From Bacteroidota bacterium (GTDB taxonomy: Bacteria > Bacteroidota > Ignavibacteria > UBA10030 > SZUA-254), in the NCBI GenBank assembly GCA_004322375.1, contig SCUC01000328.1:1-32458 (forward strand): a DNA stretch of 32,458 nt, in the 5' to 3' direction. This document shows, in pieces, positions 1-32,458 of the stretch. A program made the position numbers and the translations under genes. How positions within the stretch are numbered: position 1 is the first letter of the stretch; every line of letters begins with the position of its first letter. The notes beneath the pieces were generated by a model. The model saw only the letters and a program-made list of their open reading frames with translations, had not been told where the DNA came from and searched no databases.

Positions 1-116
1 ATTAACGGCAATCGGCGCAAAAGCCGCAAGTGCTTAATCCAAAGGCAGTTGCGGCAGAATAGTGTCGGCGGCGTTGCCACCATATTGAAATGAAAACAGC
101 AAAAAATATCCCCCCA
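1..116. repeat. Left arm of a long inverted repeat. 1-98 is the exact reverse complement of 770-867, with an imperfect extension to ~116 that pairs with 751-769.
   Basis: Direct base-by-base comparison of the two arms. The arm begins at the window edge, so its outer limit is unknown. Confidence 0.9.
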
Positions 117-141
117 CGAAAAGATTTGCCAGCAAACTGAA

Positions 142-180
142 ACGCAACTGCATAATATAGCGCAATTTAGGCAGTTGCGT
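142..180. repeat. Hairpin-forming 10-bp inverted repeat ACGCAACTGC (142-151) / GCAGTTGCGT (171-180). The same GCAGTTGCG core also occurs in both long IR arms (45-53 and 815-823).
   Basis: Read directly from the sequence: four copies of a 9-11-mer within 830 bp. Confidence 0.7.
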
Positions 181-194
181 ACATGGCTTGTAGA

Positions 195-323
195 TACCTC
201 GCGGACATTTTAGTTACCTCGCGGACATAAAATGCAAAATACGGTTTAGTTTAGGCAGGACTACCGGACATTTGATTTTTTACCTCGCGGACATTTACCC
301 ATTAATGGGTAACTCGCGGACAT
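195..323 (+). repeat. Iteron-like array of five direct copies of TACCTCGCGGACAT (195-208, 215-228, degenerate 261-271, 281-294, 310-323) plus the 16-bp palindrome TACCCATTAATGGGTA (296-311).
   Basis: Read directly. Motif ends are spaced 20, 43, 23 and 29 bp apart. The array is non-coding, downstream of the small minus-strand ORF. Confidence 0.8.
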
Positions 324-325
324 GA

Positions 326-547
326 TTAACGTTTGCGCTGGACGTGGCAGTGCTTACACTCCGTTGCATAACCAGGGTTAGGTTGATAACACCGATGGCA
401 CTGCCATTCGAGGGATGATTCCTGGACCTCAAGCAACCTATTTAGCGTTGCCGCTATACCATTGAGGAGATCATGAAGAGCGAACACTTTTAGAACCAAT
501 ACAATGACACCAGAAAAGATTAAGATTAAAAGAATTTCTGATAACAT
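326..547 (-). CDS. Small membrane protein with a C-terminal RanBP2-type/zinc-ribbon motif.
   Basis: The internal ATG at 545-547 is preceded by AAGGAAGG (5-nt spacer). The track's GTG start at 670 has no RBS and runs through hairpin repeats. There is an N-terminal hydrophobic helix (ILLILIFSGVIVLVLKVFAL). The C-terminus WQCHRCYQPNPGYATECKHC fits W-x-C-x2-C-x3-N-x6-C-x2-C. Confidence 0.5.
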   Translation of the reverse strand: MLSEILLILIFSGVIVLVLKVFALHDLLNGIAATLNRLLEVQESSLEWQCHRCYQPNPGYATECKHCHVQRKR

Positions 548-750
548 TTTTACCTTCCTTACATAATTATTGATAGAGAAAAAAGCAATGAGTGCCCCGC
601 CATCGGCGGGACGCCATTGCGACCATAACGAACGAATTGAATATTCAAACTTGCGCAGCGAAGCCGACACGACATTTATGTCGTGGCGGCTTGCCGACCT
701 ACCCCGATCCGCCTTCGGCGGACGGGGACGCTGGCAATATTAATAAAAGT

Positions 751-867
751 GGGGGGATAATTTTTTAGTTGTTTTCATTTCAATATGGTGGCAACGCCGC
801 CGACACTATTCTGCCGCAACTGCCTTTGGATTAAGCACTTGCGGCTTTTGCGCCGATTGCCGTTAAT
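751..867. repeat. Right arm of the long inverted repeat (pairs with 1-116).
   Basis: 770-867 is the exact reverse complement of 1-98. The inner 19 bp are imperfect (indel and substitutions). Confidence 0.9.
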
Positions 868-950
868 TCCGAAAAATCGCGGTTCGATGGCTGGTTTCAG
901 AAGCAGGTTAATTCGTGAGTGGTTAAGCGGTGAGTAAGATTCCCGATGCT

Positions 951-985
951 ACACACCCCTTATTCCCCTCTCCAGAGGGGAATTA
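951..985 (+). repeat. REP-like palindromic element, copy A (host flank): ACACACCCCTTATTCCCCTCT-CC-AGAGGGGAATTA.
   Basis: Same motif and same orientation as 14404-14437, 16848-16901 and 22402-22434. Confidence 0.85.
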
Positions 986-1032
986 CCAACTAACCAAGAA
1001 CCAATTACCAAGAACCTCCGCCAAAGGCGGAC

Positions 1033-1207
1033 TGTAACGTGCCATAAACTTGATATTTTTGAAGCCACATTTCAACTTCACTCAGCGCAGGCAACAAAAG
1101 TATTTTGCAGCTTTGGTTTAACAACGGATTTGAATTATGCTGCCCATGCAGGGCATGGTATCAACAAAAAAAAGCCCACTCCCGCATCAGCGGGAAAGCC
1201 GCCCCCC
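1033..1207 (+). repeat. Prophage left end (attL-like) with terminal and subterminal transposase-binding-site candidates.
   Basis: Blocks 1033-1053, 1094-1120 and 1128-1158, plus AAAAGCCC..CCCGC-N4-GCGGGA..AGCCGCCCCC, are all conserved in inverted orientation at the right end. Confidence 0.8.
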
Positions 1208-1451
1208 TATGATGCTTTTCGTTCCCCAAAGGGGACACTGATAACCTGCGTATCTTAAAAGGGTACGACTACATTTTGGGAACATCACGCTTGCAATGTT
1301 TGCATACAATCGCCGCCTTAGGAATGATTTCTAAACAGAACGGGCATTGTCGTTCTTTTGACGCGGCATAAATGCTTGAAACTATCCCAATAATAATCAG
1401 TAACCCAACACACACCCATACATACCATATATCAGTAAAAAACCCCATAAA

Positions 1452-1844
1452 CTATCTCCTTAAAAAAATATTCACCAATTCTTCTAAACGCTCCCGCTCA
1501 CCCGCCGGAGCAGTTGCAATCAGATTAAACAGTTCTTTCAAACGTTTCGCTTCCTTCTCGCTAATATTCCCCGGCATTGAAAAGAACATCCCTCCTTTTT
1601 CTTTCACTATTAAATCGGTATCCGGCGCTTTGTATTCAACCGTGCCGAATAAAAGCCATTGACGATTACAGCCCAATTTTTCTAAACGCTCGATCATTTT
1701 ATTTCCGGGTCGCCGTTCACCATTCAAATATTTTGATAACGTTTGAGGTGAACAACCTAACGCTTTGGCGAAGTCAATCATTTTAGAAAAATTCCTATCT
1801 CCAAAATCCCTTAATCTCACACCGATTTCAGGAAATTTAGACAT
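1452..1844 (-). CDS. Prophage repressor (Mu c-like position), XRE-family HTH.
   Basis: 130 aa with HTH NFSKMIDFAKALGCSPQTLSKYLNGERRP. It is a leftward gene next to the left end, divergent from the early operon. Confidence 0.8.
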   Translation of the reverse strand: MSKFPEIGVRLRDFGDRNFSKMIDFAKALGCSPQTLSKYLNGERRPGNKMIERLEKLGCNRQWLLFGTVEYKAPDTDLIVKEKGGMFFSMPGNISEKEAKRLKELFNLIATAPAGERERLEELVNIFLRR

Positions 1845-1877
1845 AAGACAAAAGTATAAAAATAATCAAAAAAAGAC

Positions 1878-1906
1878 TTGACAAATTAAGACAAATGTTT
1901 TATATT
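1878..1906 (+). promoter_or_regulatory. Early rightward promoter TTGACA-17 nt-TATATT with TAAGACAAA operator-like repeats (1844-1852, 1887-1895; AAGAC also at 1873-1877).
   Basis: -35 at 1878-1883 and -10 at 1901-1906, with exactly 17 nt between. One repeat lies in the spacer and another overlaps the repressor start codon. Confidence 0.7.
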
Positions 1907-1918
1907 GTGTTCAATTAT

Positions 1919-2137
1919 ATGAGCAAACAAAATAAGAAAAAAATGGTTAAAAGTCCACTTAAAAGATTGCAGCCGCTCATCAACCAGGCGGAACTTGCGC
2001 GCCGGACACAATTATCGGAGCGGTACATCGGGCAACTTATGTCAGGCGTACGAACGACTCCAAAGCGCGTGAAGCAACTGAGGGACATGCTGCTGCGAGA
2101 ATTATCCTACTTACAAACAATACAGGTGATAGAATGA
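1919..2137 (+). CDS. Ner-like small HTH regulator, first gene of the early operon.
   Basis: HTH LINQAELARRTQLSERYIGQLMSG. The track start at 1895 lies inside the promoter, so ATG 1919 (or 1943) is preferred. Confidence 0.6.
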   Translation: MSKQNKKKMVKSPLKRLQPLINQAELARRTQLSERYIGQLMSGVRTTPKRVKQLRDMLLRELSYLQTIQVIE

Positions 2138-2352
2138 TTAAGCCTATTAGATATTTACTCGTCTATGGGGATGGCACCATGATGCCGTTTATGAGGGAAC
2201 CCGAAGTTGTAGCGTCACAACGTGCATTTGTGTTAAGCCATACTACTACTGTTGAGGATATCATTAATTGGATCGCCGACGGTTACAAATCTACACTAAA
2301 AATTATGGATGTGCAAGATTTCATACAGCTTCCAACTGAAGACGAAGTATGA
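2134..2352 (+). CDS. Hypothetical early protein.
   Basis: 72-aa ORF with ATGA overlap to the upstream gene and overlap with the transposase start. No motif recognised. Confidence 0.5.
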   Translation: MIKPIRYLLVYGDGTMMPFMREPEVVASQRAFVLSHTTTVEDIINWIADGYKSTLKIMDVQDFIQLPTEDEV

Positions 2353-4298
2353 CCTCGATCCCCCTCAAATCACTCGTAGGTATCGTAGCGTCGAATTCAG
2401 ACGCGACGCGTAAACGGTTGACAAGATACAACGTCGCTTCCGATTACGTCACCACGCACACCGGTAAGATACGGATGGTCTCGCTTGAAGATTTGCAAGC
2501 GAAGGGATTAGTGGATGAAACACAGGCGGCGCGGTTAATAGAAGCGAGCAGAGGACATGACGGGCAGGGAGACCCTTTCCCGCTAGCGGGACTCAGTGTG
2601 ACGAAAACTTTGGAGACGGATAAGTTGTTTTGCTCGGACGCTGTGCAAAAGGGATTCGGCGCTTCGACTCCGCTCAGCGCGACGGAGGTTGAAGTGCTTG
2701 ACCGGCTCTGCCCGGGATGGGAGCGGATGAAGGTGAAAGATAGAGTAACGGCTATCATTAAAGCAACCGGCTGCTCGCGTTCATACCTGTATCGAGATCA
2801 TAGAGAAGATGGACGCAAGCTGCGCGAGAAGGCGTTCGAGAAGCTGACGCAAGCGCAGCGGGACGCGATGATCAAGCATTATCTTTTTGCGAAAACGAGA
2901 TTGAAATTTTTTGAACTCTGCCGGAACGATGAGAGCCTCCCTCACATCCCGGACCGGACCATGTACCGGATCGCCGCCCAGCTCGAGACGTCGCTGAAAG
3001 ACGAGCTTACTCTTATTAATAAAGGGAGCCTGGCGCTGCGTCAGGCAAGCGAGCCGATTTTGCGCGACAAAACATACCTCAAACCCCTTCAAGTTATCAT
3101 CGGTGACTTTACCAGGATAGATAGAATTATCCGGTGGCACGACGGGACGCTCTGCACGCCTTACGCCTGCGTCTGGCAGGATTGGCGGACGAGCATGATA
3201 GTCGGGGTTGCGCTGACGCAGTTCCCGAACGCGCTCGGAGCGAAGACTTCGCTCTTTAATTGCTTCATTAATTATGGAATTCCCGAAATAGCTTTTATGG
3301 ACAACGGTAAAGAATTCAAAGCATACAAAGTCGCCGGCGAAAAATTAGAGACGCTGAACTACCGATTGGATTTTGTTGACGACGTAGAGCGGGATGTGAA
3401 GTCATTTGAGTACAAAGGCATCCTGCCCGCGCTTGGAGTGGCTTCGCTGCGAGCGATTGTGAAGAACCCGCGAAGCAAGCCTGTCGAGAGAACGTTCGGG
3501 CGGGGCGGATTCACGGATTGGGCGAAACAGTTCGGCGATTGGGTGGGAAGTAAGTACTGGCTGATGCCGGAAACGATTGCAAAGGCGATCGCAAAGCACA
3601 ATCAAGGCAAAGCGTACAAGGAACCGCTATCCGGAAAGTTTATCGAGTTCAGCGACCTTCACTCGCTGGCGGCAAGCGTGTGCGAGTTTATCGAGTTCTA
3701 TAATAATAGGGCGTCGTCCGGGTTCGGGATGGATGGCAAATCGCCGCAACAATTGTGGAATGAACTGACGGTAGAAAATCCTCCGCGGCGCGCACCGGTG
3801 CAGAAAATAGCCTTTCACTTCTTAGATGGAGACACGCGGAAGGTACGCAACACGGGGCATATCGAGTTTAAGAAGCACTTCTTTTACCGGAGCGAAGCGT
3901 TCTGGAAGCATCGCCTCGAGACGGTCTATATCCGGTTCAACCCGGTGGATGGGTTCTGGTGGCATCGAGCGGATAAGAAGCAGTTCGAGTTCCTTCCTAA
4001 GTTGCTCCTGGTATTCGACATCGAGGGGCAGTACATCGGAGAGGCGACGTTCGTCGAGCGGCAGGACCCGCTGAACGCGGATGTAAAGTCTCTGATGGCA
4101 AAACAAAGAAAGACGGTGAGCGAAGCGAAGTCGAACGTGAAGGCGTTGCTGCAGTCATCTGTCCCGAGCGCTCCGACGCTTGACGTGGTGGAAGCGGTGA
4201 AGGAACTGGAGGAGAAAACGAATCGCAGAGACGCAGAGGACGCGGAGAAAGAAGCAAAGCGGCTGCAGAAAAAATTTGGAATTATTTCGGAGATATAA
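2349..4298 (+). CDS. MuA-like DDE transposase.
   Basis: 649 aa. Candidate catalytic triad: GDFTRID (D at nt 3105-3107), FMDNGKEF (D at 3300-3302) and SKPVERTFG (E at 3486-3488). The last resembles the MuA ..KPVERAF.. glutamate motif as I recall it. EFYNNR lies downstream. Confidence 0.93.
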   Translation: MTSIPLKSLVGIVASNSDATRKRLTRYNVASDYVTTHTGKIRMVSLEDLQAKGLVDETQAARLIEASRGHDGQGDPFPLAGLSVTKTLETDKLFCSDAVQKGFGASTPLSATEVEVLDRLCPGWERMKVKDRVTAIIKATGCSRSYLYRDHREDGRKLREKAFEKLTQAQRDAMIKHYLFAKTRLKFFELCRNDESLPHIPDRTMYRIAAQLETSLKDELTLINKGSLALRQASEPILRDKTYLKPLQVIIGDFTRIDRIIRWHDGTLCTPYACVWQDWRTSMIVGVALTQFPNALGAKTSLFNCFINYGIPEIAFMDNGKEFKAYKVAGEKLETLNYRLDFVDDVERDVKSFEYKGILPALGVASLRAIVKNPRSKPVERTFGRGGFTDWAKQFGDWVGSKYWLMPETIAKAIAKHNQGKAYKEPLSGKFIEFSDLHSLAASVCEFIEFYNNRASSGFGMDGKSPQQLWNELTVENPPRRAPVQKIAFHFLDGDTRKVRNTGHIEFKKHFFYRSEAFWKHRLETVYIRFNPVDGFWWHRADKKQFEFLPKLLLVFDIEGQYIGEATFVERQDPLNADVKSLMAKQRKTVSEAKSNVKALLQSSVPSAPTLDVVEAVKELEEKTNRRDAEDAEKEAKRLQKKFGIISEI

Positions 4299-4301
4299 AA
4301 A

Positions 4302-4484
4302 ATGACAGAGACAGGTTCAAAAATAAAAAAAGTGTTTATTGGCAACTTCTTTTTCTGGATTCAAAATAACACAAAGCGACTATTGGAAAAGGTGCAGACC
4401 GATAAAGAATTGAATCGTGATGAATTACGGTTTATGAAAGCAATTATCACTCTCTCAAAGATGCACGAAGCAGGGAAATTGTGA
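4302..4484 (+). CDS. Hypothetical small protein.
   Basis: 60-aa ORF 3 nt after the transposase stop. No motif recognised. Confidence 0.4.
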   Translation: MTETGSKIKKVFIGNFFFWIQNNTKRLLEKVQTDKELNRDELRFMKAIITLSKMHEAGKL

Positions 4485-4675
4485 GCGGATTGATTTCCAT
4501 ATCGGAATTAACGCGGGTGCATGAGGAGATGCTGCGGAAGGAGATGCCGGCGGGCGAAACGGATGACACCTATATGGTGACGATACCGATGAAGTTGTAC
4601 TCGATGATGAACCGCGAACTACGCAAGAAGGATAAGCAGATTGAAGCGTTGAAGGGGATGCTGCCGAAGAACTGA
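4481..4675 (+). CDS. Hypothetical small protein (GTG start, GTGA overlap).
   Basis: 64-aa ORF, charged and coiled-coil-like at the C-terminus. Confidence 0.4.
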   Translation: MSGLISISELTRVHEEMLRKEMPAGETDDTYMVTIPMKLYSMMNRELRKKDKQIEALKGMLPKN

Positions 4676-4678
4676 TCA

Positions 4679-4706
4679 CGGATTACGCGGATTACGCGGA
4701 TTCACG
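4679..4706 (+). repeat. 9-bp tandem repeat: CGGATTACG x2 plus CGGATTCACG.
   Basis: Read directly. It lies immediately after the stop codon at 4673-4675. Confidence 0.8.
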
Positions 4707-4776
4707 CATGTTTGTAAAGTTAATTTGACAGATGAAAAAATCACAAAAGTAAAATTCACAAAAAGGTAGCAGAACA

Positions 4777-5262
4777 ATGGGTAAACATAATCAATACAAG
4801 ACGTACAGGAAGCATGATGAAGAGCTGATCGGAATGCTTCAATACATTTTCATAACGACAAAAAAGTACAGCGTCGAAAAGACTGCGAGAGACTTGAACA
4901 TGGAGTACAATGATTTGTACGCGTTTGTGTCGGGTAACCGCACAATGCCGGCGACGCTGCTGGTAAAGCTGACCGTGTATCTGAACGACGTCATCTTTTT
5001 CGATACCATCACGGGCGGAACGCCGCTCCGTGTCGAGTTCGAGAAGCATCAACGCGAACACTCGCTTGACCTCGTGAAGGAAGCTCTCGACGTTTATGAA
5101 GCGTCGGGCGATTTTTCAAAGGCGCTGAAAGTTTATTGCGCGGACGGCAAGCTGACGCAGGAGGAACGAATGAAAATCCACACAAGCATTTCGCGGATGA
5201 TTAACGAGCTAAAGGACGTGCAGGACGTGCTGAACAACTCGTTTGGGCTGAAAGCGATGTAG
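4777..5262 (+). CDS. Hypothetical protein with a possible N-terminal HTH, located between the transposase and the ATPase.
   Basis: 161 aa with the segment SVEKTARDLNMEYNDLYAFVSG. Upstream is a weak promoter-like TTGACA (4725-4730)-19 nt-TAAAAT (4750-4755) and a TCACAAAAG direct repeat. Confidence 0.55.
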   Translation: MGKHNQYKTYRKHDEELIGMLQYIFITTKKYSVEKTARDLNMEYNDLYAFVSGNRTMPATLLVKLTVYLNDVIFFDTITGGTPLRVEFEKHQREHSLDLVKEALDVYEASGDFSKALKVYCADGKLTQEERMKIHTSISRMINELKDVQDVLNNSFGLKAM

Positions 5263-5264
5263 TT

Positions 5265-6209
5265 ATGCAAACGATGCTAGAGAAAGCGCTCGCGAAGCTG
5301 CGGGAAAAAGAGGGCTGGAGAAAGCTGCTCGCATTGAATAGAGCAGTCAACCCCAAGCTCATTGACGCGTTGATACGCGAGCGGGACGAAACGACGATTT
5401 CCATCATCTACCAGATGGCGGGGATGGGAGGGAAGATGCTTCTCGCAAACACAAATGTGAAGCGGATGATCCAGGCGGCGACGGAAGGCGCGGCGAAAAG
5501 CAAGCGGCTCTATTTTATGTCCGGTCCCACCGGATGCGGAAAATCGTACGCTGCGGCGGCGGTGATCGAGGACTTGAAAGCGAACTATACCATCGGCTAT
5601 CTTCGCATCACGGAGATGAACTACCATTCCAAGACTGCGCTTCTGAATGAGATTGCGAAAGCCTTCCCATCGCTCAACCTTGCTTCCTCATACAAGACGT
5701 ACGGCTATGGAGTCTATCGGAAGCTGCACGCGCAGTTCGAACAGAGCCACGGCTGCATTGTCATTGACGAGGCGCAGAAGCTCTCCATGAAGGCTCTTGA
5801 ATTATTGCGCGACCTTTATGACGAAACCGACCTGAGCTTCGTCTTTATGGCAAGCTACGAGTTCTATTCACGCATGAACGTCGAGCGTCTGGATACTTCC
5901 GTGTTCGGTCAGTTCCTTCGCCGGAGCGACGACAAGTACGAGCTTGTCCACGCGACGCCGGACGACGTTCGTGAGTTTGTCTCGATGTACGGCATCATGC
6001 TGGAACGGAAAGAAGCCCGGCGCATTTCGGAGCTCATCGGAAAGCACGGCGACATTGACACGCTCTCCCGCGCCTTTCGCAAAATCGCTTCGCTTCACGA
6101 GGAGGGCGAGCTCGAGTGGAATAAAGTCGGCGCGGGCGATATCGAGGACGCTATTCGACGGGTGATAACGATTCAGAAGGTGGATAATTTAGCGAAGGAG
6201 GCGGCGTAA
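5265..6209 (+). CDS. MuB-like AAA+ ATPase (transposition target-DNA activator).
   Basis: 314 aa with Walker A GPTGCGKS and Walker B IVIDEAQ. Its position downstream of the transposase matches Mu. Confidence 0.85.
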   Translation: MQTMLEKALAKLREKEGWRKLLALNRAVNPKLIDALIRERDETTISIIYQMAGMGGKMLLANTNVKRMIQAATEGAAKSKRLYFMSGPTGCGKSYAAAAVIEDLKANYTIGYLRITEMNYHSKTALLNEIAKAFPSLNLASSYKTYGYGVYRKLHAQFEQSHGCIVIDEAQKLSMKALELLRDLYDETDLSFVFMASYEFYSRMNVERLDTSVFGQFLRRSDDKYELVHATPDDVREFVSMYGIMLERKEARRISELIGKHGDIDTLSRAFRKIASLHEEGELEWNKVGAGDIEDAIRRVITIQKVDNLAKEAA

Positions 6210-6212
6210 TCA

Positions 6213-6389
6213 ATGCAAAATGAAAAATGCAAAATGCAAAACAATCCATTAATGGTGACGCTGGCGTACTGCTCGCATTGCCGACAAAGTCGAGCCTCGT
6301 CAGAGACGGGCGGCTGGAGTTCCGGGCTAAAGGCGTCGTCTATGGAGACGCCGGCTTCTGAGCTTCCTGATAACTGGGAGAACTTATGA
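6213..6389 (+). CDS. Possible 58-aa ORF (below the track cutoff).
   Basis: ATG 6213 lies 12 nt after AAGGAGG. The stop overlaps the next start (ATGA at 6386-6389). The N-terminus is encoded by the AATGCAA heptamer repeat. Weak call. Confidence 0.25.
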   Translation: MQNEKCKMQNNPLMVTLAYCSHCRQSRASSETGGWSSGLKASSMETPASELPDNWENL

Positions 6390-6811
6390 CGGCAGAGATG
6401 AATAGAAAACTTCACGCTGCGGCGACGGAGCTTGTTGGAAAAGGTCGGGCGCATGAGATGCTGCACCTGACAATTACAGAGGAGCCGTTTTATTGCGAGT
6501 CGCTGAGCGACCTCAAGCCGGACCAAGCGCTTGCGCTGTTACGCGGAATCGAAGCGCAGGTGAAAGCGCGGAAGCAACAAATGAATAACGCGCTGGAACA
6601 GCCGGGCTTCATCACTCAACGGCAGCTGAGCTACATGCGCGACCTCGTAACGCAGCTTGGATGGAGCGATGAGTACTTCCTGCAGATGCTCGGGAGCAGG
6701 TACGGCTTTGTGGATGATGTTAATAAAATGCCGGAGCGGAAAGCGATAGCGGTGATAGCGTACTTGAAATATCGAGCGACACACAAAAAGATTGGAGCAT
6801 TCCAAACGTGA
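6386..6811 (+). CDS. GemA/gp16-like (DUF1018-like) protein.
   Basis: 141 aa. The segment RQLSYMRDLVTQLGWSDEYFLQMLGSRYGF..MPERKAIAVIAYLK resembles the Mu gp16 family pattern. Its position before gam fits. Confidence 0.5.
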   Translation: MTAEMNRKLHAAATELVGKGRAHEMLHLTITEEPFYCESLSDLKPDQALALLRGIEAQVKARKQQMNNALEQPGFITQRQLSYMRDLVTQLGWSDEYFLQMLGSRYGFVDDVNKMPERKAIAVIAYLKYRATHKKIGAFQT

Positions 6812-6864
6812 GTAGTTATATAAATAATTTTAACCAACAACAATTTAACAGAAAGGTTTGCGTT

Positions 6865-7386
6865 ATGGCAAAACAGACAATTAAAACAACGATGAAGAGC
6901 TTCGATGACGTTGATAAGGCTCTCTTGAAGCTTGCTAATAACGAATCGTACATTCAACGGAAAGAAGCCGATATGAATGCGAAGATGCAAGCGATGCGCG
7001 AGACGTTCGATAAGGAGACAGCTGAATCACGGCAAGCAGTGCTTGCCCTCCAGGAGGATATTGAAAACTTTTGCACGCTGAATAAAAACGAATTCGAAAA
7101 AGTACGGACGCGTGATTTAGTGCATGGCTCAGTCGGGTTCAGGAAAACGCCGCCCAAGGTTTCTCTCCTGAACCGTAAGTATAACTGGAACACAGTGATA
7201 GAGCTTCTGGAACGGCTCAACCTCGTCAAGTACGTGAGGACAAAGAAGGAAGTTGACAAGGATTCCATCCTGACTGATTCGGCTGCAAACGAGATTACCG
7301 ATGAAAAGCTCTCTTCCGTAGGCTTGCGAATAGACCAGACAGAACAATTCGGCATCGAGATAAAATGGGAATCCATACAGGATTAA
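6865..7386 (+). CDS. gam: Gam, host-nuclease inhibitor (Mu Gam family).
   Basis: From ATG 6865 (RBS GAAAGG), several segments parallel Mu Gam as I recall it: MAKQ.., ADMNAKMQAMRETF, RTRDLVHGSVGFRKTPPKVSL and IELLERLNLVKYVRTKKEVDKDSIL. Confidence 0.88.
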   Translation: MAKQTIKTTMKSFDDVDKALLKLANNESYIQRKEADMNAKMQAMRETFDKETAESRQAVLALQEDIENFCTLNKNEFEKVRTRDLVHGSVGFRKTPPKVSLLNRKYNWNTVIELLERLNLVKYVRTKKEVDKDSILTDSAANEITDEKLSSVGLRIDQTEQFGIEIKWESIQD

Positions 7387-7390
7387 TTCC

Positions 7391-7927
7391 TTGAACGACT
7401 TTCAGAAATATATTGACAACCCCAAACCCATGCTGGACCCGGAGAACGATTTTCCGGTCAAGAACGACACTACGGTTCTTGACTGGCTCCGGGTCTGGTG
7501 GGGCGCGGCGTTCCGGTATAGCTATGGCATCGAGAGAGTCGTCTGCTCCCTAGGGAAGCAGTACGGGTGGGATGAGGTGTTCGAGGTGATCAAGCTCGCA
7601 GCGACGAACGGGAAGTTCAGCGTACGGTACGTGGAAGTGAGTTGCGAGAAGAGGGCGAAACAACGAAAGGAAAAATCGGAAGCGCAGACGCGGAAAATAG
7701 TTCACTGCCCAAAGTGCTATGAAGGATACTGGAGCGACAGGCGGCATGAATGCGCGGTTACTGTATTTGATTCCGCCGGAGGCGGATCTCCGCTTCGCTC
7801 CGACATGGCTACGGACTGTAGGGAGGAAAGCCAGGAGGAGGTGCATGAGCAGGTGATGAAGATAAAAGCCGCTTGGAGCGAGCCTCGTCAAGGACGGGAG
7901 GAATGGAACAATGAAAGCAAAGCGTAA
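7391..7927 (+). CDS. Hypothetical protein, possibly DnaD-like, with a C-x2-C...H-x-C motif.
   Basis: 178 aa with a TTG start in the track (ATG alternative near 7430). Contains VIKLAATNGKFSVRYVEVSCEKR and CPKCYEGYW. Confidence 0.45.
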   Translation: MNDFQKYIDNPKPMLDPENDFPVKNDTTVLDWLRVWWGAAFRYSYGIERVVCSLGKQYGWDEVFEVIKLAATNGKFSVRYVEVSCEKRAKQRKEKSEAQTRKIVHCPKCYEGYWSDRRHECAVTVFDSAGGGSPLRSDMATDCREESQEEVHEQVMKIKAAWSEPRQGREEWNNESKA

Positions 7928-8105
7928 AATAAACTCACGGTGTGATTCGTACCTGAATGCGCCTATCGGGGACGAACACAAGCACACGGGCGAGTACGTG
8001 CAGTATCGCACACTGCGCGGGCGGGTTATAAATGTCTGCAAGGGTTGCAAGGCGGAATTGGAAGAATTGAAGGCATTTTTATCGAGAAAGACATCCGATG
8101 CGTGA
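7911..8105 (+). CDS. Hypothetical small Cys-motif protein.
   Basis: 64 aa containing CKGCKAEL. It overlaps both neighbours in operon style. Confidence 0.4.
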   Translation: MKAKRKINSRCDSYLNAPIGDEHKHTGEYVQYRTLRGRVINVCKGCKAELEELKAFLSRKTSDA

Positions 8106-8466
8106 CGGCGATGCTGTGAGTAAGACTATGCACGGCGTGAGCGGGCTTCAAACGCGCTACAATGCGGTGGAAATCGGTGGGAATTTTTTGAACCAAGATT
8201 GGAACGCACTACTTGAGAATTGCTTAAAACGATTCAAAAATAAAGGGTTGAGTTTGAAGGAAGGGGCAAAAGCAATAGGAATAGACCTCAAAAGCCTGTA
8301 TGAACTCGAAAAAGCTGCCTCCGGACATGAATTCAGTCTCGGTCGAAAAACCGTTTTCAAGATAGAAAAGTATGCGCTGAACACAAAACGGGGACAGCGC
8401 AAGCCCAAGCCGATAAAAAGCATCTGCGCTGTGTGCGGAGTTAGCCATATAAATGGTGAATGGTGA
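8098..8466 (+). CDS. Hypothetical protein with an HTH-like segment.
   Basis: 122 aa containing LSLKEGAKAIGIDLKSLYELEKA and a C-terminal CAVCG. Confidence 0.45.
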   Translation: MRDGDAVSKTMHGVSGLQTRYNAVEIGGNFLNQDWNALLENCLKRFKNKGLSLKEGAKAIGIDLKSLYELEKAASGHEFSLGRKTVFKIEKYALNTKRGQRKPKPIKSICAVCGVSHINGEW

Positions 8467-8493
8467 CCCTTCGACTACGCTCAGGATGACAAA

Positions 8494-8871
8494 ATGAGAG
8501 AGAATTTGAAAGCCATCAACGGCAAGCGGGTACGGGTGAAAGCCGTGTTTAAGAAGTACGGCACGAAGAGGGGCTGGAACGGGCGGGTGCTGAGAACGCT
8601 TCTCTTCGTGGATATACGGGATATGAGCGGTGCGGAAGTGTGCGACCACATCTGGTTCAGCGACGGCGCGATGTTTAACGCCCTGCATCTTGCGCCCGGA
8701 GACGTTGTTTGCTTCGACGCGCGGGTGAAGCCTTACACCAAGGGGTATAAGGGGCAATCCGAGTGGTACAACGACGCTGCTGCGGTCGAGACGGATTACA
8801 AGCTGTCGCATCCGAGCAATTTTAATCTGCAAAGGGCGAACGGGGCGGAAGCGCAGGAGAGTTTATTTTAA
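8494..8871 (+). CDS. Conserved hypothetical phage protein.
   Basis: 125 aa. The pattern VRVKAVF..YG...G....L......G..V.DH.WF....F..L.L.PGD.V.FDARV..Y.KGYKG is one I recognise from phage/plasmid proteins of unknown function. Confidence 0.55.
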   Translation: MRENLKAINGKRVRVKAVFKKYGTKRGWNGRVLRTLLFVDIRDMSGAEVCDHIWFSDGAMFNALHLAPGDVVCFDARVKPYTKGYKGQSEWYNDAAAVETDYKLSHPSNFNLQRANGAEAQESLF

Positions 8872-9095
8872 TGATCTGCCCAAAATGCAAGCGCGACTTA
8901 ACCGACGTGCCGCGGGAAAAGCTTCCCGGATACGTCTATGAAACGGACGACTCGTTCGGTTTGCCGTTCATCCGCAGAGGTCGCGCTTGCACGAATTGCG
9001 GTTTTATTTTTGAAACGGAAGAAACGGCAACCGGCGAGCCGTACCACAAACGGGGTCCAAGGGAATTGCCGGGACAAACAAGGATGGAACTATGA
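8871..9095 (+). CDS. Four-cysteine zinc-ribbon protein.
   Basis: 74 aa containing CPKC...CTNC. The start overlaps the upstream stop. Confidence 0.55.
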   Translation: MICPKCKRDLTDVPREKLPGYVYETDDSFGLPFIRRGRACTNCGFIFETEETATGEPYHKRGPRELPGQTRMEL

Positions 9096-9170
9096 TTAAA
9101 CTGATTGAATGAGAACCCGTCCCGCACTGGCGGGACGAGGCTCGACAAAGTCGGCTATGATTGAAAGTAA

Positions 9171-9536
9171 ATGAGTATGATAATTAGTTTTGCATGGACA
9201 ACGCCCGCGTTTAAGGCGCGGCAAAAAACGGTGACGAGACGGGATTGGTCTGATGAGTATGCAGCGAAGTTTCATAAGTACGATGTCGTCGAGGCATATA
9301 GCAGGCAGACGAGTTTTGGCGGCGTGCCGATTGGGAAGATTCTTATTAAGGAGACACCGTATCGAGAATGGAGCAACCTTGTACCGGAAATTGATTTTGA
9401 AAAAGAAGGGTTCTTATTCTTGGAAATGCAAAAAATAAAATGCGGCAAGTTGACTCCAATGCAAGTGTGGGAGCAATGGTTTGATGAGCCTGAGTTGCTT
9501 TATGTCGTGCGGTTCGAAATTATCGAGGTTTTTTAA
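9171..9536 (+). CDS. ASCH/PUA-like domain protein (tentative).
   Basis: 121 aa. The N-terminus ISFAWTTPAFKARQKTVTRRDW is typical of a phage ASCH-like family as I recall it. Confidence 0.45.
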   Translation: MSMIISFAWTTPAFKARQKTVTRRDWSDEYAAKFHKYDVVEAYSRQTSFGGVPIGKILIKETPYREWSNLVPEIDFEKEGFLFLEMQKIKCGKLTPMQVWEQWFDEPELLYVVRFEIIEVF

Positions 9537-10330
9537 TGTCCCGTCCAAAAATTAATACCATCCGCGAACGTGTTGCCGTTGACCTGGCAGAGAACGCGAT
9601 GCAGTATAAGCGGGCGTTGCTGCGTGAGATTGACGCGCTCTGGAGAGCAAGCGGTGGCACTTCGACTTCGCTCAGTGTGACGGAGCGTGAGGAGCGGTTG
9701 GAAGTGTTGATAAAAAAAGTCTCAGCCCAATTTAAGATTAAGCCGGCGGCGCAAAAGCTGCTGACCGATGAGGTGAAGCAAGCGCAGGCGGAGATTAAGG
9801 AAGTTTGGGCTGATTACTTTAGGGATAGAGCGGTGAGTCCCGCAAGCGGGATAAACTCCGAGCATGGAGCGGGGGTGATAAAACTAAAGCCGGGAGAGTA
9901 TGAGAAGCTGCGCTCGCTGTACAAGGTTGATTTTAAGGGACTGCAGGATGAGCAGCGCGAAATTATCATGGAGGAGGTGCGTAAGGCGGTGGGCGCGGGC
10001 AAGGGCTTTACGGATTTACGCGACGCGCTGGGCAAGCGTGGCATGGGAGCCGCACACGCGGAGACGCTCGCGAATACATCGCTTGCGGCTTTTGACAACG
10101 CTATCCATGTTGAGTTCGCTACACAATCAGGAATAACCAAATTTAAGTACGATGGTCCGGTAAATGCTACGACACGCCCGTTTTGCCGGGAACATGCCGG
10201 GAAAATATATACGATAGCGGAGCTAGACGCAATGGATAATGGCCAGGGGTTAAAGCCTACTTCCGTGTACCTAGGGGGATATCGTTGCCAACATTATCTT
10301 ACCGCACAGGTGGATGGACTGAGTGATTGA
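9536..10330 (+). CDS. Head morphogenesis protein, Mu gpF / SPP1 gp7 family.
   Basis: 264 aa. The C-terminal pattern HAETLANTSLAAFDNA...KFKYDGPVNATTRPFCREHAGKIYTIAELD is typical of the Mu F domain. Confidence 0.75.
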   Translation: MSRPKINTIRERVAVDLAENAMQYKRALLREIDALWRASGGTSTSLSVTEREERLEVLIKKVSAQFKIKPAAQKLLTDEVKQAQAEIKEVWADYFRDRAVSPASGINSEHGAGVIKLKPGEYEKLRSLYKVDFKGLQDEQREIIMEEVRKAVGAGKGFTDLRDALGKRGMGAAHAETLANTSLAAFDNAIHVEFATQSGITKFKYDGPVNATTRPFCREHAGKIYTIAELDAMDNGQGLKPTSVYLGGYRCQHYLTAQVDGLSD

Positions 10331-10331
10331 T

Positions 10332-10360
10332 TTGACTTTTGTTGTTGCCTTTTGTATATT
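10332..10360 (+). promoter_or_regulatory. Near-consensus sigma70-type promoter TTGACT-17 nt-TATATT.
   Basis: -35 at 10332-10337 and -10 at 10355-10360, with exactly 17 nt between. It starts right after the gpF-like stop. Confidence 0.7.
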
Positions 10361-10366
10361 GCCCTT

Positions 10367-10501
10367 GTCCAAAGTAACCAAAGGCGGAAAATCCGCCTCC
10401 GCAAGTGCGGTGTTTTAGTTTTATTACCGCCAGTATCATCACACTTGTTGTGGTGGAGCCCACCTTTGGTGGCTTTGGACGTACTGGCGGTATATTATTT
10501 T
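10367..10501 (+). ncRNA. Structured leader or small RNA candidate with alternative folds (attenuator-like).
   Basis: Complementary segments: 10367-10374/10473-10480 (8 bp), 10377-10384/10463-10470 (8 bp) and 10425-10435/10482-10492 (11 bp, followed by a U-rich tract). Local hairpins lie at 10383-10397, 10399-10410 and 10452-10464. Confidence 0.35.
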
Positions 10502-10535
10502 AAACACAAATGTCCAAATAACTAAAGGAGTTTCT

Positions 10536-10814
10536 ATGAAACAGAAACTTAATAAGGAGAGAATCATTGAAATGATTCTTGATTTTTATAAGAAAAATGG
10601 GAGAGTACCATCTAAAAGAGATTTTTGTAAACACAAGGGATATTGCAGTAACGCCACTGTGTATAAAATCTTTGGGAATTGGAATAATGCAATCCGCTCA
10701 AGTGGTTTGCCAACAAACCCTGCGTGGAAACCAGTTGTATTTCCAAAATGGTTATGCCTACTTAGACTTATTGTTATCAAAATAGAACAATATTATAAAA
10801 AGGAGGCACAGTAA
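10536..10814 (+). CDS. Protein with one homing-endonuclease-associated (HNH_repeat-type) repeat and no nuclease domain.
   Basis: 92 aa with strong SD AAGGAG. ERIIEMILDFYKKNGRVPSKRDFCKHKGYCSNATVYKIFGNWNNAIRSSGL matches the repeat consensus (..GR.P......... ......FGSW..A...AGL). Confidence 0.6.
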   Translation: MKQKLNKERIIEMILDFYKKNGRVPSKRDFCKHKGYCSNATVYKIFGNWNNAIRSSGLPTNPAWKPVVFPKWLCLLRLIVIKIEQYYKKEAQ

Positions 10815-11062
10815 TGTACTTTACATCACAATCACCCGAAACAACGCCGGAGGCAAAGCTGTTTAATTGCCGAAACGAATTAGACGCTTTGAACGAAGTG
10901 TTCGATACCCTTCACAGAAGCATAGAATCAAACGAAGATGAATATTATCGTTCCGACGGCTGGCTCGTTATGCTCATCCAAAACGATTTAGAAGAGATCA
11001 AAAAAAACATTTCAGAAGTGCAAGAAGAACTTTATCCGATAGGGAAAGGAGATGCGTTATGA
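10814..11062 (+). CDS. Small, strongly acidic hypothetical protein.
   Basis: 82 aa with SD AAGGAGG 7 nt upstream. By my count it has 18 D/E against 7 K/R. Confidence 0.55.
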   Translation: MYFTSQSPETTPEAKLFNCRNELDALNEVFDTLHRSIESNEDEYYRSDGWLVMLIQNDLEEIKKNISEVQEELYPIGKGDAL

Positions 11063-11541
11063 AAGAAGTAAATTGGAGCGGCAAAAAGTGGACTAAGCAG
11101 GAACTCATAGAAGCTGTGAAAAGTTTTTATCAGGCACATGGAAGGGTTCCCCGCGCCCGTGAGTTTACAGCAAAAAACAATTACCCATCTCGCGGAGCTT
11201 TTAGCAGACAATTCGGTAGTTTCTCTAATGGCGTAAGAGCGGCGGGTTACGAGCCGACAAAGCCCGGCGACTATTCTACGCGTACCGATGAACCTTATTG
11301 GACGGAGGAAAAAATATTAAATGCTATACTGGCATATCAGGACAGAACGGGAACAATTCTTACTGATAGGAAATTGCGTTATAAAATGATACCGGGATTA
11401 CCAGCAAGAAATACTATAAGGAAGCATTTCGGGACTATACTAAAGGCCCGGGCAAAAGCACAGAAGTTAAAAAAACTTACAGAGACATTGAAACGTGTAC
11501 AGAAGAAAATTGATAAATTATTAAAGGGGAATAATGAATAA
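11059..11541 (+). CDS. Protein with two homing-endonuclease-associated repeats and a basic C-terminal tail, without a nuclease domain.
   Basis: 160 aa with SD AAGGAG. Repeats are QELIEAVKSFYQAHGRVPRAREF...FSRQFGSFSNGVRAAGY and EKILNAILAYQDRTGTIL...IRKHFGTILKARAKA. Confidence 0.6.
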   Translation: MKEVNWSGKKWTKQELIEAVKSFYQAHGRVPRAREFTAKNNYPSRGAFSRQFGSFSNGVRAAGYEPTKPGDYSTRTDEPYWTEEKILNAILAYQDRTGTILTDRKLRYKMIPGLPARNTIRKHFGTILKARAKAQKLKKLTETLKRVQKKIDKLLKGNNE

Positions 11542-11711
11542 ATTGACGCTGGACAGGGGCAGGTTCCGGCAGTGGTGGCAAATGTTTGGAATTTATTGAT
11601 ACATCCTCCCTCTCCGTTTACCGGTTAAACGGAGAATCGTCCGGCAACGTTTGCGGTACGCCTCCCAACTACTTTACCAGCGAAAAAGCCGGAGAATAAC
11701 TACCCTCCGAT

Positions 11712-11757
11712 AAATCCCGTCCGTGGTGATAAACATTCATACGGGCGGGATTTTTTT
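11712..11757 (+). terminator. Rho-independent terminator at the convergence point of the cassette and the minus-strand late block.
   Basis: Stem AAATCCCGTCCGT (11712-11724) / ACGGGCGGGATTT (11741-11753, one G-U pair) followed by a T7 run. Confidence 0.7.
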
Positions 11758-12349
11758 ATGATAAGACTTTTAACAAATTTTTCGAGATAGTTTCCCCGGC
11801 GAGCTTGGTGAGGCGCTCCCGCTCTTCTTTTGATAAATCGAAAAAAACATGCTTGCGACGAGATTTCCCTGCCCCCTCGATGTTGTGATAGCGGGCGATG
11901 CGTTCAGCGTCCGTGTCGGGGAATCCTACATCGGCGCCCGAGTCGTCTTTCCTGATTAAACCCAGGTTCCGCATCAGCCTGCCCGTCCAGCTCATCACCA
12001 CATGATCGCTGAACTTGCCCGCGAGCTTGCGAAACTCTTTATATCCTCCCTGCACGATGATCCACGTGTTGCCGCTCTTAGCGGTAAACAGAACATACTT
12101 GTCTTTATTTTGCGCCTGCTCTTTTGTGAGCTTCGCTTTTACATTTGCCTGGAACTTCGCGAACGGGAGCGGGAGCGGCGTGACGGAGTACTGCTCGGCG
12201 CCGGGGCTTGAGCCTTCGAGATACTTGCCGTCGAGCGTCCGTTTACGGATGATGGCAATAACTCCGGAAGAGAGACGGAGCAATACCACTTCGTCAATAA
12301 TTTTGTTGGGAAGGTTGTCGAGCTTCCGTTCAAGTTCTTCGGTTGTCAT
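11756..12349 (-). CDS. Virion morphogenesis protein, Mu gpG-like (tentative).
   Basis: 197 aa directly downstream of the portal gene. Segments SWTGRLMRNL and YHNIEGAGKSRRKHVFFDLSKEE resemble the gpG/tail-completion family. Confidence 0.5.
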   Translation of the reverse strand: MTTEELERKLDNLPNKIIDEVVLLRLSSGVIAIIRKRTLDGKYLEGSSPGAEQYSVTPLPLPFAKFQANVKAKLTKEQAQNKDKYVLFTAKSGNTWIIVQGGYKEFRKLAGKFSDHVVMSWTGRLMRNLGLIRKDDSGADVGFPDTDAERIARYHNIEGAGKSRRKHVFFDLSKEERERLTKLAGETISKNLLKVLS

Positions 12350-12394
12350 AACCCTTCCTTATTCCTTCCCTTGTTAAGGGAAGCAGAATTCAAT

Positions 12395-13594
12395 TTATTC
12401 GAGGATTTCATCTGTCTCGGCGGGAGGGGTGAAACCGGTTTTCCGGTAAGCTTCGTCTTTCCGGATTTTCATCCCGGCGTCTTTCATGTTCAGGATTACC
12501 CGGCTGTTTGTCTCGGTGTCCCCGATCTCGTCCACGTTGAAGCGGAGGACGTAGGGGCATAGTTCCGCTGTGGAATAATTTTGAGCGAAGTCTTGCGCAA
12601 GGTACTGGTCGGTGATGATCTCCTGTACGAGCATGATGTCGCCATAGAGATAATCCTCCCGGACGAAATTTCCGGCGAGAGCTTTTGCGTAGTTGCTCCC
12701 GACCTTGGAATCCGTCGTCATCGCCTGTCCGAGGATGCTGATGCTTTGTTTGTCTTCGATAAGCGCGACAAACTGTTTGTGCATTTCAACAATGCCGGAG
12801 CGCTGTGCCTCGAGAAGGTTCAGCTTCACGTCGTCCGAGAATGCGGCGCGGGAACTCGAAGAGAGAGCGTCAAGCCCGTCAACGATTGTCTGAATCTCGT
12901 CGGGGTCAGCCCCCTTGATGTACTGCGCGTACAAGAGCGGGTCGCCGAACTTTTTGTTCGCCATGGACCACTGGAACATGTCGTCGTACTTGAGCCAGGC
13001 GTAAATCATATTGATGCGCGCAAAAGAACCGGTGAAGTTCTCGTCAACGCCGTCGAGCGGGTTGGCGCGTATGATGATGTGCGTCGCCGGGTCGAGAGGC
13101 TTGGAGGTGAACGCCTGCGACTTCGTATCTGTATCAATGAAGAGCAAGCCATTAAGCGACTTCGTATCAATGTCGAGCTCGGTGAGGTTATACTTTTGAA
13201 CGGAAGCAACGCGCGTTCCGAGCAACGAATCGTTTTGCCAGACAAGACGAACCGCCCCCTGCCCGAAGATATACGCGTTGACAATGTTGCCGAAAAGCTT
13301 GCTGATGCCGGACTTGACCATCCTTGACCGTATTTGCTCGATGCGTTTCTTGTCTGCGTCTTTTGCCGTCAAGCCTTCGAGCATGTCAATGCGCCGCTGG
13401 AACCCTGTAAGAGCGAGCTTGCGGGTTTGGAGCAGCCCCATAAAGTGTGGGTCAATCTGACCGATTTGCATCAGCCAGGACATGAGCGGGCGCACATCGC
13501 GGGTTGCATCGGTTGCGTTCGCGGATTGCACGTATTTGGCAAGCCGCGTGAGTTCGGGGGTAAGCTTGGTTGCGAGGTCGGAGTTGATGTACAT
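12395..13594 (-). CDS. Portal protein (Mu gp29/DUF935-like).
   Basis: 399 aa immediately downstream of the large terminase. The call rests on size, position and an acidic C-terminus, not on a verified motif. Confidence 0.7.
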   Translation of the reverse strand: MYINSDLATKLTPELTRLAKYVQSANATDATRDVRPLMSWLMQIGQIDPHFMGLLQTRKLALTGFQRRIDMLEGLTAKDADKKRIEQIRSRMVKSGISKLFGNIVNAYIFGQGAVRLVWQNDSLLGTRVASVQKYNLTELDIDTKSLNGLLFIDTDTKSQAFTSKPLDPATHIIIRANPLDGVDENFTGSFARINMIYAWLKYDDMFQWSMANKKFGDPLLYAQYIKGADPDEIQTIVDGLDALSSSSRAAFSDDVKLNLLEAQRSGIVEMHKQFVALIEDKQSISILGQAMTTDSKVGSNYAKALAGNFVREDYLYGDIMLVQEIITDQYLAQDFAQNYSTAELCPYVLRFNVDEIGDTETNSRVILNMKDAGMKIRKDEAYRKTGFTPPAETDEILE

Positions 13595-13597
13595 AAT

Positions 13598-13643
13598 CAG
13601 TAGCCAGTATGTTAGTAGTCAGTATGTCAGTATGTCAGTGATT
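13598..13643. repeat. 8-mer microrepeat filling the TerL-portal junction: CAGTATGT at 13605, 13620 and 13628, with variants at 13598, 13613 and 13636.
   Basis: Read directly. In the gene (minus) sense it reads ACATACTG, so TGA recurs every 8 nt. Confidence 0.8.
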
Positions 13644-15363
13644 AGAGTCTTCCAGTGACGGAGCGTTTTGAGAGAGAGAGAATTTTTTTGTCGCTTTTGC
13701 CGCGCGGGGATGGCTTGAATATTTCATGGAGCATCTCGAACGCGCTGATGAGCGAGTCGGGAGCGTCATCCTGCTTGTTTGCTTTCTTCCCGCGAAACGA
13801 AAACAATTGATCGGTGTAGAGCTTGCCGTGAACGAGGTCGCGAAATTTAGGCGGAAAAAAAAGCGTCCCGTTTTGGTAAGCGGTCTGAGCGCCCTTTGTG
13901 ATGTCGTCCACGCGGTAACGCTTGTAATGAATGGGCGGCACGGGGTGATTGTGAAGTAGCGCGAAGTTGCGAACATGGTTTGTCCAGGTTGATTCGTTCG
14001 CAACGTTCCCATCAAAGCCAAGATGCCTGCCGCTCACGAGATCGGATGTAAGCCCGCGCATGACGAGAATATCCATGAGGAGCTTGTCGCTGTCGCTGTA
14101 TGATTGGCAAATTGCGTTCACGATATAATAATTCATCGTTGAGGGAGACCATGCGAGGCAGGTCGCTGCGGTGGTATCCCCCTTCCCTTTCAGAGCGCAA
14201 TTCGGGTCGGTGAAGATGACGCCTTTCAGATCCCTGGGGAGCATTTCCCATTCCCGGTAATATGTGTCGGGGAAAATGTCGCCGGACTTAACTGTCGGCT
14301 TCCCTTGGAAGTTGCCATTCCAATCATACTGGTCTTTCGGTTTGCACAGAGATTTGAGCTCGGATTCGGAAGAGGCGGGGTAACGCTCGGGCCATAAGCT
14401 ACCACACACCCCCTCCCCCGTCTCTAGAGGGGAATTACTCTCAGCCAGAGGCTGATCTCCGCTCCGCTCCGACCATGCGGGGAAGATATGAAGCTCGAAC
14501 TGATCGGAGAGGATGCCGTTCTCCTGCTCCCGTACCAGATGGTTCATGGCGCATCGGGCGTCGAAGTTGTTCCCTTCCCAGAGGAGCGTGCCGTCATCGG
14601 TGAGAGAGGTGCGCATCTCGTTGATCTTGTCAATACGCGCAGCGATGGAGTCGGAAGTAAACGAGCTCGTGAGGTTCTCGACATCGGTGAGGTAAATGTA
14701 ATCGAGACGGAGGATGAAGCCGCGCTGCAGTCCGCGCGTGGAACGGTCGAGCGAAATGGCAGAGATGTACGTCCCTTTCGGGTTCGCGTTTGTCTGCAAA
14801 AAGAGGGTGTCTTCGTTCGCCTGATTCCATTTCATTTCATAATCGTGGCAGAGACGCGGGTTTGTCTCGAAGAAGAGCACGATGTCGGCAAGCGAATTTG
14901 CAGCAGGCGTTAGGGTTTCGCATCCTAGCGCCATATACCGGCGCGTACCATGCAGCAAGTCGTACGCGAACTTCTTTTTCAGGGTCGCCGTTTTTGCAAA
15001 GCCGCGGGGACCGTGAACGACATGCGCCTTTTTGTCGCGCCTCTCGTTGATGCGGACGATCTCGCGGTGGAACTCGCCGATCGGGGAATAGTCGTCGTAC
15101 ATTTCAGGAGGAAAGTAGGTTATATCCCAGAACCAAAAATCAGACAACGAGGCAATGAGCCGTGAGCGTTGAGCGGCGGGTGTTGCGTCTTCGCCGGCGA
15201 AGGGAGCGACGGGCTTGAGCAGGGCGTCAAGCTCCCGTTGCTTTTGTTCGGCTTCCGCCCGTTCTGCCTGCTTCTGCAAGCGGAGAGATTCCCTCTGATT
15301 CTTCTCGGCGAGCTTTCGAAGGTTATCGAGGACTTCACGTCCTGTGGTGAATGTGCTGCTCAT
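13642..15363 (-). CDS. Terminase large subunit.
   Basis: 573 aa with a Walker A-like GPRGFAKT and a later acidic DYIYLTDVE. The C-terminal nuclease-like region contains IFTDPNCALKGKGDTTA. Gene order is TerS-like/TerL/portal. Confidence 0.88.
   Translation of the reverse strand: MSSTFTTGREVLDNLRKLAEKNQRESLRLQKQAERAEAEQKQRELDALLKPVAPFAGEDATPAAQRSRLIASLSDFWFWDITYFPPEMYDDYSPIGEFHREIVRINERRDKKAHVVHGPRGFAKTATLKKKFAYDLLHGTRRYMALGCETLTPAANSLADIVLFFETNPRLCHDYEMKWNQANEDTLFLQTNANPKGTYISAISLDRSTRGLQRGFILRLDYIYLTDVENLTSSFTSDSIAARIDKINEMRTSLTDDGTLLWEGNNFDARCAMNHLVREQENGILSDQFELHIFPAWSERSGDQPLAESNSPLETGEGVCGSLWPERYPASSESELKSLCKPKDQYDWNGNFQGKPTVKSGDIFPDTYYREWEMLPRDLKGVIFTDPNCALKGKGDTTAATCLAWSPSTMNYYIVNAICQSYSDSDKLLMDILVMRGLTSDLVSGRHLGFDGNVANESTWTNHVRNFALLHNHPVPPIHYKRYRVDDITKGAQTAYQNGTLFFPPKFRDLVHGKLYTDQLFSFRGKKANKQDDAPDSLISAFEMLHEIFKPSPRGKSDKKILSLSKRSVTGRL
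14404..14471 (+). repeat. Composite REP-like cluster lying in-frame inside the terminase gene. It comprises copy B of the ACACACCCC...AGAGGGGAATTA element (14404-14437), the hairpin TCAGCC-AGA-GGCTGA (14441-14455) and CTCCG x3.
   Basis: It has the same sequence family and the same plus-strand orientation as the intergenic copies. It encodes ..ERSGDQPLAESNSPLETGEGVCG.. on the minus strand. Confidence 0.8.
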
Positions 15364-15971
15364 TGACCTGCCTTCTCGTACCGTTCGAGCTCTTCCGAGT
15401 AAATCAGGATAACCTCCTCGTCGGAAGCGTCGGGCTTGAAGCGGCGAATGAGCTGCGCTATAATTTCAGCGTCGCCGCGTTTCAGTTTATTTTGCATTTC
15501 GCGGTTGTGAATGTCCTTCAAAATTACGGAGCAATCTTTGAGCGCTTTGACGGATTCTTCCGGAGGAAGCGTCGAGGAGTTTATCTTCTCAAGCGTTCTT
15601 AGAGTTTGGAATTTCAGGAAGTCGTCCGGGTCGCTGAATGCTGAAAGGTCTGTCGGGTTTTCGGCGTCGTCAATCGGGGCGCCGAATTTGCGCCTCTGTC
15701 CTTTGTCGCGGCGCGGGCGGTAGTTCGATTTTGAACGACCGGCAATGCAATTATAGACCTGCCAGTAGCTGAGGTTGATCTCCGCCATAATTTCTTTTAT
15801 GGTTTTTCCCTGGTTGAAAAGGGTAATCGCTTTTTTGCGGTTGGGAATTGTTGACCAGCGCTTCCCTTTTGTCCCGCCGTTGTTGTTCAATTTCACTTGC
15901 GTGGCAGAGGCTGTTTTTTTATTCTCTCCGCCAGAGGCGGATTTCACTTCGTTCAACATTCTTATTCCCAT
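15360..15971 (-). CDS. Terminase small subunit-like HTH protein.
   Basis: 203 aa with a basic N-terminus and HTH GKTIKEIMAEINLSYWQVYNCIAG. It has an ATGA-type overlap with TerL at 15360-15363. Confidence 0.55.
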   Translation of the reverse strand: MGIRMLNEVKSASGGENKKTASATQVKLNNNGGTKGKRWSTIPNRKKAITLFNQGKTIKEIMAEINLSYWQVYNCIAGRSKSNYRPRRDKGQRRKFGAPIDDAENPTDLSAFSDPDDFLKFQTLRTLEKINSSTLPPEESVKALKDCSVILKDIHNREMQNKLKRGDAEIIAQLIRRFKPDASDEEVILIYSEELERYEKAGQ

Positions 15972-16393
15972 TTATTGAGGTGAAAGCGGCAACGGATTGT
16001 GACGACGCTTTCCGCGGCGGTCTTTTTCAAAATCTGAAAAGGCTGCGAGCGCGGTTGAAGCACGAACTTCGAGCCGTCAATCGTAAAGGCTGTCTCTGTG
16101 ACGAGCTTGAATGTTTTGAACGCAATCGTCCACGCTGCTGAGGAGGATTCTTGCACAGTTTGACCCTGAGCGGAAACGATGAGCATCACAAGCTCGAAGG
16201 GAACTGCAATGGACTTTGTATGCAGGTTGCCCTGTGATTCTTCGACCGTATCAATGTACAGTCCGATGTATGGCGGCTCGAACGTAGAGGGTACCTCTTC
16301 GCCGATCTCGCCGGCGGACTCGATTCCAAGCTCGAGCTTGTTCGTGTTGAGCAGCGTGGCTACTGCTTCGGCGACTGTGTCGGGGATAATCAT
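15962..16393 (-). CDS. Hypothetical head-completion/neck protein.
   Basis: 143 aa lying between the connector-like gene and the TerS-like gene. No motif recognised. Confidence 0.4.
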   Translation of the reverse strand: MIIPDTVAEAVATLLNTNKLELGIESAGEIGEEVPSTFEPPYIGLYIDTVEESQGNLHTKSIAVPFELVMLIVSAQGQTVQESSSAAWTIAFKTFKLVTETAFTIDGSKFVLQPRSQPFQILKKTAAESVVTIRCRFHLNKWE

Positions 16394-16400
16394 TTGTCTT

Positions 16401-16440
16401 AACTATGATTAATGTGATTGAATGATGACTATGATTTATA
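16401..16440 (+). repeat. 40-bp TGATT-rich junction element, copy 1.
   Basis: AACTATGATTAATGTGATTGAATGATGACTATGATTTATA is 33/40 identical to 18741-18780 by manual alignment. Confidence 0.8.
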
Positions 16441-16822
16441 GCTTTGTGATTACCGTATCCGATTGAAACATGGGTTCGGGTTTGGCGGCGAGCTCATCAT
16501 TATCGAGCTTGAGGCTTCCCTCCTTTATTAGCGTAAGCGTTTGCATAGCGTTGTTATACATATCCTTTCTGCGGTTGTACTCGACTTCCTCGATCTTCCC
16601 CTGCTGTCCTGTCGTGAACCAGGTTACGAGAGCGCAAGCGATGTTGCGCAGGATGGGACGCGCATCTGCAGGCGTTGCCGGTACGGGGATTTGAAGCGTG
16701 AGCGCAATGATGTCGTCCACCTGAAGGATTGTTTCATCGAGCCCGTCGGGAGCTTCGGCGGCAGTGAGCCAGCTGTTTTTTTGTGCGAACGATTTGAGAA
16801 TTTCTTGATTTACAAAGCTCAT
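16436..16822 (-). CDS. Head-tail connector/adaptor-like protein (DUF1320/gp36-like or gp6-like).
   Basis: 128 aa whose overall pattern (..PVPATPADARPILRNIACALVTWF...RRKDMYNNAMQTLTLIKEGSLKL) resembles Mu gp36-type proteins. Tentative. Confidence 0.45.
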   Translation of the reverse strand: MSFVNQEILKSFAQKNSWLTAAEAPDGLDETILQVDDIIALTLQIPVPATPADARPILRNIACALVTWFTTGQQGKIEEVEYNRRKDMYNNAMQTLTLIKEGSLKLDNDELAAKPEPMFQSDTVITKL

Positions 16823-16847
16823 TTATAGACCTATAATTAATAGTTTT

Positions 16848-16901
16848 ACACACCCCTTCCCCCTCTTCCGCCAAAGGCGGATCTTCGACAGAGGGGAATT
16901 A
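16848..16901 (+). repeat. REP-like element copy C with a second hairpin (CCGCC-AAA-GGCGG, 16868-16880) nested in its loop.
   Basis: ACACACCCCTTCCCCCTCT-[TCCGCCAAAGGCGGATCTTCGAC]-AGAGGGGAATTA. Confidence 0.8.
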
Positions 16902-17047
16902 TCTACGGGATTGCAATTATTTGCAAATAATGTAACTACGAAAAGAGAAAAAAAAACCCGACAGGTACATGTCGGTATTTATAGATATACGGGCTTAGTA
17001 CATTGCAACGTGGAAATTGTATTCAAATGTTTCAAAGGATTGTTTTT

Positions 17048-17590
17048 GTGAAGGAAAAAATTTTAGCATTGCTCAAGGCGTTGAATTTGCCTGATGAAAA
17101 GTTTAACGAGGTCAAGGCGAAAATCGAGGAACTCAAACTGGATGCTCCGTCCAGCGAGCAAAAAACCACGACAGAGGTCGGAATTACGGGGGAATTAAAG
17201 ACGCTCATTGACGCGTTGCGTCAGGATAACAAGGAACTGAAGGACGCTTTAGCCGCGGAGAAAACGGAGCGGGAAAATGGAATCAAGTCTCAAAAAGAAC
17301 GCGCCGACGCCGAGGCGAAAGCGAAGCGGGAAGCGTTCGTGAAAAAGATGAAAGACGAGGGGCGCGTCGCGGAAGCTGATGTGCCTACGCTGGAGACACT
17401 TTTACAGGCAAACTTCGATGCGACGGTGAAAGCGTATGAAACGAGACCGGTATTACCAGGGTTTAAGCCGGCGGATGACGGGAAGGGAAAGAAAGGCAGT
17501 GAGCCGGGAGCGCAAGGCGGGGAACAAAACAAGCAGACGCCTGCGGAGTTGCGAGCGGCTGCGGCTGCGGCGTTCAAGCAACCAAGTTAA
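17048..17590 (+). CDS. Scaffolding-like protein (start uncertain: TTG 17003, ATG 17027 or GTG 17048).
   Basis: K/E/A-rich and coiled-coil-like, directly upstream of the capsid gene. GTG 17048 has AAAGGA 8 nt upstream. Confidence 0.55.
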   Translation: MKEKILALLKALNLPDEKFNEVKAKIEELKLDAPSSEQKTTTEVGITGELKTLIDALRQDNKELKDALAAEKTERENGIKSQKERADAEAKAKREAFVKKMKDEGRVAEADVPTLETLLQANFDATVKAYETRPVLPGFKPADDGKGKKGSEPGAQGGEQNKQTPAELRAAAAAAFKQPS

Positions 17591-17689
17591 GGGTATTTAG
17601 TTCCGACTGCGGGAACGCTCTACGAGCCATAGGCAGTCGGGAGCAAATTGAAATTATTTTTTAATAACAATTATTTGAAGGGTTAGAAA

Positions 17690-18661
17690 ATGCGGTTACG
17701 AACATTATCTGGAAATAGCGGCGAGAACGGAAACAGCAATCCGGCGCTGCGAGCGCTCGTTTTGAATGCAATGATTGAGGCGTCGCCATTACTCGACCTG
17801 ATCGAGCTGTACCAGATGGCGGGTAATGCGGATACGCCGCGCAAGGCGTCGGACAAGGTTGGCGGCGCGGCGCGCGCCGTTGACAACGATTACGCCGGCG
17901 AAACAACTGCTCCTGCATTCGGCAGCATCACGTTAAAAATTTACGGGGATAAAATCAAGACGGATATTGCGCACATCCGGCGCGGGCAGGATATCGGCAG
18001 CTTGCGGGCGGCTGACCTGGAGGTGTTTGCCCAGGGCTTGGGCCGGCATCTCACCGATCACATCATTAACGGCGACGTGGATGATGACGCAAGGTATTTC
18101 AACGGCTTGAAGGCGCAGATTGCGGCAGCGCAGACGTTGACGCTTGGGGACGCTGACGACGGGTATCTCGTGCAGTTCGGTAACAGCGATGACGCGAAGA
18201 AGAGCCAGGAAGTCTTCCTGTTTTACTTGGACAAGCTGATTAATTCAGTCGCCGGCGGTCCTTCTGCGTTAATTATGAATTCTACCGCCAAGAGCTATCT
18301 CGAGACTATCGGGCGCGGGTTGGTTACCGTGCAGAACGTGAACGCGGCGTTCGGTCAGAATCAGACATTGACCTTGTACAAGAATATTCCCGTGATTTCA
18401 GCGGGGTATAACAAGGCGATGAGCGCTGAAGTTATTCTTCGAAATGAAGTTGTCGGCGCGTCCGAGGACTGCACCTCTATCTATGCTCCGAAGTTCGGCG
18501 AGAAACAATTTGTCACGTTTGCGACGAATGTCGGCGTGCAGGTTCAGGATTTAGCGCAGGTTGGTAGTCAGCTCGTTACGATGGTTGACTTCGACATTGA
18601 CATGGTGATCCTTTCGGCGAATAGCGCATGGCGGTTGAACGGCGTGCGATTCGGGATGTAG
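17690..18661 (+). CDS. Major capsid protein (candidate).
   Basis: 323 aa following the scaffold-like gene. The call rests on size and position only. Confidence 0.65.
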   Translation: MRLRTLSGNSGENGNSNPALRALVLNAMIEASPLLDLIELYQMAGNADTPRKASDKVGGAARAVDNDYAGETTAPAFGSITLKIYGDKIKTDIAHIRRGQDIGSLRAADLEVFAQGLGRHLTDHIINGDVDDDARYFNGLKAQIAAAQTLTLGDADDGYLVQFGNSDDAKKSQEVFLFYLDKLINSVAGGPSALIMNSTAKSYLETIGRGLVTVQNVNAAFGQNQTLTLYKNIPVISAGYNKAMSAEVILRNEVVGASEDCTSIYAPKFGEKQFVTFATNVGVQVQDLAQVGSQLVTMVDFDIDMVILSANSAWRLNGVRFGM

Positions 18662-18740
18662 TATCAATACGCGATGAAAAGTCCCGCTCTGTGGGAGTGT
18701 TGCTACCTCCTCCCATGGGGCGGGAGACTTAAAATGTCTA

Positions 18741-18780
18741 AACTGTGATTCGCATGATTGAATGATGTCTATGATTTATT
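18741..18780 (+). repeat. 40-bp TGATT-rich junction element, copy 2.
   Basis: AACTGTGATTCGCATGATTGAATGATGTCTATGATTTATT. Confidence 0.8.
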
Positions 18781-18822
18781 TTGTTTGTTTTTTTTTATCA
18801 ATTATTTTTTAAGGGTAACGTT

Positions 18823-19332
18823 ATGAAAAGTATTTTGAATTTTATTGTGATGATCTCCTTTCTTTTTATCGTTGTTGCCGAAACGGCGGAAGCGTCGTGG
18901 ACGAAGAACGCGGTGGAAGTCCGGTTAGACAAAGGCGGGCGTATGTGGTCGTTCCAGGCGTCGGTTGACTCGGTTGCGAATGACACCAGCAAGGCGTTCA
19001 CGTTCGACGGGTTTATGATAGATTCGACTGCCAGGTATGGCGTGAGCTACGGAGCGATACATAGCTCTACTGCAGGAGCGTCGTTAATCAAGGTATATAT
19101 CCAGGGAAGCTATGACGCCAGCAACTGGGTTGCAGTACAAACATTACTCGGAGCCTCCGACTCTTCTAGCGTTGAGACTTATCAAACGGGAATAACATAT
19201 TTGAATACCGGCAACCCGACAGGAGTCTTGCAGCGTTTCCCGTATTACCGGGTCATCATTGACGGTCAGCCGGGAAATAGAAGTGATTGCGTGGTGTATT
19301 TGCGGCTGCACCCGTGGAAGCGCGATCTCTGA
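18823..19332 (+). CDS. Secreted or membrane-anchored hypothetical protein.
   Basis: From ATG 18823: MKSILNFIVMISFLFIVVAETAEA-SW, a signal-peptide-like N-terminus. The remainder is Ser/Thr/Gly-rich and beta-rich in character. Confidence 0.55.
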   Translation: MKSILNFIVMISFLFIVVAETAEASWTKNAVEVRLDKGGRMWSFQASVDSVANDTSKAFTFDGFMIDSTARYGVSYGAIHSSTAGASLIKVYIQGSYDASNWVAVQTLLGASDSSSVETYQTGITYLNTGNPTGVLQRFPYYRVIIDGQPGNRSDCVVYLRLHPWKRDL

Positions 19333-19412
19333 TCGCGCCCGCCTGCCGGACGGGCAGGATTAAACTTGAGCCAGAGGCTCATCAGACTTTGGCTGAGATT
19401 ACACGGATTGAT

Positions 19413-19421
19413 TGGTATAAT
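19413..19421 (+). promoter_or_regulatory. Extended -10 promoter candidate TGGTATAAT upstream of the lysis genes.
   Basis: TGnTATAAT read directly, with no good -35. It lies about 108 nt before the holin-like start. Confidence 0.4.
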
Positions 19422-19528
19422 TTTGCGGGAAGGTCTGGTGACCCGGCGAGACTCATAACCTCGTCTGAGACAGGATCGTAACCTGTTCCCGCTACAAAAC
19501 TTTGATTTAATGATTGGTATGATTTACG

Positions 19529-19762
19529 ATGAACGGAAACACGGGAAATAGAAAGTTGAAAGCGTTTTATTGGACGCTGGCATGCATCATGGTTGTGATT
19601 GTCGTCTCGATGTTTAAGGGAATTAATTTGAGCGGCGATAACATCGTAACACTCGTCATGACAATGGGCGGCGTGAGCGCGATGTTTTTTGGCGGGAACG
19701 CGGCTGAGTGGCTTTCACAGAGACCCGCAGGCGTGAAGCCTGCGGCTACAAAGGAAATATGA
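19529..19762 (+). CDS. Holin candidate.
   Basis: 77 aa with two hydrophobic helices and a charged C-terminus, directly upstream of the endolysin. Confidence 0.5.
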   Translation: MNGNTGNRKLKAFYWTLACIMVVIVVSMFKGINLSGDNIVTLVMTMGGVSAMFFGGNAAEWLSQRPAGVKPAATKEI

Positions 19763-19781
19763 GCGCAAGGGAAAATAAGTG

Positions 19782-20210
19782 ATGCAGAGGGAAATAGCAA
19801 AGACGATTGCGCTTGAAGGCGGTTATGTTTGTGATCCGAACGACTCCGGCGGTGAGACGAAGTTCGGGATCTCAAAGAAATCATTTCCCGATGTTGATAT
19901 AAAAAATTTAACTCCAGAAATTGCTGCGGGGTTATATAAAACATATTATTGGGACAAATTGCACCTCGACGGTTATTCGAATATACAGTTTAGGTGGAAG
20001 TTGTTTGACGTAGCCGTCAATCAAGGCGTTGGAACTGCTATGGCGTTTATTACAATCTTGAAAAATAAGGATAACCGCGAGGGTGTGTTTGAACTTGCTG
20101 AAATGCAGATGAAACGGTACATAAATTTAGTAATTTCAAAGCCGTCGTTGTTGAAGTTTTTGCGCGGATGGGGAAATAGGGCGTTTGAACTGGGGGATGA
20201 TCTGTTATGA
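19782..20210 (+). CDS. Endolysin, glycoside hydrolase family 108-type lysozyme.
   Basis: N-terminus ALEGGYVCDPNDSGGETKFGIS (EGGY...D.GG.T.fGI, the GH108 signature). ATG 19782 is preferred over GTG 19779. Confidence 0.8.
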   Translation: MQREIAKTIALEGGYVCDPNDSGGETKFGISKKSFPDVDIKNLTPEIAAGLYKTYYWDKLHLDGYSNIQFRWKLFDVAVNQGVGTAMAFITILKNKDNREGVFELAEMQMKRYINLVISKPSLLKFLRGWGNRAFELGDDLL

Positions 20211-20866
20211 AGTTCAGAACTATTGAGCCAGAGGCTCATCAGCCTTTTGCTGAGATTCGTGTGATTGTTGTGGTGACTGTGATTGTAATGGGTGTTATGT
20301 TGATCGGATGCGGGGGAACGATAACGAAAGATACGTTGATACAGGAGGTGACGGATACTGTTTATGTGCCGGGTAAATCAATAGCGATCGAGACTGCATC
20401 TGATAGTATCACTTATGATGTCGCACAGGAAGAGAGCAATGAGCCGGGAGCGATGAGTATAGAGCATAGATCTTTGAGCTATGAAGAGAAGGTAGAGAAA
20501 ATGCGTGAGGCTTCGGAGCGGGCAGCTAAACGAGCGGATTTACTACTTAAGGGCGATACCCCCTCTATTCTCCCCCTGAAGAAACAAGGAGAGACACGAT
20601 TGAAGGGGTTTACTGCTATGGTTGAGACAACGCTGCAGGGCGTACGGATACGGCTGCAATATCAGTCGCCGGCGGATTGGTGGAAAATAAGCTTCATCGA
20701 GGGCGACACGTTCGCAACCAAGAGCCGGATGGATACGAGTAAGACGACAATCATTGAGCGACCTATTCCGTATGTGCCGTTCTGGTGTTATCTGACGTTG
20801 GTTGTGATAGGCGGGTTGCTCGTTTTTATCGGATTGCCAAAATTAAAAAGTTTAGTAGGTTTGTAA
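20207..20866 (+). CDS. Unimolecular spanin candidate (N-terminal lipobox plus C-terminal TM).
   Basis: ATGA overlap with the endolysin. Signal peptide VIVMGVMLIGC (lipobox LIGC), and C-terminal helix FWCYLTLVVIGGLLVFIGL. Confidence 0.45.
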   Translation: MKFRTIEPEAHQPFAEIRVIVVVTVIVMGVMLIGCGGTITKDTLIQEVTDTVYVPGKSIAIETASDSITYDVAQEESNEPGAMSIEHRSLSYEEKVEKMREASERAAKRADLLLKGDTPSILPLKKQGETRLKGFTAMVETTLQGVRIRLQYQSPADWWKISFIEGDTFATKSRMDTSKTTIIERPIPYVPFWCYLTLVVIGGLLVFIGLPKLKSLVGL

Positions 20867-21060
20867 TGCCTGAAAAAACAGACAGAGAACTATTGCAGGA
20901 AACTCATGACGAAGTGATTATGCTTCGTTCAGAAGTAAAGGGGTTACGTGAATCGAAAGACGATCACGAAACAAGGTTGAGAATTTTGGAACGTTATGGC
21001 GCCATTATGATCGGTGGGGGTTTAGTGTTACAGTTTATTTTAACGAAAGTACATTTTTAA
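20866..21060 (+). CDS. Small tail-anchored membrane protein (lysis accessory?).
   Basis: ATG overlaps the upstream TAA. It has a coiled-coil N-terminus and the C-terminal helix AIMIGGGLVLQFIL. Confidence 0.4.
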   Translation: MPEKTDRELLQETHDEVIMLRSEVKGLRESKDDHETRLRILERYGAIMIGGGLVLQFILTKVHF

Positions 21061-21071
21061 GGAATATTGTT

Positions 21072-21533
21072 ATGCCGGTAATTGATTTTGATAAAGTACA
21101 AGTCGGGGAGTGTGAAGTTCTGTATAAAATCCGCGCAACGAAGAGCGAAGAAACGGCGCATGACACGGAGACGGGATGGATAACACTTGGTGAAATTAAG
21201 GATAAAATCATCTTCCAGGGGACGCCGCAGACATTTGTGAACGCGTCCGGCAGGACGGTACAGTTCGGCATGAAGATCGAGGTCGAGCAGATGCCGATCG
21301 AGCAGTTCTCGGATACGGCTATTACCGATCTCGATGCAACGCAGGGCGAAATTGTTGACATCCTGTTCAAAGGGCTGGACGGAGCCTCGAAGAAAGTGTT
21401 AGCCTGCGCGGTGACGTACGCGCCTGATGGGGAATTATCGCCCATGAATCCCCTGGGCATGAAAGTCGGCTTTAACACCATTATTGCCCGGAAGCTGGGC
21501 GACATTGTGAAGAATTATGCAATCGCCTGGTAG
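21072..21533 (+). CDS. Major tail (tube) protein candidate.
   Basis: 153 aa, first gene of the tail module, directly upstream of the chaperone/tape-measure pair. Confidence 0.55.
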   Translation: MPVIDFDKVQVGECEVLYKIRATKSEETAHDTETGWITLGEIKDKIIFQGTPQTFVNASGRTVQFGMKIEVEQMPIEQFSDTAITDLDATQGEIVDILFKGLDGASKKVLACAVTYAPDGELSPMNPLGMKVGFNTIIARKLGDIVKNYAIAW

Positions 21534-21565
21534 ATCACGGATTTTTTTAGCGTGAGCGATGAGCT

Positions 21566-21949
21566 ATGAGCGGTGATAAAAAGAAATATTGTATCGGCGG
21601 GATTGATTTTGTTTTGCGGGACTTGACGTTCGGGGACTTGAGACAGATTGCGCCGTTTGAACACCGCCTCCGGCGGATGATGGCAAGAACCGCAGAGAGC
21701 GCTAAGAGCGCAGAGTCGGCTATTGAGTTTACCATCGAACTTGATAACGCAGTCTATTCGAATGAAATGCTGGATTTTCTTGACGTGATTTTGGTCCCAA
21801 AAAAAATCAGCCGGGTGAAAGAATTTTTAGGGAGTTATCGCCGGGGCTTGGAAAAGATTACGGAGACGGCAATGCAGGAGGTGTTGTCGGATTTTTTTTC
21901 ACGACGGGGGAATGGGAAACAAAGCAGAGGGAGCGATACGACAGGTTAG
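21566..21949 (+). CDS. Tail assembly chaperone (gpG analogue), zero-frame product.
   Basis: 127 aa upstream of the tape measure gene. It contains a slippery T8 run near its 3' end. Confidence 0.65.
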   Translation: MSGDKKKYCIGGIDFVLRDLTFGDLRQIAPFEHRLRRMMARTAESAKSAESAIEFTIELDNAVYSNEMLDFLDVILVPKKISRVKEFLGSYRRGLEKITETAMQEVLSDFFSRRGNGKQSRGSDTTG

Positions 21950-22149
21950 CGCAGAGAGCGTCCGCCAGAGGCGGTTCTACGGCGAAAAACAAGAACGCCT
22001 CCGAGAAGCCTGAGATGGATGTGTTTACGAGGGTGTTGTTTAATCTTAGCACGGCGGGGATCGGGAGCGTGAACGAGATATTGGAGATGCCGTGGAAGGA
22101 AGTATTTGAGTACCAGTATTTGTTGGATTGCAGGTACGTATATACTTAG
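21566..22149 (+). CDS. Tail assembly chaperone frameshift product (gpGT analogue): 21566-21898 joined in the -1 frame to 21898-22149.
   Basis: The -1 frame reads FTTGEWETKQRERYDRLAQRA...NEILEMPWKEVFEYQYLLDCRYVYT* with no stop. The G/GT arrangement is conserved in long-tailed phages. Confidence 0.5.
21892..21898 (+). promoter_or_regulatory. -1 programmed frameshift slippery heptamer T TTT TTT (within the T8 run 21892-21899).
   Basis: Zero-frame codons are GAT TTT TTT TCA. The -1 frame is open for 83 codons from 21898 and contains no start codon until ATG 22014-22016, about 38 codons in, which could account for only its last 45 codons. Confidence 0.6.
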
Positions 22150-22346
22150 GAAGTATTTTCAGCCAGAGGCTGATGCGCCCGCTTTGCGAGGTTCGCTTTA
22201 GCGACCTTTGGCGCAGAATACCAGTATTTGTTGGATTGCAGGTACGTATGTACTTAGGAAGTATTTTCAGCCAGAGGCTGATGCGCCCGCTTTGCGAGGT
22301 TCGCTTTAGCGACCTTTGGCGCAGAGTACCAGTATTTGTTGGATTG
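22111..22346 (+). repeat. 108-bp tandem direct repeat, 2.2 copies (units start at 22111, 22219 and 22327).
   Basis: Copies 1 and 2 differ at 2 positions. The third copy is only the first 20 bp (TACCAGTATTTGTTGGATTG). Each unit contains the hairpins CAGCC-AGA-GGCTG and TGCGCC...GGCGCA. Confidence 0.9.
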
Positions 22347-22356
22347 TACAAGAGTC

Positions 22357-22388
22357 GCCGGCGGGGCGTGAGCAACGCCGGCTTTTTT
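22357..22388 (+). terminator. Rho-independent terminator between the chaperone and tape measure genes.
   Basis: Stem GCCGGCG (22357-22363) / CGCCGGC (22376-22382) followed by T6 (22383-22388). Confidence 0.7.
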
Positions 22389-22401
22389 ATTAACCGGGTG
22401 T

Positions 22402-22434
22402 ACACACCCCTTAATCCCCTCTCAAGAGGGGAAT
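22402..22434 (+). repeat. REP-like element copy D, overlapping the tape-measure RBS and start codon.
   Basis: ACACACCCCTTAATCCCCTCT-CA-AGAGGGGAAT, where the final AT belongs to ATG 22433. Confidence 0.8.
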
Positions 22435-24223
22435 GAATATGCCTGAACCATTAGTATTAAAGATAACGATTGATAAAGGGAACGCGATTGTTGACGTGAA
22501 ACAGGTCGCGACCGCGCTGCACGAGCTTGACGCTGCGGAACGGAAAGCGGGCGAGGGGGCGAACGGCGTGACGGATGAATATCGGACGTTCTTCCATCAG
22601 CAGAGGACGGGGGACCGGATAATGAACGAGAGCAAGCAGGCGTTGCTGGGCATATCGGGGGCGTATGTCATGTTAAATCAAAGTTTAGGGGGTAATCAGG
22701 AGAAGCAGCAAAAAGTAGCAGCGGTCTTGACTTCTTTTATTGCCACGTCGCAGGCGTCGGAGTTTGCGTTGTTCGGGCTATCGAGGGCGTTTGTTTCCGC
22801 GGGCGGAAGCGCGGCGGTGTTCGGCGCGGCAATTCAACGATCGTTAGGGTGGGTAAGCGCGCTCTTAGGCGCGGGGATGGCGCTGGCTACTTTTCTTTCG
22901 CTTACAAATGAAAAAACGGAGGAAGTAGCTCCGAATTTCGATGAGATTGCAAAATCTATTCAATCAGTGTATGAAGCGCAATTGAAGCTGAACGTGATTA
23001 AGGAGCACGAGTATCTGCGCGGGTTACAGCAGGAGATTGACCGGACAAGAATTGTTTTCCAGACTTTGCAAAACGCAATGGGGCGGGGAACGTTGGACCC
23101 GAACGTCATGACGCCGGAGGAGCGAAGGGCGTACTTAGATTGGCAGAATGCAATCCTGAAACGGAAAGAGTATGACGAAGAGAGGGATAAGAAAGCTTCT
23201 GAGACCGCGAAAAAACTTGCCGAGGAAAAAGCAAAGGAGCTGAACAATTATTTAGATTATTTAGATAAGGCGAGAGCAATGGAGGAGCAGTACGCTCTGA
23301 CGTTTGCTAAAACCGATGCGGAGCTTACCGCTATAAGGAAAGCGCAATTGCAGGCGAGAATCGCCGACGAATTGAAATTCGGCGCTCTCACGATGGAGCA
23401 GGACTTGAAGGTGCGAGAATACCGTTTGGAATTGCAGAGATTGGAGACGCAAGACGAGCGGACACAGGCGGCGGATATTACGGATTTGAAAGCCCGGCTG
23501 CGGGAGATAACGATTACGGGAATGGAGAACGAGCATGAGAAGGCGCTTGCGCTCATACGGGAGAGGTACGAAAGCGAGATGGAGCTTGCGAAGGGGAACG
23601 CCGATAAGATCGGCTTGCTTGAGAAGATGAAGAATGAAGAACTTGCGCAGGAGACGCGGCGGTTTACCCGGGAGCAGGCGGCGGCGCGGCGTCAGGAACT
23701 CCAGTGGCTGGAGAGCGGCGTTCGCTCGACATTTCAAAACATGTGGAACGCGATTATTGACAGCTCGATGACCGGGGCAGAGAAATGGAAGGATATCCTC
23801 GAAGGAATCAAGCTGACAATATGGGATATCATCGGGCAGATTATTGAGAAGATGATCGTTTCCGGGGTTGTCGGTTTTTTTATGAATTTATTGAACCCGA
23901 TGGGAGCGGCGGCGGCGGCGGGCGGGGCGACGATTGACAGCAATCCTTTCGGCGGGGGCGGGGGAGCAATGTACGGGGGGACGATGCCGGATTACCGGGA
24001 CGTGGCAGCAGTGGGCGGTGGGCAGCGGGCGGTGAGTCCGCCTGCGGCGGATCTACGCTTCGCTTCGACGAGTGATTTGACTTCGGCGGTGAATAAACTA
24101 TCGCGTAAGGTTGATAAGCTTAGCTCGACGGTGATCATATCGAACGTGGACGGGGAACGGTTTACCCGGAAGCATTTGACGACGGCTGAGGTATCACGCG
24201 ACAGACGGAGGAGGATAGGATGA
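22433..24223 (+). CDS. Tape measure protein.
   Basis: 596 aa with hydrophobic/Gly-Ala segments, a long charged coiled-coil centre and a Gly-rich C-terminal region. It follows the G/GT chaperone. Confidence 0.85.
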   Translation: MNMPEPLVLKITIDKGNAIVDVKQVATALHELDAAERKAGEGANGVTDEYRTFFHQQRTGDRIMNESKQALLGISGAYVMLNQSLGGNQEKQQKVAAVLTSFIATSQASEFALFGLSRAFVSAGGSAAVFGAAIQRSLGWVSALLGAGMALATFLSLTNEKTEEVAPNFDEIAKSIQSVYEAQLKLNVIKEHEYLRGLQQEIDRTRIVFQTLQNAMGRGTLDPNVMTPEERRAYLDWQNAILKRKEYDEERDKKASETAKKLAEEKAKELNNYLDYLDKARAMEEQYALTFAKTDAELTAIRKAQLQARIADELKFGALTMEQDLKVREYRLELQRLETQDERTQAADITDLKARLREITITGMENEHEKALALIRERYESEMELAKGNADKIGLLEKMKNEELAQETRRFTREQAAARRQELQWLESGVRSTFQNMWNAIIDSSMTGAEKWKDILEGIKLTIWDIIGQIIEKMIVSGVVGFFMNLLNPMGAAAAAGGATIDSNPFGGGGGAMYGGTMPDYRDVAAVGGGQRAVSPPAADLRFASTSDLTSAVNKLSRKVDKLSSTVIISNVDGERFTRKHLTTAEVSRDRRRRIG

Positions 24224-24257
24224 GGGATATGAGCAATGAGCGGTGAGCGGTGACATG
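24220..24257 (+). repeat. Heptamer microrepeat at a gene junction (ATGAGGG ATATGAGC AATGAGC GGTGAGC GGTGACA TG).
   Basis: Read directly. It spans the tape-measure stop (24221-24223) to ATG 24255. Confidence 0.8.
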
Positions 24258-25538
24258 TATGTGAGTGTTGACATAGACGGAACGGATTATTCTACGAGGC
24301 TGATGGCTTCGGGGAATGATAACCCTGTGGACGGGATCGAGGAGCTGCTCCTTGCGATGGAAGATGAGGACGGGGGCGGAGTAATAGGCGCTGCGACGCT
24401 GAACCTCTCGGACTTGAACGGCGAAGTAACAGGCATCTTGAATGCCGCGCAAATGGGGACGCTGAAATTGGAAGCGGGCAACCTGACGCTGTACGAAGGG
24501 ATCCTTGACCGCCCTAATTTCAATTACGATAAGCAAAACAGAATCGTCACGGTGAAATCGCTCGGATATGAAGCGAAGGTATTGAAGCAGCTTGAAGCGA
24601 TAACAATGGATACTGTGCTGAACTTCAAGGGTATCTATGTCGAGATACCGTATGCGCCGTCGGCTGCGCCGTGGAACGATTATGCCGGTCGAAGATTTAA
24701 CCAGGCAATATTTTTATTCGAGGAGATTTTCAAGTCGGCGGGCGTGACCTGCACGGTAAACGGTATTCCCGATGACGTGTACATAGGCGGGAAAGTTATC
24801 CTGAGCGTTCACGCAGGTCTGGTTGATTTCGGTCCGAAATGGTATGATCTCGAGCCGTTAGACACGTGCAAGGATTATCTCGCGGAGCTGTGCAAACTCT
24901 TTAACGCGACATGGTGGATGGAAAGCGACACGACGGCAATCGTCACGACAAAGCTTGCCGCTCTGCAGGAATCGAAGACGCTGGCGGCATACGAAGGGAA
25001 CATCATCAAGGGAGAGAAACGTTTGCGCTTAAACAATAACGGGTATGACGCCATCACCCTGACATCGGGGAATAGCGAGAGCGGACCGCAGGGGAATAAA
25101 CGGACTATATCGAGGACGGCATTGAACGCCCGGACTCTTAACGTGAGCGTAAAGTTTAAGCTCGCGGAGCTTCTCTCGAGAACGTATCTTGCGATCGCAG
25201 AGACGGAAGACAATCCTTATTACGTCATCAAGGCAACGTATGACGATACGACAGGACTCTATACAGCGGAGCGATTGACGAACAGCGTGAACGGCGAAGC
25301 GACGTACTTTCTCGACACGTTTTACAATTTTGAATTGCAGGGAACGCATGAAGCGGAAATAACCTATTCGTTGTTACAGAGCGGGACGTTGAATGCAACC
25401 TTGCTGCGGAAATATTTCCAGCTCGGGACGCTCGATTTATTTTCGGGAGATACAAGCGAGTATTTTGCCCGGGAGGTTGCGTTCGATCCGTATAACGAGA
25501 CGGCGACGGTACGGGCGGTGGGGTACGTGGGTTTATGA
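24255..25538 (+). CDS. Distal tail / tail-tip protein (candidate).
   Basis: First gene after the tape measure. ATG 24255 is preferred over the track's GTG 24243. Confidence 0.55.
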   Translation: MYVSVDIDGTDYSTRLMASGNDNPVDGIEELLLAMEDEDGGGVIGAATLNLSDLNGEVTGILNAAQMGTLKLEAGNLTLYEGILDRPNFNYDKQNRIVTVKSLGYEAKVLKQLEAITMDTVLNFKGIYVEIPYAPSAAPWNDYAGRRFNQAIFLFEEIFKSAGVTCTVNGIPDDVYIGGKVILSVHAGLVDFGPKWYDLEPLDTCKDYLAELCKLFNATWWMESDTTAIVTTKLAALQESKTLAAYEGNIIKGEKRLRLNNNGYDAITLTSGNSESGPQGNKRTISRTALNARTLNVSVKFKLAELLSRTYLAIAETEDNPYYVIKATYDDTTGLYTAERLTNSVNGEATYFLDTFYNFELQGTHEAEITYSLLQSGTLNATLLRKYFQLGTLDLFSGDTSEYFAREVAFDPYNETATVRAVGYVGL

Positions 25539-25574
25539 GCAGTGAGCAATGAGCAATGAGCGGTGAGTTGAATG
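25536..25574 (+). repeat. Five tandem heptamers (TGAGCAG TGAGCAA TGAGCAA TGAGCGG TGAGTTG) followed by AATG.
   Basis: The first TGA is the upstream stop codon. The ATG at 25572 is the next start. The repeat fills the junction exactly. Confidence 0.9.
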
Positions 25575-26102
25575 GCGTATAACGAAAATTTTTTGTGGGG
25601 TAAGCCGGAACTGAAGTTTGTCGTGTGGCACGGCGAGACAGAGAAAGGGACGTTCACGTTTGACAGCGATGCGTTTTCCGGGTTCGTTCCCGATTTTACT
25701 CCGATCGGTCTGCGGCACGTGCTGCAGGATAACACGATAGATAAGCGCTTAGACGGCTACCGGTTTACGGGGGAGGTCACGTTCGGGACAATAGCAGGGA
25801 ACGAATTAAACTCGCTTGCGAAGCTATTTACATCATTAAACGCGGGGAATAATTATTATGACAGGCTTCAATTTTACCCGAGTTATAACGATATGCCGGG
25901 CTGGTGGTTTGACGTGTATCTATCAGATGAAGTGATCACCACGGCGTTTATGGCGCTGATAGCACATCGTGATATCGAGTTACGGTTTGAAAGCAAGTCT
26001 CTCCTCGATCATGTTCCTCTGGCGGAGTCTGCGTTTTTGACGTGGGGAAACATGCAGCTGACGTTTCAGGAATTGGATATGGCGTTTAGCACATTGTCTT
26101 AG
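25572..26102 (+). CDS. Tail/baseplate protein (hypothetical).
   Basis: 176 aa within the tail-tip gene string. Confidence 0.5.
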   Translation: MAYNENFLWGKPELKFVVWHGETEKGTFTFDSDAFSGFVPDFTPIGLRHVLQDNTIDKRLDGYRFTGEVTFGTIAGNELNSLAKLFTSLNAGNNYYDRLQFYPSYNDMPGWWFDVYLSDEVITTAFMALIAHRDIELRFESKSLLDHVPLAESAFLTWGNMQLTFQELDMAFSTLS

Positions 26103-26141
26103 ACTCTGATTCGCGTGATTTAATGATGACTTTGATTTTTT
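26102..26141 (+). repeat. 40-bp TGATT-rich junction element, copy 3.
   Basis: GACTCTGATTCGCGTGATTTAATGATGACTTTGATTTTTT is 33/40 identical to 18741-18780 by manual alignment. Confidence 0.75.
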
Positions 26142-26161
26142 TAATGTAAAGGATAAATAGA

Positions 26162-27109
26162 ATGCCAGCGATACAAAATGTACCGAATACGGATACGCCG
26201 AATGAAGGGCGGGTGAAGTGGAACGCGAACGACATCGAGCTTGAGACTCGAATTGCGACGCATAAGGAGAGCAATGACCATGACCCGCAATATTATACAA
26301 AGATCCAAATTGGAGAATTTCTCGACGCGCAGCAAGCAACGATTAATACGCTTGAGGCGGATTTGACCGACCTGAATGAAGCGGCGGTGAAGCTGACGGG
26401 AGCGCAGGACGTTTCCGGCGTGAAGACGTTTACGGACATCCCGGAGATCAAGCCGGGAACGACAACGGCTGAGTTGAAGTTGCGGTCAATAGCGGGAGCG
26501 GTTGAAGGGCAATCAAAAATAGGGGATTGGAACTACGAAACCTATCACGCGTTAATGTTGCTCATTAATACGGCGACTGTAGCTAATCCGAACTGGCAGC
26601 AATTGTTGTTTGCAAAATCGAATGACCTGATAGCCCGATTCATTTCCGATGTGTACGCTGCGGGAAAGAAGCTGGCGACGGAGGAGTATGTCGGGAAGCT
26701 GGTGAAGTCGGGGAGATTCGTTATGGAGACGAGCATGAAATATACGGTTGCCGGGACTGCGACAGTGAATTTCATCAACCACGGGGCAGGAATAAAGCGG
26801 TTTATCGTACCGGAATCGTGCAGGCTGACAAAAGTAACATACGCAAGCTGGGACAGCGTAAACGAGCGGGGCTATTCAGAGACTTTTGAAGCCGACCATT
26901 ATTTTAACTTCAACGAAGATAACAAGAGGTTGATACGCCCTGAGCTTGTGTTTACTACGGGGGAATCGATCACTGACGTTACGCTGAAGCTCTACGCGGA
27001 AGACACTCCTGTAGGAGCGCAGACGTCAGAGGAGGTATTCAGCCAGGCAATGTTTGGAGTGATTGATGGCGCGAACGAATTTTACCTGACGCTGGAGTTT
27101 AGTGTTTAA
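26162..27109 (+). CDS. Tail fibre/receptor-binding-like protein.
   Basis: 315 aa. The N-terminus ..TDTPNEGRVKWNANDIELE.. resembles the ..GR.KiN.Nf..l start common in phage fibre proteins. Confidence 0.5.
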   Translation: MPAIQNVPNTDTPNEGRVKWNANDIELETRIATHKESNDHDPQYYTKIQIGEFLDAQQATINTLEADLTDLNEAAVKLTGAQDVSGVKTFTDIPEIKPGTTTAELKLRSIAGAVEGQSKIGDWNYETYHALMLLINTATVANPNWQQLLFAKSNDLIARFISDVYAAGKKLATEEYVGKLVKSGRFVMETSMKYTVAGTATVNFINHGAGIKRFIVPESCRLTKVTYASWDSVNERGYSETFEADHYFNFNEDNKRLIRPELVFTTGESITDVTLKLYAEDTPVGAQTSEEVFSQAMFGVIDGANEFYLTLEFSV

Positions 27110-27112
27110 CAA

Positions 27113-27144
27113 ATGAGTAGATGAGTAGTTGAGTAGTTGAGTAT
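27113..27144 (+). repeat. Octamer microrepeat ATGAGTAG x2, TTGAGTAG, TTGAGTAT.
   Basis: Read directly. It lies between the stop at 27107-27109 and ATG 27143. Confidence 0.85.
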
Positions 27145-27694
27145 GAAGTACGAGAGAACGAATAGCGAGCTACAACTTACAAGGGATGTGAGCGATATAG
27201 CGGCATTCCTGGTATTGACTGTACGAGAGACGGTCAGCATCCTCAATATGCTTCACTCTCCCGATGGGGTGTTGAAGCCGTTTCATCCGCTCATCATAGA
27301 GGTGGACGGAGTCGCCGCTTCACTGCCCTACTCGTTCAATGCCGGGACGTATGTCATTCAGCTTCTGGGAGAGCCTGCTGAAGGGTTTGATATCTATCTT
27401 AGCGGTAATAACTGTTACGCGATTGAGAGCCTGGAACTTTTTGCGAGCGATCCATATCAGGGGCGGAGATCGGGCGTTGTTAATGCCGTGGCAGGGAATA
27501 ATACGATAACCTTTCGTCGCCTGCCCGATACGAACTACGTCGTTACGTCTGAGGGGTATTTAACTGTAGCCGGGCATGAGGGGGAACGGGCTGTGGTAGT
27601 GCCGGATTATTCTTCCCGGACCATAACGAGCGTAGTTGTTGAGTGTGATGATGATTGTCAATTATTTTACAGGATACAGAGATATGAGAATTAA
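27143..27694 (+). CDS. Tail-associated hypothetical protein.
   Basis: ATG 27143 (MKYERTNSEL..) is preferred over the track's TTG 27137. Confidence 0.5.
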   Translation: MKYERTNSELQLTRDVSDIAAFLVLTVRETVSILNMLHSPDGVLKPFHPLIIEVDGVAASLPYSFNAGTYVIQLLGEPAEGFDIYLSGNNCYAIESLELFASDPYQGRRSGVVNAVAGNNTITFRRLPDTNYVVTSEGYLTVAGHEGERAVVVPDYSSRTITSVVVECDDDCQLFYRIQRYEN

Positions 27695-29111
27695 TTTTTT
27701 GAAGCGATGCCCGCTAAAGCGGATCATCGACAGGAGCATTGCCTTACCGGTTATTTGTTATTTGTTATTCGTTGTTCCGGGGCTGTGTCAGACGGGGAAG
27801 ACGGGGACGGTGTCGAAGATGGCGAAACATGATACGATTAATTCTTATACAGCCGGGCAACCGGTAAAAGTGGGAACGGACTTCCGTATTTACGGCGTTG
27901 CGCAGCTCGATTCCAACGTATCCGCCGAGAGCGCAATAGCGCGGTTCGGGAAGTTGCGGCGGACGGGGAATTTTGTCACCTGGCGGACGCTCGCCGGCTA
28001 TGACACGATGGCGACACGGGCGTACGTAAGAAGCATTACGCCGGGGTATTACAGCCTGCAAGTACGCGAATCGGACGGCACGCCTGCTGTTGCCGGCGTT
28101 GACAGCATTGATATTGACGCTTCAACAATGACGGTGACGAATCCGAGCGGAGCGAGGGCGTTGATTACGGTCAGGGAAGCGGGCACATCGGAGAAGGGTG
28201 TTGTTACTATTTCAGCGCAAACGTTTGCTGGTAATAAAACGTTTGCAGGAACGGTTCAGACGATGCAAGGGAATCTGACGCTTGGGATTGGAAGCTCGGC
28301 TAATGGAAGTGTGACGTTTAAGAACTTGACAAACTCGTATGGCACAACGCTGTTCGCACCCAATGCTACAACAAATAGAAGCATTACATTGCCGGATATA
28401 GCGGGAGTACTCGCAACAAATGCGGTTGCTGGCGGCGGAACGGGAGTTACCGATTTATCGAACATACTTGGAACAACTAATCAGGTAATAGTCGGGAATG
28501 GAGTTGACAGAGTGATAGGCGGCGACGTTACATTATCACTGCCTCAGGATATAGCGACGACATCGGATGTAACGTTTAGCGCTGGATACTTTAGGGACAC
28601 CGTGTATATCGGGAATCCTAATACACGAACGGGGAGAATCATGTTTTACAAGGCTTGCGGAGATAATACACAATTCGACGAGTTGAGCGTCCAGAGTACT
28701 TGCGGGGCGAATAGAAAATATTTCCTTCCCGATATGCCTTCCGATGGAACGTATTTTTTGTCGCTTAAAGACTACGATACAATACCGCGAGCGCTTGAGT
28801 ATTCCGGGTTAGCGGCTGCGGATTCAGAGTACTTTTTTGAATCACCGTGGGGAACGTGCGAGGTGATAAGTGTTAGGGCATGGAGGGATGGCGGCACAGC
28901 GGCGTATATCAATATTCAAAAAGATAGCGGAGGCGTGAAGAGTAACTTGCTGAGCGTGAATGACACGGTTACTACAACGGCACAAAATATGGGTAATTTG
29001 CAAAATGGAACGCTTGCTTATCAAAACAGATTGAAGATATTCGTTACTTCTGTAACGGGAACGGTAACGAAATTATTTATTCAAATTCTTTTTAGGAGAG
29101 CGCAGTTATGA
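27684..29111 (+). CDS. Tail fibre protein (start uncertain: 27684 or 27819).
   Basis: About 475 aa, Gly/Thr/Asn-rich with repetitive beta-type sequence (..GGGTGVTDLSNILGTTNQVIVGNGVDRVIGGDVTLSLPQDIATTS..). Confidence 0.55.
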   Translation: MRINFLKRCPLKRIIDRSIALPVICYLLFVVPGLCQTGKTGTVSKMAKHDTINSYTAGQPVKVGTDFRIYGVAQLDSNVSAESAIARFGKLRRTGNFVTWRTLAGYDTMATRAYVRSITPGYYSLQVRESDGTPAVAGVDSIDIDASTMTVTNPSGARALITVREAGTSEKGVVTISAQTFAGNKTFAGTVQTMQGNLTLGIGSSANGSVTFKNLTNSYGTTLFAPNATTNRSITLPDIAGVLATNAVAGGGTGVTDLSNILGTTNQVIVGNGVDRVIGGDVTLSLPQDIATTSDVTFSAGYFRDTVYIGNPNTRTGRIMFYKACGDNTQFDELSVQSTCGANRKYFLPDMPSDGTYFLSLKDYDTIPRALEYSGLAAADSEYFFESPWGTCEVISVRAWRDGGTAAYINIQKDSGGVKSNLLSVNDTVTTTAQNMGNLQNGTLAYQNRLKIFVTSVTGTVTKLFIQILFRRAQL

Positions 29112-29695
29112 GAAAATTCATCATTATTGTAATAGCTCTACTTTCGATTTTTGCTTCGTCAACCAAGACAGGGGGAACAGCGGCGAATAGCGGAGGTGGA
29201 ATAGCGTGGAGCAATCCGACAAACGGACAAGCGTGTGATAACACATATACAACAGTTGTATTATCCGGCGAGGCGTCATCAAAATATCTACTCGTAACTA
29301 ATTTTGGATTTACGATTCCAACAGGAGCAACAATAGACGGAACCGTTGTGAGTATCCAATGGAAGGGAACTATTCTTGAGGCGGGAGTGAAAGACTTCGA
29401 TGTTTCCCTTGTTAAATCAGGCATTGCTTCTGGAGACAATAAAGCTGTGGCAATAGTATTGCCTACAGTCGAGGAAACACGTAATTATGGGGGTGCGAGT
29501 GATACATGGGGAGCGGGGTTTACATACACCGACTGGAACGCTTCCACAAGCGGAGCTAGGATAAAGCTGCAGGAAGGAGGCGGATTGGAAATGGAAACAG
29601 GGTATATTGATTGCGTTCAAATTACCGTGTATTATACGGAGGCGGGGGGAACGAAGAGGTATTTGATAGGGTATTCACGGCAGGTAGAATTTTAG
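29108..29695 (+). CDS. Secreted hypothetical protein, last gene before the right end.
   Basis: Signal-peptide-like MRKFIIIVIALLSIFASS. The start overlaps the fibre gene stop. Confidence 0.5.
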   Translation: MRKFIIIVIALLSIFASSTKTGGTAANSGGGIAWSNPTNGQACDNTYTTVVLSGEASSKYLLVTNFGFTIPTGATIDGTVVSIQWKGTILEAGVKDFDVSLVKSGIASGDNKAVAIVLPTVEETRNYGGASDTWGAGFTYTDWNASTSGARIKLQEGGGLEMETGYIDCVQITVYYTEAGGTKRYLIGYSRQVEF

Positions 29696-29771
29696 GAGGT
29701 GGCAGGGGGCGGGTGGTGGGAGAAATGTGGAAGTTTCCCTGCCTTTGGCGGGGTTAGGGGTGGAAGAATAT

Positions 29772-30021
29772 GGGGGCGGCTTGTGAGCCCGTCTCGATCC
29801 CGCTCAGGCGGGACGGACGAGGCGAACCTGGGCTTTTATATCAATAATCCATGACTTGCCGGGCAGCATAATTGAAATTACCCCATTTTAATGAAATAAA
29901 CCATAGCTGCAAATTGCTTTTGTGGTGGGGTTTTAGTACGTTTACAGTATGCTCATACCTGTAGTGTACTGCCTCATCTCAAGAATGTGGCAAGAAAATT
30001 TCAAGTTTATGGCACGTTACA
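29772..30021 (-). repeat. Prophage right end (attR-like), inverted counterpart of 1033-1207.
   Basis: The reverse complement of 30001-30021 equals 1033-1053. Conserved blocks lie at 29897-29923 and 29849-29878. An extra ~45 nt carries a TGTAAACGTAC terminal-like motif. Confidence 0.8.
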
Positions 30022-30035
30022 ATATTGAAATCCTC

Positions 30036-30064
30036 TTGATTAACGTGGAAAGTTTTTGTACACT
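30036..30064 (+). promoter_or_regulatory. Promoter candidate TTGATT-17 nt-TACACT for the lipoprotein gene.
   Basis: -35 at 30036-30041 and -10 at 30059-30064. It lies 15 bp outside the prophage end. Confidence 0.45.
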
Positions 30065-30108
30065 ATTGTGTATGCAAATTTTTATTACGCCATTGTAGAA
30101 AGAACAAG

Positions 30109-30576
30109 ATGATGCCACGCTCACTTTTCGTTCTCTTGATATGCTTACTATCTCTCAGTTGCGAAAATGAAAACCCGCTGCGCACGTTCGGAAGCGTTAC
30201 CCCGATTGAAATTTCTCAAGAGCAATTGCTTCACGCGACGACTGCCAGGAGCAAATATTACCTTCGCGAACAAATTCGAATCACAATATACAACGGTAGC
30301 GATTCCATTATTTATATACCGACCTGCGCCCGTCAAATTACCTATTCACTTCAAAAATTCACAGACGGAACGTGGAAAGATATTAGCGCGAACGGTCTCC
30401 CCTGCATCGGGTTCAATTCTTACGGGAACATTACGCTCTTTCAAGGAAGGTCGTACGTCCATACGACGGCAATTGTCTATTTCGGAACATACCGGTTTCG
30501 CTACCCGGTCACGCTGGGTGAAGGAGCAGGAACATTCTGGCTCTACACCAACGAGTTTTCGGTTGATGGAAGGTAA
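30109..30576 (+). CDS. Lipoprotein (hypothetical).
   Basis: MMPRSLFVLLICLLSLSC has a lipobox (LSLSC). Confidence 0.65.
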   Translation: MMPRSLFVLLICLLSLSCENENPLRTFGSVTPIEISQEQLLHATTARSKYYLREQIRITIYNGSDSIIYIPTCARQITYSLQKFTDGTWKDISANGLPCIGFNSYGNITLFQGRSYVHTTAIVYFGTYRFRYPVTLGEGAGTFWLYTNEFSVDGR

Positions 30577-30644
30577 AACGATTTTTTCATTGAATTTTCG
30601 TTAATAACAGGTTAGCTGATTGGTGGATTATTTTTCACGTTGCT

Positions 30645-30881
30645 ATGCCGACAGTTAAAAATATTCCAGGACCATACAGATTCTTCTTTTATAGCTTTGA
30701 TTGTAATGAACCCAAGCATATTCACATTAAACGAGAAAACATGGTTTGTAAGTTCTGGCTTGATCCTGTTTCTCTTTCTGAAAATTTTGGATTCACACCG
30801 ACGGAATTGAATCGCATTCAAAAATTGATTTACACAAATATAGAGTCATTAATATCAGCTTGGCATGAACACTGTGGTTAA
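30645..30881 (+). CDS. DUF4160-family protein.
   Basis: 78 aa. MPTV...GPYRFFFYSFDCNEPKHIHIKRE...KFWLDPV is the typical DUF4160 pattern. Confidence 0.75.
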   Translation: MPTVKNIPGPYRFFFYSFDCNEPKHIHIKRENMVCKFWLDPVSLSENFGFTPTELNRIQKLIYTNIESLISAWHEHCG

Positions 30882-31137
30882 TTATACTGAACCTCGAATC
30901 AAGCATGTTACTATATCGGATGAGCTTATCACAGCATTCCTGGTAGATGGACGAGTTGTGAGCGTCCCTCTTGTTTGGTCATGGAGACTTTCGGAGGCGA
31001 CACTTGCTCAAAGAAATCATTGGGAGATTATGGGAGACGGGCAGGGTATTCATTGGCCCGATATTGATGAAGATATCAGCGCGCGTGGTATGCTTTACGG
31101 TACGCCTGCTCACCGCCCCCATCTTGAATTCGCTTGA
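30865..31137 (+). CDS. DUF2442-family protein.
   Basis: 90 aa overlapping the upstream gene by 17 nt. ..FLVDGRVVSVPLVWSWRLSEATLAQRNHWEIMGDGQGIHWPDIDEDIS is the typical DUF2442 pattern. Confidence 0.75.
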   Translation: MNTVVNYTEPRIKHVTISDELITAFLVDGRVVSVPLVWSWRLSEATLAQRNHWEIMGDGQGIHWPDIDEDISARGMLYGTPAHRPHLEFA

Positions 31138-31250
31138 TGATAATATTGTATTGTTCGCGAAGAAAGCAGAATCTTGAAGCCAACTTCTTTGTTTTTTATT
31201 CTTGAGTCTGTTAGTGAAATACAATATCTAACAATTAGTGTGGAATAAAG

Positions 31251-32132
31251 CTAGAGAGGATCCCATTCCCTAAAAAATCGTAATATATTTTTCCCATTGG
31301 TGTCTAGATTTATCTTATAGTTTGTTCTAATTTTATCCATATCGGGTTCAGACAATCCATACGCTGTTCCTTTAATGTCACTGCATTGTTTTGTATTAAG
31401 AGTGAATTCCAATTTTTTCAGGTTTGTATAATGATAGCCAAAACCAAGGAAACGAATTCGCTCAGCTTTTTGTAAAAGCGAATGTGCCTTAGCTAGCAAA
31501 CTTACATCTGCTTCTTCATCTATCAGTTTTAGATTTCGGCTCATCCCAAATATGACTTCTGTATCACTTGTAGGCTCATATGGAAAATGCCCACTGTGGA
31601 TTGGAAGTAATCCTAGGCTTCCATGGATATGAATTATTGGAATATTCTGAATAGCTCTTTTTTTTACATTGTCCGTTAATCCATAAAATCCTTCGGAAGC
31701 CATAGATAGATAATGTTCTAGTGATCTGTCATAATTAAAAGTTATAATAGAATTGGTCCCTCCTTCTAGATCCATAGAAGACATACCTTTTAGATGCTCA
31801 AATAAATAACCATACCAATTTTCAGGATTATTTCTATCATACAATTTGTGTTCAATTTCATAGTAAGTCAGTGCATGTGCTATAGCCAGTTTTCCTATCT
31901 CTAAAAATTCTTCTTTTCTTTGGATTAACAAATCATCAATAGCATCCGTAACAGAATTCACAACCGCATCTCTAAAGTTATCAATTTCTTTTTCTAAGAA
32001 TCCCCAGCTACTAAAATGTGATTTTTTACTCTTGAGAACACCGACAATGTCCCCAACCAATTTATGCCCTGAAGGAAATCCATACGGCATACTTGCCCCC
32101 GCTCCTAATATGAAAACAGTTCTCTTTGTCAT
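31251..32132 (-). CDS. Stand-alone SIR2-like (SIR2_2-type) protein.
   Basis: 293 aa with FILGAGASMPYGFPSG at the N-terminus, then ITFNYD and IHIHGS motifs. A strong SD GAGGAGG precedes it. It is visibly AT-rich compared with the adjacent gcvP. Confidence 0.75.
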   Translation of the reverse strand: MTKRTVFILGAGASMPYGFPSGHKLVGDIVGVLKSKKSHFSSWGFLEKEIDNFRDAVVNSVTDAIDDLLIQRKEEFLEIGKLAIAHALTYYEIEHKLYDRNNPENWYGYLFEHLKGMSSMDLEGGTNSIITFNYDRSLEHYLSMASEGFYGLTDNVKKRAIQNIPIIHIHGSLGLLPIHSGHFPYEPTSDTEVIFGMSRNLKLIDEEADVSLLAKAHSLLQKAERIRFLGFGYHYTNLKKLEFTLNTKQCSDIKGTAYGLSEPDMDKIRTNYKINLDTNGKNILRFFREWDPL

Positions 32133-32147
32133 ATCCTCCTCGTTTTT

Positions 32148-32458
32148 TTACACCTTCTCCACCTCATACGCCTCCACCGGTGGACAAGAGCAAACCAAAT
32201 TTCTATCCCCGTACGCGTTATTAATCCTCCCGACAGGCACCCAAAACTTTCGCTTGCTATATGCTCCAGCGATGGGTTTTCCGCCGAAGGCGGATCCGCC
32301 TTTGGAGGACATACCCATCGCTGATTTACCGCCCACACCCATCGCCGCCGCTTTCTCTCTCGAATACGGGAACTTCCACTCGTCGCTCATCAGCATAGCC
32401 GCAGTGTGAGGGGCGTTCTTCAAAACATTATTGTTCTTATCCGCTTTTCCTTCTTCGA
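32148..32458 (-). CDS. gcvP: Glycine dehydrogenase (decarboxylating), 3' end only (GcvP or the GcvPB subunit). The gene continues beyond the window.
   Basis: [23 protein letters not shown]...[28 protein letters not shown] matches the conserved GcvP C-terminus (NAPHT.. YSRE.. W P V.R.DN.YGDRNL.CSC). Confidence 0.85.

What the first reader, a model, noticed from the sequence alone, without database searches (positions are those of the whole stretch)
10331..11757. Self-contained AT-rich cassette with nuclease-less homing-endonuclease-repeat proteins and an acidic protein
Between the gpF-like gene and the inverted late block lies a unit with its own near-consensus promoter (TTGACT-17-TATATT). It has a ~170-nt structured leader, three tightly coupled genes each with a strong AAGGAG(G) Shine-Dalgarno, and a clean terminator (11712-11757). 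It is visibly more AT-rich than its neighbours (not computed). Two products (10536..10814, 11059..11541) consist only of homing-endonuclease-associated repeats (1 and 2 copies) and lack any HNH, GIY-YIG or LAGLIDADG catalytic domain. The middle product is strongly acidic. This has the architecture of a lysogen-expressed moron, and I know of no described function for this gene combination. It is my best candidate in the window for an undescribed phage-borne system, such as exclusion, defence or anti-defence.
Basis: partly seen in the sequence, partly recalled or inferred. Interest (0 to 1): 0.7.

Follow-up and report, generated by a model that had tools for sequence, protein, structure and literature searches.

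The report
Riboswitch-like leader gating a Mu-phage operon
The cassette is real, but its conserved core is a previously undescribed self-pairing leader RNA plus a tiny acidic protein found in a small group of Mu-like phages, while the "homing-endonuclease-repeat" proteins are interchangeable DNA-binding passengers; the module's function is still unknown.

Summary
The promoter, ~175-nt structured leader, three coupled genes with AAGGAG SDs, terminator, low GC, PF18780-only proteins and acidic middle protein are all confirmed.

p1 occurs only in this contig. p2 plus a PF18780 protein recurs in five modules of related Mu-like phages. In other modules p2 is followed by a Bro-N protein, HTH proteins or unknown proteins.

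The constant part is a sigma70 promoter in fixed register plus a leader RNA, found in 11 instances and absent from Rfam. The leader shows strong covariation: 26 of 39 pairs have double changes, reached by 0 of 500 shuffles.

It has two mutually exclusive folds. One is a long-range helix A:C. The other is a terminator-like helix T with hairpin H3. A third pairing, C:D, covers the Shine-Dalgarno, because D copies A. All three pairings are phage-specific.

The closest analogue is P1 immI (c4 RNA-icd-ant), but the leader is not an Rfam c4 member. p2 is a helical hairpin with no known relatives.

No known defence, Acr or toxin family matches, so function is unresolved. I rate it a new variant of a known kind, of moderately high interest.

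The parts
10332..10360 (+). sigma70-type promoter: TTGACT (10332-10337), 17-nt spacer, TATATT (10355-10360)
   Evidence: Found by the consensus scan. The same -35/-10 with a 16-17 nt spacer sits in identical register, with the -10 ending one base before the leader model start, in all 11 leader instances.
10361..10535 (+). Structured leader RNA, a new family absent from Rfam. It has two alternative folds plus an anti-SD pairing.
   Evidence: Covariance model hit of 142.8 bits, E = 2.4e-30. MFE -61.5 kcal/mol, z = -4.6. No Rfam match.
10367..10387 (+). Segment A (GUCCAAAGUAACCAAAGGCGG), the 5' strand of long-range helices P1 and P2. It is a near-copy of segment D.
   Evidence: A:C duplex energy is -25.6 kcal/mol for cognate pairs against -12.9 for non-cognate pairs across 10 leaders. 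For P1 and P2, 12 of 19 pairs have double-sided changes.
10399..10410 (+). Hairpin H1 (CCGC-AAGU-GCGG), followed by the U-rich run 10412-10424
   Evidence: H1 columns are 94% paired, and 4 of 5 pairs have compensatory changes.
10426..10435 (+). T5' (ACCGCCAGUA), the 5' strand of the terminator-like helix T
   Evidence: Helix T is 92% paired, and 8 of 10 pairs have double changes. Cognate energy is -19.2 against -9.0 kcal/mol non-cognate.
10437..10455 (+). Hairpin H2 (CAUCACA-CUUGU-UGUGGUG)
   Evidence: 92% paired with compensatory changes.
10459..10480 (+). Segment C, the antisense strand. It pairs with A, with D, or folds on itself as hairpin H3.
   Evidence: H3 is 92% paired, reached by 0 of 500 shuffles. 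Its loop is the P2 3' strand, so H3 and P2 exclude each other.
10482..10501 (+). T3' (UACUGGCGGU) plus the U-rich tract AUAUUAUUUU, a terminator-like end about 135 nt from the predicted start
   Evidence: The U-tract motif UUAUUUU is conserved in the alignment.
10512..10530 (+). Segment D (GUCCAAAUAACUAAAGGAG), a copy of A that ends in the Shine-Dalgarno AAGGAG (10525-10530) of the first gene
   Evidence: C:D duplex energy is -20.4 kcal/mol cognate against -11.1 non-cognate, and the cognate pair is best in 10 of 10. With A blocked, the SD becomes paired in the free fold.
10536..10814 (+). p1: 92 aa, pI 10.0, one PF18780 repeat plus a hydrophobic C-terminal tail. Unique to this contig. It is inserted between the leader-controlled RBS and p2.
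   Evidence: Pfam E = 2.6e-11. 35% identical to p3 repeat 1. Absent from all related loci. Lowest GC of the cassette, 0.34.
10814..11062 (+). p2: 82 aa, pI 4.2, a helical hairpin. It belongs to a new small protein family with invariant L16, R35-S36-I37 and D48.
   Evidence: No Pfam or PHROG family. 12 hits among 1.84 billion representatives. Alignment A9. AF2 pLDDT 75.5, helices 12-39 and 45-73. No fold match. pN/pS about 0.25.
11059..11541 (+). p3: 160 aa, pI 10.3, two PF18780 repeats (the second degenerate) plus a long basic C-terminal helix. Presumed DNA-binding partner, start overlapping the p2 stop (ATGA).
   Evidence: Pfam E = 2.8e-14. Second repeat i-E = 3.9e-7. Secondary structure. Orthologues at 61%, 50% and 36% identity in L007, L016 and L003.
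11542..11711 (+). 170-nt 3' trailer with no detectable similarity to the trailers of related phages
   Evidence: blastn-short against all fetched loci finds only itself.
11712..11757 (+). Intrinsic terminator at the convergent junction with the 197-aa gene (11756-12349, minus strand)
   Evidence: RNAfold gives -24.5 kcal/mol plus U7 on the + strand. The minus strand gives -17.3 with a poor U-tract.

Best explanation
The cassette is one copy of a modular, RNA-gated accessory operon found in a small clade of Mu-like transposable phages.

Host RNA polymerase starts at a strong sigma70 promoter and transcribes a ~175-nt leader that can adopt alternative structures.
- In one fold, the 5' segment A pairs with segment C (helices P1 and P2). 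This leaves the Shine-Dalgarno region D free.
- In the other fold, C folds on itself (H3) and the flanking strands form helix T next to a U-tract, which looks like an intrinsic terminator.
- If A is unavailable, C can also pair with D. D is a copy of A that ends in the SD, so this pairing would occlude ribosome binding.

The leader is therefore a decoy / antisense / target device that sets how much of the downstream message is made and translated. Its pairing sequences differ from phage to phage, and between two modules in the same phage, so each module is self-specific.

What is gated is a small acidic helical-hairpin protein (the p2 family), translationally coupled to an exchangeable basic DNA-binding protein. 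In this window that partner is p3, a two-repeat PF18780 protein. An extra one-repeat gene, p1, is inserted in front of p2.

Shown: the conservation, the covariation, the alternative pairings, the modularity, and purifying selection on p2 and p3.

Inferred: that helix T terminates transcription, that C:D blocks translation, what flips the switch, and what the proteins do.

By analogy with P1 immI (c4 RNA-icd-ant), my preferred reading is an immunity or antirepressor-like regulatory module whose specificity lies in the RNA. I hold that last step with low confidence.
For: Recurrence: p2 plus a PF18780 partner recurs at the MuF / inverted-block junction in L003, L007 and L016, and in the early region of L022.

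Exchangeable partners: other modules carry Bro-N (L019), a 119-aa HTH protein (L003 second module), an HTH (L025), or unknown proteins (L022, L023).

The leader can occur without p2: an independent leader hit of 121.8 bits in L023 drives a 44-aa ORF and an AP2-domain protein.

Covariation: 87.4% of cells are paired against 70% in shuffles and at most 40% when partners are slid. 26 of 39 pairs have double changes, reached by 0 of 500 shuffles. H3 is 92% paired, 0 of 500.

Phage-specific pairing: cognate against non-cognate duplex energies are A:C -25.6 / -12.9, C:D -20.4 / -11.1, and T -19.2 / -9.0 kcal/mol. Three control pairings show no difference.

Bistability: the two states lie within about 3-8 kcal/mol of each other. 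With A blocked, the free fold gives T+H3 or C:D with the SD paired.

Promoter: in fixed register in 11 of 11 leaders.

Strand: G-U pairs and far weaker minus-strand model scores (21 bits against 171 for the same L003 leader) indicate a sense-strand RNA.

Proteins: pN is well below pS for p2 and p3. The charge pair is pI 4.2 and 10.3, with an ATGA overlap.

The immI features used for the analogy come from PMC8198154 and PMC8201110: the c4-icd-ant1/2 operon, C4 antisense RNA blocking ant, and icd being required for ant expression.
Against: - No transcript data exist, so the promoter, termination at T and SD occlusion are all computational.
- T, P1 and P2 share no nucleotides, so a pseudoknotted single fold cannot be excluded on paper.
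- In the window the U-tract after T is interrupted (AUAUUAUUUU), so termination may be weak.
- No trigger, whether ligand, protein or RNA, is identified.
- p3 DNA binding is inferred only from the family's association with homing endonucleases. The AF2 model of p3 is poor (pLDDT 59.5).
- The leader is not an Rfam c4 member.
- p2 has no detectable similarity to anything in 50,697 sequenced phages.
- p3 is not an Ant-type protein.
- The whole family is known only from about a dozen metagenomic contigs.
Confidence: 0.55

Rival explanations
1. Anti-defence operon of the acr-aca type. p2 would be a small acidic inhibitor of a host defence, for example a DNA mimic. It would be expressed immediately from a strong host-type promoter. 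The downstream DNA-binding protein (p3, Bro-N or HTH) would be an Aca-like repressor that later shuts the promoter down.
For: - A strong constitutive-type promoter, a small acidic first gene and a DNA-binding second gene.
- Partners come from several DNA-binding families. Aca proteins likewise fall into many families, which are HTH regulators (PMC9410906, PMC13551039).
- From memory, the position next to Mu-type head genes resembles that of acr loci in Pseudomonas Mu-like phages.
- p2 has a narrow distribution.
Against: - 9 of 11 promoter regions, including the window, contain no inverted repeat with perfect arms of 6 nt or more, which an Aca-type operator would need.
- The promoter and leader stay conserved while the partner changes, which is the opposite of partner-specific operators.
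- Here the small protein is constant and the binder varies, the reverse of the usual acr-aca pattern.
- p2 matches no Pfam or PHROG family and no fold.
- The L023 second module has the leader but no p2.
Confidence: 0.17
2. Part of the phage's own developmental circuit. The DNA-binding partner would be a middle or late transcription regulator, analogous to Mu Mor/C. p2 would be its modulator or anti-activator, and the leader would time their appearance.
For: - The partner in L003's second module is a homologue of a gene sitting in the window's early operon (8098-8466; 34% identity, E = 5e-16).
- Modules lie at the end of the early or middle region, just before the late genes.
- Pfam found no Mor/C-type family in the window ORFs I scanned.
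- In L023 the MuF gene follows directly downstream of the leader-driven AP2 gene.
Against: - Closely related phages with syntenic late genes carry unrelated partners (PF18780 against Bro-N: window and L007 against L019).
- The Zoogloea relative lacks the module entirely.
- The leader model finds no copies upstream of the late operons.
- The promoter looks activator-independent.
Confidence: 0.15
3. Toxin-antitoxin, abortive-infection or superinfection-exclusion module expressed from the prophage. The acidic p2 and basic p3 would form a neutralising pair.
For: - Two small overlapping genes of opposite charge.
- Mix-and-match partners, a general feature of TA families (from memory).
- Own promoter and terminator, low GC, and a variable locus.
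Against: - No PADLOC match for any module protein.
- No Pfam toxin or antitoxin family.
- p2 is an all-helical hairpin, unlike the known small toxins I am aware of.
- A TA pair would not need an elaborate RNA switch.
Confidence: 0.08
4. Decayed remnant of a free-standing homing endonuclease gene that has lost its nuclease domain and split into fragments.
For: PF18780 is named for its association with homing endonucleases. The region is AT-rich and lies between conserved phage genes.
Against: - p2 and p3 are under purifying selection, and orthologues stay intact at 36-73% identity.
- No nuclease remnant in any frame: Pfam on the ORFs and the ORF list.
- Conserved promoter, leader and translational coupling.
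- Repeat-only PF18780 proteins exist elsewhere (P0007).
Confidence: 0.03

Closest known systems
Phage P1/P7 immI operon (c4 antisense RNA - icd - ant1/2)
   Same: - A structured RNA is encoded in the leader of the same transcript as its target.
- The RNA is complementary to the ribosome-binding region of a small first ORF. Icd is 73 aa and p2 is 82 aa.
- Expression of the downstream, overlapping regulator gene depends on that first ORF (PMC8198154, PMC8201110, PMC11897509).
- From memory of Citron and Schuster 1990, P1 also has upstream copies (a1, b1) of the downstream target sites (a2, b2), and P1/P7 heteroimmunity rests on covarying complementary sequences. That would parallel the A/C/D design and the phage-specific pairing seen here.
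- In L019 the partner is a Bro-N protein, a domain found in an antirepressor-type (Bro/KilA) phage protein (PMC5944126).
   Different: - No sequence or structure homology: the Rfam c4 model does not hit, even at E <= 10.
- This leader also has a terminator-like alternative fold.
- The host phage is a Mu-like transposable phage, not P1-like.
- p2 has no detectable similarity in the phage collection.
- p3 is a PF18780 repeat protein, not Ant.
- RNase P processing and C1 control are unknown here.
Transcription attenuators and riboswitch expression platforms
   Same: - Mutually exclusive helices are both supported by covariation (P2 against H3).
- One fold places a G+C-rich helix next to a U-tract.
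- An alternative pairing covers the SD.
   Different: - No ligand, leader peptide or known aptamer is identified.
- Helix T shares no nucleotides with P1/P2, unlike classical terminator/antiterminator pairs.
- The 'anti-antisense' element A is a sequence mimic of the RBS region.
Anti-CRISPR / Aca operons of phages
   Same: A strong promoter, a small acidic protein first, a DNA-binding protein second, and a position inside the structural gene region of a Mu-like phage.
   Different: - No palindromic operator.
- The binder varies while the small protein is constant.
- Control appears to be RNA-based.
- No similarity to known Acr or Aca families.
PF18780 (HNH_repeat) proteins
   Same: p1 and p3 pass Pfam's threshold (44 and 54 bits against a cut-off of 26). 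Repeat-only proteins of this family exist elsewhere (P0007, four repeats, Bacillus).
   Different: - Here they are short (one or two repeats).
- They are fused to a hydrophobic tail (p1) or a basic long helix (p3).
- They are embedded in a riboregulated operon.
- No function is published for the family: only one paper in the library mentions it, and only in a table of structure models.

Membership tests
Pfam PF18780 HNH_repeat | Profile match above the gathering score | tested here: met
   p1 scores 44.1 bits and p3 scores 53.6 bits against a cut-off of 26. The second p3 repeat is detected only with a custom HMM, i-E = 3.9e-7.
Homing endonuclease (HNH / GIY-YIG / LAGLIDADG) | Presence of a catalytic nuclease domain | tested here: not met
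   No nuclease family at E <= 1 in p1, p2 or p3. No further ORF in the cassette could supply one.
Rfam c4 antisense RNA (RF01695) / P1 immI | Covariance-model match to the c4 family | tested here: not met
   No hit at E <= 1 over 1.7 kb. c4 is not among the chance-level hits at E <= 10 on the leader alone. No hit at gathering score in seven related loci.
Rfam c4 antisense RNA (RF01695) / P1 immI | Co-transcribed RNA segment complementary to the RBS of the first small ORF | tested here: met
   C:D pairing is -20.4 kcal/mol cognate against -11.1 non-cognate, with the cognate best in 10 of 10. This is computational only.
Rfam c4 antisense RNA (RF01695) / P1 immI | Downstream gene encodes an antirepressor that inactivates the phage repressor | not testable with these tools
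   p3 is a PF18780 protein. Only L019 has a Bro-N partner.
Transcription attenuator / riboswitch-type switch | Two mutually exclusive structures, each supported by covariation, one of them a terminator | tested here: inconclusive
   P1/P2 and H3/T all covary, and the two states are near-isoenergetic. Actual termination and the trigger are untested.
Acr-Aca operon | Aca-type HTH regulator with an inverted-repeat operator in the operon's promoter | tested here: not met
   No Pfam HTH family in p3. No perfect inverted repeat of 6 nt or more in 9 of 11 promoter regions, including the window.
Acr-Aca operon | The small protein inhibits a CRISPR-Cas system | not testable with these tools
   No sequence or fold similarity to anything annotated. 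A phage challenge experiment is needed.
Known anti-phage defence systems (PADLOC-DB 2.0) | Match of any component to a defence-system model | tested here: not met
   Zero families at E <= 0.01 for p1, p2, p3 and six partner proteins.
Type II toxin-antitoxin | Membership of a known toxin or antitoxin family | tested here: not met
   Pfam and PADLOC give none. Only the generic features (two small overlapping genes of opposite charge) are present.
Phage moron | Own promoter and terminator, deviant composition, presence or absence varying among related phages | tested here: met
   The related Zoogloea prophage carries different genes at the junction. Some phages carry a second copy elsewhere.
Phage moron | Expression from the prophage in lysogens | not testable with these tools
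   No transcript data are available.

The most novel reading that the evidence does not exclude
The leader would be a new class of phage riboregulator. It would be a self-contained decoy (A) / antisense (C) / target (D) device with a built-in terminator. Its phage-specific complementarity would act as an RNA 'immunity code' in transposable phages, controlling a new family of small effector proteins (p2) together with plug-in DNA-binding partners. The leader RNA released at the terminator could also act in trans on incoming phages of the same specificity.
Probability: 0.3. Interest if true: 0.75.

Novelty: new variant of a known kind. Interest (0 to 1): 0.62.

Why it matters
If the switch works as the covariation suggests, it would be a second, independently evolved example of the rare P1 immI logic: an mRNA leader that carries its own antisense regulator plus a decoy of the target. 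It would occur in Mu-like phages, which to my knowledge (from memory) have no described RNA-based immunity or attenuation system.

It would also define two uncharacterised families, an RNA absent from Rfam and a ~80-aa helical-hairpin protein absent from Pfam and PHROGs. It would give a concrete context for PF18780 repeat proteins, which currently have no assigned function.

The orthogonal A/C/D sequences, including two different sets within one phage genome, make the hypothesis directly testable by compensatory mutagenesis. They could also be useful as programmable cis-regulators.

On the practical side, gene callers routinely mis-annotate this locus by extending the p2 ORF through the leader.

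Tried and rejected
- Near-identity DNA searches of the region against GenBank phages and complete E. coli genomes found nothing.
- Scans of IMG/VR found nothing real. The p3 and 197-aa alignments gave no confirmed relatives. The single p2 match (L009) and the five leader-pattern matches (L010-L014) were spurious or chance matches.
- The genome and metagenome scans with the 197-aa protein returned nothing new.
- The portal scan of GTDB genomes gave one Zoogloea MAG prophage, and it lacks the module.
- The p2 family alignment was too diverse for pattern-based locus retrieval.
- Sequence search of the PDB gave no relatives for p2 or p3.
- Foldseek of the p2 model against PDB and BFVD returned only generic helical hairpins, all with E > 0.4.
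- The single-sequence AF2 model of p3 was too poor to search with.
- The tRNA scan was negative.
- A strong-gyrase-site or pac-site reading of the leader was considered and dropped. The covariation, the G-U pairs and the strand asymmetry point to an RNA, and the position is not central in the genome.
- A conserved leader peptide was considered. The frame through the leader is open in some phages, which is why gene callers over-extend the ORF, but it is closed by stops in L003, L007 and L016, so it is not conserved.
- A 5'-end helix P0 (GCCCU with T3') suggested by the four-sequence alignment was not supported: the A:T3' pairing shows no cognate preference.
- The P1 primary papers and the P1 genome paper are not in the held library. 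The a1/b1-a2/b2 detail therefore rests on memory.
Full report
**Context.** The window is a Mu-like transposable phage.
- It carries a DDE_2 transposase (2349-4298), a MuB-like ATPase, GemA-like and Gam proteins, an ASCH protein and a Mu F-like protein (9536-10330).
- An inverted block follows on the minus strand: a 197-aa gene, the Mu portal, TerL and others. Then come a Mu I-like protease and the major head protein.
- NCBI labels the contig as a 'Bacteroidetes bacterium' MAG.
- The cassette lies at the convergent junction between the rightward unit ending in Mu F and the leftward late block.

**Observation check.**
- The three ORFs and their overlaps (TAATG, ATGA) and the three AAGGAG(G) Shine-Dalgarno sites are read directly from the sequence.
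- The promoter TTGACT-17-TATATT is at 10332-10360. In isolation it is no better than chance (4 sites found, 3.6 expected).
- GC is 0.34-0.42 in the three genes, against 0.49 for the window and 0.53 for Mu F.
- p1 and p3 match PF18780 and nothing catalytic.
- p3's second repeat is degenerate but significant with a custom repeat HMM, i-E = 3.9e-7.
- p2 is acidic (pI 4.2), while p1 and p3 are basic (pI 10.0 and 10.3).
- The terminator is a 14+ bp stem followed by U7, -24.5 kcal/mol on the + strand.
- The leader folds at -61.5 kcal/mol, z = -4.6.

**Is the trio a unit? No.**
- The exact proteins occur on one public contig only.
- Indexed searches found one relative each of p2 and p3. A profile search added P0006.
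- Their contigs are syntenic Mu-like phages, mostly from groundwater metagenomes.
  - L003 and L007 carry p2 plus a two-repeat PF18780 protein.
  - L016 carries p2 plus a three-repeat PF18780 protein.
  - In all three the module sits between Mu F and the inverted block, and none has p1.
- The flanking proteins are 51-64% identical to those of the window. p2 is 45-73% identical and p3 is 36-61% identical.
- pN is far below pS for both p2 and p3. These are maintained genes, not decaying fragments.

**An exhaustive HMMER search with the p2 profile found only 12 proteins among 1.84 billion representatives.**
- Several hits are 'long' only because gene callers ran the ORF back through the leader. 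For example, GILPLSK is the translation of GGTATATTGCCCTTGTCTAAA.
- Every hit with retrievable context lies in the same kind of Mu-like phage, but the gene after p2 differs:
  - a Bro-N protein in L019;
  - a 119-aa HTH-like protein in a second module in L003's early region;
  - a three-repeat PF18780 protein in L022's early-region module;
  - 109-aa and 156-aa proteins of unknown family in L022's junction module;
  - 133-aa and 308-aa proteins of unknown family in L023;
  - an HTH protein in L025.
- The window has a single p2 copy.
- The window's homologue of L003's HTH partner (8098-8466; E = 5e-16) sits in the early operon with no leader in front of it.
- A related prophage in a Zoogloea MAG carries an XRE/ImmA-like gene at the junction and has no module.
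- The locus is therefore a variable cargo site, and promoter-leader-p2 behaves as a portable front end.

**The leader RNA is the most conserved and most interesting part.**
- Ten leaders were aligned.
- A covariance model built from them scores all ten at 76-171 bits. It also finds an eleventh, independent copy in L023 at 122 bits. That copy drives a 44-aa hydrophobic ORF and an AP2-domain protein instead of p2.
- All eleven have a sigma70-type promoter whose -10 ends exactly one base before the model's first position, with a 16-17 nt spacer and 8-10 of 12 matches. This is what turns the window's promoter from a chance-level match into a credible one.
- Rfam 15 has no matching family, either for the window or for seven related loci.

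**Structure of the leader.**
- For helices P1, P2, H1, T and H2, 87.4% of cells form pairs. This compares with 70% in column shuffles and at most 40% when the partners are slid.
- 26 of 39 pairs have changes on both sides. No shuffle out of 500 reaches any of the five measures.
- A further hairpin, H3, is 92% paired, again with 0 of 500 shuffles reaching the observed percentage paired, number of double-change cells or covariation score.
- H3's loop is the 3' strand of P2, so H3 and P2 cannot coexist.
- The layout is therefore as follows.
  - State II: A:C (P1 + P2) closes a junction that holds H1 and H2.
  - State I: helix T closes a junction that holds H2 and H3, and is followed by a U-rich tract.
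- The two states lie within about 3-8 kcal/mol of each other in nine leaders.
- In every phage a segment D just upstream of the start codon copies segment A and ends in the SD. C can therefore pair with D.

**Cognate against non-cognate duplex energies** show that these pairings are phage-specific.

| Pairing | Cognate (kcal/mol) | Non-cognate (kcal/mol) |
|---|---|---|
| A:C | -25.6 | -12.9 |
| C:D | -20.4 | -11.1 |
| T5':T3' | -19.2 | -9.0 |

- For C:D the cognate partner is the best in 10 of 10 leaders.
- The control pairings A:D, A:T3' and T5':C show no cognate preference.
- With A blocked, free folding gives either T+H3 or C:D with the SD paired.
- G-U pairs and weak minus-strand scores indicate a sense-strand RNA.
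- Two modules within one genome (L003, L022) use different A/C/D sequences, so each module is self-specific.

**The proteins.**
- p2 is predicted as a two-helix hairpin (helices 12-39 and 45-73, pLDDT 75.5). The family's invariant R-S-I and D48 lie at the hairpin tip.
- Foldseek against PDB and BFVD gives nothing better than E = 0.4.
- p3's single-sequence model is poor. It does show two three-helix units and a long C-terminal helix.
- No module protein matches PADLOC. No sequenced phage in GenBank carries p2 or the leader.

**Mechanism, and how sure I am.**
- I am fairly confident (about 0.8) that the leader is a functional, bistable cis-regulatory RNA controlling read-through and/or translation of the first gene. 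In the window that gene is p1, and p2 and p3 follow by coupling.
- I am much less confident about the biological role.
- The closest analogue is P1 immI, where a leader-encoded antisense RNA (c4) blocks the RBS of the small icd gene and thereby blocks the coupled antirepressor ant (PMC8198154, PMC8201110, PMC11897509). This is a resemblance in logic only, not family membership.
- The acr-aca reading is weakened by two findings: the promoter lacks palindromic operators, and the promoter and leader stay constant across different partners.
- Developmental-regulator, TA/defence and decayed-homing-endonuclease readings are listed as rivals.

**Verdict.** The trio hypothesis fails. A conserved RNA switch plus the p2 family emerges instead. 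I rate it a new variant of a known kind, of moderately high interest, with function unresolved.

Noticed in passing
whole window; L026: NCBI labels the contig as a 'Bacteroidetes bacterium' MAG. Yet it uses sigma70 -35/-10 promoters and strong AAGGAG Shine-Dalgarno sites. The only genome-collection relative of its portal is a prophage in a Zoogloea (Betaproteobacteria) MAG. The host is probably proteobacterial and the contig mis-binned.
   Followed up: partly
window 11756-16822 (minus strand): The 197-aa gene, portal, TerL and three upstream genes form an inverted block between Mu F and the protease / major-head genes. This departs from the Mu order as I recall it. The arrangement is conserved in all related contigs (L003, L016, L022, L023).
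   Followed up: partly
L003 10886-10962; L019 1731-1796; L016 ~2990-3065; L007 998-1018: A conserved ~75-nt element containing a hairpin lies directly downstream of the 19x-aa gene's stop codon in three phages. L007 has a partial copy in inverted orientation next to the p3 stop. The window has no copy.
   Followed up: partly
window 11542-11711: A 170-nt untranslated trailer lies between the p3 stop and the terminator. It resembles nothing in the related loci. It contains a hairpin (about 11611-11634) and a 37-aa TTG ORF. Its purpose is unknown.
   Followed up: partly
window 10399-10424, and the equivalent position in all leaders: Hairpin H1 is itself followed by a U-rich run, for example GUUUUAGUUUUAUU. 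Transcripts could therefore also end about 60 nt from the start. That would give a short RNA with A as a free 5' seed and a terminator hairpin, which is the shape of an Hfq-type sRNA.
   Followed up: no
L023 6882-7643: A second leader copy, independent of the model's training set, drives a 44-aa hydrophobic ORF, then an AP2-domain protein, then the Mu F gene. It has no p2-like gene. The leader is therefore not strictly tied to p2.
   Followed up: partly
P0008, P0010, P0013, P0014, P0015 (L019, L003, L022): Public gene calls extend the p2 ORF 65-110 codons upstream through the promoter and leader. This creates artificial 150-200-aa proteins, which is a systematic annotation artefact at this locus.
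   Followed up: yes
window 9171-9536: An ASCH-domain protein (phrog_11705, E = 1.6e-28) sits immediately upstream of Mu F, and its stop overlaps the Mu F start.
   Followed up: no
window 29500-32458: GC drops to 0.33-0.42 at the right end of the window. This may be the phage end and host flank, or another accessory region.
   Followed up: no
L003 18460-18533: A tRNA gene (57.5 bits) lies in the related phage L003. ARAGORN finds none in the window.
   Followed up: no

Follow-up and report, generated by a model that had tools for sequence, protein, structure and literature searches.

How does the gene for the large terminase subunit (TerL), an essential gene of a phage, come to carry dispersed repeat DNA in its reading frame, and are the enzyme and the prophage still functional? 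The question is raised by a Mu-like prophage in DNA from a groundwater metagenome. The window analysed here is the whole contig of 32,458 nt, and all copy counts given for the window cover these 32 kb. The first-pass annotation had reported a REP-like palindromic element inside the TerL gene, likened it to the palindromic elements of Rickettsia (RPEs), and asked whether repeats of the host colonise its resident prophages. We find that the segment at 14404-14473 is an acquired repeat read in-frame, RPE-like, and is a REP-kind element not described before in this form.

Two kinds of hairpin repeat make up the segment (Table 1). In brief, unit A consists of the tag ACACACCCC followed, in the TerL copy, by a CCCGTCT/AGAGGGG hairpin and AATTAC, and unit B consists of a TCAGCC-AGA-GGCTGA hairpin and a CTCCG-rich tail. 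The tag occurs four times, each time on the plus strand, starting at 951, 14404, 16848 and 22402 (0.04 expected), which agrees with the number and orientation first reported. The TerL copy, however, begins at 14404 and not at 14397. The core CCCCTCT-N2-AGAGGGG is matched at 965, 14417 (one mismatch) and 22416, where 0.01 would be expected. The hairpin claimed for the TerL copy is thus present, but with a mismatch in one stem (CCCGTCT), and it folds worse than the intergenic copies (folding z of -1.8 versus -6.0 and -4.4). The copy at 16848-16901 sits in the gap between divergent gp36-like and protease/scaffold genes, and is split by a nested unit, TCCGCC-AAA-GGCGGA-TCTTCGAC, seated in the loop of A. 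The second hairpin, CAGCC-AGA-GGCTG, is indeed fused to A in TerL and belongs to a second family; its core has 10 exact occurrences in the window against 0 expected, and the 33-nt form with the CTCCG-rich tail is repeated at 7772 and 24037 with 88% identity. All four A copies are on the plus strand, and so is each B copy with a recognisable tail. The B hairpin at 1017-1031 abuts the left prophage end.

We saw no target-site duplication or flanking direct repeat at the four A copies, and a solo A unit is a single hairpin with a 5' tag in place of terminal inverted repeats, which sets them apart from MITEs. Nor was there any target-site duplication at the prophage ends. IMG/VR gave no exact match to the B unit with its tail, and a full-text search of the literature found no occurrence of the element sequence. 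A triplex reading of the unit A tag was rejected, its polarity being wrong for a parallel pyrimidine third strand.

Table 1. Location of the prophage, the terminase gene and the repeat units in the window.
Feature	Position	Strand	Details
Mu-like prophage	1033..30021		27-nt terminal inverted repeats TGTAACGTGCC... / ...GGCACGTTACA; MuA, MuB; Portal_Mu, gp36
Large terminase (TerL) ORF	13642..15363	-	573 aa, gene hosting the insertion; ORF call, phrog_38, 33 homologues, AF2, Foldseek
Codons S298-S322	14398..14472	-	25-residue loop, wholly repeat DNA; alignments, pLDDT
Unit A in TerL	14404..14438	+	tag ACACACCCC 14404-14412; arms CCCGTCT 14417-14423 and AGAGGGG 14426-14432; then AATTAC
Unit B in TerL	14441..14473	+	hairpin TCAGCC-AGA-GGCTGA 14441-14455, tail TCTCCGCTCCGCTCCGAC
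Unit A, left flank	951..985	+	z -6.05; heptamer-like repeats next, then B hairpin 1017-1031
Unit A with nested B	16848..16901	+	B unit 16867-16889 within the A loop
Unit A	22402..22434	+	3' end overlaps first ATG (22433) of a 596-aa ORF
Unit B, full tail	7772..7804	+	within ORF 7391-7927, open frame
Unit B, full tail	24037..24069	+	within ORF 22433-24223, open frame
B hairpin	15927..15941	+	in variable N-terminal extension (or 5' leader) of TerS-like ORF 15360-15971 (-)

The gene that carries the insertion is a large terminase gene. The ORF matches phrog_38 (E 8.5e-38), its AlphaFold2 model has a mean pLDDT of 83, and the best Foldseek matches of this model are the TerL structures of PhiV-1, T4 (gp17) and Sf6 (gp2). 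It translates as ..AWSERSGDQPLAESNSPLETGEGVCGSLW.. across the repeat segment with no stop, confirming that the repeat is read in-frame. The two hairpin repeats lie antisense to TerL and account for the whole loop S298-S322. This loop has 25 residues, compared with a basal 8-10 in most TerL homologues, or 15-17 extra. Of the 22 aligned TerLs, 14 have a loop of 7-10 aa, and the loops of the IMG/VR relatives span 8-13 aa. The alignment thus agrees with the proposal that the segment is an insertion. It consists of element DNA alone, the ancestral residues being absent. As the repeats fill the whole site and do not split an ancestral loop, either the event was no simple insertion or the old residues were lost later. 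The conserved CCATGCGGGGAA adjoining the site looks like the G-arm.

Could the loop instead be native, fast-evolving coding sequence that resembles the other copies by chance or by convergent low-complexity composition? Loop length also varies in several homologues (P0005, P0014 and P0017) that have no obvious repeat. However, the chance expectation in shuffle controls is at most 0.04 per component, matching intergenic copies exist for both the 35-nt and the 33-nt unit, and the order of tag, arm, loop and arm is the same as in hundreds of copies elsewhere. The identical loop peptide, which the first-pass annotation had named as the sign of native coding sequence, was absent from all TerL homologues compared. 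We consider a native origin highly improbable. An empty-site allele of this TerL was not found among the 33 homologues, the closest of which is 65% identical. No variant contig lacking the insert was present among the contigs of the source and sister runs, and a tblastn search with TerL for cultured relatives against 50,697 phage records gave 0 matches.

Short repeats common to other contigs of the same study might also have led the assembler to join two TerL halves into a chimera. Both flanks of the loop are, however, collinear and in-frame with the 33 homologues. Positions 13000-17200 are reproduced with 0 differences in a Logan assembly made independently from the same run, and because this second assembly is identical an artefact is practically ruled out.

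The acquired repeat does not seem to have inactivated its host gene. In the AlphaFold2 model the loop caps a beta-hairpin and follows the final core strand of the ATPase domain. The pLDDT drops below 50 solely at residues 301-318, with short strands on either side and the rest of the model confident, so the segment is modelled as a disordered surface loop. All columns that are invariant over the 22 aligned TerLs are retained, and we thus see no sign of an inactive enzyme. Because the frame is open and the loop is predicted to be disordered at a beta-hairpin tip, TerL with its repeat loop is most likely still functional. The TerL copy of unit A may be an old, immobile relic, since its hairpin is degraded. 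The doubt raised earlier about the function of the prophage is not borne out either. Judged from its sequence, nothing suggests that the prophage is dead, as its terminal inverted repeats show 96% complementarity, MuA, MuB, the portal protein and TerL all have open reading frames and the invariant TerL columns are kept. The window contains no DUF559 ORF and no transposase for these repeats. The flanking gene at 31251-32132 is a SIR2/AbiH-like defence gene (best match 54%).

Related phages carry related repeats in the same loop. Three TerLs (L001, L002 and L003), which are 63-66% identical to the TerL described here outside the loop, contain, at this codon position and likewise antisense, differing arrangements of A- and B-type units. 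A fourth (L164/P0006) contains in this loop an A unit of another subfamily, with the tag ACATCCCCC and the arms CCCCCTTC/GAAGGGGG. Because the latter TerL is 73-79% identical to eight TerLs without an insert, yet has the other A subfamily, we regard it as an independent gain. The same loop is thus occupied by differing arrangements or subfamilies in four related phages, by at least two independent gains, and most TerL relatives have no repeat at this position. In L001, an A copy is also found in the intergenic gap equivalent to 16848-16901. Since relatives of this phage from other samples have related repeats at the equivalent loop, and one of them also in the same gap, the repeats travel with the phage lineage. 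The earlier suggestion that a REP of the host simply colonises its resident prophage is therefore unsupported, as the A family moreover extends across phyla.

The recurrence at one site might also indicate that the phage itself uses the repeats in cis and that selection keeps them there. They could serve as a promoter or terminator of antisense transcription, as a hairpin for RNA processing or translation control, or as a plus-strand signal for replication or packaging. Position and orientation are equal in five related phages, and the plus orientation in the window is uniform regardless of gene direction. In many viral contigs, as in the window, intergenic copies are located directly upstream of genes in sense orientation, one of them over a start codon. 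Yet the five phages differ in the subfamilies or arrangements that they carry at the loop, most relatives are empty, and none of the other three A copies has a hairpin as degraded as that in TerL. Unit A also occurs in many phyla and in unrelated genes, in either orientation, and there is neither an Rfam family nor a terminator-type T-run. Rfam searches with the window at the gathering threshold, and with four full-composite loci in E-value mode, gave spurious miRNA-like hairpin matches only. We therefore hold a cis-acting role to be unlikely.

Terminases of a second, unrelated family, from Ignavibacteria phages, contain unit A in the sense frame (NTPL..PSQEGN), located between HLFYELF and FNFSSYDNP in the C-terminal ATPase region. 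Members sharing 90-92% identity vary by 33-nt units derived from A, and others are insert-free there. Further in-frame A copies were found in the tail of a Mu transposase and in an ORF of a giant phage.

Unit A is not host-specific, as near-identical copies are found across many bacterial phyla and in phages. In brief, members of the family have a C-rich tag, 2-5 nt, a pyrimidine arm of 7 nt or more, a loop of 2-6 nt, the complementary purine arm and then AAT, with the tag matching the arm subfamily. The copies in the window are of the ACACACCCC / CCCCTCT subfamily, which is also common to the loci L167, L169, L172, L176 and L183. Some long-form A units elsewhere contain CGTC-hairpin-CCA, which the copies in the window do not.

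Of 120 loci selected for unit A, six had A copies flanking a DUF559 gene. We also collected 80 DUF559 loci by protein similarity alone, and in 73 of them a pyrimidine/purine hairpin lies at most 250 nt from the gene. The query was built from proteins already known beside A, and the association therefore applies to that DUF559 subfamily, while PF04480 as a whole may differ. Hairpin density is 4.05 per kb near the DUF559 gene and 0.10 per kb farther off, a 40-fold enrichment. The loci typically have matched inverted hairpin copies at each end of the gene, and in 24 of 28 loci the two ends share the same arm subfamily. As the hairpin arms had been selected for pairing, we rely on the enrichment near the gene and on the agreement of the two ends, neither of which is circular. 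Matched inverted A copies thus bracket genes of DUF559 nucleases (Vsr-like PD-(D/E)XK), as REPs flank RAYT genes. The copies at 951, 16848 and 22402 fit the plan of the bracketing hairpins exactly, and that at 14404 fits with one arm mismatch. Other conserved neighbours of A copies belong to generic families only, such as ABC ATPases and sugar transferases. DUF559 was the recurrent flanked gene, and no recurrent Y1 transposase was seen among the neighbours of 146 A copies. In the literature search DUF559 appeared in no title or abstract, the 22 titles listed among the papers mentioning it were unrelated to repeats or mobility, and no link between REP, RAYT and Vsr-like nucleases was found. DUF559 may mobilise A units; bracketing alone is no proof of it.

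Inteins, introns and homing endonuclease genes classically target TerL genes and, like the repeats described here, are selfish DNA using an essential conserved phage gene. The TerL segment could accordingly be the scar of a larger invader, such as a whole DUF559 cassette (a free-standing or intron-borne homing endonuclease gene) that was lost and left one end behind. DUF559 cassettes end in A units, and a loop made of element DNA only would suit such a loss. A cassette of about 500 nt would, however, wreck TerL unless it was spliced, and we found no intron or intein features. In contrast to inteins (>130 aa) and introns (>200 nt), with their splicing motifs or intron RNA, the segment is 75 nt that are just translated into a low-complexity peptide, with no splicing and no Rfam match. 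None of the TerL relatives examined has a DUF559 gene in or beside TerL, and solo A copies, of which the unit in TerL is one of the type seen downstream of DUF559 genes, are common elsewhere. A scar of this kind is, in our judgement, very unlikely.

Among known small repeats, those of filamentous cyanobacteria, reportedly described by Elhai et al. in 2008 as very small dispersed repeats, have hairpin units of 20-30 nt. Like the repeats described here, they are said to nest, to associate with heptamer repeats and to be in-frame in genes at times; they belong to other sequence families and hosts than A and B, and we know of no reported link between them and DUF559. The RPEs of Rickettsia, reported by Ogata et al. 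in 2000, are said to be palindromic repeats found in-frame in protein-coding genes, including essential ones, where they are translated as tolerated surface segments, and also between genes. The TerL segment is likewise a translated in-frame insertion at a structurally permissive site, which upholds the initial comparison. RPEs are about 100-150 bp long and, as far as is known, restricted to Rickettsia, whereas the units here are 33-35 nt, unrelated in sequence, cross-phylum and found in phages. They recur, unlike RPEs, at the same loop in related terminases, and unrelated terminases also carry A. PMC3733652 places two of the RPEs, RPE-4 and RPE-6, among the CGTC-type REPs.

REPs and REPINs (PMC3116915, PMC3337134, PMC3733652) are short imperfect palindromes with an unpaired tag, solo or in inverted pairs and occasionally intragenic, and inverted copies flank the gene of the associated nuclease (RAYT). 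The same is seen in the A family, and the window holds short (20-40 nt) imperfect palindromes in many copies (four of A and ten of the B core in 32 kb, with about 0 expected). The conserved unpaired tag at one end of a REP is GTAG or CGTC (PMC3733652), whereas the A tag is a C-tract, ACACACCCC and variants, and the flanked gene is a DUF559 PD-(D/E)XK nuclease and not a single-copy RAYT (Y1/HUH). REPIN-RAYT systems are described as mostly vertically inherited, in contrast to the near-identical A units of many phyla and phages.

The A and B copies in the window show hairpins and strand bias, and no TnpA-Y1 gene was found near any copy. IS200/IS605 elements, which are marked by subterminal hairpins, strand-specific insertion and a Y1 transposase, are similar in that they have hairpins and not simple terminal inverted repeats, a strong same-strand bias within a replicon and no obvious target duplication. 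IS200/IS605 elements and their palindrome-associated derivatives (PATEs) move via single-stranded hairpin DNA (PMC6006769), a route that we only infer here.

Taken as a whole, we consider it probable that 14404-14473 is selfish repeat DNA tolerated in an essential phage gene, and that its A unit is a solo end of the DUF559-bracketing family moved in trans by such a nuclease. The ancestral TerL loop would have had about nine residues, in the place of which A and then B, antisense to TerL, now form the loop of 25. A DUF559-type nuclease encoded elsewhere in the host would move or copy solo A units in trans. Because all copies in the prophage are on the same strand, we propose that they probably pass through a single-stranded stage folded into a hairpin. 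Within genes, only in-frame copies in permissive linkers would survive, which would make the TerL loop a recurrent landing site. More tentatively, and with somewhat less than even confidence, we speculate that A hairpins and DUF559 nucleases form an undescribed mobile system resembling REPIN-RAYT, with a Vsr-like PD-(D/E)XK enzyme instead of HUH/DDE, carried by phages and spread over many bacterial phyla. Time and again its solo ends would enter permissive linkers of essential phage proteins in-frame, with terminase loops as hot spots, and seed disordered segments that are then duplicated in tandem.

Inserts of this kind alter the TerL lengths and alignments used in phage classification, and give rise to spurious 'NTPL..PSQEGN' and 'SPLERG..GV' peptides in annotations. 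DUF559 (PF04480) is a large family without a known role, for part of which a hairpin-linked nuclease, as RAYT is to REPs, is a candidate function that can be tested. For the phages, the finding means that tiny selfish repeats can sit in essential genes, with the same terminase loop being hit repeatedly, and it marks this loop as an insertion-tolerant site of the packaging motor. It also points to a route by which new disordered protein linkers may arise, as in the TerLs of Ignavibacteria phages that vary by 33-nt repeat-derived units.

The window is a complete contig from a groundwater metagenome and carries a Mu-like prophage (see the table). In brief, the prophage encodes a MuA with DDE_2 and Mu-transpos_C domains, an AAA+ MuB, a Portal_Mu protein, a gp36-like protein and an endolysin. 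Its large terminase, TerL, matches PHROG 38 (E 8.5e-38). An AlphaFold2 model of TerL, with 22 homologues as input, has a mean pLDDT of 83; the PDB structures that match it best are those of the PhiV-1, T4 gp17 and Sf6 gp2 terminases. No relatives were detectable among 50,697 records of cultured phages. The first-pass annotation questioned whether a prophage with a repeat in this gene is still functional. The window TerL retains 75 of the 75 columns invariant across 22 TerLs. We found no sign of decay of the enzyme or the prophage, and TerL is most likely active.

The prophage ends lack a 5-bp target duplication (CGGAC at 1028-1032, left, vs ATATT at 30022-30026, right), and the GC content of the flanks is unequal (46% vs 35-41%). 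Either a rearrangement or a consensus of transposition copies might have brought together flanks of separate insertion sites. In the left flank, 115-nt inverted repeats enclose a short ORF and four TACCTCGCGGACATTT copies; this segment (window 1-867) is possibly invertible or mobile as a unit. The host-flank gene at 31251-32132, with weak AbiH and SIR2_2 matches (best hit 54%), is likely an anti-phage defence gene beside the prophage. Within the prophage, the minus-strand block is divergent from the protease-capsid-tail genes, a layout common to the related phage loci L001, L003 and L164, and GC skew is positive throughout it.

Positions and sequences of the features discussed (window coordinates unless a locus is named)
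Feature	Position	Strand	Description
Mu-like prophage	1033-30021		27-nt terminal inverted repeats, begin TG, end CA, 96% complementary
TerL ORF	13642-15363	-	large terminase
Unit A in TerL	14404-14438	+	one stem mismatch
Unit B in TerL	14441-14473	+	TCAGCC-AGA-GGCTGA hairpin, then tail TCTCCGCTCCGCTCCGAC; directly after A
Minus-strand block	11756-16822	-	gp36-like, 143-aa, TerS-like, TerL, portal, 197-aa genes
115-nt inverted repeats	1-115, 753-867		95% complementary
Enclosed ORF	326-670	-	114 aa, CxxC...CxxC at its end
TACCTCGCGGACATTT copies	195-325		
Putative defence gene	31251-32132	-	
108-bp tandem repeat	22108-22346		2.2 copies, 98% identical, TCAGCC-AGA-GGCTGA hairpin per unit
TGATT-rich repeat	9088-9112, 16395-16439, 18735-18779, 19503-19525, 26096-26140		
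Heptamer-like runs	20431-20458, 21553-21584, 24228-24261, 25541-25574		TGAGCAA / TGAGCGG
L001 TerL loop			GTACCCCTCCCAT-CCCTCCCCTT-ggtgag-AAGGGGAGGG
L002 TerL loop			degraded A enclosing B-like CCCGCAAGCGGGATCTTCGAC, as in window copy 16848
L003 TerL loop			CCGCAGGC-gtaaa-GCCTGCGG, then AGAGGGGAATAC
DUF559 gene, upstream end			ATT-CCCCTCT-tg-AGAGGGG-nn-GGGGTGTGT
DUF559 gene, downstream end			ACACACCCCT-nn-CCCCTCT-ca-AGAGGGG-AAT
End subfamily			CCCCTCC/GGAGGGG with ACCCACCCC
End subfamily			CCCCCTT/AAGGGGG with ACATCCCCC
End subfamily			CCCTCCC/GGGAGGG
End subfamily			TCTCCTCC/GGAGGAGA
L148 (IMG/VR)			A inside terminase ORF, Terminase_6C domain
L139 (IMG/VR)			A in C-terminal tail of Mu-type transposase
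L144 (IMG/VR)			A in 753-aa ORF, portal-MuF fusion by sequence reading, no Pfam hit
L140 (IMG/VR)			A twice in phage ORF >2,200 aa

The repeat in TerL is a composite of two units. Unit A begins with the tag ACACACCCC, found four times in the window, always on the plus strand (0.04 expected), and each tag is followed by the hairpin CCCCTCT-N2-AGAGGGG-AAT (three core matches, 0.01 expected). In the copy at 16848, a further repeat sits within the loop and splits the unit. The core of unit B occurs ten times (0 expected), and the 33-nt form with tail is also present at 7772 and 24037. Read on the minus strand, A and B together give W297-SERSGDQPLAESNSPLETGEGVCGS-L323 free of stops. The four-copy repeat with one copy in-frame in TerL, as first annotated, is confirmed, and an independent assembly of the same run is identical over window 13000-17200. 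The plus strand of the prophage carries all four A copies and each B whose tail can be recognised, although transcription of the gp36-TerL-portal block proceeds from the minus strand. Of the four A hairpins, that in TerL has the lowest stability (z -1.8 vs -6.0, -4.4 and -2.1), and no target duplication was seen at the A copies. A search of IMG/VR gave no tailed unit B; other contigs of the same study share it, and it therefore seems local to this community.

The 108-bp tandem repeat sits just upstream of the A copy at 22402 and a 596-aa ORF. The TGATT-rich repeat is about 45 nt long (TGTCTTAACTATGATT..TGATTGAATGATGACTATGATTTAT; copies 71-92% identical) and lies just upstream of a gene start in the copies checked; it is a candidate for a promoter, an operator or a signal for translation in the phage. 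Three of the four heptamer-like runs are at consecutive plus-strand gene junctions, overlapping stop and start codons; that at 20431 is inside ORF 20207-20866.

The TerL stretch between the conserved motifs PAW and (S)xWxxR(Y/F)PA comprises 25 residues in the window, vs 7-10 in 14 of the 22 aligned TerLs (e.g. DEKRPKERRS) and 8-13 in further IMG/VR relatives. The insert maps to a predicted loop between two short strands, with pLDDT below 50 for residues 301-318. Assigning domains by model secondary structure and motif positions, the loop comes after strand 289-293 and before helices 333-352, leading to the nuclease domain (approximately 379 onward); Walker A is at G118-T125, and acidic residues invariant in the 22-TerL alignment lie at D227/E229 and D386. 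Judged from alignment and model, A+B is extra sequence in a putatively permissive loop. It takes the place of the whole ancestral loop and does not split it, and no empty-site TerL allele was found among the homologues or in the source-run assembly data. The A copy in TerL is probably an old one that has lost its mobility. In the L124 TerL, the DNA of the basal 10-residue loop (DPSRKG.., GATCCTTCCAGGAAGGGA) contains a perfect CCTTCC-A-GGAAGG pyrimidine/purine palindrome, which could be the remnant of an earlier hairpin unit or a coincidence.

The three closest TerL homologues (L001, L002 and L003; 63-66% identical outside the loop) have loops of 26-33 residues at exactly the window position, as seen in their DNA. 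Related hairpin modules of the C-tract/G-tract type make up each of these loops; they all run antisense to TerL, and their arrangement differs between the three. A fourth TerL, P0006 of locus L164, has the loop peptide DEKR-IPPSSAGKSAKAKGARGMY-KS, encoded by ACATCCCCCTTG-CCCCCTTC-[24 nt]-GAAGGGGG-AATG. This insert is an A unit of another subfamily, ACATCCCCC/CCCCCTT, antisense as in the window, and the TerL inserts of all four related phages share the polarity of the window insert. Since P0006 carries it despite being 73-79% identical to eight TerLs with the basal 10-residue loop, this loop has been gained into at least twice, independently. Between its gp36-like and protease genes, L001 has a further A copy, in the gap that holds copy 16848 in the window, and in-frame B units are present in its TerS-like gene (+11 residues vs four homologues). 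The first-pass annotation asked whether repeats of the host colonise resident prophages. In that simple form this is not borne out, as related phages carry repeats at the same sites; the matching sites in L001 and the shared TerL loop argue that the repeats travel with the phage lineage and are not simply acquired after lysogeny.

The assumption that the repeat belongs to the host's own family fares no better, because A is found across many phyla and in phages. A scan for CCCCTCT-N2-6-AGAGGGGAAT, one genome per species, gave at least 120 stretches, and most of the matches listed share the upstream tag (…aACACACCCCTaa-CCCCTCT-CAAG-AGGGGAAT). Taxa among the matches listed are Bacteroidota, Ignavibacteria, Planctomycetota, Nitrospirae, Patescibacteria, Verrucomicrobia and others. 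In a long form, tag and arm are separated by a variable, covarying hairpin (ACACCCCG-[hairpin]-CCA-CCCCTCT). The full pattern is present in 26 IMG/VR stretches, and several phage contigs have 2-4 copies. No Rfam family matches unit A, and its sequence did not occur in a full-text literature search. On this distribution, unit A is no host-specific REP.

Phage genes with an in-frame A copy recur among the IMG/VR matches (see the table). The terminase of L148 is one of a large family, which NCBI records name as Ignavibacteria and Melioribacteraceae MAG prophage terminases, in which the stretch from HLFYELF(E/K)R to WxSFNFSSYDNP holds 0 to about 50 extra residues. Members 90-92% identical have one to three NTPL..PSQEGN units, corresponding to A in the sense frame, and their DNA differs by 33-nt A-derived units upstream of one complete A. 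A TerL family unrelated to that of the window thus carries repeats of this type too, in its C-terminal ATPase region, where they have multiplied through in-frame duplication. Of the 146 A copies in bacterial genomes, 16 lie within ORFs that extend at least 60 codons to either side, and some of these ORFs are plausibly genes.

Clustering of the ORFs near the 146 genomic A copies gave one specific recurrent neighbour, a protein of 115-170 aa at six loci, its gene flanked by A copies. Five of the six proteins were aligned and scanned, and all five are DUF559 (PF04480; Pfam E down to 3e-30). We then compiled 80 metagenome loci with the sole criterion that they encode a relative of the A-adjacent DUF559 proteins; the test covers the subfamily first found beside A. 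At least one pyrimidine/purine hairpin (at least 7 bp) lies within 250 nt of the gene in 73 of the 80, and the vicinity of the gene has 4.05 hairpins per kb vs 0.10 per kb in the remaining flanks, a 40-fold enrichment. The arrangement is regular: the upstream and downstream ends (see the table) are inverted relative to one another, and both their loops and their tags are complementary. The hairpin subfamily varies by locus, yet both ends agree in 24 of 28 scorable loci. Paired ends without the gene occur upstream in L019 and in several Mucilaginibacter loci, and the four A copies of the window are solo, of the downstream-end type and subfamily ACACACCCC/CCCCTCT. The window itself holds no mobilising gene for the repeats. 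A limited literature search (titles; DUF559 absent from titles and abstracts) gave no link of DUF559 to repeats or mobility, and to our knowledge the association is undescribed. In several DUF559 loci, among them L167, L176 and L173, the start of the downstream end is within approximately 7-50 nt of the point where the protein match stops; this end appears to adjoin the gene's 3' end or to overlap with it, and the TAA within the tag ACACACCCCTAA may be the stop codon in some loci. In the genome-contig locus L094 (approximately 2400-5600), units of about 244 bp are arrayed in tandem, each with an A copy, and a DUF559 gene is embedded in the array.

We suggest that a host-encoded DUF559 nuclease would act on the hairpin ends and spread solo or paired ends in trans. 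IS200/IS605 elements, which move by way of single-stranded hairpin DNA (PMC6006769), show such a strand bias at replication forks, and the plus-strand bias seen here would, by analogy, favour a single-strand hairpin intermediate. REPs/REPINs around RAYT genes (PMC3116915, PMC3337134, PMC3733652) have the same organisation as A ends around DUF559, with the difference that a Vsr-like PD-(D/E)XK nuclease here stands where RAYT systems have an HUH transposase. Selection would purge intragenic copies, and the terminase loop would be a recurrent site because only frame-keeping copies in tolerant linkers survive. A target preference is conceivable, as the conserved CCATGCGGGGAA adjacent to the TerL loop resembles the G-arm. 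The analogy to Rickettsia RPEs drawn by the first-pass annotation is apt for the effect of the element on the protein; unit A itself belongs to neither the RPE nor the RAYT-REP families. What sits in TerL is a solo end from a hairpin family that spans phyla, is associated with DUF559 and has settled in terminase linkers again and again.
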